This document shows, in pieces, positions 1-64,000 of a stretch of DNA of 64,000 bases. The DNA is from an uncultured delta proteobacterium (GTDB lineage Bacteria > Desulfobacterota > Desulfobulbia > Desulfobulbales > Desulfocapsaceae): the NCBI GenBank assembly GCA_963845115.1, contig CAWJQN010000003.1, forward strand, positions 391,694-455,693, given 5' to 3'. Every line of letters starts with the position of its first letter. Within the stretch, counting starts at the first letter, position 1. A model generated the notes under the pieces. That model was not told the DNA's origin and made no database searches. It saw nothing but the letters and a program-made list of their open reading frames with translations. The translations under genes were made by a program, and so were the position numbers.

Positions 1-231
1 AAGAAGCCGCTGCTCCCGAAAAGCCACATGCGTCTTCTGAGATGCGTCGATTGCTGCTTGAAAATCTCCGGGAGGATCAGACGGAGCTGCGCTATCGGCA
101 ACAGCCGGACAGGTCAGTACAAGTAAATAAAGCCCAGTCAATATCAGTAAAAGTGGAAATGAGGCCAATATGGCGATCCGATTACGAGCCAGCGTAAGAT
201 TAATGAAAATAGTCTTGTATAACGGTGGCAT
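1..231 (-). CDS. hypothetical exported/membrane protein, N-terminal part only (gene runs off the left edge)
   Basis: The complement ATG at 229-231 opens a frame that stays open to position 1. The translation MPPLYKTIFINLTLARNRIAILASFPLLLILTGLYLLVLTCPAVADS... looks like a signal peptide or TM helix. It is absent from the ORF track because it has no stop in the window. Confidence 0.35.
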   Translation of the reverse strand, partial: MPPLYKTIFINLTLARNRIAILASFPLLLILTGLYLLVLTCPAVADSAAPSDPPGDFQAAIDASQKTHVAFREQRLL

Positions 232-298
232 TTAGCTGTCCTGATCATTCACCGCAGTCTCGAATCGGTGGCAGCGCCACGTTCGGAATCAAGAAGCG

Positions 299-1135
299 TC
301 ACAAGGGCTTCGGTCGGGGAATAACTTCCGTCACAGCTCTTTCTCTTGTGAGCATGTCCTTGTCTTTCCACCAAACGATAAGGGTTGCAACAACAATCAG
401 CAGGTATGTGTCATAGGGTTGCGCATCCGGGAAAATCGGATTCATGAGCGAAAAGTGGAAGAATGCCGAGAGAAGAATGCTGCCACGCGAGTTGTTAAAC
501 AGTGCGGTTGCGATGACGCTGATCGCCAGGCATCCAGCCAAAAATGCCGTGAATGACCACTCGCTCTGCTGGGTTCCGCTCAACAGGAAGGCCGGCAGAT
601 GCCACAGCCCCCAGATGGCTCCAAGAATCAGTCCAGCCCAAAGCGGAGCGAATTTCCTTTGCAGAAGAGGAAGTGCAAGACCCCGCCAGCCGAACTCCTC
701 GATCGGGCCTTTGATGGCGGCAAGGGTCAAGGCCACGATCAGCCCCTGAAAGGACGCAAAGGGGAAAGGTTCCGCCAGAAGGTTCCCTCTAATCGCCGAC
801 CCAACAATGAAGATCAGTGGCACGCCAATGATAAGAAAGGCATACCAGGCCGCGCTGCAACGCCATAACAATGCCCGGCCGAGAAAACGCAGTAAACCGC
901 CGAAACCGTCGTTGCGGGCCACAAGAATAAACGCTGCGATTGCAGGCGCGTATACGGCCAGGAAAAAAAGCGGATGGTTACCGGTGAGCTGTCCAAAAAC
1001 TGTTCCCATAAGGTCCGGGAGAAGGATGTACAGTCCAAGGATACCCCAAGCGATGCCGAACGAGATCAGCAGAAAGGGAGTAATTGAACGGAACCGCATG
1101 CGGCATGCTTCAGGTGCTGAGGTGCGTTGATGCAT
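299..1135 (-). CDS. CPBP-family intramembrane glutamic endopeptidase (CAAX protease / bacteriocin self-immunity family)
   Basis: Multi-TM ORF with the CPBP motifs visible: EEFGWRG (EExxxR), WGLWHLP and FFHFSLMN (HxxxN). The track start at 1156 is a TTG that lies inside a GTTGGCC heptamer of the upstream repeat. I therefore use the first ATG at 1135 (MHQRTS...). Confidence 0.8.
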   Translation of the reverse strand: MHQRTSAPEACRMRFRSITPFLLISFGIAWGILGLYILLPDLMGTVFGQLTGNHPLFFLAVYAPAIAAFILVARNDGFGGLLRFLGRALLWRCSAAWYAFLIIGVPLIFIVGSAIRGNLLAEPFPFASFQGLIVALTLAAIKGPIEEFGWRGLALPLLQRKFAPLWAGLILGAIWGLWHLPAFLLSGTQQSEWSFTAFLAGCLAISVIATALFNNSRGSILLSAFFHFSLMNPIFPDAQPYDTYLLIVVATLIVWWKDKDMLTRERAVTEVIPRPKPL

Positions 1136-1150
1136 GTTTTCTTTTTTCTT

Positions 1151-1222
1151 GGCCAACGTGAAGTTAAGCGGCGGGCTTCAGCGAGTCCGGCGCAGTGTAA
1201 CGGAGCGCACTTAAACGATAGG
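1151..1222 (-). repeat. intergenic repeat copy A (attC-like candidate), truncated on its 5' side by the IS3 remnant
   Basis: 1167-1191 (AGCGGCGGGCTTCAGCGAGTCCGGC) matches 5161-5185 at 22/25 positions. It also shares GCGAGTCCGG with 6962-6971. Read on the minus strand it shows inverted arms GTTTAAG...GCTTAAC, then 5 nt, then GTTGGCC (close to GTTRRRY). Confidence 0.45.
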
Positions 1223-1412
1223 TGAATCGGCTCTGGTTTTGTAGACGATTTACACCTTCACCGCATGCTGCTGCTCGTATTCGACCGGTGAAAGATCATC
1301 GTAGAATCCGTGCCGACGAACCGGATTATATAACATTTCAATGCAGTTGAACACGTCCCGACGGGCAGTTTCACGGTATTTGTAAATATTCTGTCCGATA
1401 AGCTCACCGTAA
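1223..1412 (-). mobile_element. IS3-family insertion sequence remnant (3' end of the transposase gene plus terminal inverted repeat)
   Basis: Minus-strand translation gives ...ELIGQNIYKYRETARRDVFNCIEMLYNPVRRHGFYDDLSPVEYEQQHAVKV*, with the stop at 1250-1252. This is the typical extreme C-terminus of an IS3 DDE/rve transposase. 1223-1250 (TGAATCGGCTCTGGTTTTGTAGACGATT) resembles an IS3-type terminal IR beginning TG. No catalytic core lies upstream, so the element is truncated. Confidence 0.7.
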
Positions 1413-1547
1413 AAAAGAATGTTCTTGCAATGAGTCGTTCACACGGAAAAACCTATGAGCTCAGGACTAGTGCGATTAAAATGGATAATCAACAATCAAG
1501 ATTACGTTTTTTGTTCCATTTACATAATTTGCAACGAGAAGGGAACT

Positions 1548-3917
1548 ATGACACCCGAGATAATTCTTGTATTTGTAATACTGTTGGTGGTTATCAGTGT
1601 GCTGGTGACCGAGCTTATGCCGCTGGAAGTGCTTGCAATGCTCGTTCTTGGAGTGTTAGCAATTACCGGATTAGTGAGTCCGGTAGAGGCCCTTGCCGGC
1701 TTTAGCAATCCGGCCGTCGTTACTATCTGGGCGGTATTTATCTTGAGCGGGGGGCTCACCCGAACCGGCATAGCCAATATTCTCGGCAGGTATCTGCTGA
1801 AAATGGTGGGCTCGGGAGAGACACGACTGGTGATTCTCATCATGCTTATTGCCGGCGGGCTTTCTGCGTTCATGAACAATGTTGCGGTCGCCGCATTGAT
1901 GTTGCCGGTTGTTATGGATATCGCCCGGAAAACCGGGCACTCTCCCTCGCGAATCCTGATGCCGCTGGCCTACGGTTCACTCTTGGGTGGGCTTACCACC
2001 ATGATTGGTACCCCCCCTAACATCCTGGTGAGCGAGGCGTTACGAACAAATGGTCTCACCCCCTTTGGCCTTTTTGATTTTACGCCAGTGGGCCTCATTG
2101 TCATGGTTGGCGGGACGCTTTTTGTCACTTTTTTCTGTCTTCGGCTGCTGCCCGATTCCAGTAAGCAGACGACAGGACAGGTAACTGAGAAGCATGTTCT
2201 CGCGAGATATAAGATCCAGGAGCGGCTTTTCAAGATTCGAATTCCGCAAAAATCCGCGCTCATAGGGAAGACGCTGGTCTCCAGCGACCTGGGAGCTCGT
2301 CTGGGCCTCAATGTTATTGGCATAACTCGCGGGCTCCGGACTATTCTTGCTCCTGAGATAACGGAGCGAATACAGGTTGGCGATGAACTGATTGTTGAAG
2401 GACGGTATGATCCAATTGAAGAAATAAAGAACTGGGGACAACTCCTGACAGAGAATTCAGATTCCGAATTACCGTGCCTGCAATGCTTCTCAATGGAAGT
2501 GGCGAAGGTTCAGCTCGCTGCAAACAGTCCATGGAGTAACAAGAACCTCTCAGATCTCAGCTTTCGTAACAGCTTTGGGCTCAATGTTCTGGCAGTTATT
2601 CGCGCCGGCAAGAAGATCGATCATAATGTCAAGTCGTTACAGTTGAGAGAAGAGGATACGCTTGTTGTACACGGCCCAATTGCAAACATCGACAGGTTTG
2701 CATCAGAAGAGGGTGTCCTGGCACCTGCGATCCTGGCTAAAGAGGATGTGGCAAATGACTACATGTACAAGCGCAAGGTGCGCCTGCTTGATGTACCTGA
2801 AAACTCGAAACTGGTGGGTCTTACGGTTGCCGACAGCCGCCTGGGAGATAGTCTCGATATACAGATTCTGGCAATTGTCAGAGAGGACGGCACTGCTCTT
2901 GTGCCAACACCCGATGTGCAATTTGAAGCCGGCGACAGACTTTTAGTTTCGGGAATGTCAGATCTCGCTGCGGCTCTGCTCATGTATGGCCTGGATGTAG
3001 TTTTTGACAGCGATCAGCTGGAGCCCGTAGATTTATCGGTTCTTGAAAATGACCAGTTTGGGCCGGTTGAAGTTATCCTCTCTCCTTATTCTGTGCTCTC
3101 CGGCCAGACCTTGGAAGAGATCAGTTTTCGGGAAAAATTTGGTCTGACGGTCCTTGCAGTCCTAAGAAAAGGCCGTGTTATCAGAACTGGACTGAGCAGT
3201 TTGCGATTGGAGTTTGGGGATGCTCTATTGCTCTTCGGAAGCTGGAAAAAACTGGCTGTGCTCGGTCGTGAACCTGATTTTGTGGTATTGACCGAGGAAA
3301 TGCAGGAGGTTGCCCGGGAGGAGAAGGCAAAAACGGCCCTGGTAATAATGGCAGCCGTATTGGTGCCGGTTATGCTCGGTTTAGTGCCGATTTATATTGC
3401 CGTGGTCATAGGAGCAGCGTTAATGGTGCTGACCAAATGCCTGACAATGGATGAGGCATACCGTTATATCGAATGGAAAGCCGTTTTCCTGATCGCCGGC
3501 ATGTTACCCCTGGGGGTGGCACTGGATAAAACCGGCGCAGCATCACTTGTGGCGGAGCAGGTAATTAACCTGCTTGGGCCGTTTGGCCCCTATGGTATTC
3601 TTTTTGGCCTGCTCGCTATCACCTTTGTGGCAACCAGCATAATTCCCACAGCGGCACTGGTGGTCCTGATGGTGCCAATTGCGTTGAAAACATCAGCGGG
3701 ACTTGGGATTTCTCCTTATCCACTGATGATGGGAATTGCCATGGCCGCTTCTTCGAGTTTCACCTCACCCATATCTCATCCTGCAAATGTTTTAGTGATG
3801 GGGCCCGGCGGATATAAATTTATGGATTACATCAAGGTCGGTGTGCCGCTGACACTGGTCATTTTTGCAATTCTGATGGTGGTGATACCTGTATTCTGGC
3901 CATTAACAGGACAATGA
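1548..3917 (+). CDS. SLC13/DASS-type anion permease with four internal RCK_C (TrkA-C) domains
   Basis: Start moved to ATG 1548 (GAAGGGA upstream; MTPEIILVF...). Hydrophobic permease halves flank four tandem ~70-aa repeats of TrkA-C type: ...ALIGKTLVSSDLGARLGLNVIGITRG..., ...NKNLSDLSFRNSFGLNVLAVIRAG..., ...KLVGLTVADSRLGDSLDIQILAIVRED... and ...LSGQTLEEISFREKFGLTVLAVLRKG... Confidence 0.85.
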   Translation: MTPEIILVFVILLVVISVLVTELMPLEVLAMLVLGVLAITGLVSPVEALAGFSNPAVVTIWAVFILSGGLTRTGIANILGRYLLKMVGSGETRLVILIMLIAGGLSAFMNNVAVAALMLPVVMDIARKTGHSPSRILMPLAYGSLLGGLTTMIGTPPNILVSEALRTNGLTPFGLFDFTPVGLIVMVGGTLFVTFFCLRLLPDSSKQTTGQVTEKHVLARYKIQERLFKIRIPQKSALIGKTLVSSDLGARLGLNVIGITRGLRTILAPEITERIQVGDELIVEGRYDPIEEIKNWGQLLTENSDSELPCLQCFSMEVAKVQLAANSPWSNKNLSDLSFRNSFGLNVLAVIRAGKKIDHNVKSLQLREEDTLVVHGPIANIDRFASEEGVLAPAILAKEDVANDYMYKRKVRLLDVPENSKLVGLTVADSRLGDSLDIQILAIVREDGTALVPTPDVQFEAGDRLLVSGMSDLAAALLMYGLDVVFDSDQLEPVDLSVLENDQFGPVEVILSPYSVLSGQTLEEISFREKFGLTVLAVLRKGRVIRTGLSSLRLEFGDALLLFGSWKKLAVLGREPDFVVLTEEMQEVAREEKAKTALVIMAAVLVPVMLGLVPIYIAVVIGAALMVLTKCLTMDEAYRYIEWKAVFLIAGMLPLGVALDKTGAASLVAEQVINLLGPFGPYGILFGLLAITFVATSIIPTAALVVLMVPIALKTSAGLGISPYPLMMGIAMAASSSFTSPISHPANVLVMGPGGYKFMDYIKVGVPLTLVIFAILMVVIPVFWPLTGQ

Positions 3918-4086
3918 ACCCGGCGTTTCAAGTTCCAGTCAGAATAGAGGCGCCTGATCTCCACTCATAGATGAACTTGAAGCTCTGCTCCATTTTAGTC
4001 GTTTCCGTCCAGGCCACGGCAGAATTCAGCCACCGTTGAAGGCGGGCGGCAGGAAAGACTTGTTGGGCGAATTGTCATGCACTGTT

Positions 4087-5007
4087 TCATGCCTTGTCCC
4101 CCAATGACTGGCTGATTCCCTGACTGTATGGCGTCGGTTGCAAACCAAATACAGATTCGATCTTGGTGCTTTCGAAACGATAATCATGCTCGAACTGGTA
4201 CATCATTTCCTCATTTTCACGAAGCACTGGCATAAAGACTCCCATGAGCTTCAGTATCAGACGCGGTGCGACTTGCAGCTTGTAAGGTTGGCCGCTCAGA
4301 TTGCATGCCAAACGCACGAAGTCCGCCCCCGTAGGCATCTCCTTGGAGGTTGGCAGGTGCCACGTTTGGCCATATGAGTCCGATGATCGTCCCAACACAG
4401 CGACGGCATGCCCGGCATCTGGCGTAAACGTAAACGTATGCACCGCGTTCGCGTTGCCTATCCACTGTGGTGCCTTTCCAGCCTTGAGACGCTCAAACAC
4501 TGTGACATGTGGAAAGCTTTGTACTGCGCCGGGACCGTAAAAATCAGCCGAACGCACGATCATCGCCTGCAGACTGCCATTGCGAATTTCTTCGAGCAGC
4601 ATCGTTGCAATCTTTGCCCTGACTTCGCCCTTTTTACTGATTGGATTGAACGGGGTATCCTCCGTCATCACACCGTCAACCCGGCCATACGCATAAACAT
4701 TGTCGAAGAACACGAGGCTTGCGCCATGCCTTTTGCAGGCGTCAATTGTATTGCGCATAAGACGCGGCCATTGCTCCTGCCAGACAGATGCGTTGTATTT
4801 CAAACCTGCCACCAGATAGACGACTTCGCTACCGGCTACTGCATTGGCGGTTGCCTGGGTGTCCAGGAGATCGGCCCCTAATGTCTCGTCAGTTGGGTTT
4901 ACTTTCCAAGGATTCCGGCTCACCTGCCGGATGTCAGAAGTATATGCGGCCAGTGCTCGCGATAGCTCCTGAGCAATGACTCCATTGGCACCAAGTATCG
5001 TATGCAT
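4087..5007 (-). CDS. NAD(P)-binding epimerase/dehydratase-like protein (atypical/extended SDR)
   Basis: Track ORF 4087-5199 trimmed to ATG 5007, with AGGAGG about 10 nt upstream. The N-terminus MHTILGANGVIAQEL is a Rossmann GxxGxxG-type site. The 64 upstream codons of the track ORF run through an intergenic repeat. Confidence 0.7.
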   Translation of the reverse strand: MHTILGANGVIAQELSRALAAYTSDIRQVSRNPWKVNPTDETLGADLLDTQATANAVAGSEVVYLVAGLKYNASVWQEQWPRLMRNTIDACKRHGASLVFFDNVYAYGRVDGVMTEDTPFNPISKKGEVRAKIATMLLEEIRNGSLQAMIVRSADFYGPGAVQSFPHVTVFERLKAGKAPQWIGNANAVHTFTFTPDAGHAVAVLGRSSDSYGQTWHLPTSKEMPTGADFVRLACNLSGQPYKLQVAPRLILKLMGVFMPVLRENEEMMYQFEHDYRFESTKIESVFGLQPTPYSQGISQSLGDKA

Positions 5008-5138
5008 GGTGCGACATCCTCCTCTAAAATCTTGTCGATTTCTCCTGCCCAAAAACACCGCTAAACCTGTCAACGAGGAGACCCATTCCCTGCTTGACAT
5101 GGCGATGGCTCTCTCTATGGGACTCAGAGTCCTGAGAC

Positions 5139-5215
5139 GCCCAACGCAAACGCTGAGTAGAGCGGTGAGCTTCAGCGAATCCGGCAAAGCAGAGCACAAT
5201 TAACCGAAATGTAAT
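5139..5215 (-). repeat. intergenic repeat copy C (attC-like candidate)
   Basis: 5161-5185 (AGCGGTGAGCTTCAGCGAATCCGGC) matches copy A at 22/25 positions. CGGTGAGCT (5163-5171) is identical to 6938-6946. On the minus strand the element ends with GTTGGGC (5145->5139), a perfect GTTRRRY heptamer. Confidence 0.45.
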
Positions 5216-5287
5216 CTATTTATTCTGTTATTCTTTTTCTTTGGTATTTCTTATTCTTTCCACCACCTGGCGGACATCGGGGATGCA

Positions 5288-5488
5288 TCATGTACCTTTG
5301 GGATTTTTAATTTCGCAGTTACAGCCTTTGTTCATTTTTTCTACTTTTATTTTTTCGAGAATCTTGGAGTAGCCATGATTCTTGAAATCTTCCTCAATGT
5401 CTTTCTTCGTGTATTCAAAACAGAAACAGAACAAATCATTACCTTCGAATTTGTTGTTTTCAGTCGAGTCTTTGATGTGTTGGATCAT
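5288..5488 (-). CDS. small Cys-pair protein, possible BFD-like [2Fe-2S]/metal-binding mini-domain
   Basis: 66-aa AT-rich ORF with CFC...(~32 aa)...CNC spacing. I can make no firm family assignment. Confidence 0.35.
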   Translation of the reverse strand: MIQHIKDSTENNKFEGNDLFCFCFEYTKKDIEEDFKNHGYSKILEKIKVEKMNKGCNCEIKNPKGT

Positions 5489-5625
5489 TTTAATCTTTTA
5501 TCAGATAACGCCACAATCATGGAACCGAAGCGTGGTAAGGATTTTTACTGCTAGCCTTGAGCAAAGCGACAGACAGCAGCAGCGGGGCGCGGTTTTGGGT
5601 CGCCGTGGATTGACTTTTTAGAACT

Positions 5626-6441
5626 TTACGCGAACATTTTACTGGTAACTTCTTTCAGGAGTTTCGCGGCCACCATAGCGGTCACGCCATTAATGTCTCT
5701 TTCAGGATTAAACTCTACAATATCTGCACCCACCAGTTCTCCTTTCAGATTTTGTATAATCTCTAAAAGCTCTCGAGTACTCATTCCTCCCGGCTCATGG
5801 TGAGAAATACCTGGCGCATATGCAGGATCAAGGCAGTCCAAATCGATGGACATATATACCGGGCCGTCAAACTTCACATCTTTAGCAGTTGAAATACTCT
5901 TCATATCAATAACTTCCACTCCAAATTTATCAACCTGCTCTCTTTGGTGGCCGGTCATTGTCCGAATCCCGACTTGGACGAGTCTAACCGCGAGCTCTTC
6001 TTCCATAATGCGAGCAAATGGACAGGCATGGGAATGACGATTTCCCCTCAAATCGTCATAGAGGTCGGGGTGGGCGTCTAAATGAAGAATACTCAGATTT
6101 TTATATGACTTCGCAAAAGCGCGAATAATAGGAAACGTAATAGAATGGTCACCGCCTAACGAAATAACTTTTGAGCCATTTTTTACTAATTCATCAATTT
6201 CATTTTCAATTTTCTCAAACGCTGAAAATTCTTTTTCAAACTGTATATCTTCATTGATTTGCAAGGTGGACAACGCCCCCAAATCAATTAAATCTTCCGT
6301 CCACAAATTAGACGAATCGCAGTTCAGGGCTGCTTTAATGATCGCAGGCGCTGATGCAGCCCCTCTTTTATAAGAAGAGTTGCTGTCGAGTGGCACACCG
6401 ATAACAACGACACTCTTTTTATTATTTTTTTCTCTACCCAT
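5626..6441 (-). CDS. speB: agmatinase / ureohydrolase (arginase family)
   Basis: Arginase-fold Mn-site motifs are visible: GGDHSITFP, LHLDAHPDLYD, SIDLDCLDPAYAPG and HEPGG. The length of 271 aa is typical of compact agmatinases. Confidence 0.8.
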   Translation of the reverse strand: MGREKNNKKSVVVIGVPLDSNSSYKRGAASAPAIIKAALNCDSSNLWTEDLIDLGALSTLQINEDIQFEKEFSAFEKIENEIDELVKNGSKVISLGGDHSITFPIIRAFAKSYKNLSILHLDAHPDLYDDLRGNRHSHACPFARIMEEELAVRLVQVGIRTMTGHQREQVDKFGVEVIDMKSISTAKDVKFDGPVYMSIDLDCLDPAYAPGISHHEPGGMSTRELLEIIQNLKGELVGADIVEFNPERDINGVTAMVAAKLLKEVTSKMFA

Positions 6442-6502
6442 ATTTCAAATTATTACTGATTTTCAGACTGGTATTTATTGATTCTGACACCCAATTATGT
6501 GG

Positions 6503-6616
6503 TGAGCAACGCACAAACCAAGTTGCTGCATTCCACCGTAAATACCCAAACGCACTGCAAAACCAGAACGCCAAGCGTTGCGAATCCACTTGAATTGTTT
6601 ATTGGATGCGTTCTCA
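6503..6616 (-). repeat. ~114-nt imperfect palindromic element E (attC-like candidate)
   Basis: The arms TGAGCAACGCACAAACCAA (6503-6521) and TTGGATGCGTTCTCA (6602-6616) are inverted repeats (4+6+4 paired positions) with a single-base bulge and one asymmetric internal loop. The minus strand reads GAGAAC...GTTGCTC at the ends. The interior contains GCGAATCCAC (6580-6589), related to the GCGA[A/G]TCCGG core of copies A, B and C. Confidence 0.45.
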
Positions 6617-6618
6617 AA

Positions 6619-6915
6619 TTAGAACGGGTAATCAAACACAACGATATCTTCCAGCAACGGCCTAAACACTTGCTTCAGCGCTTCATGCTCGGCGTGTGGG
6701 AGATAGTTTTGACGCCCCGCTTCATCCGCGAACGTCATTAAGACTGAGTGCGTATAACCCTTGTTCTTGCCTTCGGGGCTATCGTTGATTCCCCATTCTA
6801 CCGATACGACACCCTCAACTCTTTCAGGAATCGATTCAAACAAGCCCTTGAGCTTGTCGATTTCTGATAGCAGAGATGAGTCTTTAAATTTAATAAGTAA
6901 GATATGTCGAATCAT
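6619..6915 (-). CDS. Dabb-family stress-responsive A/B-barrel protein
   Basis: 98 aa. It starts MIRHILLIKFKD and continues ...VVSVEWGINDSPEGKNKGYTHSVLMTF...YLPHAEH, the typical Dabb dimeric alpha/beta-barrel pattern. Confidence 0.75.
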   Translation of the reverse strand: MIRHILLIKFKDSSLLSEIDKLKGLFESIPERVEGVVSVEWGINDSPEGKNKGYTHSVLMTFADEAGRQNYLPHAEHEALKQVFRPLLEDIVVFDYPF

Positions 6916-6924
6916 TTATTTCAT

Positions 6925-6989
6925 CCTAAACTGCTAACGGTGAGCTAGCCGGCGAACTGCTGCGAGTCCGGTGGAACGCTTGGTTATCT
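6925..6989 (-). repeat. intergenic repeat copy B (attC-like candidate)
   Basis: It fills the VF530-Dabb spacer. The minus strand reads AGATAAC (overlapping the VF530 stop codon), then CAAGC, then GTTCCACCGGACTCGC...GCTCACCGTTAGCAGTTTAGG. It shares GCGAGTCCGG with copy A and CGGTGAGCT with copy C. Confidence 0.4.
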
Positions 6990-7289
6990 TTTTGTAATTT
7001 TTGAATGTTTGTTCACATTACTATTTTGCTTTTTCCGATGTCGCCCTTTTTCTTTGCGGATCACAAAGTGATAGATATAGAGTTTTTCAACTTTCTCTCT
7101 TGCCCAAGGAGTTCTACGAAGGAAGTTCAAACTAGTATTAATGGCTGGATTCAAGCTAAACACTTTAATTTTAATTTTATCGGCGAGGTAGGGAAAACCA
7201 TGGTATTCTACCAAGTCTTCTAGCATGTTTTTAAGCGTTACCCCATGTAAGGGATCTTTACCTTTGGAGTCCTTATTTTCTATCATCAT
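6984..7289 (-). CDS. VF530-family (DUF2132) putative DNA-binding protein
   Basis: DPLHGVTLKNMLEDLVEYHGFPYLADKIKIKVF...NTSLNFLRRTPWAREKVEKLYIY matches the DUF2132/VF530 four-helix protein pattern. Confidence 0.7.
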   Translation of the reverse strand: MMIENKDSKGKDPLHGVTLKNMLEDLVEYHGFPYLADKIKIKVFSLNPAINTSLNFLRRTPWAREKVEKLYIYHFVIRKEKGRHRKKQNSNVNKHSKITKR

Positions 7290-7578
7290 CTCATTCTATA
7301 AATGGTATGGATCGTACTTCAAGTGAGGTTACCGTAATAAAAATATTTAACTTTCAGTGACAAACTCAAAAATTGGTATTTTTCTACCCTCAACTTCAAT
7401 CAATTCAATGAACATTTTTTTTGGCCTTACCGACATGCTCTGATCGCTACTTATTCTAATTTTCGTTCAAATTGATCTTAATATAACGTCGCGGCTTTTC
7501 TCGGATTTCGCATCACTCGCCTCGACTAATTTCAGATAAAGGAGTCCCTAAGACGGTAACGACACCTTTCAGTTTTTA

Positions 7579-7830
7579 TACAGTAAGTCAACTACATGTA
7601 ATAGATATGTAAGAACTTTTTGGGATACCAGCCCAGTCATAGCCGCGTTGCAAGATCAAATAGTTAAGGTGCAATACATCGTTTTTGCGCATGCCAGGTT
7701 TTCCCATATTGGCTATAGCGTTGACATTTCATCCAAGACAGTAAAGACTTTTCCTGCCCACCTTGCAGTCAAGCGTAATGTTTCAGCTTCCACTCTAAAT
7801 CAGGTTTTCAACTCATTATTTATGTGAGAT
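7579..7830 (+). pseudogene. intI: integron-type tyrosine recombinase (IntI-like), N-terminal fragment only
   Basis: Hand translation gives ...YSKSTTCNRYVRTFW...YIVFAHARFSHIGYSVDISSKTVKTFPAHLAVKRNVSASTLNQVFNSLFM*. The HLAV-x-RNVSAST-x-NQ-x-x-N-x-L block is the signature of the Phage_int_SAM_4 domain of integron integrases. The frame ends at TGA 7828-7830, and no catalytic R-H-R-Y domain follows before yajD. Confidence 0.6.
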
Positions 7831-7962
7831 CTGTTACCTTGCCGCTGGCAGCAAAGATGAAGCAGAAAGCATTCAGGTTTACTGTATTTCTGTTTCTCTT
7901 TGACCTTGTCAATCTTCTGGCATCTCAGTTTTTGTCTCTTACTTTCCGTTTATAATCCCGAA

Positions 7963-8274
7963 CTATTTTTTAGGCTTGTTCAACAAGTTCTTGAGATCAG
8001 CGAAGGGAGAGTGCTTAGCCGTATCACCCTTCTCTTTGTCTGGATTTTCGGTGGACAGCCATTCGGCGTCGAGCAGGCGGGAATGCTCGTTATCGTGGCA
8101 GTAGAGGCATAACAGCTCCCAGTTGCTGCCGTCGGGCGGATTGTTGTTGTGATTGTGGTCTTTATGATGAACCGTCAATTCCCGCAGATTTTTCCCGGTA
8201 AAATCCCGGCCGCAACTTCCACAAACCCACGGAAAAAGTTTTAATGCCCGTTCCCGATAATCTATCTGTTTCAT
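7963..8274 (-). CDS. yajD: YajD-family HNH nuclease
   Basis: WVCGSCGRDF...LTVHHKDHNHNNNPPDGSNWELLCLYCHDNEH is the characteristic YajD HNH/zinc motif. Length 103 aa. Confidence 0.85.
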   Translation of the reverse strand: MKQIDYRERALKLFPWVCGSCGRDFTGKNLRELTVHHKDHNHNNNPPDGSNWELLCLYCHDNEHSRLLDAEWLSTENPDKEKGDTAKHSPFADLKNLLNKPKK

Positions 8275-8519
8275 TCTGTAACCCCGACATCAAAATGGTA
8301 GATAGCAATAATCTGATAGCAACCACGTTTGTGTAGTTTATTGATTCGCTTAAAAAACAAACCGGCACGACACAAAATCAGCATACGGTCTTATCCTTAA
8401 TTACACCAGAATCAAAACGGGCTGGGCCGCTTTGATAGTTATCTTCGATGAGCTTTTCTGAAACGAAAATGGTCACTGCTCTGAGCAAAAACAGCTACGT
8501 CGGCTTCCATGGCGACCAA

Positions 8520-9812
8520 TCATACGGCTTGGCTCTCCACCCTGTTACGGCCCTTCTCCTTGGCTCGGTATAGTGCTTCGTCAGCTCGATTAGTCAGGGT
8601 GGTGAGTGTATCCCCCAAACAATAAAGCGACACCCCGAAGCTGGCAGTCACCCGGGATGGTTTACCGAAATCGTATTGTTCGATCCTTCGACGTATTTTA
8701 TCGGCAAGCTGCATGCCTTGAGAAAGCGTGATCCCGGGACTGCAGAGGGTAAACTCCTCTCCCCCCCACCGGGCAAAGGAATCGCTGTCCCTGATATTTG
8801 CCAGGACGAGCTGGGCCAAACGCTTCAGGACTTTGTCCCCGGTCCCGTGGCCGTGGGTGTCGTTGATTTTTTTGAAGTGATCAATATCGAGCATGATCAA
8901 CACGAGCGAGGATTCGTAACGTTTGGCACGGGCTATTTCCACTTTCAGGACGTCGTTAAACTTCATCCGGTTGTAAATCCCGGTCAAGCCATCGGTGGTG
9001 GCCTGCTTTTCGAGTAAGGTGTTGATCGTCTCCAGCGACTGGAGGTAATTCTTCTGTTCGGTGATGTCGCGAAAAGCGATAACGGTGCCGGTTACCGTAT
9101 CTTCCTCAGGGATCGGTCGGGATGAGATCATCACCGGCAGCAGCTTACCAGAACGGCAGGTGAAGGTGCCCTCCTCGTTGTAGCTTTCGCCATCCTTGAC
9201 GGCTCCCAGCAGGGGGTTATCGTCGTGGTCTATCATAGAACCGTCGGGATGCTGTGTAAAAACGGTCTCGTGGACCATCGCACCGAGCAACTGATCTGGT
9301 TGGTAGCCAAGCATATGGCAGGCTTCAGGGTTTGCGAAAACGACCCTGCCGTGAGTATCAACAAGGAATATCCCTTCGCCGATGACCTCGGTTATCAGCT
9401 TGAAACGCTGCTCGATAGACTGCTTCTCACGCAGTGAGTTGATCATGTGGTTAAACGATTCAGAGAACTCACCAAGAAAGTGCACCTGCTGATTGAGGTC
9501 GCCTCCCGCGACCTGCTTTGCCTGCCAGCTCAGATGTATGAGGTTTGCCTGCAGTGATTTTAGCGGCATGGCAAAAATGTTTTTCTTTGACACATGCGCC
9601 TTGAGTTTGCCTTGCGACAGCTGCTCCGAAAATTGATACGACTCGTTGATCATCTCGAAGAATTGTGCCAACCTTGAGCATGCGTCCCGCAAGCCGTCAT
9701 CTTCAAGATCACGGGACTCAAGAGGAAAGGTCAGCCCCTCTCTGCCAAGGCCTTTGTCCATTGCTTTCTGGATGTACTGATCAATTAGTGCGAGGATTTG
9801 ACCGGAATCCAT
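8520..9812 (-). CDS. PAS-domain diguanylate cyclase (GGDEF)
   Basis: PAS segment GIFLVDTHGRVVFANPEACHMLGY. GGDEF domain with DIDHFKKINDTHGH and RWGGEEFTL. Confidence 0.9.
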   Translation of the reverse strand: MDSGQILALIDQYIQKAMDKGLGREGLTFPLESRDLEDDGLRDACSRLAQFFEMINESYQFSEQLSQGKLKAHVSKKNIFAMPLKSLQANLIHLSWQAKQVAGGDLNQQVHFLGEFSESFNHMINSLREKQSIEQRFKLITEVIGEGIFLVDTHGRVVFANPEACHMLGYQPDQLLGAMVHETVFTQHPDGSMIDHDDNPLLGAVKDGESYNEEGTFTCRSGKLLPVMISSRPIPEEDTVTGTVIAFRDITEQKNYLQSLETINTLLEKQATTDGLTGIYNRMKFNDVLKVEIARAKRYESSLVLIMLDIDHFKKINDTHGHGTGDKVLKRLAQLVLANIRDSDSFARWGGEEFTLCSPGITLSQGMQLADKIRRRIEQYDFGKPSRVTASFGVSLYCLGDTLTTLTNRADEALYRAKEKGRNRVESQAV

Positions 9813-9813
9813 A

Positions 9814-10332
9814 TCACCTTCCTGCAGGTCTTACATCGAATCGGCAGGTTCTCTCTCCAGTACCCCAGCAGTCCACCTCCCTGGCAGTGAATTTCTTCCC
9901 GGTGTACTGCTCAAATATCCCGGCGATAAACCCTTCATCGTATTCACATACTGATTCATCAAAGACCGGCAAGCCGGAGCAGTCGAGATCCTCGGATACG
10001 GTCATTGTAAAGGTTAATTCGCCCAGATCGGCCTCTTCAACCCGAAGAATGCCGACTTTCAGATCCACAAGTGTTTCTTTCAATTGTGCGATAAAGGTTT
10101 CAAAGGGAGCGCCGACATCGAGCACATTTTCACAGAACTTCTTGCCGGCCAGAAGACCGGCCTCGACGAGAAGCTCTGACATTTTTTCTTTTCCCAGGTG
10201 ATGAGACAGGACATCCTTGAAGGTGAACTGCATGAGACGGTATACGATAACAGATGTTTCAGGCCCCAGGTTTGGCCTTCCTTCGCTAAGATTGCCCAGA
10301 TGCTCCCATTGAAATCTATATGAGTCGCTCAT
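9814..10332 (-). CDS. V4R (4-vinyl reductase) domain protein
   Basis: 172 aa. The Cys-containing C-terminal half (...DCSGLPVFDESVCEYDEGFIAGIFEQYTGKKFTAREVDCWGTGERTCRFDV) fits the V4R small-molecule-binding domain. Its TGA lies 1 nt before the ATG of the GGDEF gene. Confidence 0.6.
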   Translation of the reverse strand: MSDSYRFQWEHLGNLSEGRPNLGPETSVIVYRLMQFTFKDVLSHHLGKEKMSELLVEAGLLAGKKFCENVLDVGAPFETFIAQLKETLVDLKVGILRVEEADLGELTFTMTVSEDLDCSGLPVFDESVCEYDEGFIAGIFEQYTGKKFTAREVDCWGTGERTCRFDVRPAGR

Positions 10333-10804
10333 CGTTTTCTCCCTTTCCCCTATAGTCGCTCCTGAACTGAGACTTTTCTCCTGAAGAGCATAATAAGACT
10401 ACACTAACTGGGCACTATTATCTGCAAAAACCTGGAAACACCTCTGCCACTGCCATCTTTGCCTTGAAGTTCCCCGTAGACTTTCATCTTGTTCATTCCC
10501 ATGCCTCTGACCCCGATTTAAGACCACATCCTGATTACACGGCAGCAGCTTTTCCACATAACGGCTTGTCCAAAGTCCTGGGCCCTTTTCTGCACATGGT
10601 GAAATTACCCAGCCAACCATTATTCAAGCTTCTGATATCAGAACAGAAAAGGAATGCAGTTATCCTTTCAGGATGGGGATGGTGAGTGCGCAGGTGCGAT
10701 AAATTATCACCCATGTTCAAGCAAAGGTGTTGCCTGTGTTTTCAGGTGTAACGTGAACAGACTTCATTGGGGAGAATCAGCAGATGCGGGAAGAATCAAC
10801 AGTG

Positions 10805-10823
10805 GCCGCCGCAATGCGGCGGC
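10805..10823 (-). terminator. GC hairpin downstream of the 64-aa ORF
   Basis: GCCGCCGC-AAT-GCGGCGGC forms an 8-bp stem about 30 nt after the stop at 10852. The minus strand continues ...actgttgattcttcc, a weak U tract. Confidence 0.4.
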
Positions 10824-10851
10824 TATGACCGTCTCGGATCCTGCATCGAGT

Positions 10852-11046
10852 CTAGGGCCGGTAGAGCAAAGTGATGGTGAGATTGCGTTCGAGCGCCTCT
10901 CCATGGGCAACCATAGATTCCGACTGCAGCACGTGGACGATCTCGACTTCAGGGTTCTCCTCCAGCCAGAGGTTGAGCTGCAACTCTCCCGGCGGATTGA
11001 TGTTGGTAGTGCAGTAGCTGAATATCTTGGCTTTCAGTGGCTCCAT
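10852..11046 (-). CDS. hypothetical small protein
   Basis: 64 aa from ATG 11046, with GGGAGG 6 nt upstream: MEPLKAKIFSYCTTNINPPGELQLNLWLEENPEVEIVHVLQSESMVAHGE... I recognise no family. Confidence 0.45.
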   Translation of the reverse strand: MEPLKAKIFSYCTTNINPPGELQLNLWLEENPEVEIVHVLQSESMVAHGEALERNLTITLLYRP

Positions 11047-11154
11047 GATAACCTCCCGGCACATTTCTGAATGTTCAGAGATCTGTTGCGGTCATCTCCA
11101 GGGTAATCACTGCAATAAGTATAAAAAACCTGACATCCCCTGTAAAGAGCCTGC

Positions 11155-11185
11155 CCGGCACGAGAGGTTCGATCCTTGGTGCCGG
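11155..11185 (-). terminator. hairpin downstream of gcdH (T-loop-like sequence in the loop)
   Basis: CCGGCAC (11155-11161) pairs with GTGCCGG (11179-11185). The 17-nt loop contains GGTTCGATCC. It lies about 60 nt after the gcdH stop. The U tract is weak. Confidence 0.35.
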
Positions 11186-11245
11186 CCCCGCCCACGACCG
11201 GCACAACTCGAATCTTCCGGTTTCCGGGAACCTGTTCAGGCGTGA

Positions 11246-12424
11246 TTAGGTGAAGGCGGCAAGGCCGGTCACCTGCTGGCCGATGATCAGAGTATGAATG
11301 TCATGGGTTCCCTCGTAGGTGTATACCGATTCGAGGTTGGCCATATGACGCATTATCGGGTATTCCCCCATGATGCCGTTGGCCCCGAGCATGGTCCGGG
11401 CAGCCCGGCAGATATCGAGCGCCACCTGGACGTTGTTCATCTTGGCCATCGAAACCTGGGCAGGCGTGGCTTTCCCCTGGTCCTTGAGCCGTCCCAGATG
11501 GAGGACGAGCAGCTGGCCCTTGGTGATCTCGGTGACCATCTCGGCCAGCTTCTTCTGCTGGAGTTGGAACGCCCCGATCGGCCGATCGAACTGAACCCGG
11601 CTCTGCCCATATTCCAGGGCAGTCTGGTAGCAGTTGTCGGCCGCCCCCAGCGCTCCCCAGGCGATACCGTAGCGGGCCTGAGTCAGACAGCTGAGCGGAC
11701 CTTTGAGACCGGTTATGCCGGGCAGCAAGCCCCTGGATTCATCGACCTCAACGTTGTCAAGGGTCAGTTCCGAGGTAACCGAAGCGCGCAGGCTCCATTT
11801 GTTTTTCATCCGCGGTGCCGAAAATCCCGCCGTTCCTTTTTCGACCAGAAAGCCGCGCACACCGTCGGCGGTCATCGCCCAGACCAGGGCGACATCAGCG
11901 ATGGAGCCGTTGGTAATCCACATCTTCGAGCCGTTGATCAGCCAGGTGCCGGATTCGGTGCGCTCAGCCCTGGTCCGCATACCGCTGGGGTTGGAGCCGA
12001 AATCGGGCTCGGTCAGGCCGAAGCAGCCGATCTTTTCGCCGGCCGCCATCTTCGGCAGCCAGTAGGACTTCTGTTCGTCGCTGCCGTACGCGAAAATGGG
12101 ATACATGACCAGTGAGCCCTGAACCGAAGCGAGGCTGCGCAGGGCCGAGTCCCCCCGTTCCAGTTCATACATCAGTAGCCCGTATGCAACATTGGACAGC
12201 CCGGCACAGCCGTATTCCTCCGGCAGGGACGGTCCGAAAAACCCGAGTTCCCCCATTTCCGGGATCAGCTGATCCGGAAACGACTCCCGCTGAGCATGGT
12301 CATCGATAATCGGCATGACTTTGTCGTTGACAAAAGCCCGGGCCGTTTCGCGTACCAGCTTTTCCTCGTCCTCGAGCAATTCCTGAAAATTCATGTAATC
12401 GGTCAGTTCGGTTGTCTGTTGCAT
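11246..12424 (-). CDS. gcdH: glutaryl-CoA dehydrogenase (acyl-CoA dehydrogenase family)
   Basis: Full-length match to the GCDH pattern: ...EMGELGFFGPSLPEEYGCAGLSNVAYGLLMYELERGDSALRSLASVQGSLVMYPI..., CFGLTEPDFGSNPSGMRTRAE, SKMWITNG and YTYEGTHDIHTLIIG. Confidence 0.85.
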   Translation of the reverse strand: MQQTTELTDYMNFQELLEDEEKLVRETARAFVNDKVMPIIDDHAQRESFPDQLIPEMGELGFFGPSLPEEYGCAGLSNVAYGLLMYELERGDSALRSLASVQGSLVMYPIFAYGSDEQKSYWLPKMAAGEKIGCFGLTEPDFGSNPSGMRTRAERTESGTWLINGSKMWITNGSIADVALVWAMTADGVRGFLVEKGTAGFSAPRMKNKWSLRASVTSELTLDNVEVDESRGLLPGITGLKGPLSCLTQARYGIAWGALGAADNCYQTALEYGQSRVQFDRPIGAFQLQQKKLAEMVTEITKGQLLVLHLGRLKDQGKATPAQVSMAKMNNVQVALDICRAARTMLGANGIMGEYPIMRHMANLESVYTYEGTHDIHTLIIGQQVTGLAAFT

Positions 12425-12499
12425 GGCTTTATCGAAAATGTTTGTTATGGTTTACGTTGATTTCCTCTGTCAATCAGTACCGAAGAGACTGTTTATATC

Positions 12500-12910
12500 A
12501 TGAATGATCAACAAAAGGAACTGCTGCGGATAGCTGAAAAAGCTGCTGAAATGGCCTATGCGCCCTATTCGGGATTCCGGGTCGGGGCCGCCGTGCTGAC
12601 CCCTTACGGCATGTTCCCCGGGGCCAATATCGAAACAGCCTCGACCAACCTTGGCATCTGCGCTGAACGGGCGGCCATCACCCACGCCCGGATGAGCGGT
12701 CAGGCCGCCATCCTGGGCATCGCCGTCTTCTGCCCCGACATCGGTCCGGGTGAAGAAGGCCTCATCGATGAGTACGCCGCCATGCCCTGCGGAGCCTGCC
12801 GCCAGTGGCTGGCCGAACTGGCGCCCGAGGCCTGGGTGGTGATCAGCAGTTCCGCCAGGGTATTCAGCCTCGACGATCTGCTGCCGCACGCCTTTAAACT
12901 GCTCCCATAG
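12500..12910 (+). CDS. cdd: cytidine deaminase
   Basis: 136 aa with the zinc-site motifs CAERAAI and PCGACRQWL. Confidence 0.9.
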   Translation: MNDQQKELLRIAEKAAEMAYAPYSGFRVGAAVLTPYGMFPGANIETASTNLGICAERAAITHARMSGQAAILGIAVFCPDIGPGEEGLIDEYAAMPCGACRQWLAELAPEAWVVISSSARVFSLDDLLPHAFKLLP

Positions 12911-12934
12911 CCTTCTGGCCAAAACCAACCGGTC

Positions 12935-13762
12935 TCAGCGCGGCGGCCAGGACTTCACAACCGCTTCGAGCAGATCGATGAAGGTGGTGCGGACCTGCTC
13001 CCCGATTCTGATGATCTCCTCGTGATCCAGGGGCTGGTCCAGCAGGCCGGTACCCATATTGGTGATGCAGGAAACGCCCAGCACCTTCATGCCGCTGTGC
13101 ACGGCCGTAATCACTTCAGGCACCGTTGACATGCCCACCGCATGCCCGCCCAGAAGATTGAGCATCCGCACCTCGCTGGCCGTTTCATAGCTGGGGCCGG
13201 GCATGTAGCAGTAGACGCCCTCTTTCAGGTCGATGCCCTGTTTCTGCCCGCAGCGCTGGGCCAGCTCACGAATCTTTCTGGCGTAGGGCTCCGACATGTC
13301 GTTGAATCGGGGGCCGAAGCTGTCTATGTTGGGGCCACGCAGCGGGCTGTCGGTGACCATCTTGATGTGGTCGCGAATGAGCATCAGTTCCCCGGGCCGG
13401 TAGGCGGGGTCCAGGCTGCCTGCCGCGTTGGTGACGATCAGGCTGTCGGCCCCGAGCATCTTCAGAACCCGCACCGGGAAGACCACCTGCTCCATCGACA
13501 GCCCCTCGTAGTAGTGCAGCCGCCCCTGAAACACGAGCACCGGCCGATCCTGCAGCAGCCCCGCGACCAGGCGCCCGGAGTGGCCGGCCACGGTCGAGGC
13601 CTGGAAGTGGGGGATCTCCTCGTAGCCGATACTCACCGGCTCCTGGACCTGGTCGCCGAGCGCCCCCAGGCCTGACCCCAGGATAACGCCGATCCGGGGC
13701 CGCACCGTAACCCGTTGTCCGATAAAGTCGGCAGCCTCTTTGATGCGTGTGACGATATCCAT
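12935..13762 (-). CDS. punA: purine nucleoside phosphorylase (trimeric PNP/PunA type)
   Basis: GVILGSGLG, AGHSGRLVAG, NAAGSL and GMSTVPEVI are typical of inosine/guanosine phosphorylase I. Confidence 0.85.
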   Translation of the reverse strand: MDIVTRIKEAADFIGQRVTVRPRIGVILGSGLGALGDQVQEPVSIGYEEIPHFQASTVAGHSGRLVAGLLQDRPVLVFQGRLHYYEGLSMEQVVFPVRVLKMLGADSLIVTNAAGSLDPAYRPGELMLIRDHIKMVTDSPLRGPNIDSFGPRFNDMSEPYARKIRELAQRCGQKQGIDLKEGVYCYMPGPSYETASEVRMLNLLGGHAVGMSTVPEVITAVHSGMKVLGVSCITNMGTGLLDQPLDHEEIIRIGEQVRTTFIDLLEAVVKSWPPR

Positions 13763-14719
13763 TCAGCTATCCCCTTTATCGAAGATTCTGCCAATCGAGG
13801 CCGGGGGCTGTGAACGCCCCACCCAACCCACCAGGATGACAATGGTCAGAACATACGGCAGGGTGGCCAGCAGACTCGACGGGATCGGCACACCCTTGGC
13901 TCCCATGAAGATCTCCAGCCCTTTGGCTCCACCGAAGATAAGACAGGCCAGCATGGCTCCCTGAGGTTTCCATTTGCCGAAGATCATTGCCGCCAGGGCG
14001 ATAAACCCATGTCCGGAAATCAGGGTATTGCTGAACCGGGAGACGACGGCAATGGACATCGCCGCGCCGCCGAGCCCGGCCAGAAACCCGGAGGCGATAA
14101 CCGCCCCGTAGCGAATTTTGAAAACCGAGATGCCCAGCGAGTCGGCAGCCTCGGGATGTTCACCCACCGCCCGCAGCCGCATCCCCAGTTTCGTCCGGTA
14201 AAGGACGAACCAGACGACAAAGACCAGACCAAAGGCGATGTAGACCGTGGCAAATCGGTTGAAAACCAGATCCATGAAACCGGCGGAGGCGAACGGTTTT
14301 CCTTCGCCGAAGAGGAAATCGAGGGGCAGCGGTATCTTGTTGGGCACGGTCAGCGTCTGGGTGGCCCCATCGAACACCAGGCGGCTGACAAAAAGGGCAA
14401 AACCAACCCCCAGAAAATTTATGGCAATACCCGAAACGATCTGTTCGGCGGCAAAGGAGACGGTGGCTATGGCATGCAGCAGCCCCAGCGAAGCGCCGGC
14501 CAGGCCGGCACATAAGAATCCGAGCCAGGGGTTCTGGGTGAAGTAGGCCACGGCGGCGCCGACGAAGGCGCCGAAATACATCATCCCCTCCAGGCCGATG
14601 TTGATGATGCCGGAGCGCTCGGTGATAACGCCGCCAACGGCCGCGTAGATCAGCGGGGTCGAGTACATCAGCGTGGTGCCGATGACAAAGGCGATATCGT
14701 TGAGGAAGGATTCCATCAT
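13763..14719 (-). CDS. BMP-type nucleoside ABC transporter permease (NupQ/RnsD-like)
   Basis: 318-aa polytopic protein of the BPD_transp_2 type. Its stop abuts the punA start, and its start overlaps the upstream permease stop by 4 nt. Confidence 0.8.
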   Translation of the reverse strand: MMESFLNDIAFVIGTTLMYSTPLIYAAVGGVITERSGIINIGLEGMMYFGAFVGAAVAYFTQNPWLGFLCAGLAGASLGLLHAIATVSFAAEQIVSGIAINFLGVGFALFVSRLVFDGATQTLTVPNKIPLPLDFLFGEGKPFASAGFMDLVFNRFATVYIAFGLVFVVWFVLYRTKLGMRLRAVGEHPEAADSLGISVFKIRYGAVIASGFLAGLGGAAMSIAVVSRFSNTLISGHGFIALAAMIFGKWKPQGAMLACLIFGGAKGLEIFMGAKGVPIPSSLLATLPYVLTIVILVGWVGRSQPPASIGRIFDKGDS

Positions 14720-15843
14720 TTCCTGACCCGTCTTTTCCTGAAGGCTATGATCATGCGTATCAGCTTGGGCATGGCGACGAAGAAAATAATCGAACCGATC
14801 ATGATGTTGATCACTTCAGTGGGCGCACCCATCACATCCTGGATCTTCGAACCGCCATACTTCAGGGCCCCGAACAGCAGACCGGCAAGCACGCACCCTG
14901 GTCCACTGTTGTTGCCGATCAGGGAGACGGCGATGCCGTCGAAGCCGTATCCTTCCATGATCGCCAGGGTGGCAATGCGGTGACTGACGCCGAGGACCTG
15001 GAAGGCCCCGGCAGCACCGGCCAGACCGCCGGCGATGAACATGGAGAGAACCATGGAGCGCTTGACATCGATCCCGCCGGCCTCTGCCGCCTGCGGATTG
15101 TGGCCCACGGCCCTGAGCTCGTAGCCCAGCGTGGTCCTGTTCAGCACATACCAGACCAGGGCGGCCAGCAGGATGGCGAAGATAAAGCCCAGATTGACCG
15201 GCGACTTGAGGATGTCCCAGAGCATCGGATGCTCCCGCAGAAAGGCAATTCCTTCCGGGGTCCGCTTCCACTGACCGAGCAGGTCGATCTGGGCGGTCGG
15301 CTGAATGGCGTAGGTCTTGCCCGTGCCCTGGCGGCCGAACGAGTCGAGGGTCACGGCCCAGTTGGAAATGTAGAGCGCCGTCCAGTTGAGCATGATGGTC
15401 GAGATCACTTCATTGACGCCGAACCGGGCTTTGAAGTAGCCGGCCAGCCCGCCCCAGAGAGCCGCAGCCAGCACCGCCAGCCCGATGGCCGCGGGCACAT
15501 GCAGGACCATCGGCAGTTGAAGGTAGTAGCCGGCCGCCGCCGCTGCCAGCGCGCCGATGATGTACTGGCCTTCCGCACCGATATTGAACAGACCGGCCCG
15601 CAGGGCAAAAGCCACCGACAGGCCGGTGATGATCAGCGGCGTGGAATAAATGATCACATAGGAAACGTACTTGGGCCTGGAGAATATCCCCTGGAGGATC
15701 ACCCAGTAAGCTTCGAACGGGTTGAAACCGGCAACCAGCAGGATGATACCGCCGACCAGGAAGCCCAAACAGATCGAAACCAGGGTGATGGACAGCGCCC
15801 CCGAGAAGAATTTCTGTTTCAGCCCGGAGCCGCTGGCACTCAT
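14716..15843 (-). CDS. BMP-type nucleoside ABC transporter permease (NupP/RnsC-like)
   Basis: 375-aa polytopic permease. It overlaps both neighbours by 4 nt (coupled operon). Confidence 0.8.
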   Translation of the reverse strand: MSASGSGLKQKFFSGALSITLVSICLGFLVGGIILLVAGFNPFEAYWVILQGIFSRPKYVSYVIIYSTPLIITGLSVAFALRAGLFNIGAEGQYIIGALAAAAAGYYLQLPMVLHVPAAIGLAVLAAALWGGLAGYFKARFGVNEVISTIMLNWTALYISNWAVTLDSFGRQGTGKTYAIQPTAQIDLLGQWKRTPEGIAFLREHPMLWDILKSPVNLGFIFAILLAALVWYVLNRTTLGYELRAVGHNPQAAEAGGIDVKRSMVLSMFIAGGLAGAAGAFQVLGVSHRIATLAIMEGYGFDGIAVSLIGNNSGPGCVLAGLLFGALKYGGSKIQDVMGAPTEVINIMIGSIIFFVAMPKLIRMIIAFRKRRVRK

Positions 15844-17372
15844 CCGCCGCCTCCGGCCATCAACAGCCCGATCCGGGTTTCATCCGTCTCCGCACTGTCG
15901 ACAATGCCGACAATCCGACCCTCGAAGATCACCGCTATCCGATCGGCAACCGTGAGGATTTCATCGAGTTCAAAGGAGATCAGCAGCACCGCCTTACCGC
16001 GGTCGCGCTGTTCGATCAGAGTCTTGTGGACATATTCGATGGCGCCGACGTCGAGCCCGCGGGTGGGCTGGGAGGCAATCAGAATTTCAGGGTTATGGGA
16101 AACCTGACGGGCAATGATGACCTTCTGCTGATTGCCGCCCGACAGGTCCCTGGCCGGCAGCCGGGCATCAGTGGGCCTGATGTCGAAGGTCCCGATGCAG
16201 CGGTTGGCAAAGTCGTAGATTTCGGTATGGTCCAGTCTGCCTCGCCTGGAAAAGGGCGGGCGGCGATAGGTCTCCAGAACCAAATTTTCTGCCACGTCGA
16301 ACTCGAGCACCAGCCCCCGTTTCTGCCGATCCTCGTGAATGGCGCCGATATGATGGTCACTGATCATCCTGCGGGGGGATGCCCCGGTGATCTCGCGATC
16401 CTTGAGCAGCACCCGGCCGCTGTCCACCGGGCGCAGCCCCATCAGGGCCTCGACCAGTTCCGACTGGCCGTTGCCGTCCACCCCGGCAATCCCCAGGATT
16501 TCGCTCTCAAAGAGTTCCAGGCTGAGTCCGTCGACCGCTGCAATGTTGCGGTTATCCCGGACAACCAGGTTGTCGATGCTCAGCACCCGGCGGCCCCGCT
16601 CGGTCTTTTTTTTGGCAACCGCAAAAGAGACGTCGCGCCCCACCATGCTGGCTGCCAGATCGTGCTCGGAAACCGCTGCCACCTCGACCCGATCGACGAA
16701 TTTGCCGCGCCGGATAATGGTGCAGTAATCGGCAATCGCTTTGATTTCATGGAGTTTGTGGGTGATAATGATGATCGACTTGCCTTCAGCGGTGAGATTG
16801 GCAATGATCGAGATCATCTCCTTGATCTCCTGGGGCGTCAGGACCGCTGTGGGTTCGTCCAGAATCAGGATGTCGGCTCCGCGGTACAGGGCCTTGAGAA
16901 TTTCGACCCGCTGCTGGCTGCCCACCGAAATGTCCTCGATGCAGGCCCGAGGATCGACCCTGAGGCCGTAACGCTCCGATATCTCGGCCACCTGCCGCTC
17001 AGCCGCGGCTCTATCGACAATTCCCAGGGCCTTGGTCGGCTCGAGGCCCAGGACGATATTTTCGGCAACGGTGAAGGGCTCGACCAGCTTGAAGTGCTGA
17101 TGCACCATACCAATACCGTGGCTGATGGCGACGTTGGGATCGGTGACGGCAACCTGCTCGCCATTGATGTAGATGATGCCCTCGGTCGGCCGGTACAGAC
17201 CGTAGAGACAGTTCATCAGGGTGGTCTTGCCGGCCCCGTTTTCGCCGAGCAGTGCATGGACCTCGCCGCGGTGAACGGTCAGGCTGATCCGGTCGTTGGC
17301 AACGAAGTCGCCGAACTTCTTGACGACATCGACCATTTCCACCGCTTTGTGGGAGAAATCGACGCTGGTCAC
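15840..17372 (-). CDS. ABC transporter ATP-binding protein, duplicated ATPase (NupO/RnsB-like)
   Basis: Two ABC cassettes: Walker A GENGAGKTTLM, Walker B ILILDEPT, and second signature LSGGNQQKVIIAR. The track start at 17429 would read through a GC hairpin (17395-17417). I prefer GTG 17372 (VTSVDFSHKAVEMVDVVKKF...); ATG 17336 is an alternative. Confidence 0.85.
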   Translation of the reverse strand: MTSVDFSHKAVEMVDVVKKFGDFVANDRISLTVHRGEVHALLGENGAGKTTLMNCLYGLYRPTEGIIYINGEQVAVTDPNVAISHGIGMVHQHFKLVEPFTVAENIVLGLEPTKALGIVDRAAAERQVAEISERYGLRVDPRACIEDISVGSQQRVEILKALYRGADILILDEPTAVLTPQEIKEMISIIANLTAEGKSIIIITHKLHEIKAIADYCTIIRRGKFVDRVEVAAVSEHDLAASMVGRDVSFAVAKKKTERGRRVLSIDNLVVRDNRNIAAVDGLSLELFESEILGIAGVDGNGQSELVEALMGLRPVDSGRVLLKDREITGASPRRMISDHHIGAIHEDRQKRGLVLEFDVAENLVLETYRRPPFSRRGRLDHTEIYDFANRCIGTFDIRPTDARLPARDLSGGNQQKVIIARQVSHNPEILIASQPTRGLDVGAIEYVHKTLIEQRDRGKAVLLISFELDEILTVADRIAVIFEGRIVGIVDSAETDETRIGLLMAGGGG

Positions 17373-17394
17373 ACCCTGTCCCTGCAGATTATGC

Positions 17395-17417
17395 GCAGCC
17401 CGTCCGCCCCGGGCTGC
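17395..17417 (-). promoter_or_regulatory. intercistronic stem-loop between the binding-protein and ATPase genes
   Basis: GCAGCCCG (17395-17402) pairs with CGGGCTGC (17410-17417), giving an 8-bp GC stem with a 7-nt loop. It sits in the 125-nt gap after the SBP gene. This is the usual place for mRNA-stabilising or attenuating hairpins in SBP-dependent transporter operons. Confidence 0.45.
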
Positions 17418-17497
17418 ACCAGACCACACCAGACCGAATGATACGGCCGGTGCGATGTGGAGTAGATTATTGCGGTACCGACACTTTCAGGTAACCT

Positions 17498-18499
17498 TTA
17501 GAAGGAATCAAATGCTTCCTTGGTGGCCGGCACGACGATTTCACCCTGCTTTATCTTGGCAATCAGGTCATCCACCTCGGCGAGTATTTCGGCAGGAACA
17601 TGTTTGTCTGAGGAAGGGGCAATGCCGACGCCGTCATTTTTCAGATTGTAGACCACCGTCTGGCCGCCTGAGAACTGGCCTTCCATCAGTTTCTTGCCGA
17701 TATCGTAAATGGCATTGTCCACCCGCTTCATGGCCGAAGTCAGGACGTTGTCCGGAGCCAGAAAATTCTGGTCCTTGTCGACCCCGATGGCCCACTTGCC
17801 CTTCTCCTTGGCAGCTTCGATCACCCCGTCGCCGACGCCGCCGGCGGCATGAAAAACGATGTCCGCCCCCTGCTGATACATATTGTTGGTGATTGCCTTG
17901 CCCTTGGCGGCATCGGTGAATGATTCGGCGTACTGACGCAGGACCTCGGCATCCGGGTTGGCCAGTTTCACCCCGGCCATATAGCCGTATTCGAATTTCT
18001 CGATCAGCGGGAATTTGATGCCGCCGACGAAGCCGACCTTATTGGTTTCAGTCATTTTACCGGCAATGTAGCCTACCAGGAAAGAGGGCTCCTCCTCCTG
18101 GAATACCGCACAAGCAACGTTTTCGGGTGTATCGGGACCATAGGAGAAATCGATGATGGCGTATTTCTGATCCGGGTTGATCTCGGCCGTTTCCTTGATG
18201 GCGTCACCCATCAGGAAACCGATGCCCCAGATCAGGTCATAGCCGGCGTCGGTCAGAGTCTCCATATTGGGACTGTAATCGGCATCCTGTTTCGACTCCT
18301 TGTAGGCGACCGTGATGCCGAAATCCTTCTCGGCCCGCTTCAGGCCCTCCCAGGCTGACTGATTGAAAGACTGATCGTTGACGCCGCCGACATCGGTGAC
18401 CATGGCAATTTTCATAGAGGCTGCCAGCACAGAGGCAGCAAGCCCGACAATCAGGATCAGGGCCGGAACAGCGGACAGAACGAGACGGTTTCTTTTCAT
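17498..18499 (-). CDS. BMP-family (PnrA/Med-like) nucleoside-binding periplasmic protein
   Basis: Signal peptide MKRNRLVLSAVPALILIVGLAASVLA, followed by MVTDVGGVNDQSFNQSAWEGL, which is typical of the Bmp family. Start set at ATG 18499 (GGAG 6 nt upstream); the track start at 18511 is also possible. Confidence 0.85.
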   Translation of the reverse strand: MKRNRLVLSAVPALILIVGLAASVLAASMKIAMVTDVGGVNDQSFNQSAWEGLKRAEKDFGITVAYKESKQDADYSPNMETLTDAGYDLIWGIGFLMGDAIKETAEINPDQKYAIIDFSYGPDTPENVACAVFQEEEPSFLVGYIAGKMTETNKVGFVGGIKFPLIEKFEYGYMAGVKLANPDAEVLRQYAESFTDAAKGKAITNNMYQQGADIVFHAAGGVGDGVIEAAKEKGKWAIGVDKDQNFLAPDNVLTSAMKRVDNAIYDIGKKLMEGQFSGGQTVVYNLKNDGVGIAPSSDKHVPAEILAEVDDLIAKIKQGEIVVPATKEAFDSF

Positions 18500-18637
18500 G
18501 GCAGGCTCCATTCTCTGGTAGATATGACAACTGGATCAGCAACGTAAATGACAAGGCAGTGAAACATTGACGGCTACGGGAAACTGCAGCGGCAGCGTGC
18601 CCATACTTACTTCTTATGACATGATCGATCGTTATTT

Positions 18638-19825
18638 TCAAGCGGCGAGAAACGGATCGCCGAAGTCATTTTCAACGGTAAAAAAATGGCAGACCGTGGC
18701 GGCCACAACGTTGAAACCGGACCTTACTCCCAGGTTCTGCGCCACTCTTCCCGGCCGGTAACAGAGCAGCGGCACGTACTCACGGGTATGATCGGAGCCC
18801 CTGAAGGCAGGGTCGCAGCCGTGGTCGGCGGTGATGATCATGAAATCGTCGGACTGCAGCCGGTCAATGAGCTGGGGCAGAGCCCGGTCTATTTCTGCAA
18901 GCGCCCGGTAATAGCCGGCGGGGTCGCGCCGGTGGCCGAAATACATGTCGGTATCGACCAGATTGACAAACTGGAGCTGAGGCTGCTCACCCTTTTCATC
19001 CAGAAGTTTCCCGAGCCGGTCGAGACAGGCGCCGTTGCCCTTTTCCGGATAACTGAGGGACAGCCCCTGATGGTTGAAAATATCTCCGATTTTGCCGATG
19101 CCCACCGTCTGCACCCCTGCTTCCTGCAGTCGGTCGAGCATCGTCGGGCCGGGCAGGTCGATGGAGAAATCACGCCGTCTATCCGTTCTGGTAAAATTCC
19201 CGGGAGTGCCGGTGAAAGGCCGGGCAATGACCCGGGCCACCCGATAGTCGTCACAGATCTGACGGGCGCAGCGGCAGGACTCGTACAACTGTTCCGGCGC
19301 CACCACCGCCTCGTGGGCGGCCACCTGAAAAACCGAGTCGGCCGAGGTGTAGCAGATCAGGCTTTTGCCCCGCATCTGCTGCTCGCCCAGTTCCTCGATG
19401 ATCTCGGTGCCGGAGGCGGCCTTGTTGCCGATCACCGTGTAGCCGCTCATTTTTTCAAAGCGCTCGATGAGTTCCGGGGGAAAGCAGGGATAATCGGCCT
19501 CGAACAGATGAAAGCCTTCTTCCAGCGTGATCCCGGCAATTTCCCAATGGCCGGTGGTGGTATCCTTGCCCACCGAACACTCGGCCATGGCTCCCCAGGA
19601 TGCCAGCGGCTGCTCGACCGGCGGACAGCGCCGCACCGGTTTGCCGGTCAGGGCGGCGCAGTTGCCCAGCCCAAAATCCAGTAGAAAGGGCCACTGCACC
19701 AGCCCTGCAGTCGGTTCGGCGGTGCAGACCGATCTCAGCGTGTGGGCGCCGCCGTCCCCATAGCGGTCGGCATCGGGAGCTGCCCCAATGCCAAGACCAT
19801 CGATTACCAGGATCAGACCACGCAT
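18638..19825 (-). CDS. deoB: phosphopentomutase
   Basis: MRGLILVIDGLGIGAAPDA, GNKAASGTEIIEELG and ITADHGCDP are the metal and active-site motifs of DeoB. Confidence 0.9.
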   Translation of the reverse strand: MRGLILVIDGLGIGAAPDADRYGDGGAHTLRSVCTAEPTAGLVQWPFLLDFGLGNCAALTGKPVRRCPPVEQPLASWGAMAECSVGKDTTTGHWEIAGITLEEGFHLFEADYPCFPPELIERFEKMSGYTVIGNKAASGTEIIEELGEQQMRGKSLICYTSADSVFQVAAHEAVVAPEQLYESCRCARQICDDYRVARVIARPFTGTPGNFTRTDRRRDFSIDLPGPTMLDRLQEAGVQTVGIGKIGDIFNHQGLSLSYPEKGNGACLDRLGKLLDEKGEQPQLQFVNLVDTDMYFGHRRDPAGYYRALAEIDRALPQLIDRLQSDDFMIITADHGCDPAFRGSDHTREYVPLLCYRPGRVAQNLGVRSGFNVVAATVCHFFTVENDFGDPFLAA

Positions 19826-19835
19826 CGTCAGCGGC

Positions 19836-21146
19836 TCAACCAGAACTGAGACAATGGTAAATGAGCGGCGGCGGGTCTGTCCGCTGCTCGCCGATGATGA
19901 TTGATCGATGTACGGTGTCGACGGCCCGGTCCAGATTCTTCCTGCTGTTGATCAGCAGTTGGCCGATTTCATCACCCCTTTCGACCCGATCACCAAGGCG
20001 CACCTGCACTTTCAGCCCCACACCAGGGTCGATTCGATCCTCCTTGGCGCCGCGGCCGGCACCGAGCAGCAGCGCCGATTGACCGATGCCTTGGGTCTGG
20101 ATCTGGTTGACAAATCCACTGGAACGGGCCCTGAGCAGGACCGTCTCGGCGGGCTGGGGCAATAGCGAGGTGTCCGAACAGACCGCCGGATTGCCGTCCA
20201 TCAGCCCGATCATCTGTTCAAGACGCTCAAGTCCCGCCCCTGAGTTCAACGCTTTCTGCAGCATAATGGACGCCTCCTCACCGTTCCGAGCCAGGCCCCC
20301 GGTGATGAGCATTTCCGCGGCCAGGGCCAGTGAAACCGTCTTCAGGTCGCCGCCCTGTTCGGCCCGCAGAACCCGGACTGCCTCCTCCACTTCGATGCCG
20401 TTGCCGACCGCTGTGCCGAGCGGCTGATTCATATCGCTTACCAGCGCCGAACTCCGTTTACCCGCCCGGACTCCGATGGCCGTCATCATCGAGGCCAGTT
20501 CACGGGCCTGCTCGACACTGCGCATGAAGGCTCCGTTGCCGGTTTTGACGTCGAGAACGATACCATCCGCCCCGGAGGCCAGTTTCTTGCTCATGATCGA
20601 GCTGCTGATCAAAGCCAGATTATCCACCGTTCCCGTCACGTCACGGAGGGCGTAGAGCTTACGGTCAGCCGGGACCAGACGGGCGGTCTGGCCGACAATC
20701 GCCAGACCGCAGGACGAAGCAATTCGGAGGAATTCATCCATGCTCCTCTCGGCGACGAGCCCCGGGATCGCCTCGAGTTTGTCGACCGTCCCGCCGGTAT
20801 GCCCCAGGCCCCGGCCGGAGATCTTGGCGACCGTTCCGCCGCAGGCGGCAACCAGCGGTGCGGTGATCAGGCTGGTGGTGTCGGCCACCCCGCCGGTGGA
20901 ATGCTTGTCTATCTTGACACCCTCGATAGACGACAGATCGACACAATCGCCCGAGTCCCTGATGGCCATGGTCAGATCGACCGTTTCCCGCTCATTCATC
21001 TGCTTGAACCAGATGGCCATCAGCAGCGCGGCTGCCTGGTAGTCGGGGACCTCACCGGCGGTGTAGGCCCGGATGAAATAGTTGATTTCTTCGGTGCTGA
21101 GCTCCCTGCCGTTCCGTTTGCCCAGGATCAGTTCCTGCATCAGCAT
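19836..21146 (-). CDS. deoA: pyrimidine-nucleoside (thymidine) phosphorylase
   Basis: KHSTGGVADTTSL, GRGLGHTGGTVDKLE and a C-terminal alpha/beta domain. Length 436 aa. Confidence 0.9.
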   Translation of the reverse strand: MLMQELILGKRNGRELSTEEINYFIRAYTAGEVPDYQAAALLMAIWFKQMNERETVDLTMAIRDSGDCVDLSSIEGVKIDKHSTGGVADTTSLITAPLVAACGGTVAKISGRGLGHTGGTVDKLEAIPGLVAERSMDEFLRIASSCGLAIVGQTARLVPADRKLYALRDVTGTVDNLALISSSIMSKKLASGADGIVLDVKTGNGAFMRSVEQARELASMMTAIGVRAGKRSSALVSDMNQPLGTAVGNGIEVEEAVRVLRAEQGGDLKTVSLALAAEMLITGGLARNGEEASIMLQKALNSGAGLERLEQMIGLMDGNPAVCSDTSLLPQPAETVLLRARSSGFVNQIQTQGIGQSALLLGAGRGAKEDRIDPGVGLKVQVRLGDRVERGDEIGQLLINSRKNLDRAVDTVHRSIIIGEQRTDPPPLIYHCLSSG

Positions 21147-21327
21147 GCAATCACCTTAAAGCCCCGCTGAGGGGGAGTGCCGCTTGTATCCGACCGTTTT
21201 TGGCAGTCTACGATCCTATCGGCTTGCCAGCGGGCCGATCTCCATAGTAGTGTTAGTCAATTTTCAGATCTCGTCAACTCAATTGCACACCTCGAGCCGG
21301 AGGCGGTGCAGGCAGCAGGACACGATC

Positions 21328-21933
21328 ATGGCCAAACTCTATTTCCGTTACGGGGCAATGAACTGCGGTAAAACGACCGCCCTGATCCAGGTCGACCACA
21401 ACTACCGGGAGCGGGGCATGAACACCTTGCTGGTCAAACCCGGCAGCGATCTCAAAGGCGACAACGAGATCCTCTCGAGGCTTGGAATCAGCCGGCGGGT
21501 AGATATTCTCGCCAAGCCGCATGACAATCTTTTCGAACTGATCGAGCACCGCAGCCGGGAGCCGTCACCGCTTCACTGTATTCTCGTCGACGAGGCCCAG
21601 TTTGTGAGCAGAGCCCAGGCTGACCAGCTGTTCGAGGTTGCGGTCCTGCTGAATATTCCGGTTATCTGCTACGGACTGCGGACCGACTTCAAGCTCGACG
21701 GTTTCCCGGGAAGCGAACGGCTGCTTCTGCTGGCCCATTCAATCGAAGAGTTGAAAACCATCTGCAGGTGCGGCAGAAAGGCGGTGGCCAACGGCCGTAA
21801 AATCGACGGCAGGTTTGTATTCGAAGGACAGCAGCTGGCCATTGACGGGCTCGACAAGGTCAGCTATCAGTCACTCTGCGCCCAATGCTATTTCGCCTGC
21901 AAAAACGAGCCTGCTGGAACTGAAACAAAATAG
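21328..21933 (+). CDS. tdk: thymidine kinase
   Basis: Start moved to ATG 21328 (MAKLYFRYGAMNCGKTTALIQ, P-loop). VDEAQF is present, and the C-terminal zinc ribbon reads CRCGRKA...CAQCY. Confidence 0.9.
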   Translation: MAKLYFRYGAMNCGKTTALIQVDHNYRERGMNTLLVKPGSDLKGDNEILSRLGISRRVDILAKPHDNLFELIEHRSREPSPLHCILVDEAQFVSRAQADQLFEVAVLLNIPVICYGLRTDFKLDGFPGSERLLLLAHSIEELKTICRCGRKAVANGRKIDGRFVFEGQQLAIDGLDKVSYQSLCAQCYFACKNEPAGTETK

Positions 21934-22006
21934 GCCGACCAGTCGGTCTGGCGGTTGATCCTGATCTGGAGAGCGACTGCTGCCAAACGAAAATCAGCAT
22001 CGAGGA

Positions 22007-23104
22007 TCACATCAGCCGCCGCCGTGCCGACCTTCGGCTCGGTCTGATCAAGGCGACCACCAGGCAGAGCAGCAGGCCAGCCCCGAAACCGATCCCCAGC
22101 AGCATGAGATCACGGCCAAGCGATGATACCTGTGCCGAACGCTTCTGCAGGGCCTCAGCTTCGGGCCGTTCAGCTTCGGGCTGCGCTGTTTCGGCCTGCC
22201 GGGTTTCGACCGGCACGGCCGCTTCAGGGGTGACCGCAGCGCTCTGGGCCTCAGGCCGTGGCGGGACCTTGGCAAATCCGGCGGCGATCAGCTCGGCTGC
22301 TTTGGCATCACGGACCGTGCGGTCCACACTGCCGAGGACGACTGCGATGATGCGCACCCCGTTTCGTCTGGCGGTGGCCACGATGGAAAAGCCTGCCGCC
22401 TTGAAATAACCGGTCTTGAATCCATCGCTGCCGTCTACCGAAGTCAGCAGTTTGTTGTGGGTGCGCATGATGAACTCGCCGTCCCGAAAATTTCGCTCCC
22501 TGGTACCGGTATAGTTGAAAACTTCCGGGTTCCGGGCCAGTTCCCTGGCCAGAATGGCCATGTCCCGTGCCGTCGTGACATCCGGCTTCTGACCTTCAGA
22601 CGGCGGCAGCCCATGCACCGAATAGAAGGTTGTCTCCTTCATGCCCAGGTTGGCGGCTGTCTCGTTCATCAACGCAACAAACGCTTCTTTGGAACCGGCA
22701 GCGTGGATAGCCAGGGCCACTGCCGCATCGTTGGCCGACTGGATAATCAGGGCATAGAGCAGATCCTCCACGGAGAACTGCTCTTTGGGATCGAGGTAAA
22801 CCTGTGAACCTCCCATCTGCGAAGCCTCCCTGGTGACCTGCACCATCTCATCGAGGCTCAGGCTGCCGGCCTCCACCCGGTCAAGAATAACCTTGAGAAC
22901 CATCAGCTTCAGGACCGAGGCCGGATAGGCCGGGGCACTGCTGTTTTCATCGACCAGAATATCACCCGTGTCAGCATCGATGACCAGCGCTGAAATATAG
23001 GGGTCCTTCGAGATCGTGTCGATTTTGGCCCGGGCCCCCCAGACGGGTTGGGCAGCGATGATGAGCAGAAGACAGACGACGAGCAGACGGTTCATAAGGT
23101 TCAC
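22007..23104 (-). CDS. D-alanyl-D-alanine carboxypeptidase (PBP5/6-like serine peptidase S11)
   Basis: Signal peptide, then SVLK (SxxK), SAND (SxN), KTGY (KTG) and a C-terminal membrane anchor. Confidence 0.85.
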   Translation of the reverse strand: MNLMNRLLVVCLLLIIAAQPVWGARAKIDTISKDPYISALVIDADTGDILVDENSSAPAYPASVLKLMVLKVILDRVEAGSLSLDEMVQVTREASQMGGSQVYLDPKEQFSVEDLLYALIIQSANDAAVALAIHAAGSKEAFVALMNETAANLGMKETTFYSVHGLPPSEGQKPDVTTARDMAILARELARNPEVFNYTGTRERNFRDGEFIMRTHNKLLTSVDGSDGFKTGYFKAAGFSIVATARRNGVRIIAVVLGSVDRTVRDAKAAELIAAGFAKVPPRPEAQSAAVTPEAAVPVETRQAETAQPEAERPEAEALQKRSAQVSSLGRDLMLLGIGFGAGLLLCLVVALIRPSRRSARRRLM

Positions 23105-23143
23105 CGGTTAAGGTTATTCTGAGGCAGGCGGACCGGATACCCC

Positions 23144-24001
23144 TCAGGGAGCCTGATAGTCCCATTTGATCAGGTACGATTTGCGCATCTGGTCCTTTTC
23201 GGCGGCGGTTGCACCCCAGTTGCCGCCATAGACGGCGCCTTCCCATTCACCATAGGTCGGGTTCGGCAGGACGATGAACCGGGTGCCCCACTGGCCTTCG
23301 ACGGCATCGGTCGCAGCGAACCGCTCGGCAACACTTTTTTTGGCAAAATCACTGGTGAAATCATTCAGGTTGTCACCGATCAGCAGAGCCACCTCGTAGT
23401 CTTCGGTGACCGCGTCCCGCCGTGCCTGCTTATCGCTGGAATCGGTCCTGAGCAGCAGGTGTTTGTCATCGACGTTGGGGAACCCCAGAGCCATCAGGTT
23501 CTTTCTGGTGCCCTCGTAACCGTCCATTTTGCGGTTGGTTACGTAGAAAATTTCCACCCCCTTGGCCGACGCATAATCGAGAAAGCGCTTGGCTCCGGGT
23601 ATCGCCCTGGCCTCTGCCGCCGCCATCCAGGGAACCCAGGTCCCGGAGGAGTAGCCGAAATCCTGGCCGATCAGAAAGGCCTCGTAGGCCGAATTGTCGA
23701 TCACGGTTTCGTCCGCGTCGACAATGACGGCGACCGGCTTACTGCCGGTATAGGCGTTGAGAAAAGAGTCGAGATTCATGGCCGCGACATTGAAGGCCTG
23801 GTATGAGAGTGCCCGGTATTCGGCGGCAGACTGCATCCACAAGGTGGCCATGACCAGCTGCTCATTGAGGTCCCTGGTCGAATAGGGCTCGACCGACTCT
23901 TCAGCCGTCTGCTTTTTCGTTCCGGCGCAGCCGCCGGCCAGCAGGGCGGAGAGCAGCAGCGCAATGAGCAGTCTCTTCGTTCCGATAATCGGTGGATTCA
24001 T
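23144..24001 (-). CDS. 5'-nucleotidase / class C acid phosphatase, lipoprotein e(P4) family (HAD)
   Basis: Start moved to ATG 24001 (AGGAGG upstream). Lipobox LLAGGCAG, HAD motifs IVDADETVIDNS and GDNLNDF. Confidence 0.8.
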   Translation of the reverse strand: MNPPIIGTKRLLIALLLSALLAGGCAGTKKQTAEESVEPYSTRDLNEQLVMATLWMQSAAEYRALSYQAFNVAAMNLDSFLNAYTGSKPVAVIVDADETVIDNSAYEAFLIGQDFGYSSGTWVPWMAAAEARAIPGAKRFLDYASAKGVEIFYVTNRKMDGYEGTRKNLMALGFPNVDDKHLLLRTDSSDKQARRDAVTEDYEVALLIGDNLNDFTSDFAKKSVAERFAATDAVEGQWGTRFIVLPNPTYGEWEGAVYGGNWGATAAEKDQMRKSYLIKWDYQAP

Positions 24002-24266
24002 GTCTACCTCCTGGTGTGGATGGATCTGATCAGGGCGCGCCTGCCGAACACGTCTGCAGGACAGCCGTACCCATACCTCCGGCAAAGCGATTTAAATCTT
24101 AATCAATTAGCCCCCGTTCATCAAGGTAGGGGCGACATATACCGGAAGGACAACAGCACTGGCTGCTTGCAATTATGTTGTGGTTCATGAATAGTATGGA
24201 GGCAGGAATACAACGGCCTGTATCACAGGATCACACGTGGCACCCACACCAGATGGAGGAAGCAGA

Positions 24267-24689
24267 ATGAAACAGGTACCGAGACTGACCCTTGAGGACG
24301 CCCGGACGATGATGGCCGCCGCCGAGCGAAAAGCTGAAGAGATCGGCGTCGATATGGACATTGCCATCGTCGATGACGGCGGCAACCTGATACTTTTTCA
24401 GCGCATGGACAATGCCCGGGTGACATCGATCACCATAGCGATCGACAAGGCTTTCACCGCCGGGGCCGCCCGTAAATCAACCAGAGATTACGGCAAGGTC
24501 AGCGGCCCGAGCCAGCCCGCCTTCGGCATCAACTCCTCCATCCAGGGGCGCTTCATGATCTTTGCCGGCGGCCTGCCGATTTTCGTCGAAGGGCACCCGG
24601 TGGGCGGTATCGGCTGCAGTTCCGGCAGCCCGGATCAGGACGAGGAAGTCGCCCAGGCCGGCATCGATGCCCTGATGGCATCACTCTAG
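24267..24689 (+). CDS. GlcG/HbpS-like heme-binding protein (DUF336)
   Basis: Start at ATG 24267 (GGAGGA upstream). FAGGLPIFVEGHPVGGIGCSSGSPDQDEEVA is the DUF336 signature. Confidence 0.8.
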   Translation: MKQVPRLTLEDARTMMAAAERKAEEIGVDMDIAIVDDGGNLILFQRMDNARVTSITIAIDKAFTAGAARKSTRDYGKVSGPSQPAFGINSSIQGRFMIFAGGLPIFVEGHPVGGIGCSSGSPDQDEEVAQAGIDALMASL

Positions 24690-24842
24690 CTCAATTACCG
24701 CCCCAGGATGAGAACCATTTGTGTTTCTGATCAATGTAATTGAGATTGAAAAGAGCAACCAAACGGGGTACGTTCGGAACGTTCAACTTGAGAAAAGGAT
24801 GAAGAAATTTGGATTTCGCACTTCCTGACAAATAAACGGAAA

Positions 24843-24888
24843 AACCCGTCGATCGATGGCAAACGGCTTTCGGCAGACGGGTTTTTTT
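24843..24888 (+). terminator. rho-independent terminator with flanking A and T tracts (potentially bidirectional)
   Basis: aaAACCCGTC (24843-24850) ... GACGGGTT (24876-24883), followed by TTTTTTT. It lies about 150 nt after the glcG-like stop and about 40 nt before nfnA. Confidence 0.7.
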
Positions 24889-24926
24889 GTTCTTATTTCA
24901 ATGTTCTTCCCAGCTCGGAGGTAGAC

Positions 24927-25763
24927 ATGTTCAAAATCGTACGACGTGAAGAGATGGCAGAAGGCACGGTGATTCTCAATGAAATCGAGGCACCGCTGAT
25001 CGCCAAGAAAGCCAAACCGGGGCAATTCGTGATCCTCAAGGCCGACGAGAACGGCGAACGGATTCCGCTGACCATGGCCGAGACCGACAAGGAGAAAGGC
25101 ACCGTCACCATCATCTACATGGTGGTCGGCAAGTCCACCGCCCTGTTTCGTGACCTCAAGGTCGGCGATGGTTACCAGGATGTGATCGGCCCGCTGGGCA
25201 AAGCCACCCACCTGGAAAAGCGGGGCAAGGTCATCTGTGTCGGCGGCGGCACCGGGGTGGCGGTTCTGCACCCGATTACCCGGGCCATGAAAGATGTCGG
25301 TAACGACGTCACCTGTATCATCGGCGCCCGGACCAAAGACCTGCTGATTCTCGAAGAGCAGATGAGAAGCGCCTCCAACGACCTCCGGGTCTGCACCGAT
25401 GACGGTTCCTACGGTCATCACGGCTTCGTCACCGAGGTCATGAAGGAAGTGCTCGAGGGCGGAGATATCCAGGAGGTGGTAGCCATCGGCCCGGTGCCGA
25501 TGATGAAAGCGGTGGCCAATATCACCAAAGAATACGAGATCCCGACCCTGGTCAGCCTCAACCCGATCATGGTGGACGGCACCGGCATGTGCGGCGGCTG
25601 CCGGGTCACCGTTGGCGGCGAGACCAAGTTCGCCTGCGTTGACGGCCCCGAATTCGACGGACATCAGGTCGATTTCGACGAGTTGAACCTGAGGCTTCAG
25701 GCCTATACCGAAGACGAGAAAAATTGTCACGAAGATTACTGCACCATCCGTGACGCCAAATAG
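24927..25763 (+). CDS. nfnA: NADH-dependent reduced ferredoxin:NADP oxidoreductase small subunit (FAD/NAD-binding, [2Fe-2S]; SudB/GltD-partner type)
   Basis: MFKIVRREEMAEGT...PGQFVILKADENGERIPLTMAE, GGGTGVA and the C-terminal cluster motif MCGGCRV...FACVDGPEF. Confidence 0.8.
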   Translation: MFKIVRREEMAEGTVILNEIEAPLIAKKAKPGQFVILKADENGERIPLTMAETDKEKGTVTIIYMVVGKSTALFRDLKVGDGYQDVIGPLGKATHLEKRGKVICVGGGTGVAVLHPITRAMKDVGNDVTCIIGARTKDLLILEEQMRSASNDLRVCTDDGSYGHHGFVTEVMKEVLEGGDIQEVVAIGPVPMMKAVANITKEYEIPTLVSLNPIMVDGTGMCGGCRVTVGGETKFACVDGPEFDGHQVDFDELNLRLQAYTEDEKNCHEDYCTIRDAK

Positions 25764-25820
25764 CGCATTGCAGTTCATAAAAAAGACTATCGAATAACCC
25801 GCTGTCTTAGGGAGGGAAAC

Positions 25821-27233
25821 ATGGCGGAAACATCAGCAAAACCGGTAAAAAACCCGAGAATAGCAATGCCCGAGCAGGACCCGCAGATCCGGGCCCGCAA
25901 TTTTCTGGAGGTACCGACGGGGTACACCCACAAGATGGCACAGGAAGAGGCGGCCCGCTGTCTGCAGTGCAAAAAACCGGCCTGCGTGGACGGTTGTCCG
26001 GTTGGCGTCGACATCCCCGGTTTCATCGATCTGATTTCCAAAGGAGAAATGACCGCGGCCATCCGCAACCTGTGGAGCATGAACGCCCTGCCCGCCGTCT
26101 GCGGCCGTGTCTGTCCCCAGGAAATCCAGTGCGAGGGCAGATGCGTTCTGGGCAGAAAAGGAGAACCGGTGGCCATCGGCAACCTGGAACGTTATTGCGC
26201 CGACTATGAGCGGGAAAACGGCACCGGTGAATTACCGCCCAAGGCCGGCAGCACCGGCAAGAAGGTCGCCGTGGTCGGCTCCGGTCCATCCGGGTTGACC
26301 GTGGCCGGCGACCTGATCGTCAAAGGGCACGATGTGACCATCTATGAGGCTTTTCACAAGGCCGGGGGGGTGCTGATCTACGGCATTCCCGAATTTCGCC
26401 TGCCCAAGGATATCGTCGCCCAGGAAATCAATTTCCTCGAGCGGCTCGGGGTCAAAGTCGAATGCAACGCCGTGGTTGGCCGCACCGTGTCCCTCGATGA
26501 ACTCTTCGAAGAAGGATACGACGCCATCTATATCGGTGTCGGCGCCGGGCTGCCGAGATTCATGAACATCCCCGGCGAGAACCTGGTCGGCATACTCTCG
26601 GCCAACGAATACCTGACCCGGGCAAATCTGATGAAGGCATACAAATTTCCCGATGTAGACACGCCGATCCCGATGGGCAAGAACGTCGTCGTGCTCGGTG
26701 CTGGAAACGTGGCCATGGACGCAGCCAGAACGGCAATGCGGCTCGGTGCCGAAAGCGTCAAGATCGTCTATCGCCGCTCCCGGGAGGAGATGCCCGCCCG
26801 TAAGGCCGAGATTCATCACGCCGAGGAAGAAGGCATCGAGATGTTTCTGCTGACCAATCCGACCAAGTATCTGGGCAACGAAAAAGGCCGCCTGGTCGGC
26901 ATGCAGTGCTTGAAAATGGAACTGGGCGAACCGGATGATTCCGGCCGCCGGCGGCCGGTCGCCATCGAGGGATCCGAATTCGAGATGGACTGCGATCTCT
27001 GCATCGTCGCGGTCGGCTCCGGGGCCAACCCGCTGCTGACCAGTGAAACGCCGGACATGAAGCTCAATGACTGGGGTTATGTCAAGACCGACAGCAAGAC
27101 CGGGAAAACCACCAAGAAGGCGGTTTGGGCCGGCGGCGACATCGTCACCGGCGCGGCAACGGTCATTCTGGCCATGGGCGCCGGACGGGAAGCTGCCAAT
27201 TCCATGCATGACTACCTGATGCTGGGCTGGTAG
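25821..27233 (+). CDS. nfnB: NfnB / glutamate synthase small-chain-like NADPH oxidoreductase
   Basis: N-terminal Fe-S motifs CLQCKKPACVDGCPV and CGRVCPQEIQCEGRC. Dinucleotide sites VVGSGPSGL and VLGAGNVAMD. Confidence 0.85.
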   Translation: MAETSAKPVKNPRIAMPEQDPQIRARNFLEVPTGYTHKMAQEEAARCLQCKKPACVDGCPVGVDIPGFIDLISKGEMTAAIRNLWSMNALPAVCGRVCPQEIQCEGRCVLGRKGEPVAIGNLERYCADYERENGTGELPPKAGSTGKKVAVVGSGPSGLTVAGDLIVKGHDVTIYEAFHKAGGVLIYGIPEFRLPKDIVAQEINFLERLGVKVECNAVVGRTVSLDELFEEGYDAIYIGVGAGLPRFMNIPGENLVGILSANEYLTRANLMKAYKFPDVDTPIPMGKNVVVLGAGNVAMDAARTAMRLGAESVKIVYRRSREEMPARKAEIHHAEEEGIEMFLLTNPTKYLGNEKGRLVGMQCLKMELGEPDDSGRRRPVAIEGSEFEMDCDLCIVAVGSGANPLLTSETPDMKLNDWGYVKTDSKTGKTTKKAVWAGGDIVTGAATVILAMGAGREAANSMHDYLMLGW

Positions 27234-27250
27234 CCCGGCCGCTGCATTCT

Positions 27251-27279
27251 CCGGGGTCGGCCGCTGCGGTCGACCCCGG
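27251..27279 (+). terminator. GC-rich hairpin after nfnB
   Basis: CCGGGGTCG (27251-27259) pairs with CGACCCCGG (27271-27279), giving a 9-bp stem 18 nt after the stop. There is no clear U tract. Confidence 0.5.
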
Positions 27280-27405
27280 ATTCACCTGCTCGGATGGATT
27301 TTCTCACCACATGCTCACAGTCAACGGCAGGTCTTCCCCCTGCTGCTGAAAGCCGGAAAAATTTTGCGGCGGTAGTCGTCCGAAACCCTTATTCCCCTCC
27401 ACAAC

Positions 27406-28404
27406 TTGCAACCAGTTAACCCCGTGTTTCGTCTCAGCTACATTATCTTGGCCTGCTGCCTCCTGGCCGCCGGCTGTGCCGCTAAACCCGATGCACCACC
27501 CCCCAAAGATTATCAGCTTGAGGCGCTGCAGAATGAAGTCAGACAGGTGATTCAATTTATCGACAACTGGAGCGGCTACGAACAGAAGTTCAGCAGCATT
27601 AACAGTCTGGAAGAATACAGCTCGGTGAAACAGAAGGTTCTCGCCTCACCCGCTTACCCCAGATTTACCGGAAAAGAGCGCCTGCAGAGCAAGATCAGCC
27701 AGTTTGACGCGGTCGTCAGGCGCTATGAAACCTGGGTCGAAGATCGGGCCGATCTGCTCGAGCGGATCAACGACTTTATCGCCAATTATCAGGCCAACCA
27801 GAAACAGCTGTTCTCCCGCCATGCCAGACCGCTGGCAGTCGGCCCTTATCGACTGGTAATTGACAACAGTTATTACCAGCTCGAGCCAGACGATCCGGAC
27901 AAAGCCTACGCCTCAGCCCGATACGTCGGCCTGAGCCAGCTCAATATCATCGCGGCCTCAAGAGACCAGCCGCTGCGGTTGCCGAGTCTGAAAATATCCG
28001 GTTTTGTGGTTGAGGTGAAGATCGGCAACGGCTCCTCCCAGAAGCTCCTTCGGCCCGACGGTTTCACGGTCAATCGCCAGACCAGGACCAGCCGGAGCGG
28101 ATCGCAGGTTACCCGCTCGCAGCGCCAGTATCTGGTCAGCTTCAGCGACGAGGTGCAGAACCGCTATGAATTCAGCCAGGCAGTCGATGTCATCAACAAG
28201 GATTCCGACAACGGCATCAGGCCCGGGGAGTCGATGATCTGGACTTATCATTTCAACCGGGAAAATTTTCCGGTCGAAACGGTAAAAACGTTTCAGGCGA
28301 TCTATCCGGACCGGGTATTCGGCAAGCCATTGCGGCTCAGCATCCCGCTGACAGCGATCCAGATACCGGAGCTTCCGGCAGCTCTCAACCCCGCGAGAAA
28401 TTAA
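27406..28404 (+). CDS. hypothetical lipoprotein
   Basis: The long ORF has a lipobox (ILACCLLAAGCAAK) near its 5' end. No ATG is available, so the start must be TTG 27406 or GTG 27424. I recognise no family. Confidence 0.55.
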   Translation: MQPVNPVFRLSYIILACCLLAAGCAAKPDAPPPKDYQLEALQNEVRQVIQFIDNWSGYEQKFSSINSLEEYSSVKQKVLASPAYPRFTGKERLQSKISQFDAVVRRYETWVEDRADLLERINDFIANYQANQKQLFSRHARPLAVGPYRLVIDNSYYQLEPDDPDKAYASARYVGLSQLNIIAASRDQPLRLPSLKISGFVVEVKIGNGSSQKLLRPDGFTVNRQTRTSRSGSQVTRSQRQYLVSFSDEVQNRYEFSQAVDVINKDSDNGIRPGESMIWTYHFNRENFPVETVKTFQAIYPDRVFGKPLRLSIPLTAIQIPELPAALNPARN

Positions 28405-29015
28405 GACTTACAAGCTTCCGGCAGCTTTTCCTTCTGACGAATATTGATCAATCCCTGGTAGGCTTCCCTGGATAGTTGTTCGACCTCTTCGCGGGTGTGG
28501 TTTTTCCAGCCGGTGGCAGCAATCTCATCAAGCACCTTTGCAGCTTTGACCGTGTCACCCTGATCCATGTAAGTGACAGCCTCGAGCCAGAAACCGGCCT
28601 GCCGGTATTTTTCGCTGCTGTTTTCCTGGGCGGTCTCGGCATACCCCAGTGCAACCTTGTGCTTACAGGTGGCAAGGGCCGAGAGACCGGCAAATCCGTC
28701 ATCCCCGAGTTTTTTCCTCAATTCCTTCTCGGCTTTGGCCCGCTCCTGCAGGGCCACCTGCTTATCCTGCTGACCGCCGACAATGGCTCCCGAAACAGCC
28801 CCGGAAGTCGCTCCCCAGGCCGCTCCCCTGGCCGCCGCTTCCCCAACATCGCCACCCCAGATAAGGGCGCCGACCATACCGGCCGCAGCGCCCCCAAGGC
28901 CGCCGATTGCGGCCCCCTGGCCGGCCTGCCGTGCCGAATTGGGGCCGCAGGCAGTGGTGACAAACAGGGAAAGGATCAAAACGGTGACGGCGACAGCAGA
29001 TTCAGTTTTTTTCAT
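28401..29015 (-). CDS. hypothetical lipoprotein with glycine-zipper segment
   Basis: MKKTESAVAVTVLILSLFVTTACG (lipobox), then a Gly/Ala-rich zipper (AAIGGLGGAAAGMVGALIWGG...GAAWGATSGAVSGAIVGG), then a helical C-terminal half. Confidence 0.6.
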   Translation of the reverse strand: MKKTESAVAVTVLILSLFVTTACGPNSARQAGQGAAIGGLGGAAAGMVGALIWGGDVGEAAARGAAWGATSGAVSGAIVGGQQDKQVALQERAKAEKELRKKLGDDGFAGLSALATCKHKVALGYAETAQENSSEKYRQAGFWLEAVTYMDQGDTVKAAKVLDEIAATGWKNHTREEVEQLSREAYQGLINIRQKEKLPEACKS

Positions 29016-29245
29016 ATTCCTTTTTTAAGGTGCTGGTTTGCCCGGCATCTATCCTGCCTGCACCACCATGACGGCGATCAGCACGGCAGCAGGGCCGGAG
29101 GAATAAATGGGCACGGAAATAACGGGTCAGCTTCCGGGAAATCCGTATCCTGTTGGCAAATTATGCCCTGTATTATCAGTCCGGAGTCAGTTATAGTGAA
29201 CAGATTAAGTCGTACACATGAAAACCTCATAAATGGGAAGGGACC

Positions 29246-29443
29246 ATGTCGATCTGGGCGCGAATAGGGGTAACCATCATTTTAATGGTGCTTTTCAGTT
29301 TTCTGGCGGGCCTTCTGTGGGGCAAGCTGTTTACCAATCAGATCCCCAGTTATGTTTCGGGGTTTGTCGGCGGACTGACGGCTGTTCCGGTGTGGGAGAT
29401 CCTGGAGAGATTCAAAGGAGCACCGAAAAAAAAGAACCGATAA
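29246..29443 (+). CDS. hypothetical small membrane protein
   Basis: 65 aa with two hydrophobic helices (IGVTIILMVLFSFLAGLLWG and VSGFVGGLTAVPVW) and a basic tail. Confidence 0.45.
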   Translation: MSIWARIGVTIILMVLFSFLAGLLWGKLFTNQIPSYVSGFVGGLTAVPVWEILERFKGAPKKKNR

Positions 29444-29457
29444 GCCCCCGGCCGATT

Positions 29458-29913
29458 CTAATTTGCAGCTCGCGGAACCCGCCGGTACGTTGGAACCGGG
29501 TTGGACGGTTCCTGAACAGGGGGGGTCGGCCGAGGCGGCGGCTTAATCACAATAGGCGGGCTTGGCCGAGGATGCACGGTTACGGTCGGTCGCTGAAAAA
29601 AATAGCCGCCGCTGCGCCAGGAACGCCGTTCCTGCCTGGCCACCTCGACGGCGGTCTCGGATCGCAACTTTTCAATTTCCAGTTCGTGATTCCGGTCTTC
29701 CAGCCGGAGCCGGTCGACATATCGCCGGTCCCGCCAATACTCTTCAGCACTGACCGGTTGACGCTTCCGGGCATTGAACTGCTGCTGCTGGATGGCTCTC
29801 AGCTGTTCGGATGAACAGCCTGCATAGGTGGTCATGTTACATGACCAGGCCAGTTCCACGAATGAAAAAAGTACCAGAACGGTGACAAACATAATTCTCA
29901 GACCCATCGACAC
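29458..29913 (-). CDS. hypothetical secreted protein with Pro-rich C-terminus
   Basis: Signal-like N-terminus (LRIMFVTVLVLFSFVELAWS), a charged helical middle, and the tail HPRPSPPIVIKPPPRPTPPVQEPSNPVP. Confidence 0.5.
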   Translation of the reverse strand: MSMGLRIMFVTVLVLFSFVELAWSCNMTTYAGCSSEQLRAIQQQQFNARKRQPVSAEEYWRDRRYVDRLRLEDRNHELEIEKLRSETAVEVARQERRSWRSGGYFFQRPTVTVHPRPSPPIVIKPPPRPTPPVQEPSNPVPTYRRVPRAAN

Positions 29914-30124
29914 ACCTCCTTCTCCCCCTTGCCCTCCACTTATCTGGTATGATTACCACTGTACAAAGCTTCCGTATAATCATAATCACTGGTTCACGCC
30001 GGGCAAACAAGCAGGCGTCTTTATGGCAGCACAGCAGCACGGGGGCTCAAATTTCGCTGTCCGGCAGTGAACTTTGGTCATTTTTCCATGCGCTGTTCAG
30101 AAAACAAGGCTGAGGATCCCGGCG

Positions 30125-30991
30125 ATGACATCCCCCATCAAACGGCACATCGGTACCTGCTCCTGGAAATACGATTCGTGGCGGGGGCTGGTCTACCCTG
30201 ATACCGGACCCTTCAACTACCTGCGGCAGTACAGTCAATGCTACCACACGGTGGAAGTGGATCAGTGGTTCTGGTCGCTCTTCGACGATGACACCGCCTT
30301 ACTGCCCAAGCCTGCGGTTGTCAGGGAATACGCCCAGTCGGTACCGGACAATTTTGTATTCTCAGTCAAGGTGCCAAACAGCATCACCCTCACCCACCAC
30401 TATAAAAAGAACAGAACCGATCCCCTCCGGGTCAACCCCCACTTTCTGTCGATCCCGCTGATGGAGCGTTTTCTGGAACTGCTCGAACCGATCAGCATGC
30501 ACCTCGGACCACTCATCTTCCAGTTCGAATACCTGAACAAGTCGAAGATGAACAGCCTTGGCGAGTTCCTCAACCGTTTTGGCAGCTTTGCCGGCAGGCT
30601 GCCGGACGGCTATATCTTCGGGGTCGAGACCAGAAACCCCAATTATCTGAAGCGACCCTATTTCGAGTTCCTGTCAGATGTAGGTCTCCACCATGTTTTT
30701 CTGCACGGCTATTACATGCCGCCGATTTTTGAGATTTACCGCCAGTTCCGGAACTACATCCACCCGCGGTCGGTGATCCGGCTGCTCGGCTCCGACCGCC
30801 AGGGAATCGAGCAGGCCGCGGGCAAATCCTGGAACGCAATTGTCAGCCCCAGAGACAAGGAGCTTGCCGGCCTGGCAGCGATGCTGACCGATCTCGGCAA
30901 CCGGGGTGTGGAAACCTTTCTCTACGTCAACAATCACTTCGAGGGGTCCGCCCCGCGGACCATCGCCAGAATCGAATCCTTACTGGCCTGA
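30125..30991 (+). CDS. DUF72 (YecE/UPF0759) family protein
   Basis: Start moved to ATG 30125. IGTCSWKYDSWRGLVYP is the DUF72 N-terminal signature. Length about 288 aa. Confidence 0.75.
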   Translation: MTSPIKRHIGTCSWKYDSWRGLVYPDTGPFNYLRQYSQCYHTVEVDQWFWSLFDDDTALLPKPAVVREYAQSVPDNFVFSVKVPNSITLTHHYKKNRTDPLRVNPHFLSIPLMERFLELLEPISMHLGPLIFQFEYLNKSKMNSLGEFLNRFGSFAGRLPDGYIFGVETRNPNYLKRPYFEFLSDVGLHHVFLHGYYMPPIFEIYRQFRNYIHPRSVIRLLGSDRQGIEQAAGKSWNAIVSPRDKELAGLAAMLTDLGNRGVETFLYVNNHFEGSAPRTIARIESLLA

Positions 30992-31125
30992 AAGTTCGCT
31001 CTACCGGTTTTTCGTCAGCCCCCCAGCCCCGCCTTTTTATTATTTATCCATTTGAGCATTATCGGCATTGACATCATTATTATTAGTTAATAAGATATGA
31101 TCAAATGAGCACAAAGGAGAACAAA

Positions 31126-31476
31126 ATGGTCCGCCCGAGAAAGCCAAGACTGGTTTCAGCCTATCCGACGATCACCGCCTTCGTCCCCCAGGGAGTCAAT
31201 ATCAGCGGCGAGGCGTTGTTGAGCGTGGACGAGTTTGAAGCCATACGCTTGAGCGACTTCGAGCACCTCGACCAGGAGGGCGGGGCGGCGATGATGGGTG
31301 TCAGCCGTCACACCTTCGGCCGGCTTCTGGCCAGGGGCAGAACGGTTGTCGCCAATGCCATGGTAACCGGTAAAGTTTTGAAGATAGAGGGTGGCTCTTA
31401 CGAGCTGCGCGGTCCCGGACAAGGAAAGCGGCATGGTCGACGTGGCCGCGGCGGCCGGGGCTTTGGAAAGCAATAG
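31126..31476 (+). CDS. DUF134 (UPF0251) predicted DNA-binding protein with RG-rich tail
   Basis: Start at ATG 31126 (AAAGGAGA upstream). MVRPRKPRLV...FVPQG is the DUF134 N-terminus. HTH-like segment: SVDEFEAIRLSDFEHLDQEGGAAMMGVSRHTFGRLLARGR. C-terminal tail: GQGKRHGRRGRGGRGFGKQ. Confidence 0.75.
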   Translation: MVRPRKPRLVSAYPTITAFVPQGVNISGEALLSVDEFEAIRLSDFEHLDQEGGAAMMGVSRHTFGRLLARGRTVVANAMVTGKVLKIEGGSYELRGPGQGKRHGRRGRGGRGFGKQ

Positions 31477-31512
31477 CAGATCAATGCAAAACATGCAAAG
31501 GAGGTGAACAAT

Positions 31513-31734
31513 ATGCCAGGATTAGACAAAACCGGCCCCCAGGGCAACGGTCCGATGACCGGCAGAGCAAAAGGCTCGTGCCGGCAGGGAAATTACGGCG
31601 GACCACAATCGGACGGCTTTGCACCCCTGAGAGGACGAGGCCAGGGACGCGGACTCAGATGCGGTATGGGAAATCGCCGGGGTCGAAGGAACAATTTCGG
31701 TCCCAACCAGCCGCGCCCCATCGATGAAGAGTGA
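31513..31734 (+). CDS. DUF5320 family small protein (G/R-rich)
   Basis: ATG 31513, 8 nt after AGGAGG. MPGLDKTGPQGNGPMTGRAKGSC matches the DUF5320 N-terminal motif. The remainder is RG/RGG-rich. Confidence 0.65.
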   Translation: MPGLDKTGPQGNGPMTGRAKGSCRQGNYGGPQSDGFAPLRGRGQGRGLRCGMGNRRGRRNNFGPNQPRPIDEE

Positions 31735-31763
31735 AATGAATCTGTAAATAAGATCTATAACCA

Positions 31764-32252
31764 TTACTGCGGCTTGCGCCGCAGGTCAACCAGGTTGTCC
31801 GGTGTCTCATCGGACGGCCTGGTTTCTGCCTGTTCATTGGCATTGTCAAAGAAAAAAGAAGTGTTTCTCTCCTCGAAGGTCAAAAATTTGTTTTTGCCGA
31901 TAAAGATATACCAGTCGCCGGCAACTTCTCTTCCCCGGTAATGACCGTCATTGATGCTCTGGATCACATGGCGCTCGTCGACGTTGTTCCTGGCCGAATA
32001 TTTTGCCACGCTGATAAAATCAGGGTGGTTGTCGATCGAACTGACCGACCCTCGGCCTCCCGAGGATTTCGGACGGTCCCCGGCTGACTTTTTCAACTGA
32101 GCCACCCGCAGGTTCACATAACTGTTCCTGGCTTCGATCTCGTTGCCCGCTGAACGGGCCTGAGCCTCGGTCCACAGGGATTCGTCCCGCTCGCTCCCGG
32201 CTTGCTGGCGAACCTCTTTTGCCGCCTGAATATAGAGTTTATCGTCCGACAT
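31764..32252 (-). CDS. hypothetical protein
   Basis: 162-aa ORF. It has a charged helical N-terminal half (LYIQAAKEV...SLWTEAQARSAGNEIEARNSYVNLRVAQL) and a small beta-rich C-terminal half. I recognise no family. Confidence 0.45.
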   Translation of the reverse strand: MSDDKLYIQAAKEVRQQAGSERDESLWTEAQARSAGNEIEARNSYVNLRVAQLKKSAGDRPKSSGGRGSVSSIDNHPDFISVAKYSARNNVDERHVIQSINDGHYRGREVAGDWYIFIGKNKFLTFEERNTSFFFDNANEQAETRPSDETPDNLVDLRRKPQ

Positions 32253-32649
32253 GGTTTTTTCAGCCTCGCGTTATCACAGATAGGTTACTGCCGCTCTCGA
32301 ATCATAAGTGGTGCAGCAGTCATGGAAATGGTCCACAGACTACTATATTACTTGAAAACCTGAGCACAACTCATAACCGTGCAGGGAAAATCATTTCAGT
32401 AGCGTATCCGCTCCGCGCTGATCGTTTGACCACCGGTGGCTCATCGGAACCATCCTTCAGATGTGCTGAACTCTGCTTTCCAAGCCTTTATACGTGCCGT
32501 TTATTCATTATTGTTGTAAAATTTATCATTTTCTTGCAGATTCTCAATCGGGTCCTACGGCACCACATTCGTTTAATTCCAGCCGCGGTCATTATAAGCT
32601 GCAACGGGGGACGGCTCAGGGAAGCTGATATTTGATTCAACATGTTTAG

Positions 32650-33798
32650 ATGCCGGAAACAGCAATGACCACTGATGCAGCTCTCAGTTTTGAGCAGAAG
32701 GCGCCGGACAACCTCAAGATAATCCTGGCCGGGGACTGGAGGCTGAACAACAACCTGCCGGGAACGGACGGCGTGGAGGCGGCCATCGCCGAGGCTTCCA
32801 CTCTCCGAACCATGGTCCTCGATGCACGCCAGGTAACGGACTGGGACAGCGGACTGCTCATCTTTCTGCTGCGCCTGCGCCAGATATGTACCACCAGCGA
32901 TCTTGCTCTCGACAGCACAAACCTACCCGCGGGAGCGCTGAAACTGCTGGCTCTGGCCGCGGCAGTCCCGGAAAAAAAGGATGCGCGCAAAAAGGAAGCG
33001 CGAAGCAAATTTCTCACCACCATCGGCGAAGAAAGTGTCGAGCTGGTTCGCTCGACCGGTGATCTGCTGACATTTATCGGCGAAGCGATGGTCGCCTTTC
33101 TCCGCTTTCTGAGGGGCAAGGCTCGGTTCCGCCGCAGTGACCTGACTCTTCTTATCGAGTCGTGCGGGGTCCAGGCATTACCGATCGTCACCTTGATCTG
33201 CTTCCTGGTCGGTCTGATTCTCGCTTTCATCGGCGCCATCCAGTTGAAACTGTTCGGTGCTGAAATCTTTGTGGCCGACCTCGTCGGCATCGCCATGGTG
33301 CGGCTGATGGCTGCGATCATGACCGGCATCGTCCTGGCCGGCCGAACGGGCGGCGCTTTTGCGGCTCAGCTCGGGACCATGCAGGTGAATCAGGAAATCG
33401 ACGCATTGAGGACCCTGGGCATCGACCCGATGGAGTTTCTCGTTCTGCCCCGCATGCTGGCCCTCGGGTTGATGATGCCCCTGCTCTGCCTCTACGCCAA
33501 CCTGATGGGTATTCTCGGCGGCATGTTCGTCGGCGTCGCCATGCTCGATATCGGCCTCATTCAGTACTATAACCAGACAGTACAGGCGGTGGACCTCTGG
33601 AACCTGGGCATCGGACTCTTCTCAGGGACCCTGTTCGGCATCATCGTCGCCCTTTCCGGCTGCATGCGCGGTATGCAGTGCGGACGCAGCGCTTCATCGG
33701 TCGGTGATGCCGCCACCTCGGCGGTGGTCACCGCTATTGTCGGCATCATCATCACCACCGCGCTGGTTACGCTGATCTGCAATGTACTCGGGATATAA
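32650..33798 (+). CDS. mlaE: MlaE-family ABC permease with N-terminal STAS-like domain
   Basis: 382 aa. A soluble N-terminal ~120 aa is followed by a MlaE/YrbE-type permease (…GAFAAQLGTMQVNQEIDALRTLGIDP...). Confidence 0.8.
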   Translation: MPETAMTTDAALSFEQKAPDNLKIILAGDWRLNNNLPGTDGVEAAIAEASTLRTMVLDARQVTDWDSGLLIFLLRLRQICTTSDLALDSTNLPAGALKLLALAAAVPEKKDARKKEARSKFLTTIGEESVELVRSTGDLLTFIGEAMVAFLRFLRGKARFRRSDLTLLIESCGVQALPIVTLICFLVGLILAFIGAIQLKLFGAEIFVADLVGIAMVRLMAAIMTGIVLAGRTGGAFAAQLGTMQVNQEIDALRTLGIDPMEFLVLPRMLALGLMMPLLCLYANLMGILGGMFVGVAMLDIGLIQYYNQTVQAVDLWNLGIGLFSGTLFGIIVALSGCMRGMQCGRSASSVGDAATSAVVTAIVGIIITTALVTLICNVLGI

Positions 33799-33805
33799 AC
33801 CTGCG

Positions 33806-34564
33806 ATGACATACCCCCAGCCCCATATCAGCGTACGAGATCTGACCATGGCCTATGGTGATTTCGTTTTGATGCGTGATCTCACCTTCAACGTCAACCG
33901 GGGCGATATCTTTATCATCATGGGCGGCAGCGGCTGCGGCAAAAGCACCATGATGACGGTTCTCATCGGTCTCAAGAAACCGGCCACAGGCCAGGTGCTC
34001 TACGGCGACACCGATTTCTGGTCCGCCAGCCCCGAGAGGCGAGACCAGATCATCCGCAAAGGAGGAGTAATGTATCAGAGCGGAGCGCTCTGGAGTTCGA
34101 TGACCCTGGCCGAGAACATCGCCCTTCCTCTAGAAACTTATACGAACCTCAGTCCGGCCCGGATTCGCGATGTGGTGGAGTTGAAACTCGCCCTGGTCGG
34201 CATGGCCGGCTTCGAAGAGTTCTACCCTTCTGAAATCAGCGGCGGTATGCAGAAGCGGGCCGGCATTGCCCGGGCCATGGCCATGGACCCGGAGATCCTC
34301 TTCTTCGACGAGCCCTCTGCCGGTCTCGACCCGGTGAGCGCTCGTCGCCTGGACGACCTGATCATCGAGCTGCGCGACAGCCTGGGAACGACCATGGTGG
34401 TGGTGACCCATGAGCTGGCAAGTATCTTTGCCATCGGCAGCAACTCGGTGTTCCTCGACGTCTCCACGCGGACAATGACCGCCACCGGAAACCCGTCAAC
34501 CCTTCTGGCGGAAACCCAAGACCCCGTGCTGCGGCAATTTTTGACCCGCGGTGAAGAGTCGTAA
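33806..34564 (+). CDS. mlaF: MlaF-like ABC ATPase
   Basis: Walker A GGSGCGKST, signature ISGGMQKRAGIARA, Walker B LFFDEPSAGLDP. Start ATG 33806; the track start at 33782 overlaps the mlaE end and is also possible. Confidence 0.85.
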   Translation: MTYPQPHISVRDLTMAYGDFVLMRDLTFNVNRGDIFIIMGGSGCGKSTMMTVLIGLKKPATGQVLYGDTDFWSASPERRDQIIRKGGVMYQSGALWSSMTLAENIALPLETYTNLSPARIRDVVELKLALVGMAGFEEFYPSEISGGMQKRAGIARAMAMDPEILFFDEPSAGLDPVSARRLDDLIIELRDSLGTTMVVVTHELASIFAIGSNSVFLDVSTRTMTATGNPSTLLAETQDPVLRQFLTRGEES

Positions 34565-34581
34565 CGTAAAGGAACTGATTC

Positions 34582-35658
34582 ATGGCGAAAGAGGCGAACA
34601 AGATGATGATCGGTGGTTTCGTGGTCATCGCGATTTTCATTTTGATGGCCAGCCTGGTGGTCTTTGGCTCCGGCCGCTTCTTCAGACAGACGGAAACGTT
34701 CGTGCTGCACTTCGAAGGATCCATCAAGGGACTCAATGTTGGCGCACCGGTTCTTTTCCAGGGAGTGCAGATCGGTGTGGTAACCAACATCGTCATTCGC
34801 GCCAACAGAGATGACCTGAAAGCCAGTATACCGGTGACCATCCAGATCGAGCCGGAGCGGTTCCAAACGAGTGACAGCCACCTCGCCCGGTATACCCCCA
34901 AGGAAACCCTGCCAAAACTGATTGATCTGGGTTTACGCGGGGTATTAACGCTGCGGAGCCTTATAACCGGGCAGCTGATGATCGAGTTTGACTTCTTCCC
35001 CGACTCACCGGTCGTTTTTCGAGACACCGAAAAAAAAGACATGGAGATACCGACGATCCAATCGACCACCGCACGTCTGGCCCAGAGTCTCCTGCAGATC
35101 GATATAGAGGAATTGGAGCAGAAGACGACTTCCATTCTTGACGGCATCGACAGGATGGTCAACGACCCGGAATTGGCTGCGGCCCTGAGATCTTTCTCGA
35201 AGACGATGGAAGATACTCAACTGCTGGTGAGCAAAGTCGACACCAGACTTGGGCAGATGGCGGACGGGATGGATTCGAACCTGGCCGAACTTGAATCACT
35301 GCTGACCAGTGCCAAAAGCCAGGTGAATACCGTGGCGGATCGAGTCGATGCAACCCTGGACAGCGCCGACGCTCTGATGAACAAGATCAGCGGCCGCATA
35401 GACCCGCTGGCCACTGATACCGCAACTGCGATACAAACCTATACGCAGCTGGCAATAGATACCAATACCGGGCTCCAGAAGGTGGTTTCCAGTCTGGATG
35501 AAACCTTGCTGGCGACCCGGGATATCATGGCACCGGATGCACCACTGGTACTGGACTTGCGAACAACGCTCGACGAAGTTTCCGAAGCAGCCCGGTCTCT
35601 GAAAATACTGACGGATTTTCTTGCCCAACACCCCGAGGCCGTTATCCGGGGAAGGTAA
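34582..35658 (+). CDS. MCE-domain protein (MlaD/PqiB-like) with long helical C-terminal extension
   Basis: N-terminal TM (MMIGGFVVIAIFILMASLVVF) and MCE domain (GLNVGAPVLFQGVQIGVVTNI). About 200 aa of helical repeats follow. Confidence 0.8.
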   Translation: MAKEANKMMIGGFVVIAIFILMASLVVFGSGRFFRQTETFVLHFEGSIKGLNVGAPVLFQGVQIGVVTNIVIRANRDDLKASIPVTIQIEPERFQTSDSHLARYTPKETLPKLIDLGLRGVLTLRSLITGQLMIEFDFFPDSPVVFRDTEKKDMEIPTIQSTTARLAQSLLQIDIEELEQKTTSILDGIDRMVNDPELAAALRSFSKTMEDTQLLVSKVDTRLGQMADGMDSNLAELESLLTSAKSQVNTVADRVDATLDSADALMNKISGRIDPLATDTATAIQTYTQLAIDTNTGLQKVVSSLDETLLATRDIMAPDAPLVLDLRTTLDEVSEAARSLKILTDFLAQHPEAVIRGR

Positions 35659-35675
35659 CAGACAAAAGGAAAACT

Positions 35676-36314
35676 ATGGCTGACTTGATACCAGAGGCTC
35701 ACACCGTAAAACCGCGGTCTCTCTTTTTGATCCTTGCTGCCGTCATATTAGTTTTTGCCGGCTGCACGGGCAGGAGTCCTTCACCTAATCTGTATATCCT
35801 CTCTCCACTATCCGAGGACCACGCCCCTGTCGTCCAGGCCAGCCAGAATGCCGCGCTGCAGATCGGCATCGGCCCGGTCACCCTGGCCGATTATCTGAAC
35901 CAGCCCAGCCTGGTCACCAGATCGGGAAACAATGAATTGAGCAGGCTGCCGTTTGAACAATGGGGCGGCTCCCTGAGGAGAAACGTTACCACGGTTCTTG
36001 CCGAAAACCTCGGCCTCCTGATGTCCACTGAAGACGTCCACCTCTACCCGTGGCAGCGCTTCATCACCATCGACTACCGGGTATCAGTGGATATCATCCG
36101 CCTGGACGGTGTTCTCGATGAAGAAGCAACGCTGGTGGCGCGATGGAACATCGTTGATGAAAGGACACGGACGCTTCTGATGACCAGACGATCGACCATC
36201 GTCGAGCCGGTTGAAAACACCGGATACGCGGCACTGGTCAGTGCCCAGAGCCGGGCGCTGGCGCAATTGAGCCGGGAGATAGCCGACCTGTTAAAAAACG
36301 AAAACGCACGGTAA
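35676..36314 (+). CDS. PqiC/YmbA-like ABC-transport auxiliary lipoprotein (DUF330)
   Basis: Lipobox LVFAGCTG. Its size and its position immediately after the MCE gene fit the ABC_trans_aux family. Confidence 0.65.
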   Translation: MADLIPEAHTVKPRSLFLILAAVILVFAGCTGRSPSPNLYILSPLSEDHAPVVQASQNAALQIGIGPVTLADYLNQPSLVTRSGNNELSRLPFEQWGGSLRRNVTTVLAENLGLLMSTEDVHLYPWQRFITIDYRVSVDIIRLDGVLDEEATLVARWNIVDERTRTLLMTRRSTIVEPVENTGYAALVSAQSRALAQLSREIADLLKNENAR

Positions 36315-36351
36315 TCTCGCTGGAGCCTTGACCAAGATCGGCTGGACGCGG

Positions 36352-37200
36352 CTAACCGGCAGGAGCTTCGCGCAGGTCCCGACGAGATCCAAGCAGCAGT
36401 TCGGCAAGCTCCAGAAAGCCCCTGGAGCTGCGATTTACGGTAACCCATCCCGGTTGCGGAGTTGGGTTGAAGTCCCGGACATTAGCGACGCCAACACTGT
36501 TTCTGAAAAAACTGAACAGCGGCCCATCATTTGGCGAATCGCCGACAAAGGCGACACGCTCATTGTGCCGATCGATGTCAACACCAAAAAGATCGCGGAG
36601 ACAGGCCCTGGTCATCGTCAGCTTGTCGTAGGAACCGAACCAGCCGTTCACATGGATCGAACTGATCTTGGCCGTACAGCCTTCCTTCTCGAAGATATCG
36701 ACAATACGGCGAACCTGCTTTTCCGATAACGGTTCGACGTCCTCACAGAAATCAATCGCCAGGTCCGAGACCCGGCATTCCTGGTCGGAAGCGATACCGG
36801 CACCGGGAACCTCCCTGAGTATGCGTTTTCGGATCAGGTCAAGCCGGGCCCTATCCCGCGCTCTTTTTTCCGCAGGCTTGGCATATACCTGACTCATGGT
36901 GCGGTGGCGCCGGTCATAGGAATAGTAGAATGCGCCGTTTTCACCGACCACCCCTTTTACCGCCCACATGCGGGCGATGTGATCACACCAGCCGGCGGGG
37001 CGGCCGGTGATCGGGACGACGCCGATTCCCGCCTCTTCAAGACGCTCGAGTGCGGCCAGGCTGTAAGACGGCAGACGGCCGTCCCGGGTCATCGTATCAT
37101 CGATGTCGGTCAGCAGGTAGTCGATTTTGCGCAGCCGCTCAGGCGGCAGGTCGGCAAGAGGCCTGAGAACCGACTCCTGAGCAACTTTCAACTCGGTCAT
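36352..37200 (-). CDS. HAD-IIB family sugar-phosphate phosphatase-like hydrolase
   Basis: DxD motif YLLTDIDDTMT, GDSPNDGPLF, and a cap domain of IIB type. The start at ATG 37200 is uncertain; upstream in-frame ATGs exist at 37254 and 37311. Confidence 0.7.
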   Translation of the reverse strand: MTELKVAQESVLRPLADLPPERLRKIDYLLTDIDDTMTRDGRLPSYSLAALERLEEAGIGVVPITGRPAGWCDHIARMWAVKGVVGENGAFYYSYDRRHRTMSQVYAKPAEKRARDRARLDLIRKRILREVPGAGIASDQECRVSDLAIDFCEDVEPLSEKQVRRIVDIFEKEGCTAKISSIHVNGWFGSYDKLTMTRACLRDLFGVDIDRHNERVAFVGDSPNDGPLFSFFRNSVGVANVRDFNPTPQPGWVTVNRSSRGFLELAELLLGSRRDLREAPAG

Positions 37201-37508
37201 TTCTCTGATTCCGGTGGTCGCCTCATGGGCATGGGCAAGAAGTTTCGCCTGCATCGGGACGATATGCACTGTGCATCCTAGAATACCACTCTTAGGCACA
37301 CGCTGCAGCAAGATAAGCGGTATGTCGACAATAGCAACGAGACTGGTCAGTTGCTCTGAAGAGACACGTTTTTGACAACGCCCCCCCCTGGTGGCTTTTC
37401 AGGTTTTCGACAGTTGCCCAAAGTAGATCTGGCGATAGTGATTCAGGTGAAATTTTAGCTGGACACTTTGCAATAGGCAGTCCATTGAAAACAAAGCCGA
37501 TAAGACTG

Positions 37509-38234
37509 TCACGATAATGCTGAAGTGGTAAACCTGCCGCCAAGGCTGTAACGGGAGCCGGGATAAAAAAGCTTGCTGATAGTGGCCACATCCCCTTTGA
37601 CCCATGTTTTGCGGCTCAGGGCTAGACATGGTTCAGATTCGTTGATGTCAAGCAATTCACGTATCCAGGCATCGGGTATCATCGCCTCGACCACATGCTC
37701 TGCACTATATTCAGGCGCTACCTTGAGAAGATACTCGGCAGCAGAAGTGGATTCAAAATCCTGCTTTAGATAGTCTGGTGCAACCGAGGGATTGACAAAC
37801 CTGTCAGCGAGTTGCATGGGAATGTTGCTGTCATAATGGATCATTATTGAATGATATACTTTACTGTACGGTTTCACCCCCATTTCAACAGCTAACTGGG
37901 GAGAAGCCTTCTCCTCGCTGAGCAGATGAACCCTGCAGGAATAGTTACCGCCTCCCTTTTTTATAACTTCTGCTATGGAACTGATCTCCAGAAAGGTTGC
38001 CCTTGGTTTCTGGGCTGCCACAAACGTGCCGAGCCCTTGTCTACGGGTCAATTTCCCCTCAACGGCCAATTCACGTACAGCCCGGTTGACCGTCATCCTC
38101 GAGGTTGCAAAACGCTCCTCGAACTCAGCCTCAGAGGGTATCCTGGCCCCTATCTGCCATTCTCCATGATCGATTTTTTCTTCGATATATTCCTTGATTC
38201 TCCGGTATATCGGTTGTTGCTTTTTAGGTGCCAT
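37509..38234 (-). CDS. hutC: GntR/HutC-family repressor (histidine utilisation repressor)
   Basis: Start ATG 38234, 4 nt after the hutH stop. wHTH segment PSEAEFEERFATSRMTVNRAVRELAVEG, plus a UTRA effector domain. The genomic context is the hut genes. Confidence 0.8.
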   Translation of the reverse strand: MAPKKQQPIYRRIKEYIEEKIDHGEWQIGARIPSEAEFEERFATSRMTVNRAVRELAVEGKLTRRQGLGTFVAAQKPRATFLEISSIAEVIKKGGGNYSCRVHLLSEEKASPQLAVEMGVKPYSKVYHSIMIHYDSNIPMQLADRFVNPSVAPDYLKQDFESTSAAEYLLKVAPEYSAEHVVEAMIPDAWIRELLDINESEPCLALSRKTWVKGDVATISKLFYPGSRYSLGGRFTTSALS

Positions 38235-38238
38235 CTGC

Positions 38239-39798
38239 TTACTCACCCTCTCCGGTCTTCCCAAAACTTGGCAGCAGGTCGGCATCGATCAGCTCGTTGA
38301 AACGGCCAGACACCACCAGTTCCGTCGCCTGGTGAATATCGGGCGCGAAATAGCGGTCTTTGTCATAGAACGGAACACTTTCCCGCAGCATGGCTTTAGC
38401 CTTTTCAAGAGGTTGAGACGATCTCAAAGGAGATCTGAAGTCAAGCCCCTGGCAGACTGCAAGTAGCTCAATGCCCACGATGCCAGCTGTGTTTTCAGCC
38501 ATATCCGTGAGCCTCCGTGCGGCAAAGGTGGCCATAGAGACATGATCCTCCTGGTTTGCAGAGGTCGGGAGACTATCCACCGACGCTGGGTGGGCAAACG
38601 ATTTATTCTCACTGGCCAGGGCAGCAGCCGTTACCTGGGCAATCATGAAACCTGAGTTCAGCCCACCCTTCTCAACCAGAAATGGAGGCAGCTTGCTCAT
38701 GTGGGAATCGATCAAGAGGGCCATGCGCCTCTCTGCCAGGGCTCCGATTTCCGCGAACGCCAGCGCCAGATTGTCAGCCGCCATGGCCACCGGCTCGGCA
38801 TGAAAGTTTCCCCCTGAAATGATGTCAGACTGCTCGGAAAAAACCAGGGGGTTGTCTGAAACGCTGTTGGATTCAACCAATAGGGTTTCTGAAGCATTGC
38901 GTATTTGAGAGAGGCAGGCCCCCATGACCTGTGGCTGGCAGCGCAGTGAATAGGGATCCTGGACGGCTTCACAGTCCTCGTGCGATTTTTCGATTTCACT
39001 GTGCCTGAGCAACATGCGGTAAGTTCGAGCCACATCGATCTGGGTTTTATGCCCGCGTACTTCATGAATACTTTTCTCAAATGGGCGCCGGCTGGCAAGA
39101 GCAGCCTCCACACAGAGACTTCCCGTTACCATTGCAGCCGCAAAGAGATCCTCGGCAAGAAACAGCCCTTGTAGGGCCAGAGCGCATGAAGCCTGTGTTC
39201 CATTAAGAAGAGCAAGCCCCTCTTTAGGCCGGAGAACGACGGGATCAAGTCCGGCAATCTTCAGTCCCTGCCGTCCTGACAACCGCTCCCCCTTAACGAT
39301 AACTTCTCCTTCCCCCAGCAATACCGTGCTCATATGTGCAAGGGGCGCCAGGTCTCCGGATGCCCCGACTGAACCTTTTTCGGGAACACAGGGATAAACC
39401 TCTTCATTAACGAGTGCGATCAGCGCATCAATGACTTCTTGACGAATCCCGGAATATCCCCTGGCAAGACTGTTGATTTTCAGAACCATCATCAGCCTGA
39501 CAGTAGATTCTTTCATCAGCTTGCCTATTCCTGCGGCATGGGAGAGGACTATGGAGCGCTGCAGGTGTTCTAATTCATCGCTGGGAATAACGGTGTTGGC
39601 AAGCAGCCCGAAACCGGTATTGATTCCGTATATGATACGCCCCTGATCTATTATCTCCCTTACCGTATCGGATGATCTCCGAATCTGTTCGGCACTCTCA
39701 TGGCTCAGGGCAAGCTTTACAGGACCGTTCTGAATTCTCCGCAGCTGCTGGAGTGTCAGTTGACCTGGATACAGTCTTAATGTTTCTTTTCCGCTCAT
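38239..39798 (-). CDS. hutH: histidine ammonia-lyase
   Basis: 519 aa. MIO-forming motif [14 protein letters not shown], plus SQEDHVS-type and NxxxFxxE-type conserved blocks. Confidence 0.92.
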
Positions 39799-39860
39799 GG
39801 CTTTTCTGGTGTTTTAATTTGAATGGGAATAGATCTATGTGGCAGCATCTCCTGAATCAA

Positions 39861-39872
39861 TTGTATATATAA
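39861..39872. promoter_or_regulatory. candidate HutC operator upstream of hutH
   Basis: TTGTATATATAA lies about 65 nt upstream of the hutH ATG. It is one mismatch from the palindrome TTGTATATACAA. GntR/HutC-subfamily operators are GT-Nx-AC palindromes of this kind. Confidence 0.4.
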
Positions 39873-40094
39873 ATTAAAAACATGACAAGTGTTTTTTCTA
39901 CGCCCTGCCTCCCAAGCCAGAGTATTGACCAAAACGCCCACCAGGAACCATGGAGAAACCCACTATAATATCGATATAATTAATATTTAATTATACATAG
40001 GGAGTAATCAATCCGCCTGAAAATCCCCCTCAACTCTCTTTCCCCGAAATACCGCATTGATAAAAAAACAATCTCGGCGACCCTTAAAAATATA

Positions 40095-40106
40095 CTTGTA
40101 TACACA
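40095..40106. promoter_or_regulatory. candidate HutC operator upstream of hutU
   Basis: CTTGTATACACA contains the perfect palindrome TGTATACA (40097-40104), about 95 nt upstream of the hutU ATG. Confidence 0.35.
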
Positions 40107-40198
40107 TTTACTCTGTGTTATTTTTAATCTGCATTGCCAATACGATGAAGCGACCGAACACGCTTTGGGTTGTGCCCCATTTATCTCGAGAGGACAAA

Positions 40199-42229
40199 AT
40201 GTTTACCAATAAAGACGCAGAAGCTTCGATGAGAATACGACTCGATGATGCGCTTCCTGAGAGGACACCATTCAAGGAAGGGATACGCAGAGCGCCGGAC
40301 AGGGGATTCAGGCTGTCCGAGCAGCAGACGGTTGTTGCCCTGAGGAATGCACTCCGCTATATCCCTGAAAAACATCACCAGACCGTGATTCCGGAATTCC
40401 TGGAGGAACTGAGAACCAGAGGAAGAATTTACGGTTACAGGTTCAGACCCAAAACAGAGATAAAAGCCAAACCGATCGATTCATACAGGGGGAAGTGCCT
40501 TGAGGGCAAGGCTTTCCAACTGATGATGGACAACAATCTCGATTTTGACGTGGCCCTCTATCCCTACGAGCTTGTCACCTACGGTGAGACAGGAAGCGTC
40601 TGCCAGAACTGGATGCAGTACAACCTTATCCAGAGGTACCTGGAGGAAATGACCGAAAGCCAGACCCTGGTGGTACAGTCGGGGCACCCTCTGGGCCTGT
40701 TTCAATCAGCTCAGAACAGTCCACGTGTTATCATCACCAATGGTTTGATGGTCGGTCTTTACGACAATCCTGCAGACTGGGAAACGGCAACCCAGATGGG
40801 AGCGTCCTCCTATGGGCAGATGACCGCCGGCGGCTGGATGTACATTGGCCCTCAGGGAATCGTGCACGGCACTTACAACACCCTGCTCAACGCCGGCAGG
40901 AAGATGTGCGGTGTGCCAGCCGACGGTGCTCTGGACGGTCTTCTGTTTGTGTCTTCGGGGTTAGGCGGAATGAGCGGGGCCCAGCCCAAGGCAGCCAAAA
41001 TCGCCGGGGCGGCCTCAATTACAGCCGAGGTTGATTATTCCCGAATAACAACACGGCACCAACAGGGCTGGGTGGACGTGGTTTCCAGCGACCTCGAAGA
41101 AGTGGCGGCACTGGCCCAGAACGCGGTGGCACAAAAGGACAACACCTCAATCGCCTATCACGGCAACGTCGTTGATCTTTTGGAATTCCTTGCCGACAGA
41201 AGCATTAAGGTCGACCTGCTCTCAGACCAGACCTCCTGTCATGTGGTCTATGACGGAGGGTATTGTCCCCAGGGAATCACCTTTGAAGAACGCACCCGCC
41301 TGCTTGGCCAAGACCGGACGACCTTCATCAAAGCAGTGAACCAGAGCCTCAAAAAACACATCGAAGCAGTAAAAAAACTCGCTGACCAGGGTTCTTATTT
41401 CTTCGACTATGGGAATGCATTTCTGAAAGCGGTTTTTGACGCTGGAGTGACAGAGGTTTCCCGAAACGGTGTTGATGAAAAAGACGGTTTTATTTACCCG
41501 TCCTACTTTGAAGACATTATGGGGCCCATCTTCGATTACGGTTACGGCCCGTTTCGCTGGGTATGCCTGAGCGGCCGCCCCGAGGACCTGGATAATACAG
41601 ACCGGGCGGCCATGGCGTGCATAGACCCGGACCGCCGCAGTGAAGACCGGGACAACTATATCTGGATACGGGATGCAAAAAAGAATAGGATGGTTGTCGG
41701 CAGCCAAGCCCGGATACTGTACGCCGATGCCAGAGGCAGGGTTTCCATTGCCTTGAAATTCAACGAAATGGTGAGAGACAACGAGATTGGCCCGGTCATG
41801 CTGGGCAGGGACCACCATGATCCGGGCGGAACGGACTCCCCGTTTCGCGAAACAGCCAATATCAAAGACGGCAGCAATGTCTGCGCTGACATGGCAACGC
41901 ACTGTTTCGCCGGCAATGCAGCCCGCGGCATGTCCCTGGTTGCACTGCATAACGGTGGGGGAACCGGGATCGGCAAGGCCATTAATGGAGGTTTCGGACT
42001 GGTCCTCGACGGCAGTGAACGGGTTGACACCATCATCCGTTCAGCCATGAACTGGGACGTCATGGGCGGAGTGGCGCGCAGAAACTGGGCAAGAAACGAA
42101 AACGCAATGGAGGTTGCCGCCGAATACAACCTCAGAAATGAAAACAGTGACCAGATCACCATTCCCTACCTCGTGGAAAACGATCTGGTAAAACAATCGG
42201 TTGATGAATTGTTCTCTCACAGGAAATAG
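40199..42229 (+). CDS. hutU: urocanate hydratase, long (~676 aa) form
   Basis: Start moved to ATG 40199 (GAGAGGA upstream). NAD-site SSGLGGMSGAQPKAAK, plus the GTYNTL and GNAF blocks. The N-terminal extension ...RLSEQQTVVALRNALRYIPEKHH is characteristic of the long form. Confidence 0.9.
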   Translation: MFTNKDAEASMRIRLDDALPERTPFKEGIRRAPDRGFRLSEQQTVVALRNALRYIPEKHHQTVIPEFLEELRTRGRIYGYRFRPKTEIKAKPIDSYRGKCLEGKAFQLMMDNNLDFDVALYPYELVTYGETGSVCQNWMQYNLIQRYLEEMTESQTLVVQSGHPLGLFQSAQNSPRVIITNGLMVGLYDNPADWETATQMGASSYGQMTAGGWMYIGPQGIVHGTYNTLLNAGRKMCGVPADGALDGLLFVSSGLGGMSGAQPKAAKIAGAASITAEVDYSRITTRHQQGWVDVVSSDLEEVAALAQNAVAQKDNTSIAYHGNVVDLLEFLADRSIKVDLLSDQTSCHVVYDGGYCPQGITFEERTRLLGQDRTTFIKAVNQSLKKHIEAVKKLADQGSYFFDYGNAFLKAVFDAGVTEVSRNGVDEKDGFIYPSYFEDIMGPIFDYGYGPFRWVCLSGRPEDLDNTDRAAMACIDPDRRSEDRDNYIWIRDAKKNRMVVGSQARILYADARGRVSIALKFNEMVRDNEIGPVMLGRDHHDPGGTDSPFRETANIKDGSNVCADMATHCFAGNAARGMSLVALHNGGGTGIGKAINGGFGLVLDGSERVDTIIRSAMNWDVMGGVARRNWARNENAMEVAAEYNLRNENSDQITIPYLVENDLVKQSVDELFSHRK

Positions 42230-42249
42230 AAGCTACTGGTGAGCATCTG

Positions 42250-43503
42250 ATGTCATCGCAACTGTTTCTAAATGCCAGGATCTTCACCCCGCTTGACGCT
42301 GGCCGCCCGTCAGCGGGAAAGAGACAGGGTGAGTTGGCCCACTATGCCAGAGGGGCAATCCTGGTGGAAGACGGACTGATATCGAAAATCGGTGAAGAAC
42401 ACGTCGTGCTGCATGGACTCACAGCCAAAGAGCTCGACGATTCCTACGATTGCGCAGGTAAATGCCTCGTCCCCGGTTTTGTTGACCCCCACACTCACAA
42501 CTGCTTTGCAGCCCTGCGGGAAAAAGAGTTCGAGTTAAGAATCGCCGGCACGCCCTATCTGGAAATTCTGCGTCAGGGTGGCGGCATCCTCTCCTCCACC
42601 AGGAAAGTAGCCGCAGCGGACGTTGAAATATTGGCTGCAAATACGGCCAATCAGATACGCCGAGCGCTGAAACTTGGCACCACGACTATGGAGATCAAGA
42701 GCGGCTACGGACTCGATACGCAGAATGAACTGAAAATGCTCGAGGCTATAAAATTAGCCGCCGAACAGACCCCCATCGATATCGTGGCCACCTTTCTCGG
42801 AGCCCATGCCATACCCGACGATTTCAAGGAGCGATCTGACGATTTTATCACCTTGATCATCGAGGAGATGCTTCCGGCCGTCATGGAGCAGGGTGTGGCC
42901 CGCCATTGTGACATCTTTTGCGAGGAAGGGGTTTTCTCGATACCCCAGGGACGAAAGCTCCTCTCGGCCGCCCTCGAAGCGGGGCTGAAGATAAAGATCC
43001 ATGCAGATGAGGTCCATGACTTGGGAGGGGCCGGACTGGCAGCAGAGTTGGGAGCGCTTTCTGCGGACCACCTTCTGGCAGCCAACGACGACAATCTCGA
43101 TGCCATGGCCGCTGCAGGAGTTGTCGCTACGCTCCTTCCGGCTACCGCGTATAGCCTGAGAAAGCCCTATGCCAGGGCAAGGACAATGATCGGAAAAGAT
43201 CTCCCGGTGGCCCTGGCAACTGACTGCAACCCCGGATCGAGTTACACTGAGTCGATGCCGTTTGCGGCAGGTCTCGGCGTTATGAACATGCTCATGACCC
43301 CGGCGGAGGCCCTGACGGCAGCGACGCTTAACGGCGCTTATGCAATAGACATGGCTGACAGGGTGGGCAGCCTGGAAACAGGAAAACAAGCCGATTTTGT
43401 TCTCCTCGATGGCCAGTCTCCTGCAATCCTTGCTTATCATGCCGGCGTCTCTCCAGTTGAAGCTGTTTTCAAGAAAGGGAAGCGGGTCGATATAGACAAC
43501 TGA
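42250..43503 (+). CDS. hutI: imidazolonepropionase
   Basis: Amidohydrolase motifs GFVDPHTH, KIHADE and ATDCNPGS. Length 417 aa. Confidence 0.9.
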   Translation: MSSQLFLNARIFTPLDAGRPSAGKRQGELAHYARGAILVEDGLISKIGEEHVVLHGLTAKELDDSYDCAGKCLVPGFVDPHTHNCFAALREKEFELRIAGTPYLEILRQGGGILSSTRKVAAADVEILAANTANQIRRALKLGTTTMEIKSGYGLDTQNELKMLEAIKLAAEQTPIDIVATFLGAHAIPDDFKERSDDFITLIIEEMLPAVMEQGVARHCDIFCEEGVFSIPQGRKLLSAALEAGLKIKIHADEVHDLGGAGLAAELGALSADHLLAANDDNLDAMAAAGVVATLLPATAYSLRKPYARARTMIGKDLPVALATDCNPGSSYTESMPFAAGLGVMNMLMTPAEALTAATLNGAYAIDMADRVGSLETGKQADFVLLDGQSPAILAYHAGVSPVEAVFKKGKRVDIDN

Positions 43504-43540
43504 AACCCACACGGTCAAACGGACAGAAAACCAGACAAAA

Positions 43541-45157
43541 ATGAAGAAGATAGTTGAGTGCGTACCGAATTTTTCCGAAGGAAGAAACCAGGAAACCATC
43601 ACTGCCATCGCAGAGGCTATCCAAGCTGTTGAAGGCTGCCGACTCGTCGATGTCGACCCCGGCTATTCGACCAACCGGACCGTCTATACCTTCGTGGGTA
43701 ATCCGCATGACGTTGTGGAAGCAGCCCTGGCAGCCGCCAGAGTCGCCAGATCACGTATAGACATGCGCAGCCACACCGGCGAACACCCGCGCTTCGGAGC
43801 CATGGACGTGTGCCCGTTCGTTCCTGTTACCGGAATAACCATGGAGGAGTGCGCGGAGTTGGCCAGGCAGTTTGCGCAAAGAGCCTCACAAGAGCTCAAT
43901 ATACCCTTCTATCTTTATGAGCAGGCAGCCGAGAAGGATTACAGAAGAAAACTGCCGGACCTTCGGCAAGGCGAATATGAAGGCCTTGCCCAGCGGCTCA
44001 AGGACCCTCTGTGGAAACCTGACTTCGGTCCGGACGAGTTTGTCCCGGAGTGGGGAATAACCGCAACCGGCGCCAGGAATTTTCTTATCGCCTACAACGT
44101 CAACCTGCTGGCAACCCCAAACCAGGCCCATCGTATTGCCCTCAATATCAGAGAGGCAGGAAGGAGTGAAGAAGAACCCGGAAGGCTCAAGGAAGTTAAG
44201 GGTATGGGCTGGTTCGTCGATGAGTACAACACGGCTCAGGTAACGGTCAACCTGAATGACTACCGGATAACACCGATCCACACCCTCTTTGAAGAGGTGA
44301 AAAAAGACGCCGAGGCGCTGAATCTGCCGGTGGTTGGGTCGGAAGTTGTCGGGGTTGTTCCACTCGAATCCCTGATCATGGCCGCCGACTATTATATCGA
44401 CAAGGAGAACCTTTTTATTTACGAAGAGCAGCAGAAGCTCAGGCTGGCAATCGACCGCCTCGGATTGAATTCGATCGCTCCTTTTAAACCTGAAGAACGG
44501 ATCATCGAATATATCACCCGGGAAGAGCCTGACGAGCCGCTGGCGGGCACCACGGTGCGCGGCTTTATCGAAGAGGTTGCCTCCCGCTCTTCCGCCCCGG
44601 GCGGTGGCTCTGTTTCAGCGGTACTGGCGGCACTGGGCGTAGGGCTTGCCAGCATGGTGGCAAAATTGACGCACGGTGTGCGCAAGTTCGAGCCGGTTCA
44701 GGCTGAAATGGAGAACGTGATTCCAGCGCTGCACCACACCGTAAGAGAACTCATCCCTATGATCGATGCCGACACCTCTGCTTTCAATGAATTTATGGAG
44801 GGGGTGAGAATGGTGAGGGATACTGATGAGGAGCGGGCATTACGCGATCAGAAGATGCAGGCCGGGCTCAAGGCAGCAATCAGGGTTCCTCTTAAAACCA
44901 TGCGTCTCGGCGATTCGGTGTGGCCTCAGCTGATCGAGGTTGCTCGTCACGGGAACCCAGCCTCAAAGTCGGATACCCAGGTGGGAGCACGATCACTCGA
45001 GGCTGGCATCTGGGGGGCTTATCAGAATGTATTGATAAATATGGAGGACATAACCGACAACGTCTTCCGCAGCGAGGTACTCGACGAAACGTCGGCGATC
45101 ATGAGCCGGGCCGAGGGTAACTGCAGGGAGGTACTGAAGATACTGGATGAAATATGA
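43541..45157 (+). CDS. ftcD: bifunctional glutamate formimidoyltransferase / formimidoyl-THF cyclodeaminase
   Basis: The N-terminal IVECVPNFSEGRN marks the formiminotransferase domains. The C-terminal ~200 aa carries SSAPGGGSVSAVLAALG (cyclodeaminase domain). 538 aa in one ORF. Confidence 0.85.
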   Translation: MKKIVECVPNFSEGRNQETITAIAEAIQAVEGCRLVDVDPGYSTNRTVYTFVGNPHDVVEAALAAARVARSRIDMRSHTGEHPRFGAMDVCPFVPVTGITMEECAELARQFAQRASQELNIPFYLYEQAAEKDYRRKLPDLRQGEYEGLAQRLKDPLWKPDFGPDEFVPEWGITATGARNFLIAYNVNLLATPNQAHRIALNIREAGRSEEEPGRLKEVKGMGWFVDEYNTAQVTVNLNDYRITPIHTLFEEVKKDAEALNLPVVGSEVVGVVPLESLIMAADYYIDKENLFIYEEQQKLRLAIDRLGLNSIAPFKPEERIIEYITREEPDEPLAGTTVRGFIEEVASRSSAPGGGSVSAVLAALGVGLASMVAKLTHGVRKFEPVQAEMENVIPALHHTVRELIPMIDADTSAFNEFMEGVRMVRDTDEERALRDQKMQAGLKAAIRVPLKTMRLGDSVWPQLIEVARHGNPASKSDTQVGARSLEAGIWGAYQNVLINMEDITDNVFRSEVLDETSAIMSRAEGNCREVLKILDEI

Positions 45158-45244
45158 TCTTTTGAGGGATTTGTTGGGGCTGCAACAGCCGGCTAGGCAG
45201 AAAACAGCCGTCATTACCAAAGAAAAAAAAGAAAGGAGGAACAC

Positions 45245-46345
45245 ATGGATAGACGAGATTTTTTAAAAACTGCAGGAGCGACGGCACTGACCACAGCGGC
45301 GATGACGACATCTTTTGCCGCCCCGGCGATTGCCCAGGGAAAGATACAATGGAAAATGGTTACCGCCTGGCCCAAGAACCTGCCGGGCCCCGGTGTTGCT
45401 GCCCAGATGCTCGCCGACAGGATCACCGCCCTGTCGGGTGGACGTCTCGAGGTGAAGCTCTACGCCGCTGGTGAGCTGGTTCCCGGAAAAGGCGTGTTCG
45501 ATGCCGTTTCAGAAGGTACTGCAGAGCTGTATCACGCTGTTCCCGCCTACTGGGGATCCAAGTCCAAGGGGTTCCTGCTTTTTGGTTCCCAACCCTTCGG
45601 CCTCAGGGCCGACGAACAGGTGGGCTGGATGATGCATGGCGGCGGCCAGGCCCTCTATGATGAGATGTACGCCCGTTTCGATCTCAAACCGTTCCTCTGC
45701 GGCAACTCAGGCCCCCAGTGGGCGGGCTGGTTCCGTAAAGAAATCAACTCACCTGAAGATTTCAAGGGACTGCGTTTCCGCACCACCGGCCTTGCTTCTG
45801 AAATGTGCTCAAAACTGGGAATGGCGGTCCAGGCAATGGGCGGCCGTGATCTATTCCAGGCGCTGCAGTCCGGGGCACTCGATGCCGGTGAATTCATCGG
45901 TCCGTGGACCGATTCAGCTCTGGGTTTCTATCAGGTAGCCAAGTACTACTACTGGCCGGGAGTCGGAGAACCTTCCTCTGCAGAGGAATGCGCGGTCAAT
46001 ATGAAGGCCTACGAGAAACTGCCCAAAGATTTGCAGCAGGCAGTTGCTTATGCCTGTGAAAGCCTCTACAATCCCGTCTTGACGGAATACATTACAAAAC
46101 ACGCACTGGCACTGCAGAAGATGGTTGCCGAACAGGGTGTGCAGGTAAGAAAGCTTCCCGATGACGTCATCATTGCCATGGGCAATGCTGCGGGTGAGGT
46201 GATAGAGGACCTGCGTAACGACTCAGATGAATTAGTCCGGCGCATTACAGAGAGCTTCCTGACCTATCGCGCCTCCGTTTCGGAATACATGGTGTATGCC
46301 GACAGCGGCCAGATGAATGCGAGAGTCATGGACTATAAGTATTAG
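45245..46345 (+). CDS. TRAP transporter substrate-binding protein (DctP family) with Tat-type signal
   Basis: MDRRDFLKTAGATALTTAAMTTSFAAPAIAQG is followed by a DctP-type fold (WKMVTAWPKNLPG..., ...GLRFRT...). Confidence 0.85.
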   Translation: MDRRDFLKTAGATALTTAAMTTSFAAPAIAQGKIQWKMVTAWPKNLPGPGVAAQMLADRITALSGGRLEVKLYAAGELVPGKGVFDAVSEGTAELYHAVPAYWGSKSKGFLLFGSQPFGLRADEQVGWMMHGGGQALYDEMYARFDLKPFLCGNSGPQWAGWFRKEINSPEDFKGLRFRTTGLASEMCSKLGMAVQAMGGRDLFQALQSGALDAGEFIGPWTDSALGFYQVAKYYYWPGVGEPSSAEECAVNMKAYEKLPKDLQQAVAYACESLYNPVLTEYITKHALALQKMVAEQGVQVRKLPDDVIIAMGNAAGEVIEDLRNDSDELVRRITESFLTYRASVSEYMVYADSGQMNARVMDYKY

Positions 46346-46364
46346 ATAAACTCTACCTGGTAGA

Positions 46365-46396
46365 CAGGTGGACCGCCTCTAGGGGTGGTCCGCCTG
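46365..46396 (+). promoter_or_regulatory. intercistronic stem-loop between dctP-like and dctQ-like genes
   Basis: CAGGTGGACCGCC (46365-46377) pairs with GGTGGTCCGCCTG (46384-46396). This gives 13 bp including two G:U pairs, with a 6-nt loop. It ends 12 nt before the dctQ-like ATG. Confidence 0.55.
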
Positions 46397-46407
46397 TGTG
46401 GCTGAAA

Positions 46408-46914
46408 ATGGACAAAATCATAACCAGATTGGAGGCGGTCAACCTCTTTGTAGGCAACACGGTGAGATGGTTTGCGCTGCTCATGCTGTTGCTCCAGTTT
46501 GTCATCGTCGTCTTGAGATACGTGTTCGGCATCAGCTATATTTTTCTGAACGAAGGGGTTCTCTACCTGCACGCTTCCCTGTTCATGCTGGGAGCGGGAT
46601 ACACATTGCTGGTCGACAAGCATGTACGGGTCGATATTTTCTACGCCAATCGATCGAAACGGGGCAAAGCACTGACAGACATCTTCGGTCATCTATGCTT
46701 TCTCATTCCCTCTATGCTGCTTCTCCTTTACTATACCTGGCCTTCAGTAACAGACTCCTGGGCAATCCTTGAGGGACCGATTTCCGTGGGAGGCATCCCG
46801 GCCTCCTATCTGCTGAAGTCCCTTATTCCTGCGTTTGCACTGCTCCTGATTATCCAATGCGTTGCCAATCTCGCAAAAGACGTATTGATACTGAGAGTAT
46901 CAAACAGTTCCTGA
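46408..46914 (+). CDS. TRAP transporter small permease (DctQ family)
   Basis: About 168 aa with four hydrophobic helices. It lies between the SBP and the large permease. ATG 46408 is preferred over GTG 46396. Confidence 0.8.
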   Translation: MDKIITRLEAVNLFVGNTVRWFALLMLLLQFVIVVLRYVFGISYIFLNEGVLYLHASLFMLGAGYTLLVDKHVRVDIFYANRSKRGKALTDIFGHLCFLIPSMLLLLYYTWPSVTDSWAILEGPISVGGIPASYLLKSLIPAFALLLIIQCVANLAKDVLILRVSNSS

Positions 46915-46927
46915 CCGTGCGCCAGTC

Positions 46928-48484
46928 ATGACCAATTCACCTCTGGATATCCTACTCGTCATAGCCTTGATAAGCGGTATACTGCTTGGCTATCCGGTCT
47001 CTTTTACCCTGGCCGGCACGGCGACAATTTTTGCATTTCTTGGCTGGATCACGGGCTCTTTCGACTTGAGTCTGCTCGGGGCACTTGCCCAGCGGGCCTT
47101 CGGGCTGCTGACCAACCACGTATTGATCGCCATTCCTCTTTTCGTGCTGATGGGAGTGATCCTTGAAAAAAGCAAGATTGCAGAAGAGCTGCTGGAAACC
47201 ATGGGCAGGCTTTTCGGCAGGGTCAGAGGCGGCCTGGGAATTTCGGTTATCCTCGTGGGCGCCCTGCTGGCCGCTTCGACTGGCATAGTGGGAGCAACGG
47301 TGGTGGCAATGGGCCTGATTGCCCTGCCCACCATGCTGAGGAACAATTACGATCCAAAACTCGCCTGCGGGATAGTTTGCACGTCGGGGACGCTCGGTCA
47401 GATCATTCCCCCATCGACTCTGCTGATAATCCTCACCGATGTGATGTCCAACGCCTACCAGCAGGCGCAATACACCAAGGGCCAATTCACCATCGACACA
47501 ATCTCCGTTGGGCAGATGTTCGCGGCTGCACTTTTACCGGGGCTGGTGCTGGTATCTGTATATCTCGTGTACCTGATAGCAAGAGCGTGGATCTCTCCTG
47601 ATGTCGCTCCGGCCTTGACGGGAGAGGAGTTTAGCCGACCAACCCCGGGGGAAGTGTCCCGGGCAGTGGTGCCCCCGATTGTGCTCATCATCGCTGTCCT
47701 CGGTTCAATCCTGGCAGGGATCGCCACACCCAGCGAGGCCGCCTCCGTCGGCGCCATCGGAGCGGTCCTGATGGCGGGCGCCCGTCTCGGGGGGTCTGCT
47801 CGCCTGATGATCATGGGCACGGTTGCTCTCATTGCCTTGGCCGTCGTTGCCGGAATTGCGCCGGTTCGCCTTCAGCGATCAGATGCCGGCCTTAATGAAT
47901 GGCTGATCGGTTCGGTCTGTATTGTTCTCACCCTTTTCGGCTGTTACGCAATTTACAAGGCATTACGGCAGACGCTTGAGAAGAAGCTGCTGGGAGATAT
48001 TCTCACATCCACGATGGTGGTGACATCAATGATTTTTGCCACCATCCTGACCGCCAGCATGTTCTCCCTCGTATTTATCGGCCTTGGAGGTGATGCCCGG
48101 ATTGAGTGGGTGATCACGGCAATGCCAGGAGGGGCGACCGGGGCCCTGATTTTCTCCATGGTATTGATCTTTGTTCTCGGCTTTTTTCTTGATTTCGTGG
48201 AAATAAGCGTCATTCTGCTGCCCCTGGTGTGTCCCATACTGATTCTGATGGGCCATGACCCGGTGTGGCTGTCGATGCTGATCGCCATCAATCTGCAGAC
48301 CTCGTTTCTGACGCCGCCGTTCGGCTTCTCCCTCTTCTATCTGCGCGGAGCAGCTCCGCCGGAAGTCAGTACGGGGCAGATTTACCGGGGTGTCGCCCCA
48401 TTCATCGTTCTCCAGGTGATAGGAATGGCTATTCTCTGGTTTGTCCCGGGTCTCGCAACCTACTTACCCAAAATAGTCTTTTAA
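46928..48484 (+). CDS. TRAP transporter large permease (DctM family)
   Basis: 518-aa polytopic protein with the DctM-type pattern (…TGIVGATVVAMG..., ...FLTPPFGFSLFYL...). Confidence 0.85.
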   Translation: MTNSPLDILLVIALISGILLGYPVSFTLAGTATIFAFLGWITGSFDLSLLGALAQRAFGLLTNHVLIAIPLFVLMGVILEKSKIAEELLETMGRLFGRVRGGLGISVILVGALLAASTGIVGATVVAMGLIALPTMLRNNYDPKLACGIVCTSGTLGQIIPPSTLLIILTDVMSNAYQQAQYTKGQFTIDTISVGQMFAAALLPGLVLVSVYLVYLIARAWISPDVAPALTGEEFSRPTPGEVSRAVVPPIVLIIAVLGSILAGIATPSEAASVGAIGAVLMAGARLGGSARLMIMGTVALIALAVVAGIAPVRLQRSDAGLNEWLIGSVCIVLTLFGCYAIYKALRQTLEKKLLGDILTSTMVVTSMIFATILTASMFSLVFIGLGGDARIEWVITAMPGGATGALIFSMVLIFVLGFFLDFVEISVILLPLVCPILILMGHDPVWLSMLIAINLQTSFLTPPFGFSLFYLRGAAPPEVSTGQIYRGVAPFIVLQVIGMAILWFVPGLATYLPKIVF

Positions 48485-48498
48485 TCAGGGAGTTCCTG

Positions 48499-49611
48499 GT
48501 GAATGAAAACGGACTGAATATAAAACATATTGTAAAAAAACAGGTGTTAGAGCTGCCGAGATATCAGCCGGGCCTGCCCGAGGAGATCGTCAGGCAGCGC
48601 TATCAGGTTGATAGAATCGCCAGGCTGGCCAGCAACGAAAACCCTTTTGGAACCAGCCCTCTGGCCCTGAGCGCTGTGGTCAAAGTTATAGCTCAGCTGT
48701 GGAAATACAGCGATCCTGACTCTGCCAGGCTCAAAGCAGCACTGAGCAGCGCAACCGGAACCTCCGGCGAAAAAATTGTCATCGGTAACGGTTCCGAAGA
48801 TCTTATTGCGCTGATCTGCCGAGCCTGCCTTGAAAAAAAGGACCGGGTTGTCACCGTGCACCCGTCCTTTCTCCTCCACGAAATATATCCTTTGGAGCAG
48901 GGTGCCGATGTTACGGCCGTCCCGATGCGGGAAGACTTTTCATTTGATGTGGATGGCATCATTAGGGAATTGCACAAGGGCTGCCGGATGCTGATTTTCA
49001 GCAACCCTTCAAACCCGGTGGGGACACTTCTCGACCGCTCCGGGGCTGAGAAGCTCTGCCGGGCGGTCTCCCCGGAGACCATACTGGTTATCGACGAAGC
49101 CTATTATGAGTACGTTAAGGATCTCGATAATTTCCCGGACAGCCGTTCCATAATGAAAAAACTTCCCAATCCCCATGTTGTTCTCAGATCCTTTTCAAAA
49201 GCCTACGGATTGGCGGGAGCACGAGTTGGATACGGCCTGTTTTCACACAGCTCTTTCGCTGATCAGATCAACAAGCTGAGGAATCCCTTCAATGTGAACC
49301 TGGTTGCCCAGGCCGCTGCGGAAGCGGCACTGGGCGACCGTGAGCACATAGAGAAAACCGTGCGTTTCAACGAGCTGGAGCGGTCACGGCTCATGAAGGA
49401 GTTGCATAAAAGAGGGCTGAGGGTTGCCAGGTCCTATGCAAATTTTCTTTTCGTGGACTGTGGTCGAAGCAGCCGTGAGACGGCGGAAGAACTCCTCGCT
49501 CACGGTATTATCGTCAAACCTTGGACAGCCAGGGGATATGAGACATTTCTCAGGATAACCATCGGCAGAATCGAAGATAATGACAGGATGCTCAACCTCC
49601 TTGCAAAGTGA
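48499..49611 (+). CDS. HisC-family (class II) aminotransferase, histidinol-phosphate/aromatic aminotransferase-like
   Basis: Track ORF trimmed to GTG 48499 (GGGAG 7 nt upstream, 14 nt after the dctM-like stop). Motifs: ASNENPFGTSP, NPSNPVG, and SFSKAYGLAGARVGYG (PLP lysine). Confidence 0.8.
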   Translation: MNENGLNIKHIVKKQVLELPRYQPGLPEEIVRQRYQVDRIARLASNENPFGTSPLALSAVVKVIAQLWKYSDPDSARLKAALSSATGTSGEKIVIGNGSEDLIALICRACLEKKDRVVTVHPSFLLHEIYPLEQGADVTAVPMREDFSFDVDGIIRELHKGCRMLIFSNPSNPVGTLLDRSGAEKLCRAVSPETILVIDEAYYEYVKDLDNFPDSRSIMKKLPNPHVVLRSFSKAYGLAGARVGYGLFSHSSFADQINKLRNPFNVNLVAQAAAEAALGDREHIEKTVRFNELERSRLMKELHKRGLRVARSYANFLFVDCGRSSRETAEELLAHGIIVKPWTARGYETFLRITIGRIEDNDRMLNLLAK

Positions 49612-49710
49612 GTTTTAATCCGAAAAGATTGGAATGCAGAGCTGGCAAATCTGATCGGTCCAAGTCATAACGCTTTCTATTCACACAGATTTCAAACGGC
49701 CAGTCACGCC

Positions 49711-52518
49711 ATGTCAGACCATTCAAGTCATAAGCTTACCAGCGAAATTTCCGAATTCATCCCGGCAGACAGGGTATTTTCCGATGAAACAAGAAGGAGG
49801 GCCTTCTCCGCTGATGCCAGCATGTTCTTTCGCCTGGCTCAGGTCGTTGTCGATGTGCTCAGCGAGAAAGAAGTTATTGACTTGATAGAATACTCCGGCA
49901 CCAGGAAAACAGGGCTCACGTTTCGCGGCAGTGGCACGAGTCTGAACGGCCAATGCAGCGGAACCGGAATTCTCGTCCGCATGAAAGGTCCGGTCTGGCA
50001 GAAACTGCATGTTCACAATAACGGAACTGAAATCACCAGTTGGTCCGGGGTTATCGGTTCCCGGTTGAATGAAGCCCTGCTTCCTTATGGGAGAAAAATA
50101 GGTCCCGATCCTTCCTCGCTTGCTGCAGCCTGCTTCGGCGGGATGCTGGCCAACAATGCCGCCGGAGGATGCTGTACCGTCGCGCAGAACATCTATTCGA
50201 CATTGAAAAGCATACGGTTCATCCTGCACGATGGAACAATCATCGACACTTCCGACAAAAAGAGTGTGGACCGTTTTCGTTCCACTCACGAGAAATTGCT
50301 CGGCAGGCTTTCCGATCTGCGCCAGGAGATACTGGATGACAGCGAACTGGCAGCACGTATCCGTCGAAAATATCGCATTAAGAATACCTGCGGATATGCG
50401 GTCAACGCATTCGTCGATTTCAGCGATCCGCTGGAGATCCTCGCCCATCTGCTCATCGGCTCGGAAGGGACTCTGGGGTTTGTATCGAGTGCAACAATTG
50501 GAACCATCCCTGTTTCTACCCTGCGTGCCACCGCACTGGTCATTTTTCCAAATCTGGAAAACGGAATACCAGCGGTAAAGCGCTGGAGTGACTCGGGCGC
50601 AGCCAATGCTGCGGAGTTGTTTGACTGGCCGACTTTGAAAGCACTTATCACACTGCCGGCAACTCCTCAGACAGTAAAGCAGCTCAAAGATGATGGCTGT
50701 GCAATCCTGCTTGAAACCCAGGCAAATGACGAACAGACGCTGCACAAAAACATATCGACCCTGCTTGATGCCCTGAAAGGCATTGAAACCATTGGTGAAC
50801 CGCAGTTTTCTACCGACCCCGAGGTTTGCGAGTCGCTCTGGGCCTTTCGTCGGTCTCTTTTTCCTGCTGTTTCCAGTGCCAGAAAACCGCATGAATTGAT
50901 ACTGATCGAAGACTTTTGTGTTCCTCTGGATAAAATCGAACAAGGATGCAAAAAATTCGAAGAACTTTTCAATCGTTACGGATACAGCGGTGGTCTTCAC
51001 GGCCATGTCTTTCACGGCAACTTCCATTTCGCGCTGCCGATGGACCTATCCTCTGAAGATAAGGTGATAAGAATTCACCGGTTCATAAAAGAAATGGTGG
51101 ACATCGTGGTCAGTCTCGACGGGTCTCTCAAAGCAGAGCATGGCACCGGTTATGCGGTGGCACCTTTTGTCGAACTGGAATGGGGGGCAAAGATCTATGC
51201 AATTATGAAACGGGTGAAACACCTGCTTGACCCGGACAATATTTTCAATCCTGGAGTCCTGCTGAATGACGATCCGGAGTGCCACACCAAACAGCTAAAA
51301 ACCCCCGTTGCCTGCCACCCGCTCATTGACAATTGTGTTGAATGTGGTTTCTGCGACCCTGTCTGTCCTTCCAGGGACATAGGCTTGACACCACGGCAGC
51401 GGGTATCATTGCTCCGCCATATCGCATGGCTAGAGCAGCAGGGTCGAAGCAATGCTGAAACTTGGCAGCAATCCTATGACAAACTCGGAACGGATCTGTG
51501 CGCCGCTGACGGTATCTGCACCACGAGGTGTCCACTTTCCGTTGATATTGCCGGTTTTACCAGAAGCCGCCGCTGCAGCCAGGCAACTGAGTTCAATCGC
51601 TTGACGGCAGCCAAGATCAGCAGCCATTTCGAGATGGCGACGAAAGGAACATCGCTCTTGTTGAACGGTATATCCGTGGCTCAGCGTATTTTCGGGGATG
51701 CAATGCTGTACAAAGGCTCCAATGCGGCGCGAAAACTGAGTCGATCCAGACTGCCGAGCTGGAATGAACAGATGCCCCGAGGAGCAAAAGCGTTGCCAGA
51801 GCCGGGCAGAAAAGAGCCAGATTATGTTGTTTATATCCCGTCCTGTGCGATCAGAACCATGGGGGACAGCGTTCATGATCCGGCAGAACCGCTTGCCGAG
51901 GTAACCGTCCGCCTGCTTGAGAAGGCTCGATATTCGGTCCTCATTCCGGAAAATATCGGTAAACTATGCTGTGGCAAAGCCTTTGAGACCAAAGGACTGC
52001 TGGAGGAAGCAGACGCCAAGGCCGCTGAGATGGAAAAAGCGTTGCTCGAATTAAGCGGCAACGGTCAGGTTCCCATTCTTTGTGAAACCAGCCCCTGCCT
52101 GGCACGGATGAGAAAAGTCATGGACGCTCGTTTAAAGCTCTACGAGCCCATTGAGTTCACCACGAAATATCTTCTCAAAAGACTGAAATTGAACAGGAAG
52201 TATGGGAAAATAGCCATTCATCCCACCTGTTCTACCAGGCTCTTAGAACTTGAAAACAATCTCTTGTACCTGGCGGAGCAATGTTCCGATCAGGTTGTCT
52301 GGCCACGACATATTCAATGTTGCGGTTTCTCGGGAGATAAGGGATTCAGCCATCCCGAACTCAATCGATCGGCCCTCGAAACCCTGGCTGAACAGATCAA
52401 GGGATGCGAGGAAGGTTTCAGCACCTCCCGGACATGTGAAATCGGTCTGGCCTTGCACGGCAAAATTCCCTACAAGAACATCTTCTACATGCTTGACCGG
52501 TGCGCGGATAGCGATTAG
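49711..52518 (+). CDS. YdiJ-like FAD-binding + Fe-S (4Fe-4S dicluster, CCG domains) 2-hydroxyacid dehydrogenase
   Basis: N-terminal FAD_binding_4/PCMH (GLTFRGSGTSLNGQ) and FAD-oxidase C domain. CVECGFCDPVCPS and CAADGICTTRCP ferredoxin motifs follow. C-terminal Cys-rich repeats: CCGKAFE and CCGFSGDKGF. Confidence 0.8.
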   Translation: MSDHSSHKLTSEISEFIPADRVFSDETRRRAFSADASMFFRLAQVVVDVLSEKEVIDLIEYSGTRKTGLTFRGSGTSLNGQCSGTGILVRMKGPVWQKLHVHNNGTEITSWSGVIGSRLNEALLPYGRKIGPDPSSLAAACFGGMLANNAAGGCCTVAQNIYSTLKSIRFILHDGTIIDTSDKKSVDRFRSTHEKLLGRLSDLRQEILDDSELAARIRRKYRIKNTCGYAVNAFVDFSDPLEILAHLLIGSEGTLGFVSSATIGTIPVSTLRATALVIFPNLENGIPAVKRWSDSGAANAAELFDWPTLKALITLPATPQTVKQLKDDGCAILLETQANDEQTLHKNISTLLDALKGIETIGEPQFSTDPEVCESLWAFRRSLFPAVSSARKPHELILIEDFCVPLDKIEQGCKKFEELFNRYGYSGGLHGHVFHGNFHFALPMDLSSEDKVIRIHRFIKEMVDIVVSLDGSLKAEHGTGYAVAPFVELEWGAKIYAIMKRVKHLLDPDNIFNPGVLLNDDPECHTKQLKTPVACHPLIDNCVECGFCDPVCPSRDIGLTPRQRVSLLRHIAWLEQQGRSNAETWQQSYDKLGTDLCAADGICTTRCPLSVDIAGFTRSRRCSQATEFNRLTAAKISSHFEMATKGTSLLLNGISVAQRIFGDAMLYKGSNAARKLSRSRLPSWNEQMPRGAKALPEPGRKEPDYVVYIPSCAIRTMGDSVHDPAEPLAEVTVRLLEKARYSVLIPENIGKLCCGKAFETKGLLEEADAKAAEMEKALLELSGNGQVPILCETSPCLARMRKVMDARLKLYEPIEFTTKYLLKRLKLNRKYGKIAIHPTCSTRLLELENNLLYLAEQCSDQVVWPRHIQCCGFSGDKGFSHPELNRSALETLAEQIKGCEEGFSTSRTCEIGLALHGKIPYKNIFYMLDRCADSD

Positions 52519-52721
52519 CAGCGTTGGCCCGCGATGAGCTGGCCGCCAGGATCTGAAAAGCGACCAGCAGGACAACGGCAAACGCTTTTGCTTTGCACTG
52601 AGGATTGAGGTATCTTTACCTGCAGGCTCCCCCGCACCATAGCGTTGGTTCGGATGGAGCATGCAGGCAACCTCGACCCCACTGACTGGTGCAGGTAAGC
52701 AACCCCCGATTGAAGAGGAAG

Positions 52722-53345
52722 ATGATGAGCAGAAGCCAGATAATTTTCAGTACCTACAGTCCGCTGATGGCGGTTGATTCGAAGCTGATCAACAGCGACG
52801 GCCTGCCGCTGAAGATGGAGCGGGTCACCTCGCTCTGCCGCTGCGGGGAATCGAAGTACAAGCCGCTGTGCGACGGCTCCCATGCCTCGGCCGGCTTCGA
52901 GGGCAGCCGTGAAGACTCTGACAAGCCAGAGCCCGAGTATTATGAAGGCCAGAAGATTACCATCGTCTTCGATCGCTACCTGTGCATGGGGGCTGGCTTC
53001 TGCGGTGAACTCGAATCGGTTTTCGGTACCCACGAGACCCCGACCTACCTGCCCGATGCAGCCCCGGTCGAAGAGATCATCGAAACGATACGTAAGTGCC
53101 CGTCAGGAGCTCTGAGCTACATTGTCGACGGCGTTCACCACAAGAATTATTTTGAGGGAACCGAGCAGATCGTCGCTGAAAAAAATGGGCCGCTGAACAT
53201 CCAGGGCACGATAACCCTGATCGACGACCAGGACTCGGACAAACTGCTGCCGATGGCCGACCACTTTTCGCTGTGCCGATGCGGTGGATCCAAAAAGAAA
53301 CCGATCTGCGACGGCTCTCACAGCGACAACGGTTTCGAAGGCTGA
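52722..53345 (+). CDS. CDGSH iron-sulfur protein with two zf-CDGSH motifs flanking a ferredoxin-like segment
   Basis: CRCGESKYKPLCDGSH and CRCGGSKKKPICDGSH. The central segment FDRYLCMGAGFCGE...IRKCPSGAL resembles a mono-cluster 4Fe-4S ferredoxin. Start ATG 52722 (GAGGAAG upstream). Confidence 0.8.
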   Translation: MMSRSQIIFSTYSPLMAVDSKLINSDGLPLKMERVTSLCRCGESKYKPLCDGSHASAGFEGSREDSDKPEPEYYEGQKITIVFDRYLCMGAGFCGELESVFGTHETPTYLPDAAPVEEIIETIRKCPSGALSYIVDGVHHKNYFEGTEQIVAEKNGPLNIQGTITLIDDQDSDKLLPMADHFSLCRCGGSKKKPICDGSHSDNGFEG

Positions 53346-53360
53346 GCGGGCACCCTTCCC

Positions 53361-54452
53361 TTAGCGGGTCAGATAGACGATCTGCCCGAGATCGGGCATC
53401 AGGTAGGGGCCAGGGTCCAGTTCGCGGGCAGCCAGTTGCCGTTTCAGGTCGAGCATCGGGTAGCCGGGCGGGTTGTCTCCCAGCCGGAAAGTGCCCCACT
53501 GGGTCGGTACGAACCAGCGGGCCTTTAATTGCTCGAAGGCCAGCAGTGCTTCATCCACGTTGGTGTGGGCGTAGTGCATGAACCAGCGCGGCTGGTAGGC
53601 GGTGATCGGCAGCAGCGCATAGTCGATCTGCCCGAATTTTTCGCCGAATTCACGGTAGCCGACAAAGAAGCCGCTGTCGGCCCCGTAATAAATTCTCAAG
53701 CCGGCAGCCTCGATCATGTAGCTGGACCAGAGCGACGCGTTGCGCCCCTGGCCGATCCGGCGAGACCAGTGCTGAGCCGGCAGGCCGGTTATCAGCGATT
53801 CACCGATCGCGGCCGTCTCCCACCAGTCGACTTCGATCACCTCGCCTTCATGCAGGCTGGAGACATACCCGCCCAGCCCCGGCGGTACGATTATTCTGGC
53901 CTGCGGGGGCAGGGATCGCAGGGTCCGACTGTCCAGGTGGTCATAGTGGTTGTGAGAAACCAGCACGGTGACACCTCCGTCAAGACCGCCCAAATCATCC
54001 CGGCTGAGGGCCGGCGGAGTCACCCGTCCGGGCAGCAGAGCCCGCTCGGAAAGCATCGGGTCGGTCAGCCAGTAGGAGCCGGATATCCTGATCAGGAATG
54101 TGGCATGGCCGATCCAGACCAGAAAGTCCCTGTCCGGCGGCAGGTCCTGGATACGCCGCATCAGCTCGGGCTCAACTTCCGGCAGGTAGGTCTCCTCCTC
54201 CTCGGTGTATTCGGCGCTGCGCGTCAAGCGCCATCTGATAAAATCGCCGAAACCTTTGACATCCTCCATCCAGGGATTGAAATAGCGACCATCTTTTTCA
54301 TGTGGCGCGTAGAGCAGCGACGGATCCTGGCTGTCCACCCGGCTGCGCCACAATGCTTCATCGAACGTCTGCGGGTCATACAGGCACGAAACCAGCAGCG
54401 GCAGTGTCAGTAACAATAAGATGAGAGCCGTGACCTTAGCGGAAATATGCAT
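53361..54452 (-). CDS. MBL-fold metallo-hydrolase (Lactamase_B_2, NAPE-PLD-like) with signal peptide
   Basis: Start ATG 54452 (MHISAKVTALILLLLTLPLLVSC). The metal motif VSHNHYDHLD is present. Confidence 0.75.
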   Translation of the reverse strand: MHISAKVTALILLLLTLPLLVSCLYDPQTFDEALWRSRVDSQDPSLLYAPHEKDGRYFNPWMEDVKGFGDFIRWRLTRSAEYTEEEETYLPEVEPELMRRIQDLPPDRDFLVWIGHATFLIRISGSYWLTDPMLSERALLPGRVTPPALSRDDLGGLDGGVTVLVSHNHYDHLDSRTLRSLPPQARIIVPPGLGGYVSSLHEGEVIEVDWWETAAIGESLITGLPAQHWSRRIGQGRNASLWSSYMIEAAGLRIYYGADSGFFVGYREFGEKFGQIDYALLPITAYQPRWFMHYAHTNVDEALLAFEQLKARWFVPTQWGTFRLGDNPPGYPMLDLKRQLAARELDPGPYLMPDLGQIVYLTR

Positions 54453-54680
54453 AGCCGACCTGACCAGTTGATTGAGAAAATCGTTGCCTCCCGGCAAATG
54501 TGCTGGTGGTAACTGTAATACTTAAAATCGGAATGTCCGCTGGTTCACAAACGGACGACAATGGGGCTTGCATCTGTCGCCCGGAATTCTTATCACATCA
54601 CTATTGGTTGCATGAACAGCGCGGCGTATCCGTCTGCACCGAATCGTCGATATTTTATCATTGTAAACGGGGGGTACCTC

Positions 54681-57600
54681 ATGGCCGAAAAATCATCTGC
54701 TGAAAAAAAACGCCGCTGGCCGATCATCTTCGGCCTTTTCGGTGGCGTTCTTGTCCTTCTGATCGCGCTTCTTCCGACCCTCATGTCGACCACCGCGGCC
54801 AGGCAGCTTGTTCTGAACCGCGCCGCACCGCACATACCCGGGGAGATGAAGATCGACAACTGGTCGCTGAGCTGGTTGAACAGCCAGGCGGTAGAGGGCC
54901 TCAGCTACCATGACCCCGAAGCGGGCATACGCGTTGATGCTGCCTCCCTGACTATCGACAAGGGGTTGTCATCTCTTCTTTTCGACCGAAACAACCTGGG
55001 CACGGTGACCCTGGAAAAGCCCGCCGTGCAGGTAAGGCTGCCCGAGCCGCCGCCGGAAAACGGCGTGTCCCCCGCACCTCAGGCCTCCGTCCCGGCAGCG
55101 CCGACGACTGAAGAAACAGGGGCATCCGGCCGGCCGGCCACTGAGCCGGCAGGTTTCGGGCTTCCTCCAATGAGCGGGCGTATCGTCGTGAAACAGGGCA
55201 GCGTGGACATCCTCAGAAACGGCTCGGAGCCCGAGAACGTGGCAAAAAATATCGATCTCGATGTCAATGTTTCGTCACCGACAGAACCGATCGTCTATAC
55301 CATTGCAGCCCTTTCACCGGACTCTGCCGGGTCGGTTTCAGGGGCAGGGCAGATCCAGCTTGGTTTGAGCGATGCTGCCCTCGAGTCGGTTCAACCAGCA
55401 GGGAAACTGACGATTACTACCTGGCCCATCAGCCGGCTGCTTGATCTGGCCGCACTCTACGGGCCGGTTCCCACCGGGGCGGGCATACTCGACAGTGTCA
55501 TCGATTTCGACGGCGAACTGAGCCAGGGCGTCAAGCTCAGCGGCTCGGTCGGCCTGAGTAAGGTGAATCTCAGCGGCGGCCCGCTGACCGGGGACACGCT
55601 TGCAGTCGACAGGGCCACGGTTGATTTTACCGCCACCGGCCGGGCCGACACTCTGGAACTCTCCTCGCTCACCCTCACCTCGCCGCTGGCCAGCGGTCAG
55701 CTGTCCGCCACCGTAGGCAAAAACAGTGCGATGCAGTTTGACTCCGACCTGACCATCGATCTGCCGGAAGTTGCCGCGCAGCTGCCCCGGACGCTCAATC
55801 TCCAGGAAGGCCTGCGGATCACCGGCGGCATCCTGACACTGCAGGCGAAGGCCAGCCTCGATCAGGAAGGTAAGCAGTTTAGTGCCAATGCCTCGGTCAA
55901 GGAGCTGGCAGGCGTGCACGGTGGCAAAAACATCTCACTCGATGAACCGTTTTCTTTTAACCTCGTCGGCCGGCAGGGCAGCGGCGGCCTGCGCCTGGAC
56001 AACCTGGTGGTCGATTCATCCTTTCTGAACGGCACCGGGCAGGGCGACCTGAACGATCTGCAGCTGGATATAAAAGCCGATCTCGGCGCCGCCCTTGCCG
56101 AGATCTCCAAATTCGTCTCGCTGCAGGATTATCGGGCAACCGGGCAAATCGATCTGAACATCACGGCCCAGAGGCAGAATGAACAGACGGTCAGCCTGAC
56201 CGCCCGCCTCGGGTCCGACACATTCGGCTTCAGGCAGGGAAAAACCACCATTATTCCCCCGAGCCCCCTGCAGTTAACCGCTGACTCCACGCTGGCTCTG
56301 TCACCTGATTTCATCTTCAGCGGGGCGCCTGCCGCCAGTCTCGAATACCAGGCATGGCTCGGCAAAGGGACAGTGCAGGGCCGGGAGATTGCCGTCAGCC
56401 AGGGCAATCGGTTGCAATCGATCGGTGATCTCATCATCGATTCCCAGATCCAGTTGGGCGAGCTCGGTGTTCTCCTCAAAAGTCTCGGTATGCTGCCGGG
56501 TGATATGGCTTTAGAGGGCAGCACCAGGCTGCAGATGAAACTCTCCGGGGCAGACGAACGCTTTACGGTCGAAAATTTCAGCCTCGACTCACCGCAGCTC
56601 TCACTTACCAGGGGAGCGTCCCAACTGATTCCGTCCAGCCCACTGAAGCTGAACGGCAGCACGGACCTTTCTCTGGCCGCGGACGGCTCCATCGCCTCTT
56701 TTGACAAACCAGAACTGAGCTACGAAACCTGGCTCGGCAGCGGCGGAGTCAGTGCGGCTTCATTTAATCCTGGCGCCAAACAGGCCCAGGTGCTCAGTTA
56801 CCAGGGTAAAACCGATCTGGAACAGCTCAGCACCCTGCTCCTGACGCTGGAACTGCTGCCGCAGGATCTATCTTTCAGCGGCACAGAAACCTCGTCGATA
56901 ACCATGGACTACTCGCTCGAACGGATAGACCTGGCCTCCCTGCACACCGAAATCGACGAGTTCGTCCTCAGCCAGGCAGCAAAAACGTACCGTGACAACC
57001 GCCTGGTTATCGACACCGCCGGCTCTATCGACATGAGCAAGCGACAGGCCTCTTTCAAGCCGGTCCAGATCCAGTCGAGCAACGGGGAGCTCTTTTTCGA
57101 GAAGCTCTCGGTTGGAGACTGGAACAATCTGCTCGACACCCTGGACAGCAGCGGACAGGCCCGCTTCGAGCTGGCCGATATACTGAGTTCAGCAGCCGAC
57201 TGGGTCAGCCTGCCCGAAGATCTCTCTGCAGATGCCACCATTGAGCTTAACTGGAGTGCCGACGCCCATTCAAGCGAAGAACACCGTTACCAGCTCAAGG
57301 CCGATCTCAATGGCGCCAACCTGGTGAAAAACAATCTGCAGGTTTTCTCCAATGAACAGGTCCAGCTCAGTTTGAACACCACCAGGAAACCCTCCACCGG
57401 CAGCCTCATTCTGGACCGGTTCAGCCTCGCTTCCTCACCCCTTAACTTTGAAACAGAGGGCTCCTGGATGGGCTCCGCTGCAGGGGACACCGAGCTGGCT
57501 TTTAACGGAACACTGGCCATGGACCTGGAGCGGCTGGCCAAACTGATCAGGGCCATAACCGAATTAGACATCGAAATGGCCGGCAAATCGCAGCGTCCCT

Positions 57601-58457
57601 TCCAGCTGAGTGCAGCTTTTACCCCGGAGCAGCGCTCGCAGTGGTATCAGCACACCACCTTCGAAACCACTTTCGAGGCTGAATTCATCAAAATGATGGG
57701 GGTCGAGATCCGATCACTGGAAATTCCGGTCAAGCTGGCTGAAGGCATCGGACAGGCAGAAATAAGGGGCAGCGCCAACGAAGGTGCCCTGCTGCTCCAG
57801 CCCCGGCTTGACCTGCTTACCACCCCGCCGCTGCTGAGCTTGCCGGAAAACTCCCGGGTCCTCGAAAAAATGCAGATTACCGGTGAGATGGCAAATCAGC
57901 TGCTGGCCCGGCTTCACCCCCTGTTCATGGGGGCCGGCGAAATGAGCGGCACCTTTGATCTGAACATTGATGACTTCAACTGGCCCCTGGGAAAGGAAAA
58001 CGTCAACGATATTGCCTTTGGCGGGTACATGGAATTTTTCGATGTCAAAATAAACAGCTCGGCGCTGATCGGCGCCCTGCTGACGGCGCTGAAAGTCGAA
58101 GACAAGGGGGTCGACCTGGACGAACGGAAGATCGAGTTTGTCTGCCGGGACGGCCGGGTGACCACCAACCCGCTGAAAACCAACCTCGGCGACTCAGAGC
58201 TGACAATCAGCGGCAGCCTTGGCCTGGACACCTCCATCGATTACCTGGCCAAGGTGCCCGTTACGCAGCAGCTCGTCGGCGGCGACCTCTACGATATTCT
58301 GGAAGGCACGATTATACAAGTGCCCATTGGCGGCACCCTGGCCAAACCCGATATTTCGGCACGGACCATAGAACGGGCGATCACCGACCTGGCCCGGCAG
58401 GCCGGACAGAAAAAGCTCGAAGAGGCTGCCAGCGACCTGCTCAAGCGGCTCTTTTGA
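54681..58457 (+). CDS. AsmA/TamB-like large envelope protein
   Basis: Start ATG 54681. N-terminal anchor RRWPIIFGLFGGVLVLLIALLP is followed by about 1200 aa of beta-rich, Ser/Leu/Gly/Asp repetitive sequence. The C-terminal block ...DSELTISGSLGLDTSIDYLAKVPV... is typical of the AsmA-like C-terminus. Confidence 0.65.
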   Translation: MAEKSSAEKKRRWPIIFGLFGGVLVLLIALLPTLMSTTAARQLVLNRAAPHIPGEMKIDNWSLSWLNSQAVEGLSYHDPEAGIRVDAASLTIDKGLSSLLFDRNNLGTVTLEKPAVQVRLPEPPPENGVSPAPQASVPAAPTTEETGASGRPATEPAGFGLPPMSGRIVVKQGSVDILRNGSEPENVAKNIDLDVNVSSPTEPIVYTIAALSPDSAGSVSGAGQIQLGLSDAALESVQPAGKLTITTWPISRLLDLAALYGPVPTGAGILDSVIDFDGELSQGVKLSGSVGLSKVNLSGGPLTGDTLAVDRATVDFTATGRADTLELSSLTLTSPLASGQLSATVGKNSAMQFDSDLTIDLPEVAAQLPRTLNLQEGLRITGGILTLQAKASLDQEGKQFSANASVKELAGVHGGKNISLDEPFSFNLVGRQGSGGLRLDNLVVDSSFLNGTGQGDLNDLQLDIKADLGAALAEISKFVSLQDYRATGQIDLNITAQRQNEQTVSLTARLGSDTFGFRQGKTTIIPPSPLQLTADSTLALSPDFIFSGAPAASLEYQAWLGKGTVQGREIAVSQGNRLQSIGDLIIDSQIQLGELGVLLKSLGMLPGDMALEGSTRLQMKLSGADERFTVENFSLDSPQLSLTRGASQLIPSSPLKLNGSTDLSLAADGSIASFDKPELSYETWLGSGGVSAASFNPGAKQAQVLSYQGKTDLEQLSTLLLTLELLPQDLSFSGTETSSITMDYSLERIDLASLHTEIDEFVLSQAAKTYRDNRLVIDTAGSIDMSKRQASFKPVQIQSSNGELFFEKLSVGDWNNLLDTLDSSGQARFELADILSSAADWVSLPEDLSADATIELNWSADAHSSEEHRYQLKADLNGANLVKNNLQVFSNEQVQLSLNTTRKPSTGSLILDRFSLASSPLNFETEGSWMGSAAGDTELAFNGTLAMDLERLAKLIRAITELDIEMAGKSQRPFQLSAAFTPEQRSQWYQHTTFETTFEAEFIKMMGVEIRSLEIPVKLAEGIGQAEIRGSANEGALLLQPRLDLLTTPPLLSLPENSRVLEKMQITGEMANQLLARLHPLFMGAGEMSGTFDLNIDDFNWPLGKENVNDIAFGGYMEFFDVKINSSALIGALLTALKVEDKGVDLDERKIEFVCRDGRVTTNPLKTNLGDSELTISGSLGLDTSIDYLAKVPVTQQLVGGDLYDILEGTIIQVPIGGTLAKPDISARTIERAITDLARQAGQKKLEEAASDLLKRLF

Positions 58458-58497
58458 CCTGCCGCTGCCCGGAGGATGAACTGCAAGCTGTGGTCTG

Positions 58498-60315
58498 TTA
58501 TGCAACGGCGGCACTGGCCCCGACCATGGCCATGAACTCCTTTTCGAACAGAACTTCCTTTTCGAGGAGCAATTCGGCAATCGAGTGCAGTTTCTCCTTG
58601 TTGCCGGTGAGCAGATCGGTGACATGACGGCTGCGTTCGTCGAGTATCTTCCTGGTTTCGGCATCCACCTTGGCCGCCGTATCGTCGCTGTAGTCCTTGC
58701 CGCCGTAAAAGCCCTGCTCACTCTGCAGGAACACGGGGGAGCGCTGCCGGGGATAGGTAGACAAGCCGAGCGTTTCACCCATCCCGTACTCGACGATCAT
58801 GGCCCGGGCAATATCGGTGGCCCGCATCAGGTCATTGCCCGCCCCGGTGGTCACTGAGTCGAAGGTAATCTGTTCAGCGATCCGGCCGCCGAGCAGCACA
58901 TCGATCTTGCCGAGCAGTTCCTCGGTACTCATCAGGTAGCGGTCCTCGGTGGGCCGCTGCTGGGTATAGCCAAGCGCGGCGAGTCCCCGGGGAATGATCG
59001 AGATCTTGTGCACCGGCTCCGAACCCGGCGTCAGGGCGGCGACCAGGGCATGACCCACCTCGTGATAGGCCACGATTTTCTTCTCTGCGGCATTGATTAC
59101 CCGATTCTTTTTTTCCAGGCCGCCGATGATGCGGTCCACCGCTTCATCGAGATCAGCCATGCTCACCTCTTTGCGGCCTTTGCGCACTGCCAGCAGCGCC
59201 GACTCATTGACGACATTAGCCAGGTCGGCCCCGGAAAATCCAGCCGTTTTCTGGGCAATTATCTTCAGGTCGATATCGGCCGCCAATTTAACCTTTTCGG
59301 CATGGATATTCAGAATTGCCTCGCGGCCGTTGACGTCGGGCTTGTCGATCAGAACCTGCCGGTCGAAACGCCCGGAACGGAGCAGGGCCGGATCAAGCAC
59401 CTCCGGCCGGTTGGTTGCCGCCATGATGATGATGCCTTTCTGGGTATCGAAACCGTCCATTTCGACGAGCAGCTGATTCAGGGTCTGCTCCCGCTCGTCA
59501 TGACCGCCGACCATGCCGCCCGCCCCCCGCGCCTTGCCGAGCGCATCGAGTTCGTCGATGAAAATGATGCAGGGGGCTTTTTCCCGGGCCTGCTCGAACA
59601 GGTCCCGTACCCGGGCTGCCCCCATGCCGACGAACATCTCGACGAAATCAGAACCGCTCATCGAAAAAAAGGGCACCCCGGCTTCACCGGCCACCGCCCG
59701 GGCAACCAAGGTCTTACCACATCCCGGAGGCCCGACAAGCAATACGCCTTTGGGCAGCTGCCCTCCCACCTCTAGATAGGTGCCTGGATGTTCCAGATAG
59801 TCGATAACTTCCTGCAGCTCTTCTTTTGCCTCATCAGCCCCTGCCACGTCACTGAACCGGGTATCGATATCTTTCTCACCGACGATCTTGGCCTTGTTCT
59901 TGCCAAAACTCATGACTCCGGCCTGGCCGCTCTGCATGCGGCGCATCAGAAAATACCAGATACCGAAAAAGATACCGATCGGCACGACCCAGGAAAGAAT
60001 CGCTTTTAGAAACGTGTTCTCCACCTGGCCGGAAAATTTGATATCATGCCCTGCCAGTTTCTGGGAGAGATCATTATCGACCCGCACCGTGGTGAAGAGG
60101 ATTTCCTCGTCAGCAGAATCACCACGCATCTTACCGCTTATTCTGTCCTGCCCGACAGCGATCTCGATCACCTTGTCCGACTCGACGGCCTCAATGAACT
60201 CACTGTAGGGCAGAACCTGGGGACGGAACTGATCGAAAATCATATTCTGCAGGAACAGGACCCCCCATACTGCGGCCAGTACATACCAGACGTTGAATTT
60301 AGTGTTTTTCTCCAT
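58498..60315 (-). CDS. ftsH: ATP-dependent zinc metalloprotease FtsH
   Basis: Two N-terminal TM helices, AAA Walker [19 protein letters not shown], Walker [13 protein letters not shown], and the zinc site HEVGHAL. Confidence 0.95.
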
Positions 60316-60465
60316 CGATCCTCACCTCGTCATTCTTGTCTTACATGTTTGCTCAGAAGCACTTATTTTAACAGTTGATTAAATTGTATTCATCCACCGC
60401 CCAAAATCAATGTGATTCGGCCGGTGCCGACATTATCGAATGGCCGGATAGCGATGGGGCAGCAG

Positions 60466-60513
60466 GGGAAAAACCAAGAGCCGGGAGTTCCGGCACTGAG
60501 CGATTCGCTCAGT
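60466..60513 (-). terminator. tandem hairpins plus T tract after the 88-aa membrane-protein gene
   Basis: ACTGAGCG/CGCTCAGT (60495-60502/60506-60513) and GCCGG/CCGGC (60480-60494) form hairpins. On the minus strand tcttggttttt follows. Confidence 0.45.
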
Positions 60514-60775
60514 CCGTTTTCATGTCTATCCGGTAGCCGATAAAGACACCGGCAGCGCCCCCGAGCAGGGGAATGGTGAGAAAGAGCGGCGGATAGATAT
60601 GCTGCAGGCCGGTCGAGGAAAAGATGAGCAGTGTTGCGCAGATCCCGACAACGGGCAGCAGCGTGTAGCAGAGCACTGACTTCCAGCTTCTCAAGGCATA
60701 ATACATGACAAACAGAAACCAGCAGCACGCCAGGAGTACAAATGCGATCAGTCCGCCGTCGAATACGTTGCCCAT
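60509..60775 (-). CDS. hypothetical small membrane protein
   Basis: 88 aa with three hydrophobic helices (GLIAFVLLACCWFLFVMYYAL, LCYTLLPVVGICATLLIF, LFLTIPLLGGAAGVFIGY). Confidence 0.5.
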   Translation of the reverse strand: MGNVFDGGLIAFVLLACCWFLFVMYYALRSWKSVLCYTLLPVVGICATLLIFSSTGLQHIYPPLFLTIPLLGGAAGVFIGYRIDMKTD

Positions 60776-61084
60776 GCCACCATAATACCATGTCAGACGG
60801 CTGGAACAAAGAGGCGTATTTCAGCCTCCGATACGACCCTGCTGCTTCTGATGGTTGATATCGCTGTATGCATCCCCTTGGCCATAGAGCTTCTCCGGGG
60901 GGGGGCCGTTCACTGGAGCCGGTGCAGGCGAGTTGCCTGACCGATTCATAATTTGCCAATTCACTCCTCATTACCTACTGTGGTGGTAATGAGGGGTCCC
61001 CGATGGTCCTGTTTTAGTTTCTGATGATACAATCAGAAAAGACAACGGTAACTGCTCCAGCTTTGCGATTACAAGGAGTCGATC

Positions 61085-63760
<2,676 letters not shown>

Positions 63761-63780
63761 CACCAACCAGGAGGTCCATC

Positions 63781-64000
63781 ATGCCCAGCTCTTTTCCCGA
63801 TGTCGTTATGCCGGAGTGCAGCACCAGCCGGCTGCTGGCTGGCCAGAAAGCCCTGGTCACCGGCGCCAATTCAGGCATCGGCAGGGCCGTGGCAATCGCC
63901 CTTGGCCATGCCGGCGCCGATGTCCTGGTCAACTATGTGACCGACCCGGATGGTGCCGAGGCCGTATGTTGCGAAATAGAGCGCTGCGGCGCCAGGGCCG
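63781..64000 (+). CDS. SDR-family oxidoreductase (glucose 1-dehydrogenase-like), 5' part only
   Basis: KALVTGANSGIGRAVAIALGHAGADVLVNY is the classical SDR TGxxxGxG site. The gene runs off the right edge. Confidence 0.75.
   Translation, partial: MPSSFPDVVMPECSTSRLLAGQKALVTGANSGIGRAVAIALGHAGADVLVNYVTDPDGAEAVCCEIERCGARA

Follow-up and report, generated by a model that had tools for sequence, protein, structure and literature searches.

Gene content of the locus

The window, i.e. the whole stretch of 64 kb that was analysed, carries at 1151-7830 a row of minus-strand genes with spacers that contain a related repeat. The genes encode a VF530-family DNA-binding protein (cassette 1, 6984-7289; PF09905, E 1.7e-26), a stress-responsive A/B barrel (Dabb) protein (cassette 2, 6619-6915; PF07876, E 1.5e-26), an agmatinase/arginase-family protein (cassette 3, 5626-6441; TIGR01230, 208.5 bits with a cut-off of 174.3; PF00491, E 5e-71), a Cys-rich protein of 66 aa (cassette 4, 5288-5488) and an NAD-dependent epimerase/SDR (cassette 5, 4087-5007; PF01370, E 4.7e-14). 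The Cys-rich protein is similar to the CopZ N-terminal/BFD-like 2Fe-2S domain (NF047645, E 4.8e-9, below the cut-off of that model; PF04324, E 0.049). A gene for a CPBP/Rce1-like protease lies further on at 299-1135, minus strand (PF02517, E 3.6e-12). Pfam and NCBIfam searches thus agree with the positions and families given in the preliminary description. The latter also described these ORFs as AT-richer than the flanks, which applies to four cassette ORFs (GC 0.33-0.45 compared to 0.56 in the rest of the window, a foreign composition) but not to the SDR gene (0.53) and the CPBP gene (0.545, near genome background). At about 0.36-1.1 kb, the cassettes have inferred lengths in the usual range.

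Upstream of the VF530 gene, at 7353-7454 on the minus strand, there is a 3′ remnant of a DUF1653 gene of 34 codons that had been missed before. Residues 38-71 of the DUF1653 protein from Desulfopila match it in tblastn with 65% identity (E 7e-14). The remnant and VF530 together form a two-gene DUF1653-VF530 cassette whose first gene is truncated. This cassette recurs in Desulfopila sp. IMCC35008 (CP050700, locus L209), within an array of co-oriented attC sites: window positions 6995-7445 are 84% identical over 452 nt to 9842-10293 of that locus, and the VF530 homologs are about 81-82% identical. In the Desulfopila array the DUF1653 gene is whole, about 480 nt separate VF530 from an attC-like site, and the neighbours differ from those in the window, leaving this one cassette in common. 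The array contains IS and group II intron debris, and intI is absent within 20 kb.

The row of minus-strand genes is interrupted. At 1455-3917, on the plus strand, lies a gene of 820 codons for a DASS/CitMHS anion transporter (PF03600, E 2.8e-94) with four TrkA_C domains (PF02080, four stretches). This gene of 2.5 kb makes up 37% of the interval 1151-7830 and had escaped the preliminary description; the same arrangement recurs on L001, an independent assembly contig. The gene does not qualify as a canonical cassette: the DNA has been inserted or rearranged, or this is an inverted cassette of unusual size. Next to it, the minus strand is open at 1250-1438 and encodes about 50 codons of the C terminus of an IS3-family transposase (PF13333, rve_2, E 1.4e-5, 25.5 bits, cut-off 22), and the IS3 scar suggested earlier is therefore real. 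The array that had been described as co-oriented is so for its minus-strand cassettes, but it is broken by the transporter gene and the IS remnant.

A lineage-specific attC type

Three copies of a 40-nt repeat with a mutual identity of 70-78% are present at 1152-1191, 5146-5185 and 6933-6972, and within the 64 kb the repeat is confined to these three spacers. A pattern derived from the three copies retrieved about 23 loci from other genomes, most of them Desulfobacterota. These loci contain a 58-nt element with the boxes of an attC site, R″(nnnTAAC)-5nt-L″(CrTTnCACCGG)-loop-L′(CCGGTGAAy)-5nt-R′(GTTAGnn), the type to which the 40-nt repeat belongs. Since the search pattern came from the window copies, the match in the 22-nt core is by construction, and independent evidence comes only from the boxes around the core, the strand and the placement. 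Pairing at the proposed positions is 94% in 17 seeds and 21-47% in slid controls. Columns 13/46 covary between G-C and A-U (9:6), and one base on the L″ arm is unpaired and variable, as expected for the extrahelical base of attC. Iterated models found two to five co-oriented sites in 15 of the 23 loci, always on a single strand per locus. In one case among the roughly 23 genomes, a Desulfosarcina MAG (CAXXOY010000002, locus L029), the element belongs to an array with a full integron integrase next to its start (TIGR02249, 472 bits, cut-off 265). Carriers include Desulfosarcina, Desulfobacter, Desulfobacula, Desulforhopalus, Desulfofustis, Desulfobulbaceae and others, and some are labelled Methylobacter, Nitrospirae, Spirochaetaceae or Chloroflexota. 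Together, these findings identify the repeat family as an attC type.

attC sites in the window

A covariance model, R3, was built from 48 outside attCs with zero window sequences and run with filters off; the attC calls rest on this lineage model of our own and not on the attC model of IntegronFinder. On control loci R3 gave no match at E≤1 in 84 kb, nor in a further set of 20 kb. In the window it has three significant matches (E 1.5e-13, 5.7e-5 and 5e-3), all on the minus (cassette) strand and all inside 1151-6989, with nothing significant over 7000-64000.

The best preserved site is the attC of cassette 1 at 6932-6989 (51.9 bits, E 1.5e-13; nhmmer E 3.3e-11). Its R″, AGATAAC, overlaps the VF530 stop codon; the site has GTTCCACCGG as L″ and GTTAGCA as R′. 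AAC and GTT are both kept; L′ has degenerated to CCGGCTAGC in place of CCGGTGAAC, and two of the 13 model pairs are broken. The attC at 1151-1216 (25.2 bits, E 5.7e-5 window-wide; nhmmer E 1.4e-9) retains the family core, L′ CGCTTAAC, the 5-nt spacer and R′ GTTGGCC, with a change in L″, GTTTAAGTG, that is compensating as judged by eye; its R″ has lost AAC. The attC remnant of cassette 4 at 5146-5222 is 78% identical to the first repeat copy (nhmmer E 1.3e-5) and gives a partial R3 match at 5163-5183 (19.2 bits, E 5e-3). It retains this family core and R′ GTTTGCG; the left arm and the L-box have degenerated and R″ is without AAC.

The other three sites are individually at noise level and are probably decayed attCs by placement and architecture, as they fit the array-wide, lineage-specific arrangement nnnYAAC-5nt-L″...L′-5nt-GTTRRRY. 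The site of cassette 2 at 6482-6607 (12.1 bits, E 1 window-wide) lies on the expected strand, begins 12 nt past the Dabb stop and covers 126 of the 177 nt of its spacer; the L-box AATTcAAGTGG/CCACATAATT is retained, AAT stands in place of AAC at the end of R″, and R′ reads GTC in place of GTT. That of cassette 3 at 5503-5623 (9.2 bits, E 8.6 window-wide and 0.24 within 3900-5700) starts 3 nt past the agmatinase stop with R″ TTCTAAA, where AAC has become AAA, followed by the spacer AAGTC, L″ AATCCACGG, L′ CCATGATT and R′ GTTATCT. That of cassette 5 at 4011-4068 (10.3 bits, E 3.7 window-wide and 0.1 within 3900-5700) starts 19 nt past the SDR stop; it agrees with the consensus in R″ (GCCCAAC) and in the spacer (AAGTC), has TTTCCTGCC as L″ and GGCTGAAT as L′, and carries GTG instead of GTT in R′. 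Taken together, such weak matches of at least 9.2 bits lie 3-19 nt past the upstream stop in three of the four remaining predicted minus-strand spacers (781 nt in total). The background of five such matches in 2 × 57 kb gives an expectation of 0.034 (Poisson P ~7e-6). Related palindromes had been proposed for the spacers in general; three spacers do carry a truly related repeat, but the others fit only at noise-level scores.

Decay is widespread: the AAC/GTT triplets have lesions in four of the six sites, and the best site has a damaged L-box. When folded as single-stranded DNA, a check proposed in the preliminary description, no window site beats shuffled sequence in free energy (z +1.7 to −1.15), so that none is outstanding as a palindrome. 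The two long candidates in the window are without a stable variable stem, which is present in a true long attC of the Desulfosarcina array (L029 5718-5844, z −2.6).

The start of the CPBP gene is 15 nt past R′ of the attC at 1151, and no attC was detected after it (no R3 match in 1-298). The gene, thought earlier to be a possible further member beyond the IS3 scar, may be the last cassette; since its own attC is not detectable, it may also simply be chromosomal flank.

The head of the array

An intI remnant of about 45 codons is located at 7672-7818 on the plus strand, with an in-frame stop at 7828-7830. Its counterpart in an integron integrase is residues 55-98, within the N-terminal SAM-like domain; neither the catalytic nor the IntI-specific C-terminal part is left. 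The scores are below the cut-offs (SAM_4, PF13495, E 7.9e-5, 23.4 bits, cut-off 27; TIGR02249, E 5e-4, 19.4 bits, cut-off 265). The IntI of the Desulfosarcina array matches it in a tblastn of the whole window with 39% identity over 49 columns (E 3.6e-4), and no second intI was found in the 64 kb with this query. An intI at 7579-7830, as proposed before, is thus weakly confirmed for 7672-7818, not for the whole stretch. The evidence for intI is thin, because it consists of about 45 codons under every curated cut-off, from a domain that is common to other tyrosine recombinases.

Between the remnant and the truncated first cassette there are 217 unassigned nt (7455-7671), the expected place of the intI 5′ end, attI and the start of the first cassette. 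This stretch has no similarity to IntI or to the Desulfopila locus, and promoter-like sites are not above chance. It is too short for all three elements, which suggests a deletion scar, and as the first cassette is 5′-truncated, attI was probably deleted. Of the postulated intI-attI-cassette geometry, a divergent intI-like fragment at the array head is there, but the junction itself is not preserved, as intI and the first cassette are both truncated.

A probable fossil chromosomal integron

The attC-type repeats, the model matches on the cassette strand only, the divergent intI-like fragment and the recurring DUF1653-VF530 cassette support the integron interpretation put forward earlier. We consider it likely that 1151-7830 represents a fossilised chromosomal integron, in a genome that is Desulfobulbales-like and of the sulfate-reducer type; the locus is equivalent to a CALIN beside an intI pseudogene. 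Against this stand the thin intI evidence from a fragment without the IntI-specific C-terminal insertion, the window-derived pattern used to fetch the outside family, the three noise-level attC calls together with the unremarkable folding, and the 2.5-kb opposite-strand gene within the array. In addition, no syntenic relative was found, and thus none with an intact intI at this locus.

Could the array be a CALIN that never had its own integrase here? Off-site insertion, or rearrangement from an integron elsewhere in the genome, would then have brought in the cassettes, and the intI-like fragment would be unrelated tyrosine-recombinase debris or a chance match. This would agree with the sub-cut-off scores, the unrecognisable attI, the IS remnant within the array and the miss of the fragment by an IntI1 query (an approximate sequence) in a default whole-window tblastn; moreover, most CALIN have no intI pseudogene nearby (PMC4889954). 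However, the only recombinase families in NCBIfam that match the fragment at E<0.1 are the two integron-integrase models, the lineage-matched IntI aligns as described, and the fragment is at the upstream end of the array, divergent as intI should be and about 220 nt from the truncated first cassette. We regard this possibility as unlikely.

Less likely still, the array would be an active satellite in which an IntI from elsewhere in the genome excises or reshuffles some cassettes in trans. The site at 6932-6989, with AAC, GTT and 11 of 13 model pairs, and the GTT of R′ retained at 1151-1216, 5146-5222 and 5503-5623 would be compatible with that, and half of the CALIN occur in genomes with IntI elsewhere (PMC4889954). 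But excision requires two competent sites, and an intact adjacent pair is absent; the triplet lesions, eroded L-boxes, folding no better than shuffles and 64 kb without a second intI also speak against activity. That the locus is no integron at all but an ordinary genomic island, with a dispersed REP/MITE-like repeat or terminator hairpins in its spacers, is already largely refuted and very improbable, since despite the unremarkable folding and the noise-level spacer matches the repeat occurs only in the 1151-6989 region of the 64 kb (genome-wide dispersal had been named as a refutation), has the boxes, spacing and strand asymmetry of attC, and is found elsewhere in co-oriented arrays adjoining IntI.

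Comparison with known integrons and inferred history

Taken as a fossil integron, the locus resembles the CALIN next to intI pseudogenes, which make up 15 of 279 CALIN, 38% of CALIN being near an IS (Cury et al. 2016, PMC4889954). Common to both are a co-oriented attC cluster, cassette ORFs, no functional integrase, an intI pseudogene at most a few hundred bases away and an IS remnant in the vicinity. Here, however, the pseudogene is an N-terminal piece only, so that the criterion of that study, a match covering >50% of the IntI-specific C-terminal profile (PMC4889954), would miss it. Furthermore, the attC sites themselves are decaying, and a generic model might call just one or two of them. 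Their lineage-typical sequence and structure agree with the taxonomic signal in attC described by a study that also gives a Deltaproteobacteria-specific covariance model (Ghaly et al. 2021, PMC8352920). R3 is a separate model of our own, and some carriers of the 58-nt type bear the other labels listed above. The Desulfosarcina array has the same 58-nt attC type facing a full intI, but that integron is complete and intact. Chromosomal integrons with inactivated intI have reportedly been described in Xanthomonas by Gillings et al. in 2005; these are said to be likewise sedentary chromosomal arrays with the integrase lost by mutation or deletion and the cassettes fixed. In contrast, the present array is in Desulfobacterota, is much shorter and has probably had its attI deleted.

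In the ancestral state, intI would have been on the plus strand, reading rightwards and facing attI and a minus-strand array of promoterless cassettes. Insertion and excision of these cassettes by IntI would have involved recombination of folded attC bottom strands at G|TT of R′. Since then, intI has shrunk to about 45 codons, and the 5′ end of the first cassette has been deleted, probably together with attI. The array now runs from DUF1653 remnant/VF530 via Dabb, agmatinase and the 66-aa Cys protein to SDR, with an attC or attC remnant after each; past the SDR cassette it is broken by the opposite-strand transporter gene and the IS3 remnant, followed by one more attC (1151-1216) directly upstream of CPBP. 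The cassettes would be frozen in place, no longer movable by a local integrase, and most would also be immobile for an integrase supplied in trans. They may survive as ordinary accessory genes under whatever promoters are left. As such, the locus would be a common case of a known element type, an integron that has nearly lost its recombinase gene and in which most cassette sites are mutated.

Results

Repeats with the layout of attC sites

A repeat finder detected one three-copy repeat family in the window (1152-1191, 5146-5185 and 6933-6972; 70-78% identity), whose core does not occur elsewhere in the 64 kb beyond chance. A degenerate 22-nt pattern derived from these repeats was used to search a genome set with a single representative per species. 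The majority of the matches were chance hits in high-GC genomes, but at ~23 loci, mostly from Desulfobacterota, the core sits inside a conserved 58-nt element: nnnTAAC - CAAnT - CrTTnCACCGG - ACTCGCTGAAGCTCG - CCGGTGAAy - TTnAC - GTTAGnn. This is the attC layout R''-spacer-L''-loop-L'-spacer-R', in which the L'' arm has a single variable base that is unpaired. Across 17 seeds, pairing holds for 94% of the proposed pairs, compared to 21-47% for slid partners, and columns 13/46 show G-C/A-U covariation of 9:6. In 15 of the 23 loci there are 2-5 sites, per locus all on one strand, and in a Desulfosarcina MAG (locus L029) the element is found in an array that starts beside a full-length integron integrase. 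Covariance modelling in three rounds (R1 to R3), with outside sequences only, let the R3 set grow to 48 attCs of 47-135 nt with many compensatory L-box variants.

An attC site is recognised by the boxes R''(RYYYAAC)-L''...L'-R'(GTTRRRY), by an extrahelical base in the L'' arm and by a covariance-model match, and on this basis the repeats are attC sites, of a type distinctive of the lineage. Because the retrieval pattern was derived from the window copies, agreement of the 22-nt core with the outside family is by construction; independent evidence comes from the boxes on either side, from the strand and from where the sites lie. A lineage-specific attC sequence is in line with published taxon-specific attC models, one of them for Deltaproteobacteria (PMC8352920). 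A scan with Rfam (1-12000 at E<=10, the whole window at gathering thresholds) gave no attC-like family but only noise and is uninformative on attC.

attC sites in the window

The R3 scan of all 64 kb with filters off returned three significant matches, all on the minus strand, where the putative cassettes are encoded: 6932-6989 (51.9 bits, E 1.5e-13), 1151-1216 (25.2 bits, E 5.7e-5) and a partial match to an attC remnant at 5146-5222 with its core at 5163-5183 (19.2 bits, E 5e-3). Control loci gave no match at E<=1 (84 kb with default filters, 20 kb with filters off). In 6932-6989, R'' overlaps the stop codon of the VF530 gene and R' (GTTAGCA) lies 17 nt before the Dabb start; L' is degenerate and in repaired form would read CCGGTGAAC. 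In 1151-1216, five nucleotides separate L' (CGCTTAAC) from R' (GTTGGCC), and the CPBP gene starts 15 nt further on.

Three further minus-strand candidates for decayed attC sites, at 6482-6607 (12.1 bits), 5503-5623 (9.2 bits) and 4011-4068 (10.3 bits), score at noise level. They lie on the expected strand, span from a third to nearly all of their spacer and begin 3-19 nt past the upstream stop. Their alignments keep the lineage spacer AAGTC and good L-boxes, for example AATCCACGG / CCATGATT or GCCCAAC-AAGTC-TTTCCTGCC, and one base of an invariant triplet is altered in each of them (AAC reads AAA or AAT, or GTT reads GTC or GTG). Outside the region, 2 x 57 kb contain five matches that reach 9.2 bits; at this rate the predicted minus-strand spacers, 781 nt in all, should hold 0.034, and three were observed (Poisson P ~7e-6). 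The related palindromes with AAC/GTT ends that the preliminary description saw in the spacers are significant attC matches in three cases and noise-level matches in the others. Each of the six sites lies downstream of a minus-strand ORF and has the same orientation as that ORF; half of them score only 9-12 bits.

The suggested folding of the bottom strands as single-stranded DNA did not bear out stable hairpins: all six sites of the window fold no better than shuffled sequences (z +1.68 to -1.15). Real attCs of L029 reach z -2.6 (127 nt) and -1.1 (58 nt) in the same test, which separates short attCs poorly, and the unremarkable folding is consistent with decay.

Two assignments made by eye were not retained. 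An attC downstream of the CPBP gene (TCCGAAC...CACCGTTATAC) is unsupported by R3, and the palindrome GCAACGC...GCGTTGC in the Dabb-agmatinase spacer, taken for R boxes, becomes the inner variable stem in the R3 alignment, with the R boxes further out. Within the 66-aa ORF, but on the other strand, a 37-nt attC-like mini-hairpin at 5426-5462 (plus strand; 14.9 bits, E 0.12 window-wide) is the fourth-best R3 match of the window, probably a chance match in AT-rich sequence.

Genes of the interval

ORF listing and family scans agree on the identity of the minus-strand genes as previously named: CPBP (299-1135), SDR/epimerase (4087-5007), a 66-aa Cys protein resembling the CopZ N terminus (5288-5488; E 4.8e-9), agmatinase (5626-6441; TIGR01230, above cut-off), Dabb (6619-6915) and VF530 (6984-7289). 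The array was described as co-oriented, which is true for these ORFs, but a gene on the opposite strand had been overlooked: a family scan identified a DASS/CitMHS transporter gene of 820 codons at 1455-3917 (plus strand), with four TrkA_C domains between its two membrane halves, which occupies more than one third of the interval claimed. Its first ~30 codons may be an over-extension, since on an independent assembly contig with the same DASS arrangement (L001) the gene caller put its start 31 codons later (789 aa).

Just past the DASS stop, at 3913-3988 (plus strand), there is an 11-bp near-perfect hairpin with one G-T pair (GTTTCAAGTTC ... GAACTTGAAGC), head-to-head with the attC-like site 4011-4068 and with 7.4 bits in R3 on the plus strand. 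The hairpin may act as a shared terminator, or else stem from the attC of a cassette that flipped along with the transporter gene; as an argument for a large inverted cassette made up of the DASS gene and its own attC, the match was discarded, 7.4 bits being noise.

The per-feature GC content is 0.33-0.45 for the VF530, Dabb, agmatinase and Cys protein genes and 0.50-0.545 for the SDR, DASS and CPBP genes, compared to 0.56 in the rest of the window. The view that the cassette ORFs are AT-richer than their flanks therefore holds for the former four, but not for SDR and CPBP. R3 found no attC downstream of CPBP, and for this reason CPBP may be chromosomal flank rather than a cassette.

The IS3 scar is genuine: in the open stretch 1250-1438 (minus strand) ~50 C-terminal transposase codons match rve_2 (E 1.4e-5). 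A full rve gene with terminal inverted repeats is absent and only this remnant is left; the stretch is a scar and not an element.

The integrase fragment and the head of the array

The N-terminal integrase fragment had been placed at 7579-7830. Similarity to integron integrases was indeed found, but is limited to ~45 codons at 7672-7818 (plus strand), and all scores are below the cut-offs: Pfam SAM_4 matches far under its cut-off (E 7.9e-5) and TIGR02249 with 19.4 bits (E 5e-4; cut-off 265), whereas the integrase of L029, as a positive control, scores 472 bits. Residues 55-98 of the latter align to 7672-7818 with 39% identity (E 3.6e-4 against the whole window), and the only NCBIfam recombinase families that match the fragment at E<0.1 are the two integron-integrase models. 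On the strength of this similarity and this specificity, thin as the evidence is, the fragment is probably an intI remnant. No further intI pieces were detectable in any frame of 7290-7962 and no intact intI in the 64 kb; the C-terminal part is absent, and with it the IntI-specific insertion (TIGR02249 / intI_Cterm above cut-off) that marks a complete integron.

The first cassette is cut at its 5' end, because the minus strand of 7353-7454 codes only for the last 34 residues of a DUF1653 protein (65% identity, E 7e-14). Between this cassette and the intI remnant there are 217 unassigned nucleotides. This stretch could not accommodate codons 1-54 of intI together with attI and the lost start of the cassette; the junction must therefore have been deleted, probably including attI. 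We know of no general attI model. A promoter scan of 7200-8000 gave four sigma-70-like sites versus 2.5 +/- 1.6 in shuffles and is uninformative on Pc. Of the intI-attI-cassette geometry described previously, the intI remnant and the attC array remain, but not the junction.

Relatives and the DUF1653-VF530 cassette

Homologs of YajD, encoded next to the intI remnant, place the source organism near Desulfotalea, Desulforhopalus and Desulfopila. The YajD neighbourhoods of relatives with 83-87% identity have nothing else in common with the window, contain no intI, cassette homologs or attC matches, and are not syntenic with each other either. A metagenome scan anchored on the GGDEF protein gave no ortholog; generic GGDEF domains dominate, the best being 44% identical, with no synteny. 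Look-ups of identical proteins gave no match for YajD, the acyl-CoA dehydrogenase and VF530 (with its first Met), and for the agmatinase, the GGDEF protein and protein P0121 they gave only short contigs from the same sample, ERR11523668.

A VF530 homolog of ~82% identity is encoded in Desulfopila sp. IMCC35008 (L209). There, a DUF1653 and VF530 gene pair is part of a run of small, co-oriented and unrelated genes with five co-oriented R3 matches and with debris of an IS and a group II intron maturase; no intI was found within 20 kb. Window positions 6995-7445 are 84% identical to the pair over 452 nt. The neighbours of the DUF1653-VF530 cassette are entirely different in the window and in the Desulfopila array. 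Such a recurrence beside different genes in two genomes, here shown for one cassette only, is expected if cassettes are mobile.

In L209 (9722-10267), the DUF1653 and VF530 genes are adjacent with a 60-nt spacer and no attC in between; in the window the pair is truncated. The two may form a functional unit carried as one cassette. Another VF530 homolog (L210) lies beside HU, ROS/MucR, LonC, DruA and BrnA genes, with no attC matches. The maturase (GIIM) fragment of L209 is located at 9110-9379 (minus strand).

Discussion

The region 1151-7830 is likely a fossil chromosomal integron. In the terms of IntegronFinder it is a CALIN beside an intI pseudogene, interrupted by an IS remnant and a non-cassette gene. 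To qualify as a CALIN, a locus needs two or more attC sites spaced by no more than 4 kb and no functional intI in the vicinity; here, 6932-6989 and 5163-5183 are 1.7 kb apart and 1151-1216 follows after another ~3.9 kb. In a published survey, 15 of 279 CALINs were near intI pseudogenes and 38% near an IS (PMC4889954). The decayed integron proposed in the preliminary description is thus supported by the attC matches and the intI remnant, but has to be amended in that the junction is deleted, the DASS gene interrupts the array and the membership of CPBP is doubtful.

Two other explanations had been considered. One is conserved synteny of the same genes without intI, which was not seen in the YajD neighbourhoods of the 83-87% identical relatives. 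The other is REP- or MITE-like scatter: neither the pattern nor an HMM nor the covariance model, with no significant R3 match, revealed a copy in 7000-64000, and elsewhere the element was found in attC arrays of other genomes.

By analogy with established integron biology, IntI of the ancestral element would have recombined folded attC bottom strands at G|TT, and the cassettes would have been expressed from Pc. Today the cassettes appear to be immobile, because four of the six sites have lesions, the L-boxes are eroded and there is no local integrase, and we infer from the sequence that they are kept as accessory genes. VF530, Dabb, agmatinase, the 66-aa Cys protein and SDR are former cassettes that were gained horizontally and not a functional operon. 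No new mechanism and no new kind of element is implied.

Some observations concern the attC pool at large. An arginase-family homolog, 29% identical to the agmatinase of the window, lies downstream of and co-oriented with a family attC in a Desulfobacterales MAG (L033:7127-7726, plus strand); cassettes of this lineage may repeatedly encode arginase-fold enzymes. In the complete integron of the Desulfosarcina MAG, a group II intron (L029:7596-7804, plus strand; Rfam group-II-D1D4-6, 63.7 bits, E 1.9e-15) starts immediately 3' of the attC L029:7239-7366 and looks like an attC-targeting group IIC intron. The 58-nt attC type, with ~85% mean column identity, follows unrelated genes not only in many Desulfobacterota but also in MAGs that carry the labels Chloroflexota, Spirochaetaceae, Methylobacter and Nitrospirae (L046, L049, L080, L095), which could reflect cassette exchange between phyla or binning errors. 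Provided that the labels (Desulfobacterota, Methylococcales, Nitrospirota, Spirochaetota, Chloroflexota) are not binning errors, it is conceivable, though improbable, that this type marks a single pool in which cassettes are produced or exchanged across phyla in anoxic sediments. If true, lineage-dated fossils like 1151-7830, with their countable AAC/GTT lesions and compensatory L-box changes, could help to study birth, upkeep and loss of attC sites, which bears on the origin of cassettes.

With this region, integron decay is documented in one more case beyond the well-studied Gammaproteobacteria, and the order of erosion can be seen: integrase and, probably, attI are deleted, AAC and GTT acquire point lesions, the L-boxes cease to pair, and the array is broken up by an IS and a foreign gene. 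Arrays in this state would probably be under-called by generic tools, and in annotation the VF530, Dabb, agmatinase, Cys protein and SDR genes of this locus are to be read as former cassettes.

Follow-up and report, generated by a model that had tools for sequence, protein, structure and literature searches.

A possible feeder module for imidazole 2-oxo and 2-hydroxy acids appended to the hut operon of a Desulfocapsaceae bacterium

The window analysed, a 64-kb stretch of contig CAWJQN010000003.1 from an uncultured member of the Desulfocapsaceae, contains a hutU-hutI-ftcD operon that is followed, on one strand and with short gaps, by genes for a TRAP transporter (dctP, dctQ, and dctM), an aminotransferase (AT), and a dehydrogenase (DH). 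The chances were judged to be even that this operon has gained a module through which imidazole 2-oxo and 2-hydroxy acids enter the breakdown of histidine. In the pathway proposed from the gene sequences, a TRAP system of the TakP family would import an imidazole carboxylate, its DctP protein keeping the TakP site for the carboxylate, α-substituent, and cation and having a larger, acidic pocket for the side chain. The FAD/Fe-S DH would oxidize D-imidazole-lactate to imidazole-pyruvate, with its Fe-S/CCG domain relaying electrons to the membrane or to another acceptor, and the PRK05166-type AT would convert imidazole-pyruvate and glutamate to L-histidine and 2-oxoglutarate. HutH, HutU, HutI, and FtcD would then degrade histidine, yielding glutamate, ammonia, and a one-carbon unit bound to folate, and because Hut degradation releases glutamate, the amino donor for the AT would be regenerated. 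The core of the original prediction, in which a 2-hydroxy acid is oxidized to the 2-oxo acid, transaminated to histidine, and degraded through Hut, fits the genome context, with the AT clade linked to hut in four classes.

The hut core is encoded on both strands. On the minus strand lie hutC, for a GntR/UTRA repressor (37509–38285; Pfam GntR and UTRA), and hutH, for histidine ammonia-lyase (38239–39798; TIGR01225, 695 bits with a cut-off of 539), and hutC orthologues also flank hutH in relatives; since the start of the hutC ORF overlaps hutH, its true start is probably slightly downstream. Divergent from these, on the plus strand, are hutU for a long-form urocanate hydratase (40115–42229; TIGR01228, 441 bits with a cut-off of 375, and three urocanase Pfam domains), hutI for imidazolonepropionase (42250–43503; TIGR01224, 463 bits with a cut-off of 298), and ftcD for a fused glutamate formimidoyltransferase/cyclodeaminase (43541–45157; Pfam FTCD_N, FTCD, and FTCD_C; TIGR02024, 393 bits). 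The 64-kb window was scanned for HutC boxes with the pattern CTTGTATATACAAG, allowing up to 3 mismatches, and the only two sites found (39860–39873 and 40095–40108) both fall in the hutH/hutU divergent control region (39860–40108), although as matches they are statistically weak, with 21 of 100 shuffles yielding at least two. No such site was found inside the array from hutU to DH.

From ftcD through DH, the intergenic gaps measure 87, 50, 13, 14, and 99 nt, and the ORFs and gene order described originally, with a Tat-signal DctP 87 nt past ftcD and an AT 14 nt past dctM, are present. A terminator scan returned no terminator-like site in the ftcD–dctP or AT–DH gaps, the counts from the promoter and terminator scans were not above those of shuffled sequence, and the three intergenic gaps that were folded had z-scores of -0.24, 0.28, and -1.31. 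Mapping over 39800–53400 used the metatranscriptome run X7 together with two DNA runs. The X7 RNA contigs were short and mostly 90–95% identical, as expected of sequences from relatives, and among those listed no contig spanned a gene junction. We infer that the module is an accessory, modular addition to the hutU-hutI-ftcD operon.

Of 61 Desulfocapsaceae genomes sampled, 6 have hut, TRAP, and AT adjacent, as do contigs of other assemblies and metagenomes, which is far above chance. The TRAP and AT genes occur in the identical six genomes among these 61, and about 15 other hutU-positive genomes of the family carry neither. In two relatives, dctPQM-AT forms a separate operon distant from hutHU, and an unrelated contig from a metagenome has another kind of HisC-type AT between hutU and the same TRAP. 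Judging by gene content, TRAP and AT appear to travel together in the Desulfocapsaceae, the DH having joined only in the closest relatives of the window. Conservation of the neighbourhood, proposed originally as a check, was seen for hut, TRAP, and AT, reached DH in the nearest relatives only, and did not extend to the CDGSH gene downstream.

The transporter genes, all on the plus strand, comprise dctP for a Tat-exported TRAP solute-binding protein (45245–46345; Pfam TAT_signal and DctP), dctQ for the small membrane subunit (46396–46914; Pfam DctQ), the start of which is uncertain and the relatives of which measure 159–175 amino acids, and dctM for the large permease of 518 amino acids (46928–48484; Pfam DctM; TIGR00786, 269 bits). 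This gene order is kept in all relatives, and hut-linked dctM orthologues keep the form of 516–518 amino acids. DctP (Pfam DctP, 3.8e-46) matched TakP of Rhodobacter sphaeroides and its relatives (PDB 2hzk/2hzl, 7ug8, 4pet, and 5cm6) with E-values of 1e-56 to 1e-64, the match to TakP itself (2hzk) being 1.3e-64 over residues 1–352 and that to 7ug8, named a “ketoacid-binding protein”, 5e-60. The transporter, which also shares the DctPQM layout of TakP, is by homology a hut-specific branch of the TakP α-keto-acid family; its genomic context is hut, whereas TakP is an orphan.

In TakP, an Arg and a Tyr bind the carboxylate, and a Gln and two Glu hold the cation that bridges the carboxylate and the 2-oxo group. 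Alignment places Tyr-102, Gln-158, Arg-179, Glu-216, and Glu-242 of DctP at Tyr-100, Gln-156, Arg-177, Glu-214, and Glu-240 of TakP, so that the residues for carboxylate, keto oxygen, and cation are all kept, and these head-group residues are invariant across 94 orthologues save for one substitution of Arg-179. The cavity of TakP, by contrast, is hydrophobic and accepts C3–C5 aliphatic keto acids, and DctP differs from it at no fewer than six lining positions, including Tyr-99 to Ala, Thr-213 to Gly, Trp-215 to Phe, Pro-243 to Ser, and Val-245 to Glu. Ala-101, Gly-215, Phe-217, Ser-245, Glu-247, and Glu-248 are invariant within the hut branch (the same 94 orthologues); the branch thereby gains two invariant glutamates at positions that are Val/Leu and His/Ser in TakP and in the TakP-like paralogue encoded in the same genome. 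The pocket, with four invariant glutamates against one arginine, is predicted to be enlarged and acidic relative to that of TakP.

Orthologues of this TRAP system are 74–96% identical from the Desulfobacterota to the Alphaproteobacteria and are a standard component of marine and sediment hut operons. Hut genes are present in 38 of 41 loci of dctP orthologues, and dctPQM lies directly 3′ of hutU in 33 of the 41 loci with sufficient upstream DNA. In the Alphaproteobacteria, orthologues of 74–87% identity close the hut operons. Most alphaproteobacterial and metagenomic loci have the TRAP genes after hutU and nearly always no AT (of 36 loci of TRAP orthologues, a single one has an AT after dctM), and the one whole genome of Stappia that was checked has no hut-type AT anywhere. 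Because the orthologous loci nearly always lack an AT, the ligand could be histidine rather than imidazole-pyruvate; for the alphaproteobacterial systems, the gene content favours histidine or urocanate as the simplest ligand, and the glutamate pair that coordinates the TakP cation might just as well bind an α-ammonium group. The import of an imidazole carboxylate that was originally proposed thus agrees with the keto-acid and cation residues of DctP and sits less easily with these loci.

Accordingly, a reading was weighed in which the TRAP system is a plain importer of histidine (or urocanate), AT and DH separately salvage imidazole-pyruvate and imidazole-lactate that are made inside the cell or otherwise imported, and TRAP and AT are joined by shared operon descent and not by a shared substrate. 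It would account for the position of dctPQM after hutU and for TRAP being the sole transporter both in those hut operons and in the cluster of the window, and a pocket of four glutamates and one arginine would suit a cationic amino acid. However, the known structures of this branch of binding proteins carry 2-oxo acids plus a cation, all ligands of which are kept; the Desulfocapsaceae TRAP was not found without an AT (six of six genomes); hut operons in TRAP-less genomes of the family need no dedicated transporter (three genomes inspected); and both the TRAP–AT operons away from hutHU and the recruitment of a second, unrelated HisC-type AT beside the same TRAP also tell against this reading. 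We consider the histidine-importer reading unlikely, though far from negligible.

The AT gene (plus strand, 48499–49611) lies in an ORF that opens at 48265, but homology and all relatives begin at the GTG at 48499, giving 370 amino acids. It is classed as a hut-type member of the HisC family (NF003496/PRK05166-like) and is a putative imidazole-pyruvate:glutamate (histidine) transaminase. The protein has the fold and the PLP residues of HisC and scores above the cut-off of TIGR01141 (299 bits; cut-off 276.55), unlike HisC scoring higher, at 430 bits, on NF003496, which is below the cut-off of that profile (540); other members of its clade reach 588 (Variovorax), 528 (Komagataeibacter), and 504 (Serratia). 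In the phylogenetic tree, it forms a sister branch of the NF003496/PRK05166 family, within a long-stemmed clade of 60 rows (SH-aLRT 100, branch length 1.0) that stands apart from the HisC-type rows, among them the hisC of the same genome, which lies beside cmk. A single hut-linked AT falls outside this clade. Arg-33, Tyr-127, and Arg-340, which are invariant or nearly so in the 28 HisC-type rows and which we take to be phosphate-site residues, are replaced in the hut-type clade by Gln/Ser/Glu, His, and Lys, respectively. By clade and by these residues, the AT is set apart from bona fide HisC, and the label of histidinol-phosphate transaminase that the PRK05166-type clade carries is likely a misannotation, the function probably being something else.

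Genomic context separates the two groups in the same way. Hut genes lie within 12 kb of 45 of the 60 clade rows, compared with 0 of 28 HisC-type rows, and this linkage is seen in the Desulfocapsaceae and in the Alpha-, Beta-, and Gammaproteobacteria; the hut-type AT was never found in a his or aromatic operon. A dehydrogenase gene stands less than 400 nt from 32 of the 60 clade rows (0 of 28 HisC-type rows), leaving 28 hut-type ATs without such a neighbour. The partners are repeatedly 2-hydroxyacid or alcohol dehydrogenases that are not homologous to one another: a Dld-II-type FAD/Fe-S enzyme in the clade of the window, a GlcD-type FAD dehydrogenase in Komagataeibacter and many Comamonadaceae, FMN_dh in the Erwiniaceae, Rahnella, Rouxiella, and some Serratia, and a GldA-like dehydrogenase in Serratia and Symbiopectobacterium.

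Transaminations being reversible, the AT might instead run catabolically, forming imidazole-pyruvate and glutamate from histidine (which the TRAP system could supply) and 2-oxoglutarate in a nitrogen-scavenging or overflow branch, with the DH handling the resulting keto or hydroxy acid; TRAP–AT operons located away from hutHU would be in keeping with this. GlcD/Dld-type FAD, FMN_dh, and FAD/Fe-S dehydrogenases are, however, oxidative flavoenzymes that work from the hydroxy acid to the keto acid and not in reverse, the AT is linked as a rule to a complete Hut pathway, and inspection of the clusters revealed no enzyme that would degrade imidazole-pyruvate further. This direction is accordingly held to be improbable.

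Equally little weight was placed on the possibility that the three functions act on some aromatic or aliphatic 2-hydroxy/2-oxo acid unrelated to histidine (phenyllactate/phenylpyruvate or lactate/pyruvate), the proximity to hut being accidental. HisC-family enzymes often take aromatic keto acids, and the AT matches a “putative phenylalanine aminotransferase” (PDB 4r2n, 9e-41); the name D-lactate dehydrogenase is attached to relatives of the DH, which occur in racemase–TRAP clusters; and the clade members of Pseudomonas and the Erwiniaceae do not adjoin hut. Against these observations, linkage of the AT to hut in four classes together with that of TRAP in nearly all its loci cannot be an accident, the two extra glutamates of the pocket have no counterpart in TakP or the TakP-like paralogue, and ordinary substrates would be covered by a separate TakP-like TRAP system and a Dld-II paralogue that the genome also encodes. 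Such a role is judged improbable.

The DH gene (plus strand, 49711–52518; Pfam) encodes an FAD + 4Fe-4S + CCG-type D-2-hydroxyacid dehydrogenase of 935 amino acids, Dld-II-like and a putative D-imidazole-lactate dehydrogenase, with FAD_binding_4, FAD-oxidase_C, and 4Fe-4S domains and a GlpC/CCG-like C terminus. Its length and domain plan are those of the Dld-II-type D-lactate dehydrogenases annotated in the Desulfovibrionales and Shewanella, and it is 43–51% identical to proteins called D-lactate dehydrogenase by their sources; the widely conserved family copy is, however, another gene (C1, 43% identical to the DH). Orthologues of 79–84% identity follow the AT in four loci (L002, L003, L009, and L010), and the closest non-hut relatives (61–66% identical) have a LarA-like racemase and a TRAP system as neighbours. 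A same-genus orthologue of 74% identity has genes for a 2-Hacid_dh and a PALP enzyme next to it, in a neighbourhood that lacks hut, TRAP, and AT, and because of it the imidazole specificity of the DH is given as putative only. The hut-linked DH is a narrow branch (74–84%) present in few genomes, and it is probably a recent addition of Dld-II-like origin that is hut-linked only in the nearest relatives.

The DH had been called YdiJ-type. This assignment was rejected, as the protein reached 149 bits on NF049975, with a cut-off of 1350, over residues 24–517 (the FAD half) only, and its nearest named homologues are the D-lactate dehydrogenases; assignment as glycolate oxidase GlcD was likewise rejected (TIGR00387, 150 bits with a cut-off of 568). 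The same YdiJ score tells against the recycling of D-2-hydroxyglutarate to 2-oxoglutarate for the transaminase, which had been offered as an alternative. YdiJ does have a like domain plan (FAD + Fe-S + CCG), and NF049975 is among the best NCBIfam rows, but orthologues of the DH occur together with racemases of the LarA type and monocarboxylate-type TRAPs, and an AT working in the feeder direction would itself yield 2-oxoglutarate, so that no regeneration would be needed. A D-2-hydroxyglutarate dehydrogenase is hardly credible here.

The original prediction had also held that no such system is described. Coote and Hassall reportedly described in 1973, for Pseudomonas (now Comamonas) testosteroni and P. 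acidovorans, the conversion of imidazolyl-lactate via imidazolylpyruvate to histidine, which then enters Hut, by an imidazolyl-lactate dehydrogenase, reportedly NAD(P)-linked and acting on the L-isomer, and a histidine:2-oxoglutarate aminotransferase. The biochemistry therefore seems to be known, but a full-text search of the literature found no gene assignment for the route from imidazolyl-lactate to histidine, nor a paper tying a TRAP system or a HisC-like AT to hut. We know of no bacterial genes assigned to histidine transaminase or imidazole-lactate dehydrogenase. The system predicted here from the genes shares the proposed chemistry and end point of the P. testosteroni pathway, and members of the AT clade occur in hut operons of the Comamonadaceae, to which P. 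testosteroni and P. acidovorans belong. It would differ in its DH, which is of the FAD/Fe-S kind and belongs to a D-specific family, in its predicted uptake by a TRAP system, and in its host, an anaerobic member of the Desulfocapsaceae with an FtcD-type Hut pathway.

A wider reading is ventured more tentatively, at somewhat less than an even chance. The PRK05166-type proteins would be the long-missing histidine:2-oxoglutarate aminotransferase and would form, with exchangeable flavin or NAD dehydrogenases of D or L specificity, a cross-phylum, hut-attached module for imidazole-lactate and imidazole-pyruvate; the near-invariant hut-TRAP would serve specifically to import imidazole 2-oxo acids, or else would take up histidine by a switch from cation site to ammonium site in a keto-acid fold. 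The feeder reading itself would supply candidate genes for a pathway apparently known since 1973 from enzyme assays alone, and the genome context nominates candidates for both activities in the easily handled Variovorax, Serratia, and Komagataeibacter as well as in the anaerobe of the window. Imidazole-lactate and imidazole-pyruvate also appear as histidine metabolites in animal metabolome studies.

The next gene after DH encodes a CDGSH-Fer4_19-CDGSH protein (52689 or 52722 to 53345), which had been proposed as the electron acceptor of the DH. It adjoins DH in the genome of the window only, relatives with the AT–DH pair having other genes at this place, and its orthologues (85% and 72% identical) occur in same-genus genomes without TRAP, AT, or the hut-type DH; the acceptor role is therefore not supported, and membership of the module was rejected. 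The gene is a bystander that belongs to the backbone of the genus, and at the one orthologous locus checked (genome G018), its neighbour is the MBL gene that also flanks it in the window.

The window belongs to a seven-contig genome of 3.7 Mb, whose host falls near Desulfofustis within the Desulfocapsaceae as judged by named homologues. ORF listing and family scans confirmed the gene array of the original prediction, except for a YdiJ label and the inclusion of a CDGSH gene. The hutC and hutH genes are on the minus strand, and hutU, hutI and ftcD are on the opposite strand, facing them. A gene for a Tat-signal DctP (45245–46345) begins 87 nt past ftcD and is followed by dctQ and by dctM (518 aa). 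The HisC-family aminotransferase gene (48499–49611) lies 14 nt past dctM; its true start is the GTG at 48499 and not 48265; the longer ORF from 48265 would run into dctM, and the relatives are uniformly ~370 aa long. After a further 99 nt comes a 935-aa dehydrogenase (49711–52518) that carries FAD_binding_4, FAD-oxidase_C and 4Fe-4S domains and resembles GlpC in its C-terminal part, and ~200 nt past this a CDGSH–Fer4_19–CDGSH gene. A terminator scan with folding found no terminator-like hairpins in the intergenic gaps of the array. Pattern searching of the 64 kb gave only two HutC-box-like matches, both in the divergent hutH/hutU region, a count that is weak alone, with at least two matches in 21 of 100 shuffles.

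By sequence, the aminotransferase appears to be a hut-associated paralogue and not HisC. It scores 430 bits against NF003496/PRK05166 versus 299 bits against TIGR01141, and a second HisC-family gene of the genome, which adjoins cmk on contig C2 and is 35% identical to it, has the hisC model as its best match. When 80 genome loci around relatives were fetched and hut genes marked there by tblastn, aminotransferases of 43–83% identity were found within ~10 kb of hutC, hutH, hutU or hutI in Desulfocapsaceae, in Comamonadaceae and other Betaproteobacteria (Variovorax, Xenophilus, Polaromonas, Hydrogenophaga, Lampropedia), in Gammaproteobacteria (Serratia, Rahnella, Rouxiella, Symbiopectobacterium) and in Alphaproteobacteria (Komagataeibacter, Beijerinckia). 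Matches of 42% identity or less mostly had no hut linkage, locus L059 (42%) being an exception. In a maximum likelihood tree, 60 sequences form a hut-type clade (SH-aLRT 100, stem length 1.0), including two from Pseudomonas (41–43%) that are not hut-linked, and 28 HisC-type sequences, the genome's own hisC among them, fall outside it. The sole hut-linked aminotransferase outside the clade is that of metagenome contig L141. In HisC, two arginines and a tyrosine touch the phosphate and imidazole of histidinol phosphate. The positions that we take to be these contacts, Arg-33, Tyr-127 and Arg-340 in window numbering, vary little or not at all among the HisC-type sequences and are occupied by Gln/Ser/Glu, His and Lys in the hut-type clade.

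An adjacent dehydrogenase gene, defined by a gap of <400 nt, accompanies 32 of the 60 hut-type aminotransferases versus 0 of the 28 HisC-type genes. In the window and its closest relatives this neighbor is the FAD/Fe-S enzyme. Komagataeibacter has a GlcD-type FAD oxidase, with hutD and hutC after it, and many Comamonadaceae have such an oxidase 5′ of the aminotransferase. Erwiniaceae, Rahnella, Rouxiella and some Serratia carry an FMN-dependent L-2-hydroxyacid dehydrogenase, and in Serratia and Symbiopectobacterium a GldA-like NAD dehydrogenase takes this place. That one aminotransferase clade is paired in histidine operons with non-homologous enzymes, all of them oxidizers of secondary alcohols to ketones, is the strongest argument for a route from a 2-hydroxy acid via the 2-oxo acid to histidine. 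The proposal that imidazole-lactate or -pyruvate feeds the Hut pathway in this way is the best-supported reading for the aminotransferase and dehydrogenase; the role it gave to the CDGSH protein did not stand. The chemistry is old: matching biochemistry was reportedly described in 1973 for Pseudomonas (Comamonas) testosteroni, and our literature search found no gene assignment for that pathway. Apparently undescribed are the gene assignment, the interchangeable dehydrogenases, a hut-specific TRAP branch and the presence of this combination in an anaerobe whose Hut pathway is of the FtcD type. In the aminotransferase-bearing hut cluster of Serratia/Symbiopectobacterium, hutC and hutH flank genes for an SsuA/NMT1-type ABC transporter (L026:3822–6491), which may take up the imidazole substrate there.

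The window dehydrogenase is a late addition to the hut–TRAP–aminotransferase operon. Orthologues of 79–84% identity follow the aminotransferase only in the nearest relatives (loci L002/L010, L003 and L009), and the operon ends with the aminotransferase where the latter is 51–62% identical. Assignments as YdiJ, the original label, and as GlcD were both rejected because the protein fails the curated cut-offs, and the Dld-II copy found across the family is another gene, 43% identical to it. Relatives of 61–66% identity occur in clusters of GntR, SnoaL-like, LarA-like racemase, TRAP and dehydrogenase genes, a context that identifies the branch as D-2-hydroxyacid dehydrogenases acting on imported acids. 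The conserved GntR(FCD)–racemase–DctPQM–dehydrogenase cluster (L172:2163–17413, L173:2121–10820, L004:3104–12805) appears suited to the use of either enantiomer of a 2-hydroxy acid after import; the SnoaL_2-like protein is confined to L172 and L173, and in L172, the one case seen, a fused gene resembling 2-oxoacid:ferredoxin oxidoreductase and a gene for an ADP-forming acyl-CoA synthetase come next. Orthology is no guide to substrate specificity, since a 74% orthologue is found in a same-genus genome (G054) in which no hut, TRAP or hut-type aminotransferase genes were found. That orthologue lies between an NAD-dependent D-2-hydroxyacid dehydrogenase (2-Hacid_dh) and a PALP-fold enzyme (L175:7725–12734) and adjoins a GntR(FCD) regulator and an aldehyde:ferredoxin oxidoreductase.

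The TRAP transporter belongs to the TakP family, within which it forms a hut-specific branch. DctP matches TakP (2hzk) at 1e-64 and other pyruvate/keto-acid binders at 1e-56 to 1e-60. Residue-by-residue alignment was set against the published TakP structure paper, in which a cation bridges the carboxylate and keto oxygen of the ligand. DctP keeps all head-group residues (the carboxylate Tyr and Arg, and the cation Gln and two Glu), whereas the hydrophobic cavity is altered (Y99A, T213G, W215F, P243S and V245E in TakP numbering, plus an adjacent Glu); both sets of positions are invariant across 94 orthologues, apart from one substitution of the carboxylate Arg. An imidazole side chain would fit this larger pocket with two extra carboxylates. 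The genome's own DctP paralogue (41% identical) retains TakP-like pocket residues; this second TRAP (L183, G000:C5:67000–83000) lies downstream of arginase-family and ArgZ-like genes, a context suggestive of another 2-oxo acid as its substrate.

Identity between DctP of Desulfocapsaceae and of Alphaproteobacteria (Stappia, Pelagibius, Nitratireductor) is 74–96%, unusual for a solute-binding protein. Across three alphaproteobacterial genomes and 80 metagenome contigs, hut genes were present at 38 of 41 TRAP loci with enough upstream DNA, dctPQM lay directly past hutU in 33 of these 41, and an aminotransferase followed dctM at only 1 of 36; no hut-type aminotransferase was found in the whole Stappia genome. 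The proposed gene-neighborhood survey bears out recurrent hut linkage of both aminotransferase and TRAP. In these alphaproteobacterial/marine operons (L089–L171) the TRAP is usually the last element, in the order hutC-hutF | hutI-hutH-hutG-hutU-dctPQM, and a literature search found no paper on such a system. The TRAP is thus a regular hut component, whose ligand must, in these operons at least, reach Hut without the aminotransferase; histidine is the obvious candidate, and an ammonium group could occupy the TakP cation site. Import of histidine or urocanate is the main rival for the window TRAP also, and we consider it less likely than not.

Bearing on the same question, hut-type TRAP (at least 85% identity) and aminotransferase (at least 49%) co-occur in exactly the same 6 of 61 sampled Desulfocapsaceae genomes, ~21 of which have a long hutU. 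Three genomes lacking both (G018, G012, G055) have hut clusters of only hutC-hutH/hutU-hutI-ftcD, with no transporter. In two further relatives dctPQM and the aminotransferase form an operon apart from hutHU, and L141 (2060–12792; hutH, long hutU, HisC-type aminotransferase, dctPQM, formimidoylglutamase-type hutG, hutI) has, between hutU and the same TRAP, an aminotransferase outside the PRK05166 clade with a third kind of Hut set, an independent recruitment. Together these favor a shared substrate, although inheritance of the operon block from a common ancestor also accounts for the six-genome co-occurrence. For the full chain, in which the TRAP would take up an imidazole keto or hydroxy acid, we put the odds at about even. 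Long hutU copies with in-frame stops or split in two, seen in several genomes of the family (G008:C1:994411–996456, G022:C1:2179624–2181659, G039:C44:91586–93389, G056:C31:48366–50426) are either pseudogenes or assembly errors.

The CDGSH gene, predicted to belong to the module, is a bystander. It is missing past the dehydrogenase in module-sharing relatives, was not found in G058, a genome with the module, and has counterparts (85 and 72% identical) in genomes of the same genus without the TRAP, aminotransferase or hut-type dehydrogenase; in G018, as in the window, it adjoins this same gene for an MBL hydrolase. The CDGSH–Fer4_19–CDGSH gene and its convergent MBL-fold hydrolase (52722–54497) are syntenic with same-genus locus L184:12135–13792. 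The DNA upstream of the CDGSH gene differs between the two, which suggests insertion or rearrangement of the hut block beside the pair.
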